38,361 bases of DNA from a virus. Made by a program: the position numbers and the translations under genes. Under the pieces are notes generated by a model that was given only the letters and a program-made list of their open reading frames with translations, was not told the origin of the DNA and did not search any database. The stretch spans positions 1-38,361 of IMG/VR virus record IMGVR_UViG_3300010236_000004. One strand, given 5' to 3'. This document shows, piece after piece, positions 1 through 38,361 of the stretch. Numbering within the stretch: the stretch's first letter is position 1; every line of letters begins with the position of its first letter.

Positions 1-67
1 TCAGCAGCATCAGACTTGATTCCTATCTCTTCCCTGGATACGCAGTATTGCAAATCGCTCTCAAACT
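1..67. repeat. Terminal direct repeat: bases 1-67 are identical to 38295-38361. This is the assembly overlap of a circular or circularly permuted genome with unique length 38294 bp.
   Basis: Both ends read tcagcagcatcagacttgattcctatctcttccctggatacgcagtattgcaaatcgctctcaaact. A minus-strand ORF stays in frame across the junction. Confidence 0.95.
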
Positions 68-239
68 GCATCCCAAACCGAGCATTTAGAAATTCCTTGT
101 TGAATTCCTTCGCTTCCAGCTTCTTAGCCCAGAAGGTCAAGCCGCACTGCTTACAGCGGATGCAGTAATACTCGTCGTGAAAGGTCCTTGCCTTGCTGAT
201 CTTCTCAAATTCCTCATGCAAACACGTCGAGAAATCCAT
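1..239 (-). CDS. Hypothetical CxxC protein. This is the 5' part of a junction-spanning gene: ATG at 239, continuing at 38294 down to the stop at 38150 (127 aa in total).
   Basis: ATG at 239-237 gives MDFSTCLHEEFEKISKARTFHDEYYCIRCKQCGLTFWAKK... The 239 nt here plus 145 nt at the other end make 384 nt (128 codons), in frame with track ORF 38150..38347. Confidence 0.5.
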   Translation of the reverse strand, partial: MDFSTCLHEEFEKISKARTFHDEYYCIRCKQCGLTFWAKKLEAKEFNKEFLNARFGMQFESDLQYCVSREEIGIKSDAA

Positions 240-255
240 CGTGCCGGCTTCAACA

Positions 256-591
256 TCAATTTGCTTTTTTAGCTTTTCGTTTAGCATCCTTTTGCCTTTT
301 CTTGAAATCGAACCACCATATCTTCGATGTCAACCAGCCAAACACACCTGCCACATCACCGGCTTCAATGTCAGCCACCACGTTCTCACGTGTCCAGAAC
401 TCGACCCAGGTAGCATCATCCGCCACATCCTCAAATTCAATGGACGCCTGGATCGCACGCTCATGCTGCCAGCGTGCCTGTCCTGGTTTCAGTTTTGGCA
501 AGTTATGGAATCTATCCCTGTTGATGATTGCCCTTGCCATAGCCTGGGCAAACTCGCGGGAATCGGTTTTCGGTGCCTTTTTCTTGGGCAT
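256..591 (-). CDS. Hypothetical protein with a basic C-terminus; first gene of the leftward operon.
   Basis: Track ORF 256..630 begins with TTG. The internal ATG at 591 is preceded by AAGGGA about 6 nt upstream. No recognisable domain. Confidence 0.5.
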   Translation of the reverse strand: MPKKKAPKTDSREFAQAMARAIINRDRFHNLPKLKPGQARWQHERAIQASIEFEDVADDATWVEFWTRENVVADIEAGDVAGVFGWLTSKIWWFDFKKRQKDAKRKAKKAN

Positions 592-639
592 TGATAATCC
601 CTTGTTCTCGATGTTTTTTGGCCGTAACAACTAACTGCC

Positions 640-698
640 CTTATTATATAATAAGAACATCTGTCCTGTCAAGGGTATTTCATGAATTAGCCTTGACA
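640..698. promoter_or_regulatory. Candidate operator dyads in the divergent control region.
   Basis: Perfect 16-bp palindrome CTTATTATATAATAAG at 640-655. Inverted repeat TGTCAAGG (667-674) / CCTTGACA (691-698). Both overlap the promoter hexamers. Confidence 0.4.
643..672 (-). promoter_or_regulatory. Candidate sigma70-type leftward promoter (TTGACA, 18-nt spacer, TATAAT on the minus strand).
   Basis: Plus-strand tgtcaa at 667-672 and attata at 643-648 read as TTGACA and TATAAT on the minus strand. It is divergent to the rightward promoter. Confidence 0.4.
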
Positions 699-721
699 AA
701 TAAAATCATATAGTATATTAT
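693..721 (+). promoter_or_regulatory. Candidate sigma70-type rightward early promoter (TTGACA, 17-nt spacer, TATTAT).
   Basis: TTGACA at 693-698, 17-nt spacer, TATTAT at 716-721, directly upstream of the HTH gene. Confidence 0.55.
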
Positions 722-769
722 TGTCTTATGACGACATCGACCGAGAAAAACAAGCAAGGAGATAGCACG

Positions 770-1039
770 ATGAAAACAGGAACCTTTCGACTGAAAGGCA
801 GCTCCCTGTTGGCTCGGGCTGAAGAGAATGGCGTCGAGAACCGACATCAATTAGGATTGCAGGCAAATGTTTCCCACCAAACGATATACGGTATATTTGA
901 TGGGGAGCCAATGATGCAAATTGATTTGCGTGTTCTCGCTAAAATTCTAATCTTAGGGGTGGGGTACACGCCTGAAGAACTGATGAACGTCAAATTTGGT
1001 GATATCTTTGAGTACATTGAACCAGGAGCTGCTGATTAA
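770..1039 (+). CDS. XRE/Cro-like helix-turn-helix transcriptional regulator.
   Basis: ATG at 770 has AAGGAGA upstream, whereas the track start at 728 lacks an SD. The segment NRHQLGLQANVSHQTIYGIFDGE fits an HTH_XRE pattern. First gene after the rightward promoter. Confidence 0.6.
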   Translation: MKTGTFRLKGSSLLARAEENGVENRHQLGLQANVSHQTIYGIFDGEPMMQIDLRVLAKILILGVGYTPEELMNVKFGDIFEYIEPGAAD

Positions 1040-1191
1040 ATACAAAACGCCCCACTTTCATGAGGCGCTTTGCTGATCGCAGCTCGAAGCTGACTAATCA
1101 ATTCCTTACTGTTACGGCCAAGTATCGAGTAAGGGATGCATATGGTCTATTGCGATCATCCGATTTTCCAGTTTAATAAAGGAGGTTATTG

Positions 1192-1584
1192 ATGACATTA
1201 GAAGTATTTCAAGCCGGCCTGGTTGGTGTGCTGATTGGTGCTGCCATTGTTGGGCTGGGGGTGCTGGTGCATAACTGCATATCTGGAATCTTCAAACGAC
1301 TGAAGCAAATCGAGGATGAAAACGAACAAATCAAACAACAGAATAAATCATTGCAGCTTCAGATTGACGAGCTGATCGCCGTCAAAGAGCGATCACGTCA
1401 AACAGGATCCACGATGGCCGGATTGGAAGAGGCGATGGCTCACATCATCCGGATCAAATACAACCGTGATGTCGATAACCATGCCCTGGATTGTGCGCTC
1501 AACATGCTTCAAACGCTGCGGCAAGGCCCATACGCCTACGATCCGAATAAACAAACAAACGAAGGACGAAAGGAATACCTATGA
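1192..1584 (+). CDS. Hypothetical membrane-anchored coiled-coil protein.
   Basis: AAAGGAGG lies 6 nt upstream of the ATG at 1192. N-terminal hydrophobic helix (VFQAGLVGVLIGAAIVGLGVLV) followed by a heptad-like KQIEDENEQIKQQNKSLQLQIDEL. Confidence 0.6.
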   Translation: MTLEVFQAGLVGVLIGAAIVGLGVLVHNCISGIFKRLKQIEDENEQIKQQNKSLQLQIDELIAVKERSRQTGSTMAGLEEAMAHIIRIKYNRDVDNHALDCALNMLQTLRQGPYAYDPNKQTNEGRKEYL

Positions 1585-1853
1585 CAGACGAAATTCACAA
1601 CATGATCGAACAACAAGAAGAACCCTTTGGGCTCCCAATTGACCCAGGAACCCGTTTCACCAGGTTTTTCGGCGTCCCCAAGGGCGTGACGGCAATCATC
1701 AGCGTCCACGGCACCCGTGACATTCTCGAGATCATCAACCCAGACGACGGGCGTGCCCCATTCTTTCGCCTGCGTGAGGAGCTGCGTGTCTCGGAAGATA
1801 TTGAGCTCAGTACCGACGAGGAGGAGGATTATGACAACCCGTCAGACATTTGA
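1581..1853 (+). CDS. Hypothetical protein.
   Basis: ATGA overlap with the upstream stop. Acidic C-terminus; no recognisable domain. Confidence 0.55.
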   Translation: MTDEIHNMIEQQEEPFGLPIDPGTRFTRFFGVPKGVTAIISVHGTRDILEIINPDDGRAPFFRLREELRVSEDIELSTDEEEDYDNPSDI

Positions 1854-2253
1854 TCCCCTAGAATACTATTTCAAGCTCTGCAAAGATGTCGACGACGAGC
1901 TGCAGGACCAGCTTGTGATGCACATGATCCACAACGGTTACATCGGCGAAGAGAACCGTGTCACCCGTGAGCAGCTCTCGATTGCGCTGCTGGGTGAATT
2001 CACCCAGCGTACCGATCGGATGATCCGTAAAGCGAAGGAGGAGCTGCTCAAAAAGGGCATGCTCATTCTCTCGTCAAGCGGCACCGCTGGTTATTACCTG
2101 CCGGCGTTTCAGGACGAAGTAGACGAGTACATCCGTGAAAACACAAACCGTATTCATGCCCTGCTTCAAAACGTCCGAATGGCAAAGCAGGTACGACTTC
2201 CCTATCGCCAACCCGATCACGTCAGGCAGCTCAGATTTCTGGAGGTGCGATGA
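1831..2253 (+). CDS. Hypothetical protein.
   Basis: ATG at 1831 is preceded by GAGGAGGA. The upstream part of track ORF 1717..2253 overlaps the previous gene and is unlikely to be translated. Confidence 0.55.
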   Translation: MTTRQTFDPLEYYFKLCKDVDDELQDQLVMHMIHNGYIGEENRVTREQLSIALLGEFTQRTDRMIRKAKEELLKKGMLILSSSGTAGYYLPAFQDEVDEYIRENTNRIHALLQNVRMAKQVRLPYRQPDHVRQLRFLEVR

Positions 2254-2996
2254 GTGTTAGATTGATGTCCCTCGTTTTCGATAGCTTAGATCTATCTTCA
2301 ACCGATAAATTGATCATGCTGGCACTCGCAGATCATGCCAACGATGAAGGCAAATCTATCTATCCAAGTCAAAAGAGAATTGCTCTCAAAACTGGCTTGA
2401 CACGTCCGACTGTCAATAAACACATTCAAGCCCTGGTTGATGATGGTTACCTGAACCGCGAAAAATACAGGAATGACCTTTTTGGCACGCTTGAAGTTTC
2501 GATTAACATCAAAAAACTAAAAGCAGGGGGTGTAACGGAGAATGACACCCCTACCGATGAGGGTGTAACGGAGGATTACAGGGGGTGTAACGGAGGATTA
2601 CAGGGGGGTGTAACGGAGGATTACACAAACCATCATTTAACCACCATTAACCATCAATTAAAAAAAGAGGCCTCCGACCTATTCGAGTCTTGTCGTGAAA
2701 TCTTTGAAACCAAAAAGGGCAGGCTCATTACAGATCCGCAAGCCTTCAGCCAGATGATCAACAACTTCAAAGCCAACGGCGTTACCGCTGAAGATTACGC
2801 CGCTGCCATTGAAGCGATGGATGCCGATCCAAAGTACAACGGCTCCAAACCGACATCCTACGAAAAATGGGCGATCGGTTACGCCCAGCGGCGAAATAAT
2901 CCACCCAAGCCAAAAGCAAACGGGAAACAAAGGATGACCGATGATGTCTTTGAAGAAGCAAAACGCATCCTGCGAGAAATGGACGGTGATGAATGA
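2250..2996 (+). CDS. Replication initiator: N-terminal winged-helix/HTH domain, lambda-O-like organisation with the origin inside the gene.
   Basis: N-terminus LSSTDKLIMLALADHANDEGKSIYPSQKRIALKTGLTRPTVNKHIQALVDDGYL resembles phage HTH replication proteins. The linker is encoded by four iterons followed by an AT-rich stretch. Confidence 0.65.
   Translation: MSVRLMSLVFDSLDLSSTDKLIMLALADHANDEGKSIYPSQKRIALKTGLTRPTVNKHIQALVDDGYLNREKYRNDLFGTLEVSINIKKLKAGGVTENDTPTDEGVTEDYRGCNGGLQGGVTEDYTNHHLTTINHQLKKEASDLFESCREIFETKKGRLITDPQAFSQMINNFKANGVTAEDYAAAIEAMDADPKYNGSKPTSYEKWAIGYAQRRNNPPKPKANGKQRMTDDVFEEAKRILREMDGDE
2529..2625 (+). repeat. Four 19-bp iterons (GGTGTAACGGAGGATTACA), a candidate replication origin.
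   Basis: Copies at 2529-2547 (GGTGTAACGGAGAATGACA), 2562-2580, 2584-2602 and 2607-2625; the last three are identical. An AT-rich segment follows at 2626-2668. Confidence 0.7.
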
Positions 2997-3637
2997 GAAA
3001 AGAAAAGATCATCGAGCTCATCAAAACACAGACCCAGCTTTACCCCAACACCACCGTGATGGACGGCAAAGCCCTGGCTTATTACGCTTCTGCAATCTCA
3101 GACATTGACGACCAACACCTGATCATGGCTTTTCGGATGCATCTTGAAACCAATAAATGGTTTCCCAGTGTCAGCGAAATCCGTGCAGCAGCTGCTGAAC
3201 TTGCCGGCCGTCGCTCTGGCATCCCGATCGCCTTTGAAGCATGGCGTGAGGTCATGGATAACGCCAAACAGTGGATCACCGGCAATCATAGATCTGTTGA
3301 TCAACATGAGTGGTCGCATCCCCTGGTCAAAGAAGCTGCCAGGCTGATGGGCTGGGAGGATATCTGCTACACCACCAACATCGAGAGCACCCGGGCACGG
3401 TTCTTACAGGCTTATGAGCAGTTGAAGGACCGAGAAGAGCATGACCTGATTTTATCAAAGCACATTCGGGAATTCGCAAAACCGGAATCAAATCGTGTGC
3501 TGCCAGAACCGAAACAAGAACCAAAGCAGCTGGAGCATGGCGATAAGCCCGACTGGATGCAAAACGGATTCGCCAACATGCCCCAGCATATCAAAGATAA
3601 GTTTCTACGAACCAAACAAACATTGGAGGAAAAATGA
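2993..3637 (+). CDS. Putative replisome organiser / helicase loader (G39P-like N-terminal region).
   Basis: ATGA overlap with the initiator gene. The motif LIMAFRMHLETNKWFPSVSEIRAAA resembles the G39P loader family pattern. Its position directly after the initiator supports the call. Confidence 0.4.
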   Translation: MRKEKIIELIKTQTQLYPNTTVMDGKALAYYASAISDIDDQHLIMAFRMHLETNKWFPSVSEIRAAAAELAGRRSGIPIAFEAWREVMDNAKQWITGNHRSVDQHEWSHPLVKEAARLMGWEDICYTTNIESTRARFLQAYEQLKDREEHDLILSKHIREFAKPESNRVLPEPKQEPKQLEHGDKPDWMQNGFANMPQHIKDKFLRTKQTLEEK

Positions 3638-3873
3638 ACACAGATTGGCAAAACAAATATTACGAGCTCGTGGGTCACAAAGAGGTGCTGATCCAGAAGC
3701 TCAACGACGGCATCTTTGCTCCCCCTGAATGGGAACAGCTCATGGACGAGATGAAAGCCCACGGGATGCATGCGATGGCAAACGACCTCAAAAAGCGATA
3801 CGACGAGTACAAAGCCAAATGGGTTGATCAAACGACTCAGGTCGAGATTGAAAGTGTCGAGGTATCAGCATGA
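3634..3873 (+). CDS. Hypothetical protein.
   Basis: Translationally coupled (ATGA overlap). No domain recognised. Confidence 0.5.
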   Translation: MNTDWQNKYYELVGHKEVLIQKLNDGIFAPPEWEQLMDEMKAHGMHAMANDLKKRYDEYKAKWVDQTTQVEIESVEVSA

Positions 3874-4100
3874 AGATATATTTTGTTGGTGGCCAGGCAG
3901 TTGAAAACATTGAAAGACCTGATATTTCCATCCGTTGCAGTGACCAGGTATTTCACATTACCGAAACCGACGAGGGCATTTTAGTGACCGGAATGAGAAC
4001 TCAAAACATCAAGATAATGCCAACCAGCAGCGCATCGGTGATATTACAAACCGGTCAACGAAACGAGACCGGACGGGAACAAGGAGCAGACGCAGCATGA
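3870..4100 (+). CDS. Hypothetical protein.
   Basis: ATGA overlap with the upstream gene. No domain recognised. Confidence 0.5.
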   Translation: MKIYFVGGQAVENIERPDISIRCSDQVFHITETDEGILVTGMRTQNIKIMPTSSASVILQTGQRNETGREQGADAA

Positions 4101-4237
4101 CCGCCTTACTTGAATTTTTCGCAGCATACCCCACATTCACCATCCTGTTCATCGCAACCAGCCTGATTTCAACAGTGATGAACATAAAATACTTAACAAA
4201 TTCAAACCAGACCAAAATCGAAAGGAATAGAAAATGA
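4097..4237 (+). CDS. Small hydrophobic protein (46 aa), below the ORF-track cutoff.
   Basis: ATGA overlaps at both ends. Product MTALLEFFAAYPTFTILFIATSLISTVMNIKYL... has one predicted TM helix. Confidence 0.4.
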   Translation: MTALLEFFAAYPTFTILFIATSLISTVMNIKYLTNSNQTKIERNRK

Positions 4238-4410
4238 ACATTCAACGAAATTACACAAAATTTGATGCACGATACAATCCGCCCAAAGTTGGTCAGGTCA
4301 GGGAATTGTCTAAATTTGGGAGCCAGCAGGTTGATGCTGTTGGCGAAGTCGTGAAGGTGGATAAGAAAAAACGCACCTTCCTGATGCGAATACTCGCAAA
4401 GGGAGAGTGA
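4234..4410 (+). CDS. Small hypothetical protein (58 aa), below the ORF-track cutoff.
   Basis: ATG at 4234 overlaps the upstream stop and the stop at 4408-4410 overlaps the next ATG, filling an otherwise non-coding gap. Confidence 0.4.
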   Translation: MNIQRNYTKFDARYNPPKVGQVRELSKFGSQQVDAVGEVVKVDKKKRTFLMRILAKGE

Positions 4411-5114
4411 TGAAAGAGCGACCGATATTATTCAATTCAGAGATGGTCAATGCAATCCTGAAAGGTCAAAAAACGCAAACCAGACGGTTGAAGGGATTGA
4501 ATAAAAAACCTGTTTGGTCAATCGAATATGTGCACAGCATGGGTGGTTGGTATGTCAAATATCCTAATGGTCCAGATTGGGAAGTTATTCAATGCCCCTA
4601 TGGCAAACCTGGTGATCGTCTTTGGGTGCGTGAAACATGGCGTCCCTGGTCATGGCAAGAAGGAGAGCCGATCGGTATCCAATTCAAAGCTGATATGAAA
4701 CATCGTGAATGTTGGACGGATTGTGATGATATCAAACAAAGTGAATGGGAAGAGCGCCTGTGGATTCAAATTACTGACGAGCTTGACCAGAAGGGAATCA
4801 AGCCTGATGAATACGGATACTACCACTTTGACGGTGATCCACCTTTGCGATGGCGTCCCTCAATCTTCATGCCACGCTGGGCATCCAGGATAACCCTCGA
4901 AATAACAGAAGTCAGGATTGATCGTCTGCAGGAAATCTCACTTCACGACATAAATGCGGAAGGGACGCCTGACACCCTGGATAAGACAAAACGTCCGTTC
5001 GGATCCCGTCGTGAGCATTTCCAGCGATTATGGGATTCCATCAATGCCAAACGTGGATTCCCCTGGGATAAAAATCCCTGGGTTTGGGTGATCAGTTTCA
5101 AGGTTGTCAAATGA
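4410..5114 (+). CDS. ASCH/PUA-like domain phage protein.
   Basis: N-terminus MKERPILFNSEMVNAILKGQKTQTRR ... GDRLWVRETW matches a widespread phage family usually annotated as ASCH-domain. Confidence 0.45.
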   Translation: MKERPILFNSEMVNAILKGQKTQTRRLKGLNKKPVWSIEYVHSMGGWYVKYPNGPDWEVIQCPYGKPGDRLWVRETWRPWSWQEGEPIGIQFKADMKHRECWTDCDDIKQSEWEERLWIQITDELDQKGIKPDEYGYYHFDGDPPLRWRPSIFMPRWASRITLEITEVRIDRLQEISLHDINAEGTPDTLDKTKRPFGSRREHFQRLWDSINAKRGFPWDKNPWVWVISFKVVK

Positions 5115-5536
5115 CCGTCAAATCCAGCATGATGAACTACGCGCTCTATGGGGCACTCCCAAATGTCAACCTCTTCCAGCAGCTCGTACCATGCCCCAAG
5201 TGCGGCGCCAAACACTGCATCGATGCTGCAAGGCGTGGGCCGGCAGTCTTCATGCTCACAGCCGCATCCTACCGTGTGATCTGCCTCAACTGCTGGCATA
5301 AATCCAACACCGCACGGACGGAAGAGGGCGCCATTCAAAACTGGAACGATGGTGACAGTGCCAACAGGCTGGCTCAACTTCGCAAGAAGCACAATCTCTC
5401 ACAGGCGAAACTTGCCGAGCTTGCCGGCGTGTCCGCTGTCACCATCAGCAAGATCGAGCGCAAAGACACCAACGGAAGCCCTGCGACACGTCGAAGGATA
5501 GCCAGGGCGCTCGGCGTCACCATAGCAGACATTTAG
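5111..5536 (+). CDS. Lar-like Zn-ribbon (restriction-alleviation family pattern) fused to a C-terminal XRE-type HTH.
   Basis: N-terminal CPKCG...ICLNCW...EEGAIQNWNDG follows the Lar-family pattern. C-terminal LRKKHNLSQAKLAELAGVSAVTISKIERKD is a typical HTH_XRE. Confidence 0.5.
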   Translation: MTVKSSMMNYALYGALPNVNLFQQLVPCPKCGAKHCIDAARRGPAVFMLTAASYRVICLNCWHKSNTARTEEGAIQNWNDGDSANRLAQLRKKHNLSQAKLAELAGVSAVTISKIERKDTNGSPATRRRIARALGVTIADI

Positions 5537-5552
5537 CGAAAGGATTATACAC

Positions 5553-5720
5553 ATGCTTCAAACATTCACCACCTGGTTGATCAGCAGCCTCTTTGGGATA
5601 TCAAAATTCCTCATGGTTGTGGCGATCCTCGTCTTCATCCTCGACAAAGAAAAGAAGGATGCTATCTTCATCGCCGTGTTCTCCGTCTGGATGATGCTCC
5701 TGTATATCATCATAGCATGA
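5553..5720 (+). CDS. Small membrane protein (55 aa), below the ORF-track cutoff.
   Basis: ATG at 5553; two hydrophobic helices (LISSLFGISKFLMVVAILVFIL and AIFIAVFSVWMMLLYIII). Confidence 0.4.
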   Translation: MLQTFTTWLISSLFGISKFLMVVAILVFILDKEKKDAIFIAVFSVWMMLLYIIIA

Positions 5721-5789
5721 AAAGATTACGGTATAACCGACCACTTATGACAATAATTAAGAAAGTTTACGGTATGAAAGGATAGGACA

Positions 5790-6578
5790 ATGCCAACAAA
5801 TATCGAATGGACGAACGAAACCTGGAATCCCGTCACAGGTTGCACGAAGATCTCCGAAGGATGCCGGCACTGCTACGCCGAACGCATGGCCAAGCGCCTG
5901 GCTGGACGCTATGGCTATCCAGAACAGCCGCATCACTTTGACGTGACTATTCATGAATCTCAATTCAATAAGCTGTACCGTTGGAATAAGCCAAGGATGG
6001 TGTTCGTTTGCTCAATGGGAGATCTATTCCATGAGGACGTTCCAGACAATGTCATCCGCAGGGTGCTCAATCATTTCAGGGTTTATGACAAACATACCTA
6101 CCAGGTGCTGACAAAACGCCCAAAAAGGATGTATGAGGTCTTCTCGCAATTTATCGATGAGGATTGCGACAGTGATGTTTTACCCAATGTATGGCTTGGT
6201 GTCACAGCAGAAAATCAACAGGCAGCCGATGAACGCATCCCCTGGCTTCTCAAAATACCCGCAGCCGTTCGGTTTGTAAGCATAGAGCCGATGCTGGGGC
6301 CAATAACATTTAACTGGCGTAAGTGGATACCGGAGACTCTTAGGGTGCTCGACTGGATCATCTGCGGCGGAGAGACAGGCCCGGGAGCCAGAACCACAGA
6401 ATATAAATGGGTTGATGATCTATTCTGGGAATGCAAAATGGCGAGTATTCCATTCTTCTTCAAAAAGGTTGGCGATAACCCTGATCCATCTCTTGTAGGT
6501 GCACCAATAACAGAATACCGCCAATGGCCTAATTCCCCAATCACCAATCACCAATCACTGCCCGGAGGGCGCTCATGA
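5790..6578 (+). CDS. Phage Gp37/Gp68 family protein (DUF5131).
   Basis: The hallmark N-terminus MPTNIEWTNETWNPVTGCTKISEGCRHCYAERMAKRL is present, and the length is typical for the family. Confidence 0.85.
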   Translation: MPTNIEWTNETWNPVTGCTKISEGCRHCYAERMAKRLAGRYGYPEQPHHFDVTIHESQFNKLYRWNKPRMVFVCSMGDLFHEDVPDNVIRRVLNHFRVYDKHTYQVLTKRPKRMYEVFSQFIDEDCDSDVLPNVWLGVTAENQQAADERIPWLLKIPAAVRFVSIEPMLGPITFNWRKWIPETLRVLDWIICGGETGPGARTTEYKWVDDLFWECKMASIPFFFKKVGDNPDPSLVGAPITEYRQWPNSPITNHQSLPGGRS

Positions 6579-6793
6579 TCCGCTTCGTCAACCTCTTCGA
6601 TATGCCCTCCGGACGTTTCACCTTACAGATCCTCGGCTTTGAATACTTCAAAGGCAGCCGCCTATTCGCTTTCACATTCTGCAACCTTCGCATCCTGATC
6701 GGCAAAAAGCGCAAACCCACGCCGGCACCCGAGAACCATCACATCTACACGGGAGACGGCGGCGCTCCCATCAAAACAACCTACGACTATTAG
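6575..6793 (+). CDS. Hypothetical protein.
   Basis: ATGA overlap with the upstream gene. No domain recognised. Confidence 0.45.
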   Translation: MIRFVNLFDMPSGRFTLQILGFEYFKGSRLFAFTFCNLRILIGKKRKPTPAPENHHIYTGDGGAPIKTTYDY

Positions 6794-6807
6794 AAAGGAT
6801 CAACTTC

Positions 6808-7344
6808 ATGACCACAGTTGTTTGTGTCACTAAAGACGGCAAAACCGTTATGGCATCCGACTCCGCAGGCTCCAACGGCTCACGAATCTGGATCCAGGAT
6901 AAACCCAAGATCGTCACCATCGGCGATTTCACCATTGGCAATTCCGGATCCATACGGGAAGCAAATATCATCGAATACGAATTCTCTCCTCTTGAAAGAA
7001 AAGAGGGTGAAACAGACGAGAAATATATCTACCGGAACGTCAATCAAATCAAAGATCTGTTTGAAAAGCGCAAAACCAGCGAAAAAGATCATAAGTGCTC
7101 GAGCAAGTTCCTGATCCATTACAAGGGGAAGGTTTACGAATTCGACACTGATTTTCAATTCATGCAGTGGTCAGGCGACATGCACGCCATTGGGAGCGGC
7201 TCAGACTATGCCCTTGGTGCAATGAGTGCGTTGATTTACGATCCAGAACAGTCTGCTTTGGATATCGCCAGTAAAGCGATCCAGGTTGCCGCCCAGTTCG
7301 ATCCCAGCACTGTTGCTACGCCAATTCACACCGTTTTACTGTAA
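6808..7344 (+). CDS. HslV/proteasome-beta-like Ntn-hydrolase peptidase.
   Basis: N-terminal MTTVVCV provides Thr as a putative nucleophile after Met removal. DKPKIV gives a Lys near position 33. HAIGSGSDYALGAMSAL parallels the HslV motif AIGSGGPYAQAAARAL. Confidence 0.7.
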   Translation: MTTVVCVTKDGKTVMASDSAGSNGSRIWIQDKPKIVTIGDFTIGNSGSIREANIIEYEFSPLERKEGETDEKYIYRNVNQIKDLFEKRKTSEKDHKCSSKFLIHYKGKVYEFDTDFQFMQWSGDMHAIGSGSDYALGAMSALIYDPEQSALDIASKAIQVAAQFDPSTVATPIHTVLL

Positions 7345-7353
7345 GGACACACC

Positions 7354-7728
7354 ATGATCCAGATCGACATTCCAAACGTCTTCATCAAGCCATACGTTCG
7401 TATGACACAAAAGGGAAAGTTCGTTTCACGTCAAGCGCAGCAATACCTCAACAACCAGAACGCCCTCATGACCCTGATCCGCAACCAGGTACAGCTCCAG
7501 GGTGCACAGATGTACCCCAAAGGCATCCCCCTGACGGTTATCATGCAAGTCTACGTTCACACCAGCCAGGGTCACAGAGCGGACTTAGACAACATCGTAA
7601 AGAGCGTGATGGATGCCAGCAACGGCATCGTCTTTGAAGACGATCGCTGGATTGACGAGTTTCAGGTCGTGCGTACCATCGGCGAACAAGAGCGACTGTT
7701 CATGATCGTCACGGAAAAGACTGTATAA
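7354..7728 (+). CDS. rusA: RusA-family Holliday junction resolvase.
   Basis: The motif RADLDNIVKSVMDASNGIVFEDDRWIDEF matches the RusA catalytic acidic motif, at a typical length of about 120 aa. Confidence 0.85.
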   Translation: MIQIDIPNVFIKPYVRMTQKGKFVSRQAQQYLNNQNALMTLIRNQVQLQGAQMYPKGIPLTVIMQVYVHTSQGHRADLDNIVKSVMDASNGIVFEDDRWIDEFQVVRTIGEQERLFMIVTEKTV

Positions 7729-7729
7729 T

Positions 7730-7912
7730 ATGACTAAATTCAAAAGTTTGTTCAGTCTAACCCCTCTGACAAAAGAGCAAATGGCTGAGCATATTCAGGC
7801 AACCAGAGAATTGCAGGAAGGAAAACGCTGTATCATCTGTGGATCCAAAATGGAAGAATGGAATGGTACTGTACTGCCAGCCGTATGTGATAAGTGTATG
7901 AAAAAGGAGTAA
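7730..7912 (+). CDS. Small Zn-ribbon protein.
   Basis: CIICGS...CDKC cysteine pairs. Confidence 0.45.
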   Translation: MTKFKSLFSLTPLTKEQMAEHIQATRELQEGKRCIICGSKMEEWNGTVLPAVCDKCMKKE

Positions 7913-7915
7913 GTG

Positions 7916-8227
7916 ATGAAACAGTGTCCCGATTGTGGCAGTAAGCGAATGGAAAAACTAACCCAATACCGTTGCCCTGATTGCGGATCGAGATTTGATG
8001 TCGCAGATAGGGGTTGGATTTCAGTTGAGGATAGGTTGCCGGATGTTAGTAAAGATGTTTGGTTTTACTGGCGTAATAGAGAGAATGATTTATAAGTTAG
8101 AATGGGATGGTTTAGTGGCAAGATAGAAAATGAATTTCAGTATTGGTCTGGCTATGACCTCGTAACGCTTTATCACGAGGTATTAGGGTGGATGCCAGTT
8201 CAGATACCAGAACCGCCAAAGGAGTAG
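7916..8227 (+). pseudogene. Zn-ribbon + DUF551-like gene interrupted by an in-frame TAA at 8093-8095. It is either a nonsense-split gene or a read-through candidate.
   Basis: 7916..8095 encodes CPDCGS...CPDCGS...GWISVEDRLPD. The same frame continues after TAA as VRMGWFSGKIENEFQYWSGYDLVTLYHEVLGWMPVQIPEPPKE*, so the WISVxDRLPE start and WMPxPEPP end of DUF551 lie on opposite sides of the stop. Confidence 0.5.
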
Positions 8228-8255
8228 AGAGATGAGAATGTATAAGGAGTAACCA

Positions 8256-8561
8256 ATGCCAGACTTTGACTTGAATCAGTTCGGATATGAACTTGACCGT
8301 GCGATATTAATAGCAAAGATTAGCGATGCTGATTTACTTGTCTATTTGCATGAAGATCTGTGGAAACATATTAGAGAAAACTTACATAATATCAAAGTTG
8401 AAAACAAATCACTATTTGATAGTATACTTTCAAATATTTTTATTTATGTCAACAAAGATGTACCTTATCCAGGATGGCAATTCAAACTCCGAACAAGTAA
8501 ATGGACAATCGAGGATGCACGAAGGTTAGCAAATCCAGAAGAAAAGGAACAAAATGCCTGA
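8256..8561 (+). CDS. Hypothetical protein in the AT-rich accessory region.
   Basis: AAGGAG upstream of the ATG. No domain recognised. Visibly lower GC than the flanking genes. Confidence 0.5.
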   Translation: MPDFDLNQFGYELDRAILIAKISDADLLVYLHEDLWKHIRENLHNIKVENKSLFDSILSNIFIYVNKDVPYPGWQFKLRTSKWTIEDARRLANPEEKEQNA

Positions 8562-8961
8562 CTTTATAAAATCCGATGGAAAGCTGTTTCTCAATAAATC
8601 CCTGCTGCCAGAGTCATCGGCTGGCATATTAGAAATCGTTATCGATGGCAATGCAGGTTTGGGCATGCTGCTTCTCGTTCACTATCAATTCAAGAAGGTT
8701 CGATTCATTGACCGCACGATCTGGTTGGAATACATTGGCTGGAAAGGCGAAAAAGGCAGCGACGAGGAAGTGATAAACGCCGTATTACGACATAACAATA
8801 AAGATGTTGGCATTGTATATCATCTTGAAAAAATCCAGATCGCAACCGTAGGTGAAGATAAATGTCACCTGGATTTACCTTATGAACAATATTTTGAACA
8901 TGGAATAGATCCTCAAAACGTTATACGAGGTCTGAAAACGAAGGGAGAGAAGAATGTGTAA
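8554..8961 (+). CDS. Hypothetical protein in the AT-rich accessory region.
   Basis: Overlaps the upstream stop. No domain recognised. Confidence 0.5.
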   Translation: MPDFIKSDGKLFLNKSLLPESSAGILEIVIDGNAGLGMLLLVHYQFKKVRFIDRTIWLEYIGWKGEKGSDEEVINAVLRHNNKDVGIVYHLEKIQIATVGEDKCHLDLPYEQYFEHGIDPQNVIRGLKTKGEKNV

Positions 8962-9250
8962 ATTTATGAATAGCGCTGGGGATAACGACTTTGACCGTCC
9001 AATATTAACAGCAAGCATGTACAGTGGCATCCCAAATAATGTAAATGTCGGCGAAATTCACACAACAGATCGAACGCCAGAGAAGATGACAGTCAGCGAA
9101 TTGATTTACATTCTCCAAAAATTAGAAGGCGATAGGGACGTGAAAGTCCATATCCGCCATAAGGGATTGGATTGCTCCTGGGAGCGTGATTTGTTGATGG
9201 TCTTCCAGAATGATGGGGATGAATTCGTTTCACTATGCGTTGATATTTAA
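8954..9250 (+). CDS. Hypothetical protein in the AT-rich accessory region; last gene of the early operon.
   Basis: GGGAGAG SD upstream; overlaps the upstream stop. No domain recognised. Confidence 0.5.
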   Translation: MCKFMNSAGDNDFDRPILTASMYSGIPNNVNVGEIHTTDRTPEKMTVSELIYILQKLEGDRDVKVHIRHKGLDCSWERDLLMVFQNDGDEFVSLCVDI

Positions 9251-9301
9251 TTCCCAACTATTGATTAATTAATCAACAAAGAGAATTATCCTTCATGGAT
9301 C

Positions 9302-9330
9302 GATAATAACGAAATCCGTTATTATCATTT
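9302..9330 (+). terminator. Candidate terminator hairpin after the early operon.
   Basis: 10-bp stem GATAATAACG (9302-9311) / CGTTATTATC (9317-9326), 5-nt loop, then ATTT. The stem is AT-rich and the T-tract is weak. Confidence 0.35.
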
Positions 9331-9624
9331 CACAGAACATGATGATCCAATAAACATATCGAACGAATGTGTCGATGCCTGGCATTTTAATAACTATTAA
9401 AACAGGCGCCCACGTTGAAAACTGTTCCTTCCATGCTTACGATCCCCTATTTCAACGCTGTGATGGAACAGTCGTAGAAAGTTATTTTAATCGGCAAACT
9501 GACGATTAACGAAGTTCGGAATACATGAACGAAAATATTTCGGTGTATTTTGTATTTAAATATTAACTTGCCTGAATTAAAAATGATATAAAATCAACAC
9601 ATTCTCCACGCCGTGGAGCAACCC

Positions 9625-10935
9625 TCACGCCATCACATAACTGCTGATCGTGTACGCCTTCCCCTGATCCTTATTCCACACAAACGCCTCAGCCTTTCGG
9701 GTTGCCCTGTACCCCATCTCTGCATGCCACGAGTCGATCGCCGTGATCGAGCTCATTCGCCGGATGATCACACCCCCAATTTCATCCGCCTCTTCGTGGT
9801 GAAGATCGCCCAGGTGCCACTCTCGGATCTGTGACCTTCCCCAGTCCTCAGCTCGTTCCTGCTGCATCAAATGCTGGATTCGTTTCCCCTCTTTGCCGTG
9901 TGACCAGCCAATCAGGTTGATCCCGTACCGCCGGTACTTCCTTGGCGCCGGTGAAAGGTCAACCTCAACCCCGTCAACCTTCTCGTAATATTTCCCCACG
10001 CCAGCCACAGCGAAATAAGCCAGCGTCCAGTCATGGTTCCCGGGAACGTACAGCACTTCCACAGGGGCAATCTGGCGGCACATCTCAACCGTCCAGATCA
10101 TCAATGCCAGCCCAACGTCAAACATCTTATAAAACGGGCCGGAGCTTTCCACTTGTGTCCCCTTGGTCGTCTTGCCGTCACGGGTGTCATAATGAAAAAA
10201 GTCCTGACCAAATGGCAGGACGATTCTCTCGATATCAAGATCACTTATTTTCTGCAGCTTTCCCATGATATCATTCACCGTTCTTTTATACAGAGCTTCA
10301 GCGATTTCAAGATTATAATCTTCCCCCGTCTCGGCTGCATCGGCATATTTATCCAAATGCAGATCCATGATCGGCAGCTCAAACAGGAACGATCCGCCCT
10401 GGTACTCGATCGCCTTCAAGTCCGGCGGCTTCAGCTTCCCGTAAATTGTCCTTATCGCCTCAGAGCTGATCAAGTCCTGCCGTGGCTTCACCCTGATCGT
10501 CACTTTAAATTGATGGTTAGTATGCTTCTCAGCCCATGTCTTCGCTTCAGCACCCTTCCCCGGTTCCCGCTTATAGGATTTCATCTTCATCGTGACGTCC
10601 CAGTCATTCCTGACCGTCTCACACGAAAGGCATTCCCACTTCGCCGGATCATACCCCATCAGATCCATCACCCTGTCCGGATCCTTGCGCTCCTCTTCTG
10701 ATAGGATCAACATCCGCACCGAGACCTGCGATCCGTCCTCTTTGGTGATCAGCTTATCCAGGTCTGATGATTTGGGATCTTCCATCCGCTTCTTATGCCG
10801 AATGTGACGCCGAATGCCGGTCATCTGTTTAGCGGCGTTATTCAGGCTGATATTCACGCCGTAAAATTGCTTCATCAAGTCATGAGCATTACCGCTGGCT
10901 GCCAGAACTTGCATGTCGAAAGGATCAAGGTTCAT
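9625..10935 (-). CDS. Calcineurin-like metallophosphoesterase with an uncharacterised N-terminal region of about 150 aa.
   Basis: Ordered motifs DLHLD, GQDFFHYD, GNHD, SHGKEG and GDLHH match the metallophosphoesterase signature. Last gene of the late operon. Confidence 0.7.
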   Translation of the reverse strand: MNLDPFDMQVLAASGNAHDLMKQFYGVNISLNNAAKQMTGIRRHIRHKKRMEDPKSSDLDKLITKEDGSQVSVRMLILSEEERKDPDRVMDLMGYDPAKWECLSCETVRNDWDVTMKMKSYKREPGKGAEAKTWAEKHTNHQFKVTIRVKPRQDLISSEAIRTIYGKLKPPDLKAIEYQGGSFLFELPIMDLHLDKYADAAETGEDYNLEIAEALYKRTVNDIMGKLQKISDLDIERIVLPFGQDFFHYDTRDGKTTKGTQVESSGPFYKMFDVGLALMIWTVEMCRQIAPVEVLYVPGNHDWTLAYFAVAGVGKYYEKVDGVEVDLSPAPRKYRRYGINLIGWSHGKEGKRIQHLMQQERAEDWGRSQIREWHLGDLHHEEADEIGGVIIRRMSSITAIDSWHAEMGYRATRKAEAFVWNKDQGKAYTISSYVMA

Positions 10936-10962
10936 GGTTTTCCCCGATTGTTGGATTGTGGA

Positions 10963-11472
10963 TCACGTGTGTTTTACAATGCAAACAGCTTTTTGGCTCG
11001 ATTCAAGTGTCAGTATCAGCTCCGGGGGTGATGTCCCTTCCCTTGACCAGGCGTTGGCGATCCCCGATCCAACAGGGATGCAGGCAAAACCAAACCCAGC
11101 GTTGATTGCCAGTATCAGTTGTGCAACGGTCAATGTCGCTGACTTCCACCCCTCCGAGCTCCAGGCTGTGGTTTCCCCGATCTTCGTTCCCGTGTACCCT
11201 GGCTTATTATTCCAGGTGATCGTGCTCTCGTCCCAGTCAGCATCCGCACGGTAGATCTCGGGCTTGACAGTTGCGACCGTGGGCGTCACGTAAAACCTCA
11301 ATGTAGCAGCAGTGATCTTCTTTCCAGCGACGCTGTTGAAATCAAAATCAAGAAATAACTGCCTGCCCGAATAACCCAGGGATAGCAGTGAGGATGTCCC
11401 GTAATTAGTGGTCGGTGCACCCGAATTCACCCAGGCGTCTTTACTTGGCGTTAGTGTGACCTGGTAAGACAT
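10963..11472 (-). CDS. DNRLRE-domain (carbohydrate-binding-like) protein; probable tail-tip accessory or receptor-binding protein.
   Basis: KDAWVNSGAPTTNYGTSSLL...LFLDFDF...ITAATLRFYV...DWDESTITWNNKP matches the DNRLRE-domain pattern. Located in the tail-tip gene block. Confidence 0.6.
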   Translation of the reverse strand: MSYQVTLTPSKDAWVNSGAPTTNYGTSSLLSLGYSGRQLFLDFDFNSVAGKKITAATLRFYVTPTVATVKPEIYRADADWDESTITWNNKPGYTGTKIGETTAWSSEGWKSATLTVAQLILAINAGFGFACIPVGSGIANAWSREGTSPPELILTLESSQKAVCIVKHT

Positions 11473-11954
11473 TACACCTCTTCCGCTTCGATGATCACAA
11501 CCAGCCCCTTGGTTCCTGTACCGGCTACGTCCACATCAATTCGCAGGTAGGACCCAACATGCAGATCGTCCCTTGCCGTGTTGATCACAGCCGCAACCGC
11601 CGCCGTGAAGGATGTGTTTTCGCTTTCATCGATCGTCACCTTGGTTGTCAGGATATCCGCACTGTGATAGCTCGAATAAACCTGTACCGTTGGCTTGCCG
11701 CTCGTGCTCGGCGTCACCACGGCGATGTCAATGCTCTTGATGTCATACCCATCCAGCGAATCGGGAATAAAAAAATACATGGCGCCGTCACCAATAACGA
11801 CGGACACATCATCATCTATCACCTGCAGATAGATTGTCCCTTTGCCGATTGATTTATCATAAAGGTAGCTGATGTTATCTCGCCAGTATGTATTTCCGTG
11901 TGCGGCGGTGATCAGGTCTCCAGTAGTATATGTTGGTATTGCCGTATAAGCCAT
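11472..11954 (-). CDS. Hypothetical tail-tip / fibre-associated protein.
   Basis: Translationally coupled within the tail block. The N-terminus MAYTAIPTYTTGDLITAAHGNTYWRDN resembles N-termini of small phage fibre proteins. Confidence 0.4.
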   Translation of the reverse strand: MAYTAIPTYTTGDLITAAHGNTYWRDNISYLYDKSIGKGTIYLQVIDDDVSVVIGDGAMYFFIPDSLDGYDIKSIDIAVVTPSTSGKPTVQVYSSYHSADILTTKVTIDESENTSFTAAVAAVINTARDDLHVGSYLRIDVDVAGTGTKGLVVIIEAEEV

Positions 11955-12412
11955 TACACACCTGCCTTTTCATTTTGTTCAAGTAGATCTCTAACTGACT
12001 CTTGTGGGGTCCATGCCCTTGGTAGCGGATCAGGCTTTGCCGTCAATGCCCTGGATATTTCGTCCCGTCCTGAGCAGTATTTCACATTTCGTTTCAATAA
12101 AGCGGCTTCAATATTTGCTTTGTTCTCAGGAAATACAACCTCACGCCAGCGTCCGCCGACCTTCTCGTTGCCACAGCTAAAGCAATAAAAAATTGGATCG
12201 ATTGAACTGACTGCTTCAGCGCCGGCACAATCCGGGCACTTAGCAATCCAACGTCCGGCATTGATCTCAGCTTTCACCGGCCCCCCCTTCGCTTTCTGGT
12301 CTATAAACTTCAAACCAGACTTTTCGACAATCTTTAGAATCCGATGCCGGATTGTTTTGCAGTTTTCTCGTCTGGCATAATCCATGCCATCAAATATTTT
12401 TTCAGTTTGCAT
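11954..12412 (-). CDS. Hypothetical Zn-ribbon protein within the tail module.
   Basis: GRWIAKCPDCAGAE...FYCFSCGN cysteine pairs. Coupled to neighbouring genes. Confidence 0.45.
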   Translation of the reverse strand: MQTEKIFDGMDYARRENCKTIRHRILKIVEKSGLKFIDQKAKGGPVKAEINAGRWIAKCPDCAGAEAVSSIDPIFYCFSCGNEKVGGRWREVVFPENKANIEAALLKRNVKYCSGRDEISRALTAKPDPLPRAWTPQESVRDLLEQNEKAGV

Positions 12413-12414
12413 AA

Positions 12415-14250
12415 CTAGAATCCCATCACTGTTGTTTCGCCAATTTCAGAATAGCCTACTTCGCCAATCTCCCAGTAAGATTCACTTGGTGCCAGGGACG
12501 CCGATGATAATCCATATGTAAAAGTAATAATGCCAGAGGGAGTAATTGTCCAGTTGATTGAGTGGATAAAATAATATCCGTCAATATTTGCACTAGATAT
12601 GATAATTTCAATCTTATCGCCTACCTGACGGGTTAAAAATGCTTCCATCAGATATTCGCTTTTGTTTGCAATCATTGTGACACTTTCGACAGAAAGACGT
12701 TTGCTGGCGAATAGATCTAAAAATGCACCAGCAAAATCTTTAGCGACAAGGGCGTTGTTCTGGTAAGAAAGATTGAGATTCAAAGTACGTTTACCTTCAA
12801 GCGCGATTCCCGCATCATATTTTTCTTCATATTCGACCGGGTGATAGGTATAAACGCCTTTTCCTCTGGCTTGCAAATGGATCACATAACCCAGCACCGC
12901 ACCGGTATTTACGAGTTCATATTTTACACCATTCACGCCGTAAGTTGCTGTCACAATGAGATTAGCAGTTAAATCCGTTCCGCTGCCATCCTCTGCCGCA
13001 TTGAATAGATAATCCGTGGATGCCACTGGCGTCACCATAGCAATACCAGCCACACTCACGGCTTCCTGATCAGGATCTCTAAAGCTGCCTTTGATCGTTT
13101 CTGTTTCCCCTGCTGCAACCGCAATCGGTTTTTCAAGTGTAAACAATACCGTTGTAGCGGCTGAATCTACGCGACGCGGATAAGCTGTTGTTTTTATGTG
13201 GTTGTAATAGTTGTTCCCATAAGAGAGATTAATGTCTTGGAAACAATCTTCAAATACAGCATTACCTGCCGATAATTCCTTGCCGAATCTAGTTCGTCGA
13301 CCCTCAACAACCAATACCTCACGCTCCATTAGTGCATAAATAATTTCATTTGGCGGTGGGTCGTACGCCGATTCCACGCTTATCCATTCGGTCACATCTA
13401 TTGGCGATGGGGCTACAGCTACCGTTTCTAAAGAGTAATATAGGGTGGCTTGATCACCTCTCGTACTTACAAGGTTAATAAGCCAAAGCCCAGACCCGTG
13501 TTGATCTTCTATAATAATTGCTTCTGCCCACTCCGATGATAGCCCATACAAACTTTTTCTGTAATAAGGCGGCATGCTTGGGGTGTATTCGTAGATTCCG
13601 TTAGCGAGTTCTACACCTGCGCCTATTAAATATAAGTACATATCGTTTGCAATTCTATTCAGTTTAGTATACACATACCCCATTTCACTGATAACTACTT
13701 TGGATATTTCCTGTAGAGCGCGCGTGTGGACCATCGTTGTATCAAATACTGTTGCGAAAATATCTTGTCCGGTATTGTACTCCGTTCCAATTGGGGAAAT
13801 CGGCATGTTCGCAATGATCAAAGGAACAATTTCATCTATCCGCTTGTTCTCCGCAAACTCTGGGAGTTCAAGTTCATGGATTGCAAGCTGCTCCATATAA
13901 TCAACTGCGGTTACAGTTGTGAGCGCGTGCCAGGATGAAATATCTAGTGTAATGCCGCCCTCTGGTACCCGCCCATAAAAGCGTATGTACTCCTCAACAT
14001 TGAGTTTAATCATAAGTCTTACTTCGATGCCTACGTCAAAGCCATTCAAACAATTTGGGTGACCGGGAGTGAGCATATTATTGACATTCCGCAAAGAGAA
14101 GGTAAAGGAACCCGTACCAGCCACCCGATCCAGTGGACCCCAGCCATTGATCCCCATTTGTACCTTATCTGTGCCGATGACATATTCAGAAACATCAATC
14201 CATCCACTGGTGGACGATCTATACTCATATCGGATTGCATCAAAATACAT
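12415..14250 (-). CDS. Large minor tail protein (distal tail / baseplate-hub candidate).
   Basis: 611 aa, immediately downstream of the tape measure gene, which is the usual position for Dit/Tal-type proteins. No motif-level identification. Confidence 0.5.
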   Translation of the reverse strand: MYFDAIRYEYRSSTSGWIDVSEYVIGTDKVQMGINGWGPLDRVAGTGSFTFSLRNVNNMLTPGHPNCLNGFDVGIEVRLMIKLNVEEYIRFYGRVPEGGITLDISSWHALTTVTAVDYMEQLAIHELELPEFAENKRIDEIVPLIIANMPISPIGTEYNTGQDIFATVFDTTMVHTRALQEISKVVISEMGYVYTKLNRIANDMYLYLIGAGVELANGIYEYTPSMPPYYRKSLYGLSSEWAEAIIIEDQHGSGLWLINLVSTRGDQATLYYSLETVAVAPSPIDVTEWISVESAYDPPPNEIIYALMEREVLVVEGRRTRFGKELSAGNAVFEDCFQDINLSYGNNYYNHIKTTAYPRRVDSAATTVLFTLEKPIAVAAGETETIKGSFRDPDQEAVSVAGIAMVTPVASTDYLFNAAEDGSGTDLTANLIVTATYGVNGVKYELVNTGAVLGYVIHLQARGKGVYTYHPVEYEEKYDAGIALEGKRTLNLNLSYQNNALVAKDFAGAFLDLFASKRLSVESVTMIANKSEYLMEAFLTRQVGDKIEIIISSANIDGYYFIHSINWTITPSGIITFTYGLSSASLAPSESYWEIGEVGYSEIGETTVMGF

Positions 14251-14253
14251 AGT

Positions 14254-16560
14254 TTATCCCGTCAACAGCATCAAATTATCTCTGACAGCACGTGCAATGT
14301 CTTGAGCCGTTGGAAGTCTTGATAATGCCGCCAGAAGCGCTGCATCTATCTCAGACGATCTTACACTCGCAATATCTCCCCGCAAGCCTCGCATCAGCTC
14401 ATTATTGGTATTAATGGATCCTGCAACATTCGGAATGAACAACTCCGGTCCTTGTTCACCAACCAGGTAGATCTCATCTGACCAAACAGGACCACCAACT
14501 GCTCTCTGCTCCGGATTACGAGCATTACCACCATGCCCCGCTGGTGGTGTTCCAGTGCTCGAATAATTTGTAATCACATTTGTTCTTATCTCTCTTGGAA
14601 TATTACCAAATTTCCTGATTACTTCATCCAGTTTGCTGTCATCCATAGTCAAATCAACCGGGTTTCCTTCGATTTCATTCTTGGCAGCATAATAATTGTC
14701 CATTGCTAGCTGGGATGCTTCAGCAGAGATGATCCCCATCTCGGCGGCCATATCAAAATAAGCCTGTATCTCAGCATCCGTAAAGCCATCAATCGCCAAT
14801 GTTGCCTGATACATATCCAATATCATCTGGTTGGCCATTTCCGTCATCGATTGTTGCAGCGTGTCGATTTCTCCATTTAGCAGGGCGATTTCTTCTTTTG
14901 CTTCACTGGCCGATACATAAACGCCGTCCAGATATCCCCCGCTGTCTTTGATCGCCATCAATTCAGTTACACGCTCTTGTTTATCCGCAATCTCTCCCAG
15001 CGTGTCATCATACTTCTGAGCCATGCTCACGATAGATTTGAAGTTTGAGTCGATGCTCAATGCATCGTCAAATGCCTGCATCGCCTCTGCTGCTTCTTCT
15101 GCTTCCATAGCCAGATCGCCTGTTGATTTTCCCGCCCTTGCCGCCTGATCTGCATAATAGCCTGCATCAAGTGCCGCCATTTCGACAGGGTACTTCATCT
15201 CTCGCATCGACTCGTTGACCTTCCATTGCGACTCGGTCAACAAGTAATTGCTTTTCAACATGTATCCATGCTGATTCAAAAGGTTCCCGTGCTGATCTAT
15301 CATCCAACCTTCGGCTTCTGCAGTTTCTTTTACCTGCTCAACATATTCTTCATAAGAATCTGTGGCTTTTAGATTGGAATCTATCGTCTCGGCAGATTTT
15401 TCCGCTGTCTTTTTCTGTGCCTTTGCTAATGCAACGGCGCCGGCTGTCAGTGCGGCAATCACAACCACATAAGGAGCAATCGCAGTCGCTGCAGCACCAG
15501 CCATAGCACCAGTAACGCCAAAGGCACTTCCGACTTTAGAAACAACGGATATTGCAGTACCGCCCCACTTCACGAGTTGACCACCAACCAGTAAAACAGG
15601 CCCCATTGCTGCACCAAAGGCGATCATGTCAGCAATCATTTGAACCGTCTTTGGATCCAGTTCATCCAGTCGCTCAACCATGTCCCTTATAAACTTCGCT
15701 GCATCCGCAAAGAGCTCTCCCCACTTCTGGATCACAGGCTCCAGCGCTCCCCCTTCGCTCACAGCATCTTTCAACCAGCTCAACAAATCCTTTCCTGCAA
15801 AGATCGCTTCTTTGAACGCCGGTATAAAGTTCTGGCCAAATGCCACAGCCACATCGTTCAAATACCGTGGGTACGATCGCAGCACCTTGCCAGGGTCTTC
15901 CATAGCCTTGGCGTAAGCCCCTGCAATCCGCTCCCCGTATGCCATCGTTGCATTGACCCTTGCCTGTATCTTTTCCTGCTCCGAGAGCGAATCCGCTGAC
16001 CGTCCGGTCATTGCTGCATATTCCTCGTAAGCACCATTCAGGTCGATGATCATGCCAGCCGATTTGAACAATTCCGTCCGTCCGGTGATGATCGCCTGTG
16101 TCAGCGTCTTGGTTGTTTCCGTGCTGTTCTGTCCGGCAATAACAGCCGCATCCTGAGCCACACGGGCAACCTTAGAAGCGTCCGCAAGGTCCAGCTCTGC
16201 TTTAATAAAATCAGCAACGATCTCTCGGCTGGCAGCGGCTTCAATACCCATGCCCTGCACGGTGTCGGTCTGCTGTTTGATGAACGCCTCAGAATAACCG
16301 GCGCTCTTTCCCAGCAGCATGTTCACCGATTCCAGCTCGTTCACACGGGATGCCGCCTTAGTGGACACCCCGATCAAGCCCACCAGCGGTGCCGTCAATC
16401 CAGCCGTCATCGCTGCCCCGACGTTCCGCATCAACTTGCCGGATTTTTCAAAGGCAGTGGCTATTTTCTTTTTAGACTGGTCGATGTCCCCGTCGAGCTT
16501 TTCCCAATCGACGCGGATGGCAACTTTTGCTTCCCCTAAATTTCCAAGTGATTCAGCCAC
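14254..16560 (-). CDS. Tail tape measure protein.
   Basis: 768 aa, located after the G/GT chaperones. N-terminal core resembles TP901-family TMPs (GAAMTAGLTAPLVGLIGVSTKAA...). Contains hydrophobic glycine/alanine-rich segments and long coiled regions. GTG start with an AGAGGAG SD. Confidence 0.9.
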   Translation of the reverse strand: MAESLGNLGEAKVAIRVDWEKLDGDIDQSKKKIATAFEKSGKLMRNVGAAMTAGLTAPLVGLIGVSTKAASRVNELESVNMLLGKSAGYSEAFIKQQTDTVQGMGIEAAASREIVADFIKAELDLADASKVARVAQDAAVIAGQNSTETTKTLTQAIITGRTELFKSAGMIIDLNGAYEEYAAMTGRSADSLSEQEKIQARVNATMAYGERIAGAYAKAMEDPGKVLRSYPRYLNDVAVAFGQNFIPAFKEAIFAGKDLLSWLKDAVSEGGALEPVIQKWGELFADAAKFIRDMVERLDELDPKTVQMIADMIAFGAAMGPVLLVGGQLVKWGGTAISVVSKVGSAFGVTGAMAGAAATAIAPYVVVIAALTAGAVALAKAQKKTAEKSAETIDSNLKATDSYEEYVEQVKETAEAEGWMIDQHGNLLNQHGYMLKSNYLLTESQWKVNESMREMKYPVEMAALDAGYYADQAARAGKSTGDLAMEAEEAAEAMQAFDDALSIDSNFKSIVSMAQKYDDTLGEIADKQERVTELMAIKDSGGYLDGVYVSASEAKEEIALLNGEIDTLQQSMTEMANQMILDMYQATLAIDGFTDAEIQAYFDMAAEMGIISAEASQLAMDNYYAAKNEIEGNPVDLTMDDSKLDEVIRKFGNIPREIRTNVITNYSSTGTPPAGHGGNARNPEQRAVGGPVWSDEIYLVGEQGPELFIPNVAGSINTNNELMRGLRGDIASVRSSEIDAALLAALSRLPTAQDIARAVRDNLMLLTG

Positions 16561-16647
16561 GAAGTTCTCCTCTTTTGTGAACCGAAGCCCCCGAAGGGAG
16601 CGTCAGCGACCGGAGTGGGGTATCAATCCCCTTTATCCGACAATTTC
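16554..16647 (-). repeat. Copy 1 of a 94-bp conserved structured leader, upstream of and including the start of the tape measure gene.
   Basis: Colinear with 23467-23560 with no indels; 80/94 identical by manual count. One 42-nt core stretch has a single mismatch. Contains CUCCC-UUCG-GGGG type hairpins and an SD-containing stem-loop. Confidence 0.8.
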
Positions 16648-17365
16648 TTTTTAAAGCGTTCTGGCAGTGCGTCAACTGCTTTCTTGTGAAAGTTTTTATG
16701 CTCCTTTGCTTCCTTTTCGCTTAATAGCCGCGATTTCGGTTTGGCAGTTAAATCCTTCAACGGTGGCATTTGCCTGGTCTTTATAAGCGCAGCCGTATGC
16801 CATGCCAGCCAGGCGCGTTCTTTATGTTCATAATCAAGGCGCCAGTTTGTCGCATGGATGGTAGCGTTTACCTCCCAGGGCGTCATATCCCAGTATTCGA
16901 GTGCGCTGATACCTGCTTTGAGCGCTTCATCCAGGAGCACATCCCACTTATTACGTGGATCCTTCTTTTTGTGCTCCTGGTTTATGCGTTTTTTTCTTCG
17001 GACTCCTCTTTCGGCATCCCGTAAGAGAGCACAGACGTCACAGCAGGGCCGATCGCATCCGCAGTCGGTGTGATACCAACCATCTCGATCACATCACAGG
17101 CGTCATCATAACTGATCGGGCCGCCTTCTGATTTAGTCGCACGCCTTTCAGCTTCTAATCCAGCCTGAAGCAGCAGCGCCATTTCCCGCACGCCTGATTG
17201 TCCGGTAGCAAAGCCACGGACCGCCATGCCGACGCTTTTTCCCATCCGTGTCTCAGCATCCGCCAAAGCACGGATTGTGAACAACGCTTTATAGGTTTCG
17301 ACGACGTTCCCCTCAGCGTCCTTCGCTTCCAGGATCGCTTCTTTCCGAGCACCCAGCATCGCCAT
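16623..17365 (-). CDS. Tail assembly chaperone G-T fusion, produced by -1 programmed frameshifting at 16988-16994.
   Basis: The -1 frame is open with no stops from upstream of the G stop through track ORF 16623..16940. The slippery heptamer sits 3 nt (one GCA codon) before the G stop codon. Confidence 0.7.
16982..17365 (-). CDS. Tail assembly chaperone (gpG-like / GTA-type family).
   Basis: 127 aa, between the major tail protein and tape measure genes. ATGA-type overlap with the major tail protein gene stop. Confidence 0.7.
   Translation of the reverse strand: MAMLGARKEAILEAKDAEGNVVETYKALFTIRALADAETRMGKSVGMAVRGFATGQSGVREMALLLQAGLEAERRATKSEGGPISYDDACDVIEMVGITPTADAIGPAVTSVLSYGMPKEESEEKNA
16988..16994 (-). 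promoter_or_regulatory. -1 ribosomal frameshift slippery heptamer A_AAA_AAC.
   Basis: The minus strand reads GAA GAA AAA AAC GCA TAA in the G frame. The X_XXY_YYZ pattern A_AAA_AAC is in the correct phase and shifting -1 enters the T-like frame. Confidence 0.7.
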
Positions 17366-17766
17366 TAGCTGGTCTCCTTAGTCCATCCGCCGCTGATTGT
17401 CAGCGAACATGAGACCGTAGCTTCACCCTGGTCGGGGTAGCGCTCTGAAAGGCTTGTCACCAGTGCGTCGGCTGTTTCGATGGTTACATCGTCGATCTGT
17501 TTGGCAACCAGGATCAGTATGCCATTTCGCATGGCGTCTTTCAGTGCCTCGTATCCTGCGTCGGATGAGACATACAGATGATCCAGGGTCACTCCAGCCG
17601 AATAACGTCCGGCAATGACCGCCTGTTCTCGTGCTGACTTGTTGGAAACATCGATCTCAGCGGTGCTTTCCTCGAAAGTCACGTCCCGCTGCGAGCCAAC
17701 GGCCGTATAAGATGGGACGCCGGGTGTGCCGGTATTCACCAGCAAAAGTACATCAGTTCCATTCAT
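17365..17766 (-). CDS. Major tail (tube) protein.
   Basis: 133 aa. MNGTDVLLLVNTGTPGVPSYTAVGSQRDVTFEESTAEIDVSNK... follows the TP901-1/phi13-type major tail protein pattern. Canonical position before G/GT and the tape measure gene. Confidence 0.85.
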   Translation of the reverse strand: MNGTDVLLLVNTGTPGVPSYTAVGSQRDVTFEESTAEIDVSNKSAREQAVIAGRYSAGVTLDHLYVSSDAGYEALKDAMRNGILILVAKQIDDVTIETADALVTSLSERYPDQGEATVSCSLTISGGWTKETS

Positions 17767-17843
17767 GAGTAAAACCTCCTAAATAAATATTGTCATTGCA
17801 AGCTGAGCGGCCAAAAGCCACATCAGCGCAGTGCCAAGCGCCA

Positions 17844-18263
17844 TCAGGCGCTGGTCTCCGCCACCACTTGCAATGTGATGATCCGCCCATATGCATCCGC
17901 TTCATCAGCAGAGATCGGGCCAAAACACAACGACCACATCCAGGCATGGTCGTCAATCGCGAGCTCCACGCGGTGTAGGAGCGTGCGAACACGCTCGCTA
18001 ATCGCTTCGATGTCAACAGAGCTGCCTGTCGCTCCCGTATAACATCGGACGTCAACCCTCGCATTTCTCCCGCGAGTGGTCTTTGTATCAAACGGCGCCT
18101 GGTCGAGAATCGGGCTTATCACAATGTAAGGCAGCGATGCCCCTTCCGGCGCCGGATCAACCGTAAAAATAGCGGGTTCGCCTTTATACGTCGAAAGCAT
18201 AGCCGTCAACGTGGCATCCCCTGATAATTTTGCACGAATCGCTTTCAAGAACATCTGTGACAC
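17844..18263 (-). CDS. DUF3168-type tail completion / tail terminator protein (HK97 gp11-like).
   Basis: N-terminal pattern IRAKLSGDATLTAMLS...PYIVIS, at a typical size and position just upstream of the major tail protein gene. Confidence 0.65.
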   Translation of the reverse strand: MSQMFLKAIRAKLSGDATLTAMLSTYKGEPAIFTVDPAPEGASLPYIVISPILDQAPFDTKTTRGRNARVDVRCYTGATGSSVDIEAISERVRTLLHRVELAIDDHAWMWSLCFGPISADEADAYGRIITLQVVAETSA

Positions 18264-18269
18264 TCCAAT

Positions 18270-19085
18270 TTAGATTGCTTCCCATAAAGCAGGTGTATTT
18301 GGGGGTTCCCAGCCCACCTGGGCCGTGTGCGCCTGCAAGCATCTGTAATGTTTTTCATTGTGTGTCACCTCGTCGCCCACACTGTAAGAAACCCCATCCT
18401 CCCACACATCGCTTTCTCCCGCGGTTAGATTTTTCCAACCCGTCACATCCGGCGCCCAAACATTGGCATCAATTGTTGATTCGTAAATGTTTCCGTTGTA
18501 CTCAACTCTAGCACCAAGAGGGTAGGCGTCATGTGCACCCGTTGGCTGTACCCACGGCCAGGGATCGTCGCTTGGCTCATAAAACCGCTTCCACAACGAC
18601 CTTGTAACGGGCGGCGTCCAGTCGGATTGCGTCGTATGTGCTTGAATAACCTCGTAGAGATTCTTGTCGTACATGTAGATGTCGCCGACCTCGACAAAAA
18701 CCTGCGCTGCCCACTCGGGATAGGAGACAACCTCCTTCAGCTTGTTTACAACGGAGGCCGGGTTTAAGTCTTGCATGGCATAGTCAGCCACATCAGAGTG
18801 GAATTTCTTTTGCAGCCTAACCTTCACTTTATCCGCCTCAGATTCAAACATTCCAGATATTTCTCGCAGTCTGGATACCTTTTCGTAATCCTTTGATAGC
18901 GTATCAAGAACCTGCTCTATGCTTTCCGTTTCGTCATCGCCAATCAATTCGCTGAGTGAAACTCTTTTGATTTTGACCCCGTAGAATTTTTTGCCGACCT
19001 CTATAGTCGGGTCCGCCTGGATGATGTACTCGACAAATTGGCCAAATTCTGGAATCTCATCATAAATTATTTTTGGCATAGTCAC
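18270..19085 (-). CDS. Protein with three CBM5/12 (ChtBD3-like) carbohydrate-binding repeats.
   Basis: Three aromatic repeats: GDIYMYDKNLYEVIQAHTTQSDWTPPVTRSLW, GARVEYNGNIYESTIDANVWAPDVTGW and GDEVTHNEKHYRCLQAHTAQVGWEPPNTPALW. Confidence 0.65.
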   Translation of the reverse strand: MTMPKIIYDEIPEFGQFVEYIIQADPTIEVGKKFYGVKIKRVSLSELIGDDETESIEQVLDTLSKDYEKVSRLREISGMFESEADKVKVRLQKKFHSDVADYAMQDLNPASVVNKLKEVVSYPEWAAQVFVEVGDIYMYDKNLYEVIQAHTTQSDWTPPVTRSLWKRFYEPSDDPWPWVQPTGAHDAYPLGARVEYNGNIYESTIDANVWAPDVTGWKNLTAGESDVWEDGVSYSVGDEVTHNEKHYRCLQAHTAQVGWEPPNTPALWEAI

Positions 19086-20106
19086 CTATCCTTTCTTTTG
19101 CATAACCTACGCTTACTAATGGCTTGATATGTTTGTTGTAAAAATTAAAACTGTCGCTTCTTTTGATCCACCCCCAATAAGATACTATTGCGCAGGCGTC
19201 TCTATAGGACAGATGTGGCTTACTTGCAATTTTCTTTACCCTTCTTCTGATTCTCAATGCATTCCGTTTTCTGAGGATGGTTTTATCTCTAAAAAACCTA
19301 AAACCGAGAAAGTCAATGCCCCTTTTGTCGACCATAAACACCTGCCAGTTGCCTTTCAGGGTAAGATTGATACTGTCTAGATATTCCCGGATCCTCTGTC
19401 TGGCAGCATGGAGTTTTCTCTTGTTGCCTCCAAGTAAGACGAGATCGTCTACATACCGTATGTAATACCTGATTCCAAGCTGTTCTTTTATAAAGTGATC
19501 AAGTCCTTCCAGAAAAAAATTAGAAAACCACTGGCTTGTATAGTTTCCGATAGGAAGCCCCTTGTCAGAGCTCTCTACAATCGTGTCGATCAACCAAAGG
19601 CAATCACCATCCTTTATCTTTCTCCGAAACATATCTTTCAATATCTCTTTATCGATCGATGGGTAGAATTTCGTAATATCCATCTTCAAACAATACTTTG
19701 TTCCTCTATAGTCATTATCCAGCCATCTACGAAGCGCCTTTTGCCCAAAGCTCGTACCCCTTCCTGGTATACTGCCGCACGAATATCTATACATGCCTCG
19801 CATAATGATCTTCTCGATCTGCAGCATCAATGCCCAGTGAATGACCTGATCCGGATAAAATTTCGGAATGTGTATCAATCGCTCCTTTTTATTTGCGCCG
19901 TCGTAGATCTTCCTGGTTTTATATGGGCTGGGATTATATGATTTGTTAATGAGCATTTCAGAAATATTCTCAGCGTACAAATCTGCGTTTCCCAGTGTTT
20001 TAGCCACAAAATGTTTATGGCGTTTTCCAAGAGAGGCCTTATAGATGGCCGTCTTTACGTTTTCTGTGTCGCATATTTTTTCGTAAATATATCCTTCTCT
20101 TTTCAT
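19060..20106 (-). CDS. DGR-type reverse transcriptase.
   Basis: YVDD box (IRYVDDLVLLG) and the DGR-diagnostic LPIGNYTSQWFSNFFL ([LI]GxxxSQ) motif. 348 aa, directly downstream of the TR. Visibly AT-richer than its surroundings. Confidence 0.9.
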   Translation of the reverse strand: MKREGYIYEKICDTENVKTAIYKASLGKRHKHFVAKTLGNADLYAENISEMLINKSYNPSPYKTRKIYDGANKKERLIHIPKFYPDQVIHWALMLQIEKIIMRGMYRYSCGSIPGRGTSFGQKALRRWLDNDYRGTKYCLKMDITKFYPSIDKEILKDMFRRKIKDGDCLWLIDTIVESSDKGLPIGNYTSQWFSNFFLEGLDHFIKEQLGIRYYIRYVDDLVLLGGNKRKLHAARQRIREYLDSINLTLKGNWQVFMVDKRGIDFLGFRFFRDKTILRKRNALRIRRRVKKIASKPHLSYRDACAIVSYWGWIKRSDSFNFYNKHIKPLVSVGYAKERIGDYAKNNL

Positions 20107-20242
20107 CTTTCAACCTTCTTATTAGCCTCAGGGTGTTTCGAGAGTAAACCTACTAAACCCTGCTCTGTCGGCCTAATTTTCACCAAGTGGTGAGGAATAT
20201 GAAGTGCTGATAATTTCATGTCTATCTTTCTAATAAGAGTCA

Positions 20243-20344
20243 GCGCCCCGATGTTCACGTTCGTGTTCGACGAAGTGTTGTTCAAGTTCCAGTTCGACAA
20301 GCCAGCGTTCGACCCGTTGTTCCAGTTCCCGCCAACCTGGGCAA
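20243..20344 (-). repeat. DGR template repeat (TR).
   Basis: Non-coding copy. In the VR frame it reads AQVGGNWNNGSNAGLSNWNLNNTSSNTNVNIGA, with 11 AAC codons and 26 adenines. Confidence 0.9.
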
Positions 20345-20377
20345 GCACGCACTCCATATCCCTAAACATTCCTAACT

Positions 20378-20392
20378 GGGGGTGATCCCCCC
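20378..20392 (-). other. GC hairpin just downstream of the VR / target stop codon.
   Basis: The minus strand reads GGGGG(G)-AUCA-CCCCC about 11 nt after the TAG at 20403-20405. Confidence 0.4.
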
Positions 20393-20402
20393 GTCCCCCC
20401 TA

Positions 20403-22115
20403 CTAAAGAGCTTTTTTAAGAAGCCGCGCCCCGAGGCTCACGTGCGCGCTCGACGAAGCGTCGCGCAAGTTCCAGTACGACAAGCCAGCGTACGACCCGC
20501 TGCGCCAGCTCCCGCCAACCAGGGCAACTCTCTGCCCGGTGGCTTGATAGTAGTAATCGCTGTAATACTTATTATTTTCGCCTCCTATAATTGATGTTGG
20601 GAACGCCGCAAACGGGTTATCGGAATCAAACCCCATTTCGCTTATATAACCGTCGGCGTTTCCATTAATATACGACAACTCTTCGTATGGCGAGGCAAAC
20701 AGGTTGCTGGCGTAATCATTAGCGTCCCTGCATATCCAGGCTCTTAAATCGTTAATATTGACCCCATCCACAAACTGGAAGATGTCCCCGTACAAACTTT
20801 CGATGCCTCGGTAGCTAAACGAGTGTTTCCCGTCAGAATTGCTTGATATGCTACCGCTGGAAGCCGCAACCTTAGAACTGAAGCCCGTTTTCATGGCGGT
20901 GTTGTAAAGAATATCGCCAATAAATAACTCAACCGCATCGCCATCGAACGTAATGGTTGTACTTCCGGAGGATGGTGTATCTGCATCAATCGCTGTAATT
21001 GTTCTCCCATAAAAACGCTGGTTGCCGCCCAGGGTAGTGCCTACAGATATCGCCTGACCCACTTTGTAATTGGCGCCCACTGCATTTGAAACGACCAATG
21101 TGTTTCCAGCAGGGCTTGTGTCTGCGGTCAACAGGTCGGTATCTGTGTATCGACCATCCGCATAACCTCTCATAATGCTCTGAGAATTGAGCGTTGCAAA
21201 CTCGATATAGAAGAGCGTCGTCAGTGCATCGTAAGTATGGATGTCCATCTGTTGATACCCCAACAGCCCCCCAGTATTGTTGGCTTCTGCGGCGGTACGG
21301 AAATCTACGATGTTTGTATTGACTGTTGGGTAGACATCAGGAATAGACTGCAGCACACCGGCATCCACGTAGCCCAGATGTTTACCAACGTAGATGTAGG
21401 GAAGCTCCTCTTCGTTTTCGTAATCATAGAAACAAGCGGGCAAATAATAGCCCGCTCCCTGCACGTTCGAGATCTGCCAGGTTCTGGTAACTGCACTCTT
21501 TGTCTTTTTGATGTAGAATTTTGGTATTCTGACGAATGCATTACCAAGAACATCTTCTACCTCAATGATGTCCTTGTAAATTTCCGCTGTGTCAAAGTCA
21601 TTTGTTACAACAGAGCCGTCTACACCTGCTTCTGCCGTAAAACCCACAGAGTCGTCTGTGCGGGTCAACGTAGGTGAATCGCTCAAGTCCCAGGACACAC
21701 CATACACGATGGCAGTCTCTGCCTCTTCTGTCCAGCCATCATTTATAGTGAGAGAGCAAGTCACCGTGGCCTCTCCTTGGTCTGGATTGCGCTCAGAAAG
21801 ACTGGTAACCAGTGCGTTGGCTGTCTCGGTCGTCACATCGTCAACCTGCTTTGCGACAAGGATCAGCTCCTCGTTACGCATTGCATCCTTTAATGCCTCG
21901 TAACCTGCATCGGACTCGACATAAAGATTATCGAGTGTCAAGTTTGCCGAGTAGCGACCCGCGCCAACCGTCTGTTCACGTGCATTTTTGCTGGACAAGT
22001 CAATCTCTGCTGTAGACTCCTCAAAGCTTACATCTCTTTGTGAACCAACAGCAGTATAAATCGGTATAGTTGGTGTTCCTGTGTTCACTAGCAAGATAAC
22101 AGTTGTTCCATTCAT
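20403..22115 (-). CDS. DGR target: major-tail-protein paralog (aa 1-133) fused to a C-terminal extension of about 440 aa ending in a C-type-lectin-like variable region.
   Basis: The N-terminus MNGTTVILLVNTGTPTIPIYTAVGSQRDVSFEESTAEIDLSSK... aligns without gaps to the 133-aa major tail protein (106/133 identical). The C-terminus GGSWxxGxxAGxxxWNL...GAR is a typical DGR VR scaffold. Confidence 0.85.
   Translation of the reverse strand: MNGTTVILLVNTGTPTIPIYTAVGSQRDVSFEESTAEIDLSSKNAREQTVGAGRYSANLTLDNLYVESDAGYEALKDAMRNEELILVAKQVDDVTTETANALVTSLSERNPDQGEATVTCSLTINDGWTEEAETAIVYGVSWDLSDSPTLTRTDDSVGFTAEAGVDGSVVTNDFDTAEIYKDIIEVEDVLGNAFVRIPKFYIKKTKSAVTRTWQISNVQGAGYYLPACFYDYENEEELPYIYVGKHLGYVDAGVLQSIPDVYPTVNTNIVDFRTAAEANNTGGLLGYQQMDIHTYDALTTLFYIEFATLNSQSIMRGYADGRYTDTDLLTADTSPAGNTLVVSNAVGANYKVGQAISVGTTLGGNQRFYGRTITAIDADTPSSGSTTITFDGDAVELFIGDILYNTAMKTGFSSKVAASSGSISSNSDGKHSFSYRGIESLYGDIFQFVDGVNINDLRAWICRDANDYASNLFASPYEELSYINGNADGYISEMGFDSDNPFAAFPTSIIGGENNKYYSDYYYQATGQRVALVGGSWRSGSYAGLSYWNLRDASSSAHVSLGARLLKKAL
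20426..20527 (-). repeat. DGR variable repeat (VR), covering codons about 530-563 of the target gene.
   Basis: Constant offset of 183 nt to the TR with no indels. 16 substitutions, every one opposite a TR adenine. Encodes ALVGGSWRSGSYAGLSYWNLRDASSSAHVSLGA. Confidence 0.9.
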
Positions 22116-22135
22116 GTTAAGCCTCCTAAATTAAT

Positions 22136-22525
22136 TTAATTGCCTGCTCCCAGTAATAGCTGGATAATGTCCCTGGCGTTCTGGAGGACTGCAGGGCGCA
22201 AAAACGGGTGTGCAGGGGCAGTTGATGACCCTGTCTCAATATAAAAGCCGTGGCGGCGCTGTCCGTCCTTTCCGATCTTCATCCCAACCGCTATCACAAA
22301 GGATTTTTTGTCTGTCCGCTCAATCGCATGCGTAAGGATATACTTCGACAAATACCAGCGATAGTTCTTGTCTCGTGCTGTGTCCGGCGTGGTGATCGCA
22401 TCCAGCCGACGCCTGGCATCATCCTCGATGAACTTTGCAGTCGCAGGAGCATGCCCCATAAGCTGGTCAACCACATTCTCTATGACCTTGTCCTTATTCC
22501 ATTTGGTAAATTCGACGTTATTCAT
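22136..22525 (-). CDS. HK97 gp10-family tail-attachment protein.
   Basis: HGFYIETGSSTAPAHPFLRPA is the family hallmark. ATG at 22525 forms an ATGA overlap with the upstream stop. Confidence 0.8.
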   Translation of the reverse strand: MNNVEFTKWNKDKVIENVVDQLMGHAPATAKFIEDDARRRLDAITTPDTARDKNYRWYLSKYILTHAIERTDKKSFVIAVGMKIGKDGQRRHGFYIETGSSTAPAHPFLRPAVLQNARDIIQLLLGAGN

Positions 22526-22854
22526 GTTGTAGATTCCACCTGTCTCTCCAAACAATCCACCTCATAATGATGGCCCGCCTCTGAAGGTTCCCGTATGCCC
22601 AAAACTTCAACGACCAGCGTGCCTGTGGTCACACGATCACCCCTGGCGATATCCTCATCCGCTAACACATACAGCACATGCGAGACATCACGCCCTTCCT
22701 GAGCAGCCAATTCACGCTCTTGCGTAGAAGCTGGTCGAATCCTTCCTTCGGCAGTACCAAGTGAAGAATAGCCAATCGTAAAACCGCCCTGACCGTCGCT
22801 TGTCCGGGTCCGGCGTTCAATCGTGAAAATATTGTTAAACAATGATCCAATCAT
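22522..22854 (-). CDS. Head closure / head-tail joining protein.
   Basis: 110 aa. FTIERRTRTSDGQGG...AEGRIRPASTQE...VSHVLYV fits the head-closure family pattern. Located between the adaptor and gp10-like genes. Confidence 0.65.
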   Translation of the reverse strand: MIGSLFNNIFTIERRTRTSDGQGGFTIGYSSLGTAEGRIRPASTQERELAAQEGRDVSHVLYVLADEDIARGDRVTTGTLVVEVLGIREPSEAGHHYEVDCLERQVESTT

Positions 22855-22858
22855 TTCA

Positions 22859-23473
22859 TTACTGCCTTATGTAGCGATAACGATCGAGAATGTCTTTTTC
22901 ACTCAACAGCAGCACCCGTGCAGCAGACGCCCCCATCACGCCTTCACCCACGCCGCCGCTGTGCTCTGATCCATAGCTAACCGAGTAATCACCAAGGCTC
23001 AATGCAGCCACCCCTGTGATTCCATCATGCTCTTTGGCTCTCAATCCCGCCTGGTACACCCTCGCAGCCGACCGTGTCGCAACGTCCGCAATGTCCGCAG
23101 GGATGGTTGCATAACCGTGGGTATAGGTAACTGTGATTTTCTGCACGCCGCTCAGCCAGTCCTGCCCAACCCTGTGAAGGATGCCGTACTGCCCCAATAT
23201 GTAATCGTCCGTCACTGTCAGGGTTTCGTCATCCTCAACAACGCTGGCAACCGACACCACTGGCAGCTCTGGCAAAAACAGCATATCCCCGCCGTCGCTA
23301 TCCAGCGTGATTTCATCATCTTCCACCAGCTCAATTTCCTGCTGGCAGTAATTCTTGATTGCCTCAGTCACAGCACTAATCGCACGCTCACACGATGCCC
23401 GGTTGTCAGCATCATCCATGATCGACAGATTCAGTAACTCTTCAACTTCTTGTACCGTGCAAAAATCAGCCAC
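22859..23473 (-). CDS. Head-tail adaptor (gp6-like connector).
   Basis: FCTVQEVEELLNLSIMDDADNRASCERAISAVTEAIKNYC resembles gp6-like connectors. I prefer the GTG at 23473 (8 nt after AGGAGG) to the track start at 23482, which abuts the SD. Confidence 0.65.
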   Translation of the reverse strand: MADFCTVQEVEELLNLSIMDDADNRASCERAISAVTEAIKNYCQQEIELVEDDEITLDSDGGDMLFLPELPVVSVASVVEDDETLTVTDDYILGQYGILHRVGQDWLSGVQKITVTYTHGYATIPADIADVATRSAARVYQAGLRAKEHDGITGVAALSLGDYSVSYGSEHSGGVGEGVMGASAARVLLLSEKDILDRYRYIRQ

Positions 23474-23560
23474 GAGGTTCACCTCCTTTGTGAACCGAAG
23501 CCCCCGAAGGGAGCATCAGCGACCGGAGCGGGGCAACTATCCCCTATCCCCGGTCATTTC
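23467..23560 (-). repeat. Copy 2 of the 94-bp conserved structured leader, upstream of and including the start of the adaptor gene.
   Basis: See copy 1 (16554-16647). GGUUCAC / GUGAACC forms a 7-bp stem that presents AAAGGAG in its loop. Confidence 0.8.
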
Positions 23561-24752
23561 ATAATTCTGCCTTCCACGCCTCGATCGCACTTTGCGCTGT
23601 TCCAGGCAAAAAACTCACATCAGCAGCCAACAGATCTTCAAACGTGTGCACCCCTTGCTCGTGCAGCTTCTCATCCGTTGCCTTTCCGACGCCGGAAATC
23701 GCCGTAAAATCTTCAAACTGCTCAACCGGCACCGCTTCCTTGTTCTCTCCAGGCAGCCGCATCTTGTTCCCCTGTGGCGCTCTGCCTTTCTCATGCGTGT
23801 ATTCCAGCCCAAGTTCCTGGGCATCTTTCAACCGCATCTTCGCATACTGCCCTGGACGAGAAAAAACCTTCACCAGTGGGTTATCTTTATTGTTCATGTC
23901 AACCTTTCCTTTAGGTATTTCACCTTGTAAACCATAACGTTCTCTTATTTTTTGTTCATCTTCCGGGCGGCATTTCACAAACTGCCCGGGAGCTAATTCA
24001 ATTCTTATCATCGGCAGCCGTGACTGTTTTGCCGCCTGCTTTTCATACTGCCGTGTGCGCTGCTTCATATCGATCCGCGCGTCCCCTGCACCAAACCAGT
24101 GATACAGCATGTAGCACTTCGACAAAGCGGATGTGTTCCAGGTGTGCGGCAGTGTCAGGTAAACAGCCTCTGACCGCAGTAGAGCGCGCAGCAGGGCAAC
24201 CTGTTCATCCCATCCCTGGTATCGTTCCCATTCTTCTGACCATAAGTCAAATAATTCCTTTGTTCTCTCATTCTTTCGCCAGAAGATCATCCCGCTGTTG
24301 TGATACAGCAGCAAGCCCGTCCCCATGTTTTTCGCAGTTTCAATGCACTCCCGTGGATCAGCAATCCCTTCATCCAGCGATCGTGTCTCTGTTTCAGCAA
24401 GTGCCGCATCCCACTTATCCAGCAGCCGAAACCCTTCCGTCGGCGGCCGCTGAAAATAAGTGTCGCAGTCCACGTACAGCGACCTTTCAAACGGGCTGAT
24501 TTTTGCCAGCAGCGGCTTGATCCGACCAGCCGAAAAACGAAATCCCTTCTTGCGATCGGGTGTAAACGGATCCACCTCACATAGGTGTGTATAGACCGTC
24601 TCATCATCCTCGAACGCCTTCACAGCGGCTTCATCCCCAACAATCAATACGGGTATTGTAGGCAGGAAGCGTCTTAGAGAATAGATCGATTGTTTTGCCT
24701 GCTCAATTGCATTATCGCCCCAGGCGATATAAATCACGCCGCTGTCTGTCAT
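23559..24752 (-). CDS. Glycosyltransferase-like protein (GT8-like, DxD motif) with a C-terminal helix-hairpin-helix region.
   Basis: GVIYIAWGDNAIEQAKQSIYSL...SLYVDCDTYF is paralogous to the C-terminal half of 25333..26541. The C-terminal ISGVGKATDEKLHEQGVHTFEDLL is HhH-like. Confidence 0.55.
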   Translation of the reverse strand: MTDSGVIYIAWGDNAIEQAKQSIYSLRRFLPTIPVLIVGDEAAVKAFEDDETVYTHLCEVDPFTPDRKKGFRFSAGRIKPLLAKISPFERSLYVDCDTYFQRPPTEGFRLLDKWDAALAETETRSLDEGIADPRECIETAKNMGTGLLLYHNSGMIFWRKNERTKELFDLWSEEWERYQGWDEQVALLRALLRSEAVYLTLPHTWNTSALSKCYMLYHWFGAGDARIDMKQRTRQYEKQAAKQSRLPMIRIELAPGQFVKCRPEDEQKIRERYGLQGEIPKGKVDMNNKDNPLVKVFSRPGQYAKMRLKDAQELGLEYTHEKGRAPQGNKMRLPGENKEAVPVEQFEDFTAISGVGKATDEKLHEQGVHTFEDLLAADVSFLPGTAQSAIEAWKAEL

Positions 24753-25336
24753 GCCATCCTCCGAAAAGCGATCAAATAATCCACCTGGTCGATCAGGCGC
24801 CATCTCGTTACCGACCCTGACCAGTTCTCAGGGTCCAGCCACCACTCCGTGACCGCCTTTGCCACGCCCGGGATGGACGGTTGGAACATATCATGAAAAC
24901 AAATAATGCCATTTCCCTTGATCTTCGGCGTCCAGTCAGCGATGTCCTCTTTCACGGTTTCATAGCTGTGACCGCCGTCCACGAATAGCATCCCGATTTC
25001 ATCTTCATAAAACGGTGCCGCATCATGGCTCATTAATTCAAACAATTCCGGTGCTTCCAATCCTGCTTTTTCCAGGTTCGATCGCCATAATCTCGCACTT
25101 GGGATCATCGTGTTTGGCGTCTGCAAAAATGGATCCACGCTTGCCACATTAGCACCAAACACTTTAGCCGCTTGCATCAATACAGCCGTTGACCGTCCAT
25201 GTAAGCAGCCGATCTCGACCAGCGGCCCCTTCTGCCTGGCTAACTTATACAAAAATGCCAATTCTGCCTCATGCATCTGCCCAGGGATGCTCATTGCGAG
25301 TTTTGCAGCATTGGTCGCTTCACGTTCTATGGTCAT
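24749..25336 (-). CDS. Class I SAM-dependent methyltransferase (Methyltransf_24-like).
   Basis: VEIGCLHGRST (motif I) and LFVDGGHSYETVKEDI...GIICFHD. ATGA overlaps at both ends. Confidence 0.7.
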   Translation of the reverse strand: MTIEREATNAAKLAMSIPGQMHEAELAFLYKLARQKGPLVEIGCLHGRSTAVLMQAAKVFGANVASVDPFLQTPNTMIPSARLWRSNLEKAGLEAPELFELMSHDAAPFYEDEIGMLFVDGGHSYETVKEDIADWTPKIKGNGIICFHDMFQPSIPGVAKAVTEWWLDPENWSGSVTRWRLIDQVDYLIAFRRMA

Positions 25337-26541
25337 TTTGGCGCTCCCTCTCTGCTGCATCGCCTGTGGGCGTGGTAAACAAATTGTGCGTCTTTGATCC
25401 TATGTGTGTTCCAGGATTGCCGCATCGATGCCAGCCGTACAGGGTACTTACCCATCGCCCTGAAAAACGCTGGCTGATCCTGTTTGCCCCATCGCTGCCA
25501 TTCCTGGTGCCACGATTGCATCAACCTTTTCACTCGATCCTTACGGGTGAAATACATCACGCCTGTGTTGTAATAGCAGTATTCCCCGCCGCCTGTCTCC
25601 CGCTTTGTTTTGGTCATCTCTTCTTTGATCATCCGTGGGTGACGGTTGCGGTTGAAAATTCTCACCGTGTCCTGCCCCATCACCAGGTCAACATTATCCA
25701 AAAGGTCAAACCCATGCTGGGGATCACTCAATACTTCTGTGTCAGCATCCAGATAAAGCGTCTTATAAAAAGGTGATAATGAATACATCCTCGTTTTGAT
25801 ATTTCGGGCGCCGCGATCCATATCCACGTGCCTGATCAGTATATCCGCCCCTTTGACCTGCTTAGCGTCCGTTATGACCGCTATAGGCTTGTCTGTAATG
25901 CGCTCTGTTAAAGTTTCAATGGATTTTTCCACGTTCAGAACGGCTTTTTCACCATAAGCGACGTACAGAACGCCTTCCTGGGCGATTGTATGGCGAAAAG
26001 CGATCATCGTTCCGGCTCGCTCAACCTCAATCCAGTCAGGGTTGGCTTTATGCCAGTCATCCACTGCTTCTTTCACTTCTGGACGGTCCAACGCTTCTTT
26101 TCTTGCCGGACCGTAATCATGGATGCATACAGCGCCGCCTGGTCGGACCTTCGGCGTGTAATTGTTCAAATCGTTCAAACACTCTTCATAGCTGTGACCG
26201 GCGTCAATGTGCAGCAGGTCGATCTCATGCTCAAAATCACTGGCAACCTCGTCCGTGGTGCCGATGTAAAATTCAGCCTGCACCCCTTTGCTTTTCAGGT
26301 TAGCCTGTGTCTCTTCAAGCGTCGATCCCTTATAACCTCGATGGCTCATATCCCCAAACCAGTCAATCCCGTACAGTTTGGCTTTCGGATTAGACAATCC
26401 CATCGCAATCAGAGACCGCCCCTTATAGCAGCCAAGCTCAGCGATGCTCTCAGCAGATCGAGCCATCCTGCAAAGCAGGGCAAGCTCGTCAACGGTCATC
26501 AAACCGTGTACACCCTTCACTTTTCTTAATATCTCATCCAT
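25333..26541 (-). CDS. Fusion of a SAM-dependent methyltransferase (N-terminal) and a glycosyltransferase-like domain (C-terminal).
   Basis: N-terminal AELGCYKGRS...LLHIDAGHSYEECLNDL...GGAVCIHD. C-terminal GVLYVAYGEKAVLNVEKSIETL...TLYLDADTEV (DxD). Confidence 0.65.
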   Translation of the reverse strand: MDEILRKVKGVHGLMTVDELALLCRMARSAESIAELGCYKGRSLIAMGLSNPKAKLYGIDWFGDMSHRGYKGSTLEETQANLKSKGVQAEFYIGTTDEVASDFEHEIDLLHIDAGHSYEECLNDLNNYTPKVRPGGAVCIHDYGPARKEALDRPEVKEAVDDWHKANPDWIEVERAGTMIAFRHTIAQEGVLYVAYGEKAVLNVEKSIETLTERITDKPIAVITDAKQVKGADILIRHVDMDRGARNIKTRMYSLSPFYKTLYLDADTEVLSDPQHGFDLLDNVDLVMGQDTVRIFNRNRHPRMIKEEMTKTKRETGGGEYCYYNTGVMYFTRKDRVKRLMQSWHQEWQRWGKQDQPAFFRAMGKYPVRLASMRQSWNTHRIKDAQFVYHAHRRCSREGAPK

Positions 26542-26566
26542 GCAGCAGTGTCCAATCCTTTTTGTC

Positions 26567-26594
26567 GGGGAACGGAGATATCTCCCCGTCCCCC
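26567..26594 (-). other. Strong stem-loop between the capsid gene and the methyltransferase gene.
   Basis: 12-bp perfect palindrome GGAGATATCTCC flanked by GGGG/CCCC arms. No U-tract follows on the minus strand, so I do not call it a terminator. Confidence 0.35.
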
Positions 26595-26632
26595 GTCTTT
26601 ACTTTCAGCTTTCAGCCTTTAGCTTTTTGCTA

Positions 26633-27865
26633 TTAGCTTGCCGCCAGTGAAACCTCAACAAAGGCGGTGGGCTTCAACACGCCGAATGCGGCACGGAGCT
26701 CTCCGAGGATTGCAACCATGTTACGGATGAAGAAGTCATCGTGAGAATCGCTCACGCTGATCGTGGTCTGTTCACGATCCCACAAAACAGCCTTGTTCCA
26801 GTTGCCGAGGATCGGTGTATCTTCAACAGCGTTGAAGCTCTCGATCACAGGCACACCCCAAAGGGTGTTGGGTCCGGCTGCGAATGGGCCGCCGCGATGG
26901 TAACGACCGTAATCGTCCTTCAGCAGGTCGATGTCTTCCCAGTTGTTGGGATGCATCACCCATGCTGTTGGGGACACCTTGCCGTTCGTGCGCAGGTTCG
27001 TGATTGCCTTCCGGCAGGTTTCCAAAATGCTCGTGGAGTAAGCCTGTCCGAGGACGTTGGAGGTGTTGTAGATGCCGGTGAATTCACCGTCAGCGCCGTC
27101 ACCATTCAAGATCAAGCGGTCAAGTTCTTCCAGCAAGTCATCACGGATTTCCTGGTCGATGATCCCACGGAGCTGTGAAGCGTCCGAGAGCGCCATCTTT
27201 GTGGCAGGCACCCACACCGCAACGGTTTGTACGTTGGATGTCACACGGGCGAAGGTTGTTGCACCTTCGGGCTTATCGCCGCCTGTGGCTGTTGCAGTAG
27301 CTTCCTCAACAGCCGTGGCTTGTGTCACCTGGGCTGTCTGGCGGACGAATTCCACCGCATCTGTGGTTGTCTGGCGTCGTGATACCAGGTCAAGAACAGA
27401 AGTTGGGTAACGTCCGAGAGGCTCATAAATGCCGGTGTCCTCAGCAACGATGAAAGCACCGCCGCTGGTGGCACCTGCACCGGTCACCAGGGTTTTGATG
27501 TTCAAGCCTTCGATCTCAACCGCAGGAGAGTTGATCCCTTTCATGCTGTCAGGGATTCGCCCATTAGGAGCGATCTGTTTCAGCCAGGATTGGAAGGCAT
27601 CATGTTTGACGAATTGATCGCCAATAGAACCGCCTGCCATCTTCCTGGTCTTTTGCTCACCCTCAGCCGCTTTGGCTTCAAGCTCTGAAGAAATACGCTC
27701 AACCATCTCGTGGTCGTCTTTGTGTTTCTTTGCCTGGGTGAGTTTTTCGGAAACCTTCGCCTTTTCCTCGTCGGTCAGGTTCCGGTCTTCACTGATTGCA
27801 AGCTCAGTGATAGCTTTTGCTTCCTGCAATAATGCAGTTCGTTTTTCTAAAAGTGTCTTGGGCAT
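26633..27865 (-). CDS. Major capsid protein, HK97 family, with an N-terminal delta/scaffold-like coiled coil.
   Basis: 410 aa, directly after the prohead protease gene. N-terminal MPKTLLEKRTALLQEAKAITEL...EEKAKVSEKLTQAKKHKDDHE coiled coil followed by an HK97-type body. Confidence 0.9.
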   Translation of the reverse strand: MPKTLLEKRTALLQEAKAITELAISEDRNLTDEEKAKVSEKLTQAKKHKDDHEMVERISSELEAKAAEGEQKTRKMAGGSIGDQFVKHDAFQSWLKQIAPNGRIPDSMKGINSPAVEIEGLNIKTLVTGAGATSGGAFIVAEDTGIYEPLGRYPTSVLDLVSRRQTTTDAVEFVRQTAQVTQATAVEEATATATGGDKPEGATTFARVTSNVQTVAVWVPATKMALSDASQLRGIIDQEIRDDLLEELDRLILNGDGADGEFTGIYNTSNVLGQAYSTSILETCRKAITNLRTNGKVSPTAWVMHPNNWEDIDLLKDDYGRYHRGGPFAAGPNTLWGVPVIESFNAVEDTPILGNWNKAVLWDREQTTISVSDSHDDFFIRNMVAILGELRAAFGVLKPTAFVEVSLAAS

Positions 27866-27866
27866 G

Positions 27867-28505
27867 TTAATCCTCCAAAAGTTCTAAATCTAAATAGGTT
27901 AATATTGTTTCCGGACTCACGCCGCTCTCATTACTGGGATCTCCAGCCTCTGATTCGTTTGTTTCGTCAGGATTCTGATCAGCATCTTCCGACGCTGTAC
28001 CATTTATGTCGTTGCGAGCTTGCGAAGCAATCTCGTCTTCCTTGGCGCTCTTGATGTCCGTGGTCATCGTGCCAATGCCAGCGCCCAAAAGCACCGGCGA
28101 TACTTCGTGCACCTTCATTTTCTCGAGAAATCGCACTTGCTGATCCTCAAACTCGCCTTCTGAGGTCTTCTCGATGTCAAACCCGTAGCTCCATTCCTGC
28201 AGCTCCGCCAGATTCTTGACCGTTTTGTAGGTTTCAAGACCTGCCTGTGTGTCCAGGAAGAATTTCCCGTCAACCCATGCTTTCTCTTCATCTGCGCCAA
28301 GCACACCCCTACCAACCGGCAGATCGTGCCAGCGATGCCCCCAGTAGGCGATCCGCACCTTCTGGCCGACCTCAAAAGCACCGGGGAGCGTTACATCCCT
28401 GTCAAGGTCGATCACATTGAAGGTGGCAAAAATCGCACGGAACGAACCTTGCTCGTCGTCACCCTCTTTGAATTCGATTGTTGGTCGAAATACTTTTTTA
28501 TACAT
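27867..28505 (-). CDS. HK97-family prohead protease.
   Basis: GSFRAIFATFNVIDLDRDVTLPGAF is the family N-terminal pattern. Located between the portal and capsid genes. Confidence 0.85.
   Translation of the reverse strand: MYKKVFRPTIEFKEGDDEQGSFRAIFATFNVIDLDRDVTLPGAFEVGQKVRIAYWGHRWHDLPVGRGVLGADEEKAWVDGKFFLDTQAGLETYKTVKNLAELQEWSYGFDIEKTSEGEFEDQQVRFLEKMKVHEVSPVLLGAGIGTMTTDIKSAKEDEIASQARNDINGTASEDADQNPDETNESEAGDPSNESGVSPETILTYLDLELLED
28012..28033 (-). repeat. Copy A of the 22-bp element TTGCGAGCTTGCGAAGCAATCT, inside the protease gene.
   Basis: Exact core. On the coding strand it encodes IASQARND in frame. Confidence 0.85.
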
Positions 28506-28541
28506 CCGAACCTCTCTTTGTCACTTGTGCCCGCTAGGGTA

Positions 28542-28563
28542 TTGCGAGCTTGCGAAGCAATCT
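28542..28563 (-). repeat. Copy B of the 22-bp element, intergenic between the portal stop and the protease SD.
   Basis: Exact core, identical to copies A and D. Not in any annotated reading frame. Confidence 0.85.
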
Positions 28564-28568
28564 CTCTT

Positions 28569-30557
28569 TCATTCAGTTTCCCTGTTGTATCTCAAACTGC
28601 ATTCACAGTTCACCGTCTCTGCTGCGCTGCCTTCATAATCACCAGGCCAGCGCATCCCATTCGAAAATCTTTCATAAATGCCAACAGTCTCCCCGTTCAT
28701 CGAAGAGTGGCTGTCTCGTGGGTTGGTCGAATTCACCACCCAGGTCTTTGTCGTGATCCTTCCCTTCACCGCTGCCTTGTAAGCACCGTAATTTGAAAGG
28801 CTGGTCACCCGTCCGATCGCAAACCTTGCCACCGTCACGGCCAGCAAACCCTGAAACACACGCTGCACAGCCGACTTCGGGTCTTCCTGTGTCAATGCCT
28901 CTTCAATTTGCAGCCGTGTGCTCTCATTCATGTACTCGGCGGCAATGCGGGCATTTTCATCGATGTATTTCTGCATCGTCTCTTCTGTGATAACCACGCC
29001 CAACGCTTTGCCGAGGGTTTGAGCCCATGCCAGCGCTGTTTGCATGCTCAACGGCGTAAAATCCGCAGTAACCTCGTTATTCCAGCGATCGACATCCCAG
29101 ATAGCATCGATATCTTTTATGTTGTCATTGCGAGCCTGCGAAGCAATCTTTCCTTTTCCTATCTGCGGTAAGATCGCATTCTGTTGACGCTCAAACGTCT
29201 TCACCAGCAGCGAACGCCATTTCTCGTCGTAGATATCCTTCAACGCTGGAAATCGCATATCGAACGACTCTATTTCTTTGATGTTGTCATTGCGAGCTTG
29301 CGAAGCAATCTTCTTTTCCACGTCTCCATCCTTCGGAGCGCTATCCGTCGGGCTTGCCTGACCGCCAACCAGCACATTCAGCGGCACGATCAGCTCATCA
29401 GCACCTTCGATCTTCGGCAGGTTCATGATCGACCGTGCCTCATTGACTGTCATGTACGCTGTACCCGTTGCAGATTGCAGCGATCGGATCTGTGTCTCAA
29501 AATCACCTGTCATCTTCTCCTGGATGTTGAATTCCAGGTAAACGCCTTCCGTATCGTCAAAATCTTTCAGAAGTTGCAATTGCAGATCTTCTTCGATCAT
29601 CGCCAGCCACGGACCCAGCACATCGGTATACAGGCTCTTATGCTGGCTCTCAATGTTGGAATACGTTGCATGATCCAGAATCCCTACCAGTGGTGGTGGG
29701 ATGTGATAGGCTCTCGCACATTCTTCCCGTGTCAGCTTTCGCCCTTCCAGGTATTCACTGTCCTTCGGGTTGAATGAAATACTTTTGAATTCCATCCCGT
29801 CTTCCAGGATTGCCGTCTTCCCGCTGTTCTCAACACCAGAATACAACGCCTGCCACTCTTTTTTGAAACGCTGCCTGGCAATATCGCTCCAAACAGGTGA
29901 ATTAGCCGGACGGTTGATAACGCCGTTCATCCTGGCTGAGTTCTGCCAGTATTTCTCACGATATAAGGCAGCCGCATGCTCTTCCGCAAGCGTACGTCTT
30001 AGCGTCTCCAATGGCGATAATCCCTTTACGGCACTTTCAGAGTTATAAGACCGAAAATGAATGATTTCATCGGCAGCGTAAGTGCTTGGATTGCCAGAGT
30101 TGAAATTAAGCGTGTATTCGCTTGGATACAGGCTTCCTTTGACCGACACATAAATCGGCGGCAGCCTGACCAGCCCTTCCAGAACGCCGTCGCTGTTGAT
30201 TTCCTTTTTCAAAAACGCATTCCCGTAAATGCCAAGATCGCTCATTATTGATTCGATCATCCGGTAGCGTGTGAATTTCATCTTGTTTGGCAGCGGACGT
30301 CCGAGAAGCAATGCGATTGGGTGATCCCGTAAGCGTATCCGTCCTCTGTCAGCGTCCTGCCGGTAGGTATGCAGCCCAAGCTGAGCGATGTTTCTGGCAA
30401 GAAAATCAACGCAGGTTCGCACGTTCGGCTGCTCTTTGTAAAGCGTCGAGTAATCTTGCGTGAAACCGTTATACAGCGAGATACTGCCGCTTGTGGATGT
30501 TGGCCACCAGCCAGCTTCCATATTCACCAGGGTACGTTCTGATACAATTACGCTCAT
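28569..30557 (-). CDS. Portal protein (HK97 family) fused to a C-terminal MuF / SPP1-gp7-like minor head domain.
   Basis: Portal-type core (...EDGMEFKSISFNPKDSEYLEGRKLTREECARAYHIPPPLVGI...). C-terminal ...NPRDSHSSMNGETV...RWPGDYEGSAAETVNCECS is a MuF-type ending. Confidence 0.8.
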   Translation of the reverse strand: MSVIVSERTLVNMEAGWWPTSTSGSISLYNGFTQDYSTLYKEQPNVRTCVDFLARNIAQLGLHTYRQDADRGRIRLRDHPIALLLGRPLPNKMKFTRYRMIESIMSDLGIYGNAFLKKEINSDGVLEGLVRLPPIYVSVKGSLYPSEYTLNFNSGNPSTYAADEIIHFRSYNSESAVKGLSPLETLRRTLAEEHAAALYREKYWQNSARMNGVINRPANSPVWSDIARQRFKKEWQALYSGVENSGKTAILEDGMEFKSISFNPKDSEYLEGRKLTREECARAYHIPPPLVGILDHATYSNIESQHKSLYTDVLGPWLAMIEEDLQLQLLKDFDDTEGVYLEFNIQEKMTGDFETQIRSLQSATGTAYMTVNEARSIMNLPKIEGADELIVPLNVLVGGQASPTDSAPKDGDVEKKIASQARNDNIKEIESFDMRFPALKDIYDEKWRSLLVKTFERQQNAILPQIGKGKIASQARNDNIKDIDAIWDVDRWNNEVTADFTPLSMQTALAWAQTLGKALGVVITEETMQKYIDENARIAAEYMNESTRLQIEEALTQEDPKSAVQRVFQGLLAVTVARFAIGRVTSLSNYGAYKAAVKGRITTKTWVVNSTNPRDSHSSMNGETVGIYERFSNGMRWPGDYEGSAAETVNCECSLRYNRETE
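29128..29149 (-). repeat. Copy C of the 22-bp element, inside the portal::MuF gene.
   Basis: One mismatch (TTGCGAGCCTGCGAAGCAATCT). Flanks are also shared with copy D, about 40 bp in total. Encodes KIASQARNDNIKDID. Confidence 0.85.
29290..29311 (-). repeat. Copy D of the 22-bp element, inside the portal::MuF gene.
   Basis: Exact core, 162 bp from copy C. Encodes KIASQARNDNIKEIE. Confidence 0.85.
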
Positions 30558-30760
30558 GGCAGCACCTGCACAAAGTCAATGTTTTCTTTCAACACGATAA
30601 CCTCCCCATCAACACGAATCAGCTTCCCCTGGTCGTTTTCGATGAATGCCTGTTTCAGCACCCACACGCCAAATAACCGTGACCACAAAATACCCTTCAC
30701 GGATTGTTTATCGCTTTTTTTCGTGACGATCACTTCTCGGCGCCATAATCGAAATCGCAT
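30554..30760 (-). CDS. Small hypothetical protein between the terminase and portal genes.
   Basis: Overlaps both neighbours, suggesting translational coupling. No domain recognised. Confidence 0.5.
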   Translation of the reverse strand: MRFRLWRREVIVTKKSDKQSVKGILWSRLFGVWVLKQAFIENDQGKLIRVDGEVIVLKENIDFVQVLP

Positions 30761-32463
30761 TACACCGTCTCCAATCCACGAGATTCATACACTGATTGCG
30801 GCGGTTCCTCATGCCGTGTGCACCGGTCCAGCGCCATGATCAACGCGACCATGCCGTCAATCTTTTCCGTCGATCGCTCCCTGTCAGGCTTGATATTGCC
30901 AGCAGGGTCTTCTCTAACCACCAGATTGTCCGCCATCCAGTTCAATACCGGATCGTTCCCGTGTGCGATCTTATGCTCCAGGATCAACCGCTCCAGTTCC
31001 TTCATCGCAGGGGACATCGACTTATAACCCTGTCGGAATTGCACCATGAAGTCATCACCGCCCAATTCCATCAGCTTCGTCTGGATCATCGCCGATCCCC
31101 ACGGGTCAAATGCCAGTTCGCGGATGTCATACATCTGCATGTCCTGGTCGATCTGCTCAATAATAAAGTCATAATCGATCACATTCCCCGGCGTAGCAAT
31201 GATGTGCCCTTGCCGTACCCATGCTTCATACGGCACCCTGTCTTTACGTGTCCGCTCATGCATGGCATACTCCGGAATGAAAAACCGTCTGATCACCTGG
31301 TAGCGATCCTCATCAGTGTTTGGCGGGAAAACGTACAGCAAAGCGCAAATATCCGACGTATTTGAAAGGTCCAGACCGCCGTAAGCGATTCGCCCCTTCA
31401 AACCAAGTGGATCAACAGAAATTCCGCATGAATCCCAGTGTTCTCTCGGGATCCACTTTGTTTCAGCCTGGGTCCAGATATCCAGCTCTTTCCGCAAGAA
31501 GGCATTCAGCGCCGACGGCATCTCTTTTGCCTGGGTTGCCTTTCGCCGCATATCATCCCACTTCTTTGAAACGCCAAGATTAGGATTAGCCTTCACCCAA
31601 ACTTTCTCGTTTTCCCACGGATCGCCTTCTTCGTCCTTATCCTGTCCCTCTTTTCTATCCAGGGTGTAGATCATGCCAAACCAGGCATCGTCTTCAAGAA
31701 CGCCTGAAAGCACCTTTTTGGTATATTCGTGATGCTCCCAGCAGATCGACTCTCGGTTATAGCCGGATGTCGTGATCGTAAAAATAAGCGGCTGCCGTCT
31801 GGATCCCGTGGCAGTGTCAAGAACGTCGTAAACCTCGCGTGTCTTATGAGCGTGCAGCTCGTCGATGATCCCGCCGTGCAGGTTCAAACCGTCCATCGAG
31901 TCATAATCAGAGGACAACGGTTCGTATTTTGAAGCCGTATCCAGGATATAGATGTTGTCCCGCACAATTGCGACCTTATTCCTGATCGAAGGCGAGCTTT
32001 TCGCCATTCGCGTGGCTTCACTGTGGATGATCCTTGCCTGGTCACGTTTGGTTGCAGCCGAATAAACTTCTGCACCAGGCTCTCCGTCCGCAACCAGCAA
32101 ATAAAGCCCCAAGCCAGCACCAAGCGTCGATTTTCCGTTTTTACGGGCAACTTCGATATAAGAATTACGAAACCGCCGCAATCCAGACACCTTTTTCTTC
32201 CATCCGAACAGATTCGCAACGATAAACTGCTGCCAGGGCTCCAAAATCAGATGTTGACCAGCCCATTCACCCTTCGATTGTTTCAGCAGCGCAAAAAAGG
32301 CAATCACCTGTTGAGCGGCACCGTCGTCAAAATAAAGCCCTCGATCCTTTCCCTTTTCCAGGTCGTCAACAAATCGCTGGCAGGCGAGATTTACCCACTC
32401 GCAAGCGATTTGGTCACCACTCAGAACATCCTCGGCGTACTGCCGATACGAGAATCCCATCAT
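30760..32463 (-). CDS. terL: Terminase large subunit.
   Basis: 567 aa. Terminase_1/COG4626-type N-terminus (WQQFIVANLFGWKK...VARKNGKST Walker A-like) and a C-terminal nuclease region. Follows TerS. Confidence 0.9.
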   Translation of the reverse strand: MMGFSYRQYAEDVLSGDQIACEWVNLACQRFVDDLEKGKDRGLYFDDGAAQQVIAFFALLKQSKGEWAGQHLILEPWQQFIVANLFGWKKKVSGLRRFRNSYIEVARKNGKSTLGAGLGLYLLVADGEPGAEVYSAATKRDQARIIHSEATRMAKSSPSIRNKVAIVRDNIYILDTASKYEPLSSDYDSMDGLNLHGGIIDELHAHKTREVYDVLDTATGSRRQPLIFTITTSGYNRESICWEHHEYTKKVLSGVLEDDAWFGMIYTLDRKEGQDKDEEGDPWENEKVWVKANPNLGVSKKWDDMRRKATQAKEMPSALNAFLRKELDIWTQAETKWIPREHWDSCGISVDPLGLKGRIAYGGLDLSNTSDICALLYVFPPNTDEDRYQVIRRFFIPEYAMHERTRKDRVPYEAWVRQGHIIATPGNVIDYDFIIEQIDQDMQMYDIRELAFDPWGSAMIQTKLMELGGDDFMVQFRQGYKSMSPAMKELERLILEHKIAHGNDPVLNWMADNLVVREDPAGNIKPDRERSTEKIDGMVALIMALDRCTRHEEPPQSVYESRGLETV

Positions 32464-32969
32464 TGCTCAGAAGCCTCCCGCTCCTGCTGAAACGACTTCA
32501 CCGCTTTGAACAGCTCAGCCGCCAAACTATCCTCGGACTTGTCCTCAACCAGGGCAGCGACACGAGTCCGCTCCGCCGGTGTCAACCCGAACTCAGACAA
32601 CATCGACCGGACCTGATCCCATCCCTTGTTGACGATGCTCAGCCACGGGCTTTGATACAATCCACCATTCGCACCTTCAAGAACTTCGCCCCCCTCTTCC
32701 CTCATTTTTTCGCTGGCATACTTCATCCGGCCGTATGCCTGGCACAGCAATTCCAGCGCAATCTTGTCACCATAAGAGAATAGACCAGCATCCAGCAGCA
32801 ATTTTCCAAGCTCACGCCATAACTCTTCGCCATGCTGATTCAATCCATCGGGCACTCGAAGCATTCTTTCCGGTATCGGAAACTCAGCTTCGTTCTTCAA
32901 CACCCGATCGGGCCTTGCTGTTCCCTTCAGCTCTTTGATCGCAGTCGGAATCGGTTTTCTACCCGCCAT
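32460..32969 (-). CDS. terS: Terminase small subunit, P27 family.
   Basis: MAGRKPIPTAIKELKGTARPDRVLKNEAEF is the P27-family N-terminal signature. ATG at 32969; ATGA overlap with terL. Confidence 0.85.
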   Translation of the reverse strand: MAGRKPIPTAIKELKGTARPDRVLKNEAEFPIPERMLRVPDGLNQHGEELWRELGKLLLDAGLFSYGDKIALELLCQAYGRMKYASEKMREEGGEVLEGANGGLYQSPWLSIVNKGWDQVRSMLSEFGLTPAERTRVAALVEDKSEDSLAAELFKAVKSFQQEREASEQ

Positions 32970-33086
32970 TTTCGCAACTCCCCCCATGCCCCCATTTTGA
33001 CGCCGCGTGAGCAAGATTGCCGCAACGGTCATCAAAGTGACCAACCCTGGTGATTTTTACGCCCCTACCTACCTTCTTCAATAAGA

Positions 33087-33440
33087 TCAACCTTCCTTTT
33101 TATTCCAGTTGTGTCCTGCTTTAGCATGCAGCCTACTGTGACAACTCGCACATAACGCCATCAGGTTCCTCGGACTATCGGGGCCACCATTGCGGCGCCT
33201 TATAATATGGTGTGCAACTGTCGCAGGCTTGCCGCACTTCTCGCAGTACGGATTGTCTCGCAAGAATTTCGCCCTGATCCGCTGCCATCGGGCATCATAG
33301 CCCCTGTCACTTGCGGATCCCCGGTTTGCCTCCTGCCGGGCCTCATATTCCTTCTGATGCTTCTCGCACCTCGAATCCCTTCCTCTCACAAGGTTGGGGC
33401 AACCAGGTACGGAGCATGCTCGGGCTGCCTTATAGGGCAT
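33087..33440 (-). CDS. HNH endonuclease (terminase-associated type).
   Basis: CSVPGCPNLV...CEKCGKPATVAHHIIRRRNGGPDSPRNLMALCASCHSRLH. Located immediately upstream of terS, as in HK97-like cos phages. Confidence 0.85.
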   Translation of the reverse strand: MPYKAARACSVPGCPNLVRGRDSRCEKHQKEYEARQEANRGSASDRGYDARWQRIRAKFLRDNPYCEKCGKPATVAHHIIRRRNGGPDSPRNLMALCASCHSRLHAKAGHNWNKKEG

Positions 33441-34509
33441 CGTAAACCTCCGGGTGCAAGGCCAGCAGCTTATCCAGGTCGGCTTCGATCCTGTCAAGTC
33501 GCTGTTCAATCGTTGGCTCCTCCACGGGTGGAGATGGGGGGGCGATCTTTGTCATGTATGATCCACCGACCCAACCCCTATCTATGCGGTACCAGCCGTT
33601 CTCGACCCCATATACAGGCTCAACATCACCCTCCACCAGATGATCAACAATCGGCCAGGCTGTACTCGGTCCCGTTCTGATGCGAAGCGCTTCTGCTTCA
33701 CACATCGCATAAAACATGAAATCATCCTCATCAACGGGATCATCCTCATAGCCGGCACCGTCCCACTTGAATGAGCTGATCGCATCCCACAGCTCAGGGA
33801 AGCGATTAAAGGCATGATCATAATTCCAGAAGTTACATCCCTTCACACCAAGCCTCTTGGCTGCATCCATGAACGCATTCACTTCGTCCGGATAAGCACG
33901 CCAGCCGTGCTCACTGAAGGCGGCTCCCGTCGGGAAAATCGGCACCTGTGGGTATTGCGGCTGTTTGAATTCAGCATAGCAGCGCTCCATCTGAGCGCCA
34001 GCGTTGGTTGCCATCATCCAGTACACCTGGGGCATGTTGATATCAACCTTGCTCAGGAATTCCTGCCAGGGAAACTCTTGATGATACGAAGGGAACCTGA
34101 AGGATGATAAGGCGATCGGACAATAACCGTTCAATGCCCTTCGCAGCTTATCCATGTAAATCTCTGCCGATGCATGTTTACCCTTATAAGCACTCTCAGC
34201 ATTGACAATAAACCCGTCCAAATCCAGCTCTATAGCCCGCTTGATTGCCATATTTGCTTCGGCTTCCGGAGCGTTTCCATAAACGAACTGCCAGCCCCAC
34301 GCCTGAATGCCACGGGCGTGCAGCTCAGTGACCAGGGCGGCCGCCTTGTCCCCCACGGCATTGGATATGTTGTAGGTATATCCAGCATCAGCGACCTTTA
34401 TCGCAGCATGCGACAACCCTGCATCTTTGCAGGATTCAGCTATCTGCTTCGGGTCATCCGTGTCTTTGATGATCCAGATATAAATGCCCTTTCCGCTCAG
34501 GTCACCCAT
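33430..34509 (-). CDS. Putative endolysin: TIM-barrel glycoside-hydrolase-like domain plus a C-terminal SH3b-like domain.
   Basis: GKGIYIWIIKD...IKVADAGYTYN...GIQAWGWQFVYG...DGFIVNAES pattern. C-terminal EALRIRTGPSTAWPIVDHLVEGDVEPVYGVENGWYRI is SH3b-like. Located in the lysis cassette. The catalytic family is not resolved. Confidence 0.55.
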   Translation of the reverse strand: MGDLSGKGIYIWIIKDTDDPKQIAESCKDAGLSHAAIKVADAGYTYNISNAVGDKAAALVTELHARGIQAWGWQFVYGNAPEAEANMAIKRAIELDLDGFIVNAESAYKGKHASAEIYMDKLRRALNGYCPIALSSFRFPSYHQEFPWQEFLSKVDINMPQVYWMMATNAGAQMERCYAEFKQPQYPQVPIFPTGAAFSEHGWRAYPDEVNAFMDAAKRLGVKGCNFWNYDHAFNRFPELWDAISSFKWDGAGYEDDPVDEDDFMFYAMCEAEALRIRTGPSTAWPIVDHLVEGDVEPVYGVENGWYRIDRGWVGGSYMTKIAPPSPPVEEPTIEQRLDRIEADLDKLLALHPEVYDAL

Positions 34510-35071
34510 TGTCACGCTCCTGGTAGTAAGCCTTGATTTCACGGATCTGGTTCTCAAGTTCCTTGATCCGTTTACGCTGGCTCTCGACCTGCTTTTTCAG
34601 GACTTCATTCTCTCTGCGATATTCTTGATTTTCCGCTTCGTAGCGGCTCAGCTTTTCTTCGAGGGCCACTATGTTCGCCTCCCTGAGCCCGATTTCCGAT
34701 TCGAGCCGGTCCAGTTTGCCTTCTAATTTGTTAATTATTTCATCCTGATTAGCCTTCTCACATCGCAGTGAAGCCAGCTCCTGGATCACATCCCTCAACC
34801 GTTCCTGCAGATCATCGATCAAGAACTTCTGCCCCTCTATCGCCTTGGCAGCAGCATCATTTGTCAGCTTATGCAGAGTTGCTTCCGTGATATTAATTGT
34901 GTGATTTGCTTCTGCATCCGCTTTTCTTGCCTCTGCCTCGGTCTTTTTGATTTCTGCCGTTCTTTGAGGTTTCGAGAACAAAAAAATCACAAGCGCAGTC
35001 ACACCACCAACGGCACCTAATGCCGGCAAGATGAATGATTGGAATACGTCCAGTAATGTTTTATCTATCAT
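34502..35071 (-). CDS. Membrane-anchored coiled-coil protein; a lysis accessory candidate.
   Basis: N-terminal TM helix (ILPALGAVGGVTALVIFLF) followed by a long coiled coil. Lies between the holin-like and endolysin genes. Confidence 0.45.
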   Translation of the reverse strand: MIDKTLLDVFQSFILPALGAVGGVTALVIFLFSKPQRTAEIKKTEAEARKADAEANHTINITEATLHKLTNDAAAKAIEGQKFLIDDLQERLRDVIQELASLRCEKANQDEIINKLEGKLDRLESEIGLREANIVALEEKLSRYEAENQEYRRENEVLKKQVESQRKRIKELENQIREIKAYYQERDNG

Positions 35072-35085
35072 GGATTAGGCTTTAC

Positions 35086-35436
35086 TTAGCCTTCGCCATA
35101 ATTTATATTACCCAGCATTTTCTCAACGATCTTTTTGAGCAAGTCCTTCACAGTGTCATATAACATGCTCGCAAACCATCCAGATAACAGACCGTAGATC
35201 GCATAAGAAAACCATGCAAACCAGGTATAACCAAAGGCGCCAACCCCAGCCTGGTAGCCGCCGGAAATCACAAGCCCGATCACAAGGGCGGCAACGAATT
35301 GCCATTTCCCTTCCAGACCGAACTTATCCCCGGCTGCATAGGTCAACCCGATCACTAGCAGGATGATCGGAATCCCAAACACACTGGCAGACAAAAAAGC
35401 AGAGCTAACGGCTGCCCAATCGATAATCTCAAACAT
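35086..35436 (-). CDS. Putative holin (multi-pass membrane protein).
   Basis: 116 aa with 3-4 hydrophobic segments and a charged C-terminus. First gene of the late operon, upstream of the endolysin. Confidence 0.55.
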   Translation of the reverse strand: MFEIIDWAAVSSAFLSASVFGIPIILLVIGLTYAAGDKFGLEGKWQFVAALVIGLVISGGYQAGVGAFGYTWFAWFSYAIYGLLSGWFASMLYDTVKDLLKKIVEKMLGNINYGEG

Positions 35437-35462
35437 AGAAACCTCTTTCGCTAGTTGAACTT

Positions 35463-35515
35463 AAACAAAAATGCCCGGACACGGACACCATCTTTACTGA
35501 TGCACATGTCCGGGC
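35463..35515 (-). terminator. Intrinsic terminator within the late leader.
   Basis: On the minus strand, 9-bp GC-rich arms GCCCGGACA / UGUCCGGGC flank a 25-nt loop that could form an inner CAUC/GAUG helix, followed by AUUUUUGUUU. Confidence 0.55.
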
Positions 35516-35608
35516 GGCAAACTCCGGCTTGCACTATATGGGTTCGTTATAAATCGCTATACGAAATATAAATATACGCAAAAAATAACGAACGGTTGTT
35601 CTGAATCT

Positions 35609-35637
35609 ATTGTAGCATAGAAGATTCAGGAATTCAA
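35609..35637 (-). promoter_or_regulatory. Candidate late promoter (TTGAAT, 17-nt spacer, TACAAT with an extended -10 TG), bracketed by an 8-bp dyad.
   Basis: The minus strand reads TTGAAT tcctgaatcttctaTGc TACAAT. The inverted repeat CTGAATCT / AGATTCAG (35601-35608 / 35622-35629) flanks the -10. Confidence 0.5.
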
Positions 35638-35651
35638 TAGAAAAATAACAG

Positions 35652-35876
35652 CTATTTTCTTATATTACTTAATCCAAATAGGACAAGGATAATTCCAAGT
35701 ACTCCTGTTAATAGGGCAAGCCCACAACCTTTACTCATTGCTGATCCAACTTTTCGTTGACGACCGCTTTTAGTCCAGGGTACACCCGTACTTCTTGATA
35801 TCTTTTGTTTTGCTTTTGTAATTCCCGTAGCACGCTTCCAGGAAAATCCACCTTTGTTTGGAATATTTACTCCCAA
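35652..35876 (-). CDS. Small basic protein with a C-terminal TM anchor (TTG start, uncertain).
   Basis: GGFSWKRATGITKAKQKISRSTGVPWTKSGRQRKVG resembles a recurrent small-protein motif. There is no ATG or SD at the 5' end. Lies in the AT-rich island. Confidence 0.35.
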   Translation of the reverse strand: MGVNIPNKGGFSWKRATGITKAKQKISRSTGVPWTKSGRQRKVGSAMSKGCGLALLTGVLGIILVLFGLSNIRK

Positions 35877-35958
35877 ATATTATGACTATATTTAAATACT
35901 ATGATATCATAAATTCGATTCCAGGTCTTTAAAATTCTAAAAGAAAAGAGGTGCTAAC

Positions 35959-36321
35959 ATGTCGAAACGTGTTGGTCTGATTATTTCCTTAGTCATCATA
36001 CTATTTTCATTTATCTTTTGTCTTTTTAGTTGCTTTAGTAAAGAAGAAATCCCGGATGGTGATTATATCGCCATTGATTATGCTATTGTTTTTGAGGTAC
36101 CTGATTATTATAAAGAAGGTCTAGAAATAGATACATTGCATGAAGGAGATTCACTATACTTACCCGAAGGTTATGATGACCTTTATTGTGAGCCCGCAAA
36201 TGATAATGGAGAAATTCTTGATTATGCTCCAATTATGTGTCTTGTCGAGATTGAACATCGCGGTGAACGTGTACGGGGTTGGGTTTTGAGAGAAGATATA
36301 AAACGTAACAGAAATAAATAA
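35959..36321 (+). CDS. Putative lipoprotein; a moron on the opposite strand.
   Basis: AAGAGGTG SD upstream. Signal peptide MSKRVGLIISLVIILFSFIFCLFSC carries a lipobox-like LFSC. AT-rich, and the only plus-strand gene in this region. Confidence 0.55.
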   Translation: MSKRVGLIISLVIILFSFIFCLFSCFSKEEIPDGDYIAIDYAIVFEVPDYYKEGLEIDTLHEGDSLYLPEGYDDLYCEPANDNGEILDYAPIMCLVEIEHRGERVRGWVLREDIKRNRNK

Positions 36322-36326
36322 TTGGT

Positions 36327-36545
36327 TTAGGTATTTCTTCTTTTTAACAACAACCGCTCAAGCCGGCGCTGGTTGAGCGAATAGTGAAACTCCTCCCCGC
36401 ACTGGGCACAGTTCCCGTGAATCTCCGTCACGATCAAGCCGCCAACCTGTATCAGCTCTTCGTCTTCAACGTCAACCATACGCCCAATTGTCCCGCCACA
36501 TTTTGCACACGAGATCACATCTACATATACAGCCGGTAGCACCAT
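36327..36545 (-). CDS. Small Zn-ribbon protein (72 aa).
   Basis: The ATG at 36545 (AAGGA upstream) is preferred to the track start at 36632. Carries CAKCGG...CAQCGEEF cysteine pairs. Confidence 0.5.
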   Translation of the reverse strand: MVLPAVYVDVISCAKCGGTIGRMVDVEDEELIQVGGLIVTEIHGNCAQCGEEFHYSLNQRRLERLLLKRRNT

Positions 36546-36561
36546 AATGTTTATCCTTGAT

Positions 36562-36792
36562 TTATTTTCTTGACAACTTCTCATGCAGCTTCTCATTCTC
36601 TGGATGTCTGTAAGGATTATAAATATAGTCAATCACATCCCAACTATCACGCCTGGTCAACCTGAAGCCTGCAATCTCATATTTTCCAGCACGGATCAAC
36701 CGTTTCGCCTTCCTTCGCTCCTTGCGATTGTAATATCGCTGGAACCAGTGAAGCTTGATCTTGTCGAATGGCTTCCTGTAAGACCGGCTCAT
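36562..36792 (-). CDS. Small basic hypothetical protein.
   Basis: 76 aa, Arg/Lys-rich. GAAGGG SD-like sequence upstream. Confidence 0.45.
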   Translation of the reverse strand: MSRSYRKPFDKIKLHWFQRYYNRKERRKAKRLIRAGKYEIAGFRLTRRDSWDVIDYIYNPYRHPENEKLHEKLSRK

Positions 36793-36920
36793 AACCCTTC
36801 AGCTTTCAGCAGAGTTTTATAGCCTTGGGCTTAATCATGGCTTTTCACCCTTGGCGGCTGCCCCTTGCAGGATCTACCAATATTTCCGGACTGCAACCAT
36901 GCGGGGCCATTATAAAATAT

Positions 36921-37109
36921 CTATCTCAACGCTCCAAATCTTCCACGCTCCAGCTCCTCATTCACCAGGCGATTGTATTCGATCATCGCCCTGGCAATAT
37001 TCGTCTTATGCGTGCAGCCAACCTTGCCGATCTCTTCCTGAGCTTCACTCAAATAAATCTGGATAATTTCAAACGAATATTTCAGGTTTTCCAGTTCTTC
37101 ACGTGTCAT
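36921..37109 (-). CDS. Small hypothetical protein.
   Basis: 62 aa. GGGAGAGCAGG upstream of the ATG. Sits in the series of coupled small genes. Confidence 0.45.
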   Translation of the reverse strand: MTREELENLKYSFEIIQIYLSEAQEEIGKVGCTHKTNIARAMIEYNRLVNEELERGRFGALR

Positions 37110-37121
37110 CCTGCTCTCCCA

Positions 37122-37244
37122 TCAGAAAAACTTCACCAATGCGATAACCAGCAACGCCAGCAAAACATCCAGAATAATTCCCAAAAACACTCCAACAATC
37201 AGCTCTCTTGCCGGCGCCAGCCTGTCACTATCATCATCCATCAT
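37122..37244 (-). CDS. Small membrane protein (40 aa), below the ORF-track cutoff.
   Basis: MMDDDSDRLAPARELIVGVFLGIILDVLLALLVIALVKFF. Overlaps the upstream gene end. Confidence 0.35.
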   Translation of the reverse strand: MMDDDSDRLAPARELIVGVFLGIILDVLLALLVIALVKFF

Positions 37245-37449
37245 GTTCCTTATCCTCTTCAAAATCCACGAAACGATATAATTCCTTCGGCTCCCATTCA
37301 GTGATCGTCAAAAACAATTCAGGCTCTTCGATAACGGCACGTCTGTACGCCTCAGCTTCTTTCCTGGTCTTGTAGGTCTTCACAGCCACACCCGAAAGGC
37401 GTACGATATGAGCCTTGCCGTCTGATTCCTCAACTATCGCATCATCCAT
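37234..37449 (-). CDS. Small hypothetical protein.
   Basis: 71 aa, acidic. Overlaps its neighbours. Confidence 0.45.
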   Translation of the reverse strand: MDDAIVEESDGKAHIVRLSGVAVKTYKTRKEAEAYRRAVIEEPELFLTITEWEPKELYRFVDFEEDKEHDG

Positions 37450-37556
37450 AACCAGAAGCCATAATCAACCAGGGCGAAACCTAACGTCACGATTCCGATC
37501 ACCAGGAATAAATAAAAAATTAGGTCTTCGAGCTTGTCACCTTGTCGTCTAAACAT
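37434..37556 (-). CDS. Small membrane protein (40 aa), below the ORF-track cutoff.
   Basis: MFRRQGDKLEDLIFYLFLVIGIVTLGFALVDYGFWLWMMR. GGAAGGGA upstream of the ATG. Overlaps the next ATG. Confidence 0.35.
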   Translation of the reverse strand: MFRRQGDKLEDLIFYLFLVIGIVTLGFALVDYGFWLWMMR

Positions 37557-37569
37557 TGCAATCCCTTCC

Positions 37570-37600
37570 GGGAGCGCCGGCTGCAATTACCGACGCTCCC
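37570..37600 (-). other. Strong RNA hairpin (11-bp stem, 9-nt loop) in a 258-bp non-coding gap of the leftward operon.
   Basis: The minus strand reads GGGAGCGUCGG-uaauugcag-CCGGCGCUCCC. All 11 pairs form on the minus strand (one is G.U), whereas the plus strand would have a C.A mismatch. Confidence 0.45.
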
Positions 37601-37814
37601 TTTTCAAAGGAGAAGAAAAAAATGGGTTGCACCTCAGCGTGGGTCAATCGCTGAATATGATGCCGTAGATGATTCCTTCCGGCGCTGGTTGCAAAGCGAA
37701 CCCTTATCCAGTTATTTACCAGCACCGGTTTTATTGATCAGCCGGATCTAAATCTTGATATCTACTCCTTTCTACAACATAAATTGAATTTCATCCAGAT
37801 GATCCGGCCGTATC

Positions 37815-37985
37815 TCACGAAGTTTTATAAGCCCGCTTCAAATCTAGATACCTCCGCCTGGCACCCGTTGCCACGTGCGTGCTCTTGATTGTCCTTCCGT
37901 GGCGCTTCATGTGCATGTACCAGCGCTCTTTGTGCGGCTCGAAGCCGGCCTGTTTACGCAGCGCTCTCGCTTTTTTCGCATTCAT
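37815..37985 (-). CDS. Small basic protein (56 aa), below the ORF-track cutoff.
   Basis: GGAGG lies 10 nt upstream of the ATG at 37985. Product MNAKKARALRKQAGFEPHKERWYMHMKRHGRTIKSTHVATGARRRYLDLKRAYKTS. Confidence 0.45.
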   Translation of the reverse strand: MNAKKARALRKQAGFEPHKERWYMHMKRHGRTIKSTHVATGARRRYLDLKRAYKTS

Positions 37986-38184
37986 AAAAATCTAACCTCC
38001 ATTCACAAAATCCGTTACATTTTTCAGCGACTATCCTCTTTGATCCAAATCTTACCCTGATCAATATTAAGGTTCGGCTTCCGCAAATAGGGCATCTTCC
38101 CTTTTCTGAAAGTGCCCAGTAATCCTTACGAGGCCAAAATTCAGGTTGATTAATCATCGGTTGGATCGGGTTCTGGCCAACCAT
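37954..38184 (-). CDS. Small Zn-ribbon protein.
   Basis: CPICGS...CNGFCEW. An alternative ATG at 38157 gives an 8-nt ATGATTAA overlap with the upstream stop. Confidence 0.5.
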   Translation of the reverse strand: MVGQNPIQPMINQPEFWPRKDYWALSEKGRCPICGSRTLILIRVRFGSKRIVAEKCNGFCEWRLDFYECEKSESAA

Positions 38185-38361
38185 GTTTCGTGGTAATTTT
38201 CCCAGTTACTTGATCGTGAGGATAAAATATTTCCTTTTGATCATGGTCAACACACGGCACTGTGATTTTCGCAGTCCGTGCTTTCACGTTCATCTCAGCA
38301 GCATCAGACTTGATTCCTATCTCTTCCCTGGATACGCAGTATTGCAAATCGCTCTCAAACT
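38150..38361 (-). CDS. 3' part of the junction-spanning gene (see 1..239).
   Basis: Track ORF 38150..38347 is in frame with the ATG at 239 once the 67-bp overlap is collapsed. Confidence 0.5.
   Translation of the reverse strand, partial: FESDLQYCVSREEIGIKSDAAEMNVKARTAKITVPCVDHDQKEIFYPHDQVTGKITTKHGWPEPDPTDD
38295..38361. repeat. Terminal direct repeat; second copy of bases 1-67.
   Basis: Identical 67-mer at both ends of the window. Confidence 0.95.

Follow-up and report, generated by a model that had tools for sequence, protein, structure and literature searches.

The closest described counterparts of the locus analysed here are the glycosylation genes of two mycobacteriophages, Che8 gp108-110 (cluster F1) and Corndog gp35-38 (cluster O). 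PMC11600133 and PMC11256854, which both cite Freeman et al. 2023, report that capsid and tail tube proteins are modified by these enzymes. Che8 gp108 is a fusion of a GT2-family glycosyltransferase (GT) with a Methyltransf_24/TylF methyltransferase (MT), and the Che8 GT genes lie at the right end of the genome, not next to the capsid gene; Corndog gp35-38 comprise one MT and three GT genes in the head block between the portal and protease genes. Among algal viruses, A064R of chlorovirus PBCV-1 (GT-GT-MT) adds rhamnose to the capsid glycan and follows this with 2-O-methylation (PMC7826918).

The window, by which we mean the whole stretch of DNA that was analysed (38,361 nucleotides, IMG/VR record IMGVR_UViG_3300010236_000004), is a complete siphovirus genome of 38.3 kb whose ends share a 67-nt terminal overlap. 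On its minus strand, three genes, which we call A, B and C, separate the capsid gene from that of the head-tail adaptor (Table 1). Similar to the Che8 and Corndog sets, this module encodes soluble GT-A glycosyltransferases together with O-methyltransferases of the Methyltransf_24/TylF class, and it lies inside the late head operon, much as the Corndog genes lie in a head block. However, its GTs are retaining and GT8/GT77-like, whereas those of Che8 and Corndog are GT2-like and GT25-like; the domain order is MT-GT in gene A and GT-MT in Che8 gp108; MT and GT are each duplicated, unlike in Che8 and Corndog; and the module directly follows the capsid gene, a position found in neither mycobacteriophage. 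No pairwise similarity was found between the module and the Che8/Corndog proteins (BLASTP E 0.64); only the MT domains are distantly related (hhalign E 6e-5 for the MT domain here against that of Che8 gp108). A064R resembles the module by description, as a viral multidomain GT + MT protein that extends the major capsid protein glycan and then O-methylates its terminal sugar. It nevertheless comes from a giant virus of eukaryotes, in which the capsid is of the double-jelly-roll type and the glycans are N-linked; its rhamnosyltransferase domains fall outside GT8/GT77, and it was not among the top 50 viral structure matches of the module. Our favoured reading, which we consider likely, is that genes A to C are a phage-encoded cassette that coats the virion with methylated sugars.

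Table 1. Coordinates of the module, its domains and its flanking features in the window.
Feature	Position	Strand	Evidence and remarks
Major capsid protein, HK97 fold	26633..27865	(-)	PF05065 E 2e-41, phrog_10 E 3e-62; upstream neighbour, proposed glycan acceptor
13-bp GC-rich hairpin	26566..26595	(-)	Between capsid stop and gene A start; no U-tract follows
Gene A	25333..26541	(-)	402 aa
Gene A N-terminal domain, aa 1-185, MT1	25987..26541	(-)	PF13578 (Methyltransf_24) E 1e-17; predicted SAM-/Mg-dependent O-methyltransferase
Gene A C-terminal domain, aa 186-402, GT1	25333..25986	(-)	PF03407 E 6e-8, PF01501 E 2e-5; DxD = LDADTEV
Gene B, stand-alone MT2	24749..25336	(-)	195 aa; PF13578 E 3e-18; ATG overlaps gene A stop
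Gene C	23559..24752	(-)	397 aa
Gene C N-terminal domain, aa 1-232, GT2	24057..24752	(-)	PF03407 E 2e-8; DxD = VDCDTYF; ATG overlaps gene B stop
Gene C repeat 1, aa ~246-275, APGQFVKCR	23928..24017	(-)	Beta-hairpin + helix; usual GT2 C-terminal end in relatives
Gene C repeat 2, aa ~290-320, RPGQYAKMR	23793..23885	(-)	In most relatives, its homologue is the N-terminus of a stand-alone small gene
Gene C HhH domain, aa ~344-397	23562..23723	(-)	PF14520 HHH_5 E 3e-6, 28.2 bits vs cut-off 27
Head-tail adaptor	22859..23482	(-)	phrog_442 E 1e-36; downstream boundary of module

Gene order and its conservation

The A/B and B/C junctions are both ATGA, with stop and start overlapping, and each is preceded by a ribosome-binding site (GAGGGAG and GGAGGA). 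This supports translational coupling and the shorter start codons; the homologues of gene B, 194-200 aa long, agree with the shorter start. The first-pass annotation had described three co-oriented, coupled genes with exactly these boundaries, and the open reading frames, overlaps and ribosome-binding sites confirm it. A scan for promoter and terminator signals found none within the module. The same annotation held that the genes interrupt the usual capsid-to-adaptor junction. Their flanks are indeed a PF05065 capsid gene and a phrog_442 adaptor gene, and in the related locus L173, which has no module there, the adaptor follows the capsid gene directly, with 284 bp between them, which identifies the module as inserted at this junction.

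We examined synteny in 54 related loci that contain a GT/MT gene as well as a capsid gene; their capsid proteins form six clusters at 35% identity. The first GT/MT gene starts no more than 150 bp past the capsid stop in 28 of these loci and no more than 800 bp past it in 46. In IMG/VR, the 80 nearest relatives by capsid protein were compared: the module comes next in 52 and is clearly missing in only three. Two GT domains recur across 34 non-redundant capsid-to-adaptor intervals, accompanied by zero, one or two MT domains; the GT pair is a near-constant core, to which methyltransferases are optional additions. A second capsid lineage has a conserved protein of ~145 aa encoded between its capsid gene and its two GTs. 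When 50,697 GenBank phages were searched with tblastn, no match to the module was obtained at E <= 1e-5.

Only 91 nt separate the capsid gene from gene A, and the hairpin within this gap has a minimum free energy of -34.7 kcal/mol (z = -4.6), with none of 200 shuffles as stable. A consensus terminator scan did not call it as a terminator. Strong hairpins of different sequence occupy the same post-capsid position in 16 relatives. The element is probably a partial terminator or an mRNA-stabilising structure, allowing capsid protein synthesis to exceed that of the enzymes.

The methyltransferase and glycosyltransferase domains

Pfam matches recover the domains, and with them the LDADTEV and VDCDTYF motifs, as they were first described. 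MT1 and MT2 are paralogous (29% identity, E 3e-21), and so are GT1 and GT2 (28% identity, E 6e-28; E 1e-47 by profile-profile comparison with hhalign). Both paralogies had been proposed in the first-pass annotation, and with both detected its picture of a doubled MT-GT unit, fused in one copy and split in the other, holds for this genome.

The MT domains belong to the same Pfam group (PF13578/PF05711) as the TylF/MeT1-type O-methyltransferases. The AF2 model of the MT domain has a pLDDT of 91.6, and its best Foldseek matches are MeT1 (6g7d, E 1e-12), SpnH (4ce0) and MycF (4xvz), which range from E 1e-12 to 1e-9 with target-normalised TM-scores of 0.72-0.75 and identities of 19-22%. The MT profile also matches MeT1 at the sequence level (E 2.5e-6), with the putative metal/SAM motifs aligned. 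In MT1 homologues, the glycine-rich SAM motif ELGxxxGxS (E35-L-G37...G41-x-S43) is nearly invariant, as are D113-x-G-H116, including G115, and H141-D142, which align with FIDGGH...IHD of MeT1, a putative metal/SAM region. We predict that MT1 and MT2 are Mg-dependent sugar O-methyltransferases; a sugar-type substrate is likely but not certain, and the Foldseek list continues, closely behind the sugar enzymes, with catechol and tRNA O-methyltransferases that share the fold. The substrates of MeT1, SpnH and MycF are free oligomannoside or macrolide/spinosyn sugars, not protein-linked glycans.

For the two GT domains, PF03407 (Nucleotid_trans) scores 33.3 and 34.7 bits against a curated cut-off of 22, and PF01501 (GT8) reaches 24.8 bits on gene A against a cut-off of 24.3; no NCBIfam model matches the family. 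The AF2 models that cover these domains (pLDDT 91.6 and 85.2) have a GT-A Rossmann-like fold, which Foldseek matches to GT8/GT77 enzymes with probability 1.00, at identities of only 12-18%. The matches include LARGE1, GlyE, Skp1 alpha-GalT (6mw5), XXYLT1, LgtC, glycogenin and UGGT (E 1e-10 to 1e-7). Motif conservation was judged on 40 homologues of each GT. In GT1, D265-A-D267, G327 and D355-Q356 are invariant and N325 nearly so; in GT2, H151-N-S-G154, D182-E-Q184 and H218 are invariant, and D95 and D97 nearly so. The DxD, N-S/T-G and D-Q motifs of GT1, which we take to be the GT8 motif set as in LgtC and glycogenin, align with LDADT, FNSGV and DQ of glycogenin-2. GT1 and GT2 are thus predicted retaining GT-A glycosyltransferases of the GT8/GT77 group. 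They have the fold and motifs in common with glycogenin, LgtC, GlyE, XXYLT1, the LARGE1 xylosyltransferase domain and the Skp1 alpha-galactosyltransferase; unlike these enzymes, they have a methyltransferase as a fusion partner or as a paired gene, and they are products of phage head operons.

The structural matches of the GT domains are retaining enzymes that mostly build glycans on proteins or lipo-oligosaccharides. Where the first-pass annotation had considered that the domains might resolve to DNA- or nucleotide-modifying enzymes, Foldseek returned sugar O-methyltransferases and GT8/GT77 enzymes, in favour of its own reading. As a separate observation, these neighbours mostly extend existing glycans rather than starting on protein, and no initiating enzyme is evident, unless one of the GTs behaves like glycogenin.

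Gene C had also been credited with an internal repeat and an HhH tail. Both are present, but the second repeat and the HhH appear to be a fused neighbour gene rather than part of the enzyme. The two repeats align with a local score of 59, compared to 20 +/- 4 for shuffles, none of 2000 reaching 59. In the AF2 model, repeat 1 forms strands at 249-254 and 257-261 and a helix at 263-272, and GT2 homologues of ~275 aa terminate in this motif. Separate ORFs of 90-160 aa in relatives start with the repeat 2 motif, and the HhH domain, modelled in gene C at pLDDT 95-97, also occurs in stand-alone small proteins of relatives. Because the small HhH gene is present without any GT in loci L245 and L247, repeat 2 and the HhH are not intrinsic to the transferase; they correspond to a mostly separate small gene that is fused here.

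Proposed role and alternative readings

The analyses above show the enzyme classes, the paralogy, and the gene order with its conservation; the scheme that follows, with its acceptor, sugars, sequence of steps and docking motif, is inferred from them. The cassette would be expressed late with the head genes. Its two soluble retaining GT-A enzymes would draw on host nucleotide sugars, for whose synthesis no genes are present in the genome, and assemble a short glycan at an exposed hydroxyl group on some protein of the virion; MT1 and MT2 would then cap or decorate the added sugars with methyl groups. The post-capsid hairpin and translational coupling would probably hold the enzymes at catalytic levels and the capsid protein in bulk. 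The beta-hairpin motif at the end of GT2, which is common to the small HhH protein, may dock both on a shared partner within the head as it assembles. The first-pass annotation had arrived at virion glycosylation by analogy to actinobacteriophages, and that analogy is stronger than it knew, given the Che8 gp108 fusion, the Corndog head block and the six capsid lineages.

The acceptor, be it capsid, tail or another virion protein, is read from gene position only, and the major capsid protein, encoded directly upstream, would be the most likely one. Three of its residues, K198, N382 and E389, do not vary across 23 relatives. An E-loop motif, E-[AS]-N-V-T, occurs in 96% of the aligned module-bearing capsid proteins and is absent from this phage's own. 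A comparison of capsid proteins found no features distinguishing module-bearing from module-lacking phages.

The modified protein might instead be the tail tube, the target protein of the diversity-generating retroelement (DGR) or the small HhH protein, with capsid adjacency reflecting late co-expression only. According to PMC11600133, mycobacteriophage capsid and tail tube subunits are both modified; in the second capsid lineage, the intervening ~145-aa protein could be the true acceptor, and the GT2 motif is common to the adjacent small protein. We nevertheless regard such an acceptor as rather unlikely: the short gap from the capsid gene to gene A holds no decoration-type gene, the small HhH protein occurs without GTs, and nothing ties the position of the module to tail genes. 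This reading is compatible with our main explanation, and only the acceptor differs.

Phage GTs that alter surface antigens are well known, and a module of this kind could remodel the host envelope late in infection by changing a cell-wall, S-layer or lipid-linked glycan, for example destroying or masking a receptor; progeny would then be spared loss on debris, or superinfection would be blocked. The GT8 relatives LgtC and WaaJ/WaaO work on lipo-oligosaccharide cores, and distant homologues of the GTs (<= 32% identity) are stand-alone cellular genes with no phage neighbours. However, known surface-conversion GT cassettes adjoin integrase or immunity genes and include membrane proteins, whereas no transmembrane segment was found in proteins A, B or C, and their genes are translationally coupled within the head operon. 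The place directly after the capsid gene is kept in six capsid lineages, and Pfam and PHROG scans of the genome's ORFs of at least 90 aa found no flippase or lipid-carrier enzyme, which together make envelope remodelling improbable in our view.

DNA hypermodification is a very improbable role, in which HhH-guided GTs would glycosylate modified bases before packaging and the MTs would methylate the sugars, shielding the genome from host nucleases. The clusters known for this (C5-MT + 5mYOX + GT, or ThyS-like hydroxymethylase + GT) are late-acting phage GT sets too, and some of their members are GT8-like, glycan-extending GT-A enzymes, which the module GTs resemble: GT14I and GT43I put secondary sugars on 5hmC-linked glycans of phage DNA (10.1101/2023.12.21.572611). 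Gene C ends in a genuine HhH, a DNA-binding-type domain, the adjacent small protein repeatedly carries an HhH or basic tail, the PHROG name for the MT family is 'DNA methyltransferase', and expression would fall late, during DNA packaging. Yet the known pathways always come with a maker of hydroxylated pyrimidines, its genes clustered with the GTs, and usually with nucleotide-pool enzymes, and this complete genome has neither: Pfam and PHROG searches of its ORFs of at least 90 aa found no C5-MT, TET-like/5mYOX, thymidylate-synthase-like protein, dCMP/dUMP hydroxymethylase, dCTPase or nucleotide kinase. DNA glycosylation is unlikely because no enzyme making hydroxylated pyrimidines was found among these ORFs. 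Moreover, the MT fold fits sugar or small-molecule O-methyltransferases, not DNA methyltransferases, the HhH protein is separate in most relatives and found without any GT, and the module is linked to the capsid gene, not to replication genes.

We give the least credence, and very little, to a free cytoplasmic methylated oligo- or polysaccharide that aids assembly or metabolism off the virion: MeT1, the nearest solved MT relative, belongs to the methylmannose polysaccharide pathway, which uses one GT and two O-methyltransferases, but its ManT is GT-B/GT4 (PMC9883506) where the module GTs are GT-A, a hydrolase partner is absent, and a free polymer would leave the strict capsid-gene linkage without reason.

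The probable host phylum, judged from Chloroflexota bins, is other than that of the mycobacteriophages. To our knowledge, coating of virions with methylated sugars has so far been demonstrated by experiment in just two groups, mycobacteriophages and giant viruses of algae. On our preferred reading, in which the virion itself is glycosylated, genes A to C would be a sequence-distinct variant of phage-encoded virion glycosylation.

A two-copy enzyme module in the head operon

The first and last 67 nt of the window (1-67 and 38295-38361) are identical in an exact overlap, so the window is a circularly closed assembly and a complete phage genome of ~38.3 kb; related contigs measure 37-42 kb. On the minus strand the structural genes run in the order small and large terminase, portal, protease, capsid, genes A-C, adaptor, head completion and tail. 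Genes A, B and C, which form the module, are ORFs lying exactly where the first-pass annotation had placed them. The stop of gene A and the start of gene B share an ATGA overlap with GAGGGAG ahead, as do gene B and gene C with GGAGGA ahead, and a consensus scan of the coding strand within the module gave no noteworthy promoter-like or terminator-like signal. In a relative whose capsid protein is 42% identical (locus L173), the capsid gene is followed directly by the adaptor after a 284-bp gap; the module is therefore an insertion into that junction.

Features of the window, with coordinates and strand
Feature	Position	Strand	Details
Portal	28569-30557	minus	
Protease	27867-28505	minus	
Major capsid protein	26633-27865	minus	HK97-type; PF05065 E 2e-41
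Hairpin 3' of capsid stop codon	26566-26595		13-bp stem, z = -4.6
Gene A	25333-26541	minus	402 aa; Methyltransf_24 (E 1e-17), then Nucleotid_trans/GT8 (E 6e-8 and 2e-5)
Gene B	24749-25336	minus	195 aa; Methyltransf_24 only (E 3e-18)
Gene C	23559-24752	minus	397 aa; Nucleotid_trans (E 2e-8), C-terminal HHH_5 (E 3e-6)
Head-tail adaptor	22859-23482	minus	phrog_442 E 1e-36
Complete DGR	19060-22115	minus	
DGR variable repeat	20417-20527	minus	111 nt, 83% identical to template
DGR template repeat	20234-20344	minus	
DGR reverse transcriptase	19060-20106	minus	
ORF with two CBM_5_12 modules	18270-19085	minus	271 aa; E 3e-27
Ordinary tube protein	17365-17766		133 aa
Early-region genes	6808-7344 and 5790-6578	plus	

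The hairpin after the capsid gene is strong and GC-rich and has no U-tract; 16 relatives carry hairpins of differing sequence at the equivalent site. Such a structure would fit bulk capsid expression with lowered read-through into the enzyme genes.

The first-pass annotation had described a methyltransferase-glycosyltransferase (MT-GT) unit present twice, once fused in gene A and once split between genes B and C. The two MT domains are indeed paralogous (29% identical, E 3e-21), as are the two GT domains (28% identical, E 6e-28; profile-profile E 1e-47), and the internal repeat noted in gene C (APGQFVKCR vs RPGQYAKMR) scores 59, compared to 20 ± 4 in 2000 shuffles. Given these values together with the gene positions and domains, all elements of that description are real. 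Some ~450-aa homologues, such as P0100, carry a Methyltransf_24 domain (by Pfam) fused to the gene C type of GT, and we considered them as the second pair in fused form; by BLAST this N-terminal domain does not resemble gene B, so it is a different MT.

Elsewhere in the window, a complete diversity-generating retroelement (DGR) lies among the head-tail joining genes. Its template and variable repeats differ at 19 positions, 17 of them template adenines. Its 570-aa target protein begins with 125 residues of Phage_tail_2 tail tube domain, paralogous to the ordinary tube protein, and is therefore tail-tube-like, with a C-terminal domain that is hypervariable. The ORF with CBM_5_12 carbohydrate-binding modules is directly downstream of the reverse transcriptase. 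The early region encodes an HslV/proteasome-like peptidase (PF00227 E 1e-8; phrog_1040 E 2e-27) and a DUF5131 (Gp37/Gp68) protein (E 1e-80).

Enzyme classes and the tail of gene C

We built AlphaFold models of genes A and C from 40-sequence alignments. The gene A model has a pLDDT of 91.6 and a pTM of 0.90; gene C reaches a pLDDT of 85, with low-confidence residues (221-241, 278-287 and 323-342) around the repeats. In structure searches the best PDB matches of the MT domain were all sugar O-methyltransferases, headed by MeT1 from the methylmannose polysaccharide pathway of mycobacteria (E 1e-12), with the spinosyn rhamnosyl 4'-O-methyltransferase SpnH and mycinamicin MycF also near the top. 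The MT family profile matches MeT1 by sequence as well (E 2.5e-6), its LLHvDaGHsyEE...GGavciHD aligning to FLFIDGGHTEE...GGALVIHD. O-methylation by the MT domains is well supported, and a sugar is a likely but not certain substrate because the matches ranking next are catechol-type and tRNA O-methyltransferases that share this fold. We preferred this structural assignment to the PHROG label 'DNA methyltransferase' (phrog_2675), which we dropped.

For the GT domains the top matches, at E 1e-10 to 1e-7, were retaining GT-A enzymes belonging to the GT8/GT77 group, among them the LARGE1 xylosyltransferase domain, Skp1 alpha-galactosyltransferase, XXYLT1, LgtC, glycogenin, UGGT and GlyE, an enzyme of the pneumococcal serine-rich-repeat glycoprotein pathway. 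Across 40 homologues of each paralogue the DxD, N-S/T-G and D-Q motifs are invariant or nearly so, and they align with their equivalents in glycogenin-2. Because conserved motifs align with those of known enzymes, both copies of MT and of GT look catalytically intact. The more distant GT homologues from cellular genomes (Frankia, Rhodobacterales and cyanobacteria, at <= 32% identity) have no phage genes around them and, as lone cellular genes, are uninformative on the phage module.

In most relatives the GT of gene C, here GT2, is ~275 aa long and ends with the first repeat, while the second repeat, a conserved NKM..P.ENK stretch and the HhH domain form a separate gene of 90-160 aa just upstream of the adaptor. 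The two are fused in the window, in L003/L004 and in L007, and some versions of the small gene (L002, L018) have a basic tail in place of the HhH domain. In L245 (2098-2466) and L247 (5894-6262) the interval from capsid to adaptor contains the small gene without any GT or MT. Judged by this distribution it is an independent head-region gene, and the HhH tail is therefore not intrinsic to the transferase. Pfam (E <= 1), PHROGs and NCBIfam assigned no family to the repeat motif and recognised the HhH domain alone. GT2 and the small protein have a beta-hairpin-helix motif in common, which suggests a common binding partner; we propose the assembling head, and an alternative is a heterodimer that tethers GT2 to DNA instead.

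Linkage to the capsid gene among relatives

Blastn and tblastn searches of the module against 50,697 GenBank phages returned nothing at E <= 1e-5, so by these comparisons the family is known only from metagenomes, where it has many relatives. A 50%-identity representative library gave 431 matches at E <= 1e-10, mostly to the GT domain alone, with the full MT-GT architecture in only about three clusters. To annotate 160 related loci we used profiles derived by iteration from the proteins of the window itself. In the 54 loci that combine a capsid gene with a GT/MT gene, the distance from the capsid stop to the start of the first GT/MT gene was at most 150 bp in 28 and at most 800 bp in 46. The capsid proteins of these loci fall into six clusters at 35% identity, and terminase and portal types vary among loci with GT/MT genes as well. 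A capsid-protein profile found 490 relatives in IMG/VR; among the 80 closest, the module is the next gene in 52 and clearly absent in 3, the contigs of the remainder ending too early to score. Of the available clues to function, this linkage of enzyme and capsid genes is the strongest.

A set of 34 non-redundant capsid-to-adaptor intervals shows two recurring GT domains, whereas the number of MT domains is 0, 1 or 2 and these are fused or separate. Other lineages add a ~550-aa GT4-GT8 fusion, a tandem MT-MT protein or a B12-binding radical-SAM methyltransferase. We read this as a putative conserved two-sugar core with optional, lineage-specific tailoring. In a phage of another terminase, portal and capsid type (L001), an extended cluster at 10001-15114 follows the capsid gene in the order MT-GT, two more MT genes, GT, B12-binding radical-SAM methyltransferase and another GT, with a GT2/GT1 protein farther downstream; this gene set suggests C-methylated besides O-methylated sugars. 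A second capsid lineage (L040-L061, L087) has a conserved ~145-aa protein between the capsid gene and the GT paralogue pair (for example L042 6548-7009), with the motif GK.ITQLTQAGGD..D.V.IEL.TEE.DV and no NCBIfam match. In that lineage it is a candidate decoration protein and glycan acceptor.

Only the three closest genome matches are phage contigs binned into MAGs. One (L084, CAZDTW010000009.1), a contig of 39.7 kb that has the whole phage gene order, module included, lies in a MAG labelled 'uncultured Methanobacterium sp.', a placement that is probably a binning artefact; the remaining close matches are in Chloroflexota/Anaerolineaceae bins. On MAG binning, with its one Methanobacterium label, Chloroflexota are a candidate host phylum.

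Glycan acceptor, rival readings and meaning

The closest functional precedent is virion glycosylation in mycobacteriophages. By direct scan, gp108 of phage Che8 (L248 4172-5347), labelled only 'glycosyltransferase' in GenBank, fuses an N-terminal GT2-family domain to a C-terminal Methyltransf_24/TylF domain, gp109 is GT2-like, gp110 is GT25-like, and Corndog gp35 is a TylF/Methyltransf_24 methyltransferase. After the latter come three genes that PMC11600133 describes as glycosyltransferases, two of which have Pfam GT matches, all of them lying between the portal and protease genes. According to PMC11600133 and PMC11256854, which cite Freeman et al. 2023, such enzymes modify both capsid and tail tube proteins and make recognition by antibodies weaker. 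The same logic is seen in a eukaryotic virus, where the chlorovirus GT-GT-MT protein A064R rhamnosylates and then 2-O-methylates the capsid glycan (PMC7826918). The module's MT domain is distantly related to that of Che8 gp108 (hhalign E 6e-5), but its GT families differ from those of Che8 and Corndog, with no similarity. The module would therefore work like these systems without belonging to them by sequence.

Within the limits of sequence, structure prediction and synteny, the earlier proposal of virion glycosylation with methylated sugars is supported, and we regard it as moderately probable that the module acts in this way. The capsid protein is the likeliest acceptor; another virion protein is a less probable candidate. 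Capsid residues K198, N382 and E389 are invariant in 23 relatives, and N382 and E389 lie 7 residues apart, as do N356 and E363 of HK97, where K169 is the partner lysine; by this analogy HK97-style isopeptide cross-links may form. The capsid E-loop (residues ~186-200; loci L164-L203) has two variants. The long one, E-[AS]-N-V-T-x-Y, resembles the bacterial N-glycosylation sequon and is found in 96% of aligned module-bearing capsid proteins; the short one is Thr-rich, EATATATGGDKPEG, and is that of the window. Three relatives without the module lack the E-loop Asn and E-[AS]-N-V-T. We set this motif aside as a module-tied feature, as it is missing from the window's own and several other module-bearing capsid proteins and the module-less relatives represent two independent lineages only.

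DNA hypermodification is an unlikely alternative, considered because GT8-like GT-A enzymes extend glycans on 5hmC. Known pathways of that kind, however, cluster their GTs with a C5-methyltransferase and a TET-like dioxygenase, or else with dCTPase, kinases and a hydroxymethylase of the thymidylate-synthase-like type. Scans of the complete genome's ORFs of 90 aa or more found none of these enzymes, only a replication initiator, helicase loader, RusA, an exonuclease-like protein, HNH, lysis genes, and the DUF5131 and HslV-like proteins. Synthesis of a free methylated polysaccharide would leave the capsid gene linkage unexplained. Conversion of the host surface is unlikely, since proteins A-C are soluble, with no membrane-spanning segments found in them, lipid-carrier genes are absent and the genes are located in the head operon.

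If virion glycosylation is the function, the enzymes' distribution raises a broader reading that we offer tentatively and with considerable doubt: capsid glycosylation could be a widespread, unrecognised trait of uncultivated siphoviruses beyond actinobacteriophages, taking in anaerobic-digester phages that probably infect Chloroflexota and no fewer than five further capsid lineages. A dedicated retaining GT8/GT77-like family, invariably encoded directly after the capsid gene, would build the glycan, which variable tailoring enzymes (O-methyltransferases, B12-radical-SAM methylases, GT4 fusions) would then modify, giving each lineage its own partly hydrophobic coat of methylated sugars. GT2 would be recruited to the assembling head through the short beta-hairpin docking motif that it has in common with the small HhH head protein.

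Were the module to glycosylate the capsid, phage self-glycosylation would reach well beyond Actinobacteria-infecting phages and would have arisen at least twice, from unrelated GT families with the same logic of GT plus sugar methyltransferase. The strict order of capsid gene then GT would then serve as an easy genomic marker when metagenomes are surveyed for candidate glycosylated phages, and the compact three-gene cassette could be tested in heterologous hosts. Capsid glycosylation may be common among uncultivated phages, and a methylated glycan coat could alter how stable particles are, how readily they stick to organic matter, how grazers or immune systems recognise them and how they adsorb, effects that would bear on phage ecology in digesters and sediments and on the engineering of 'stealth' therapeutic phages.
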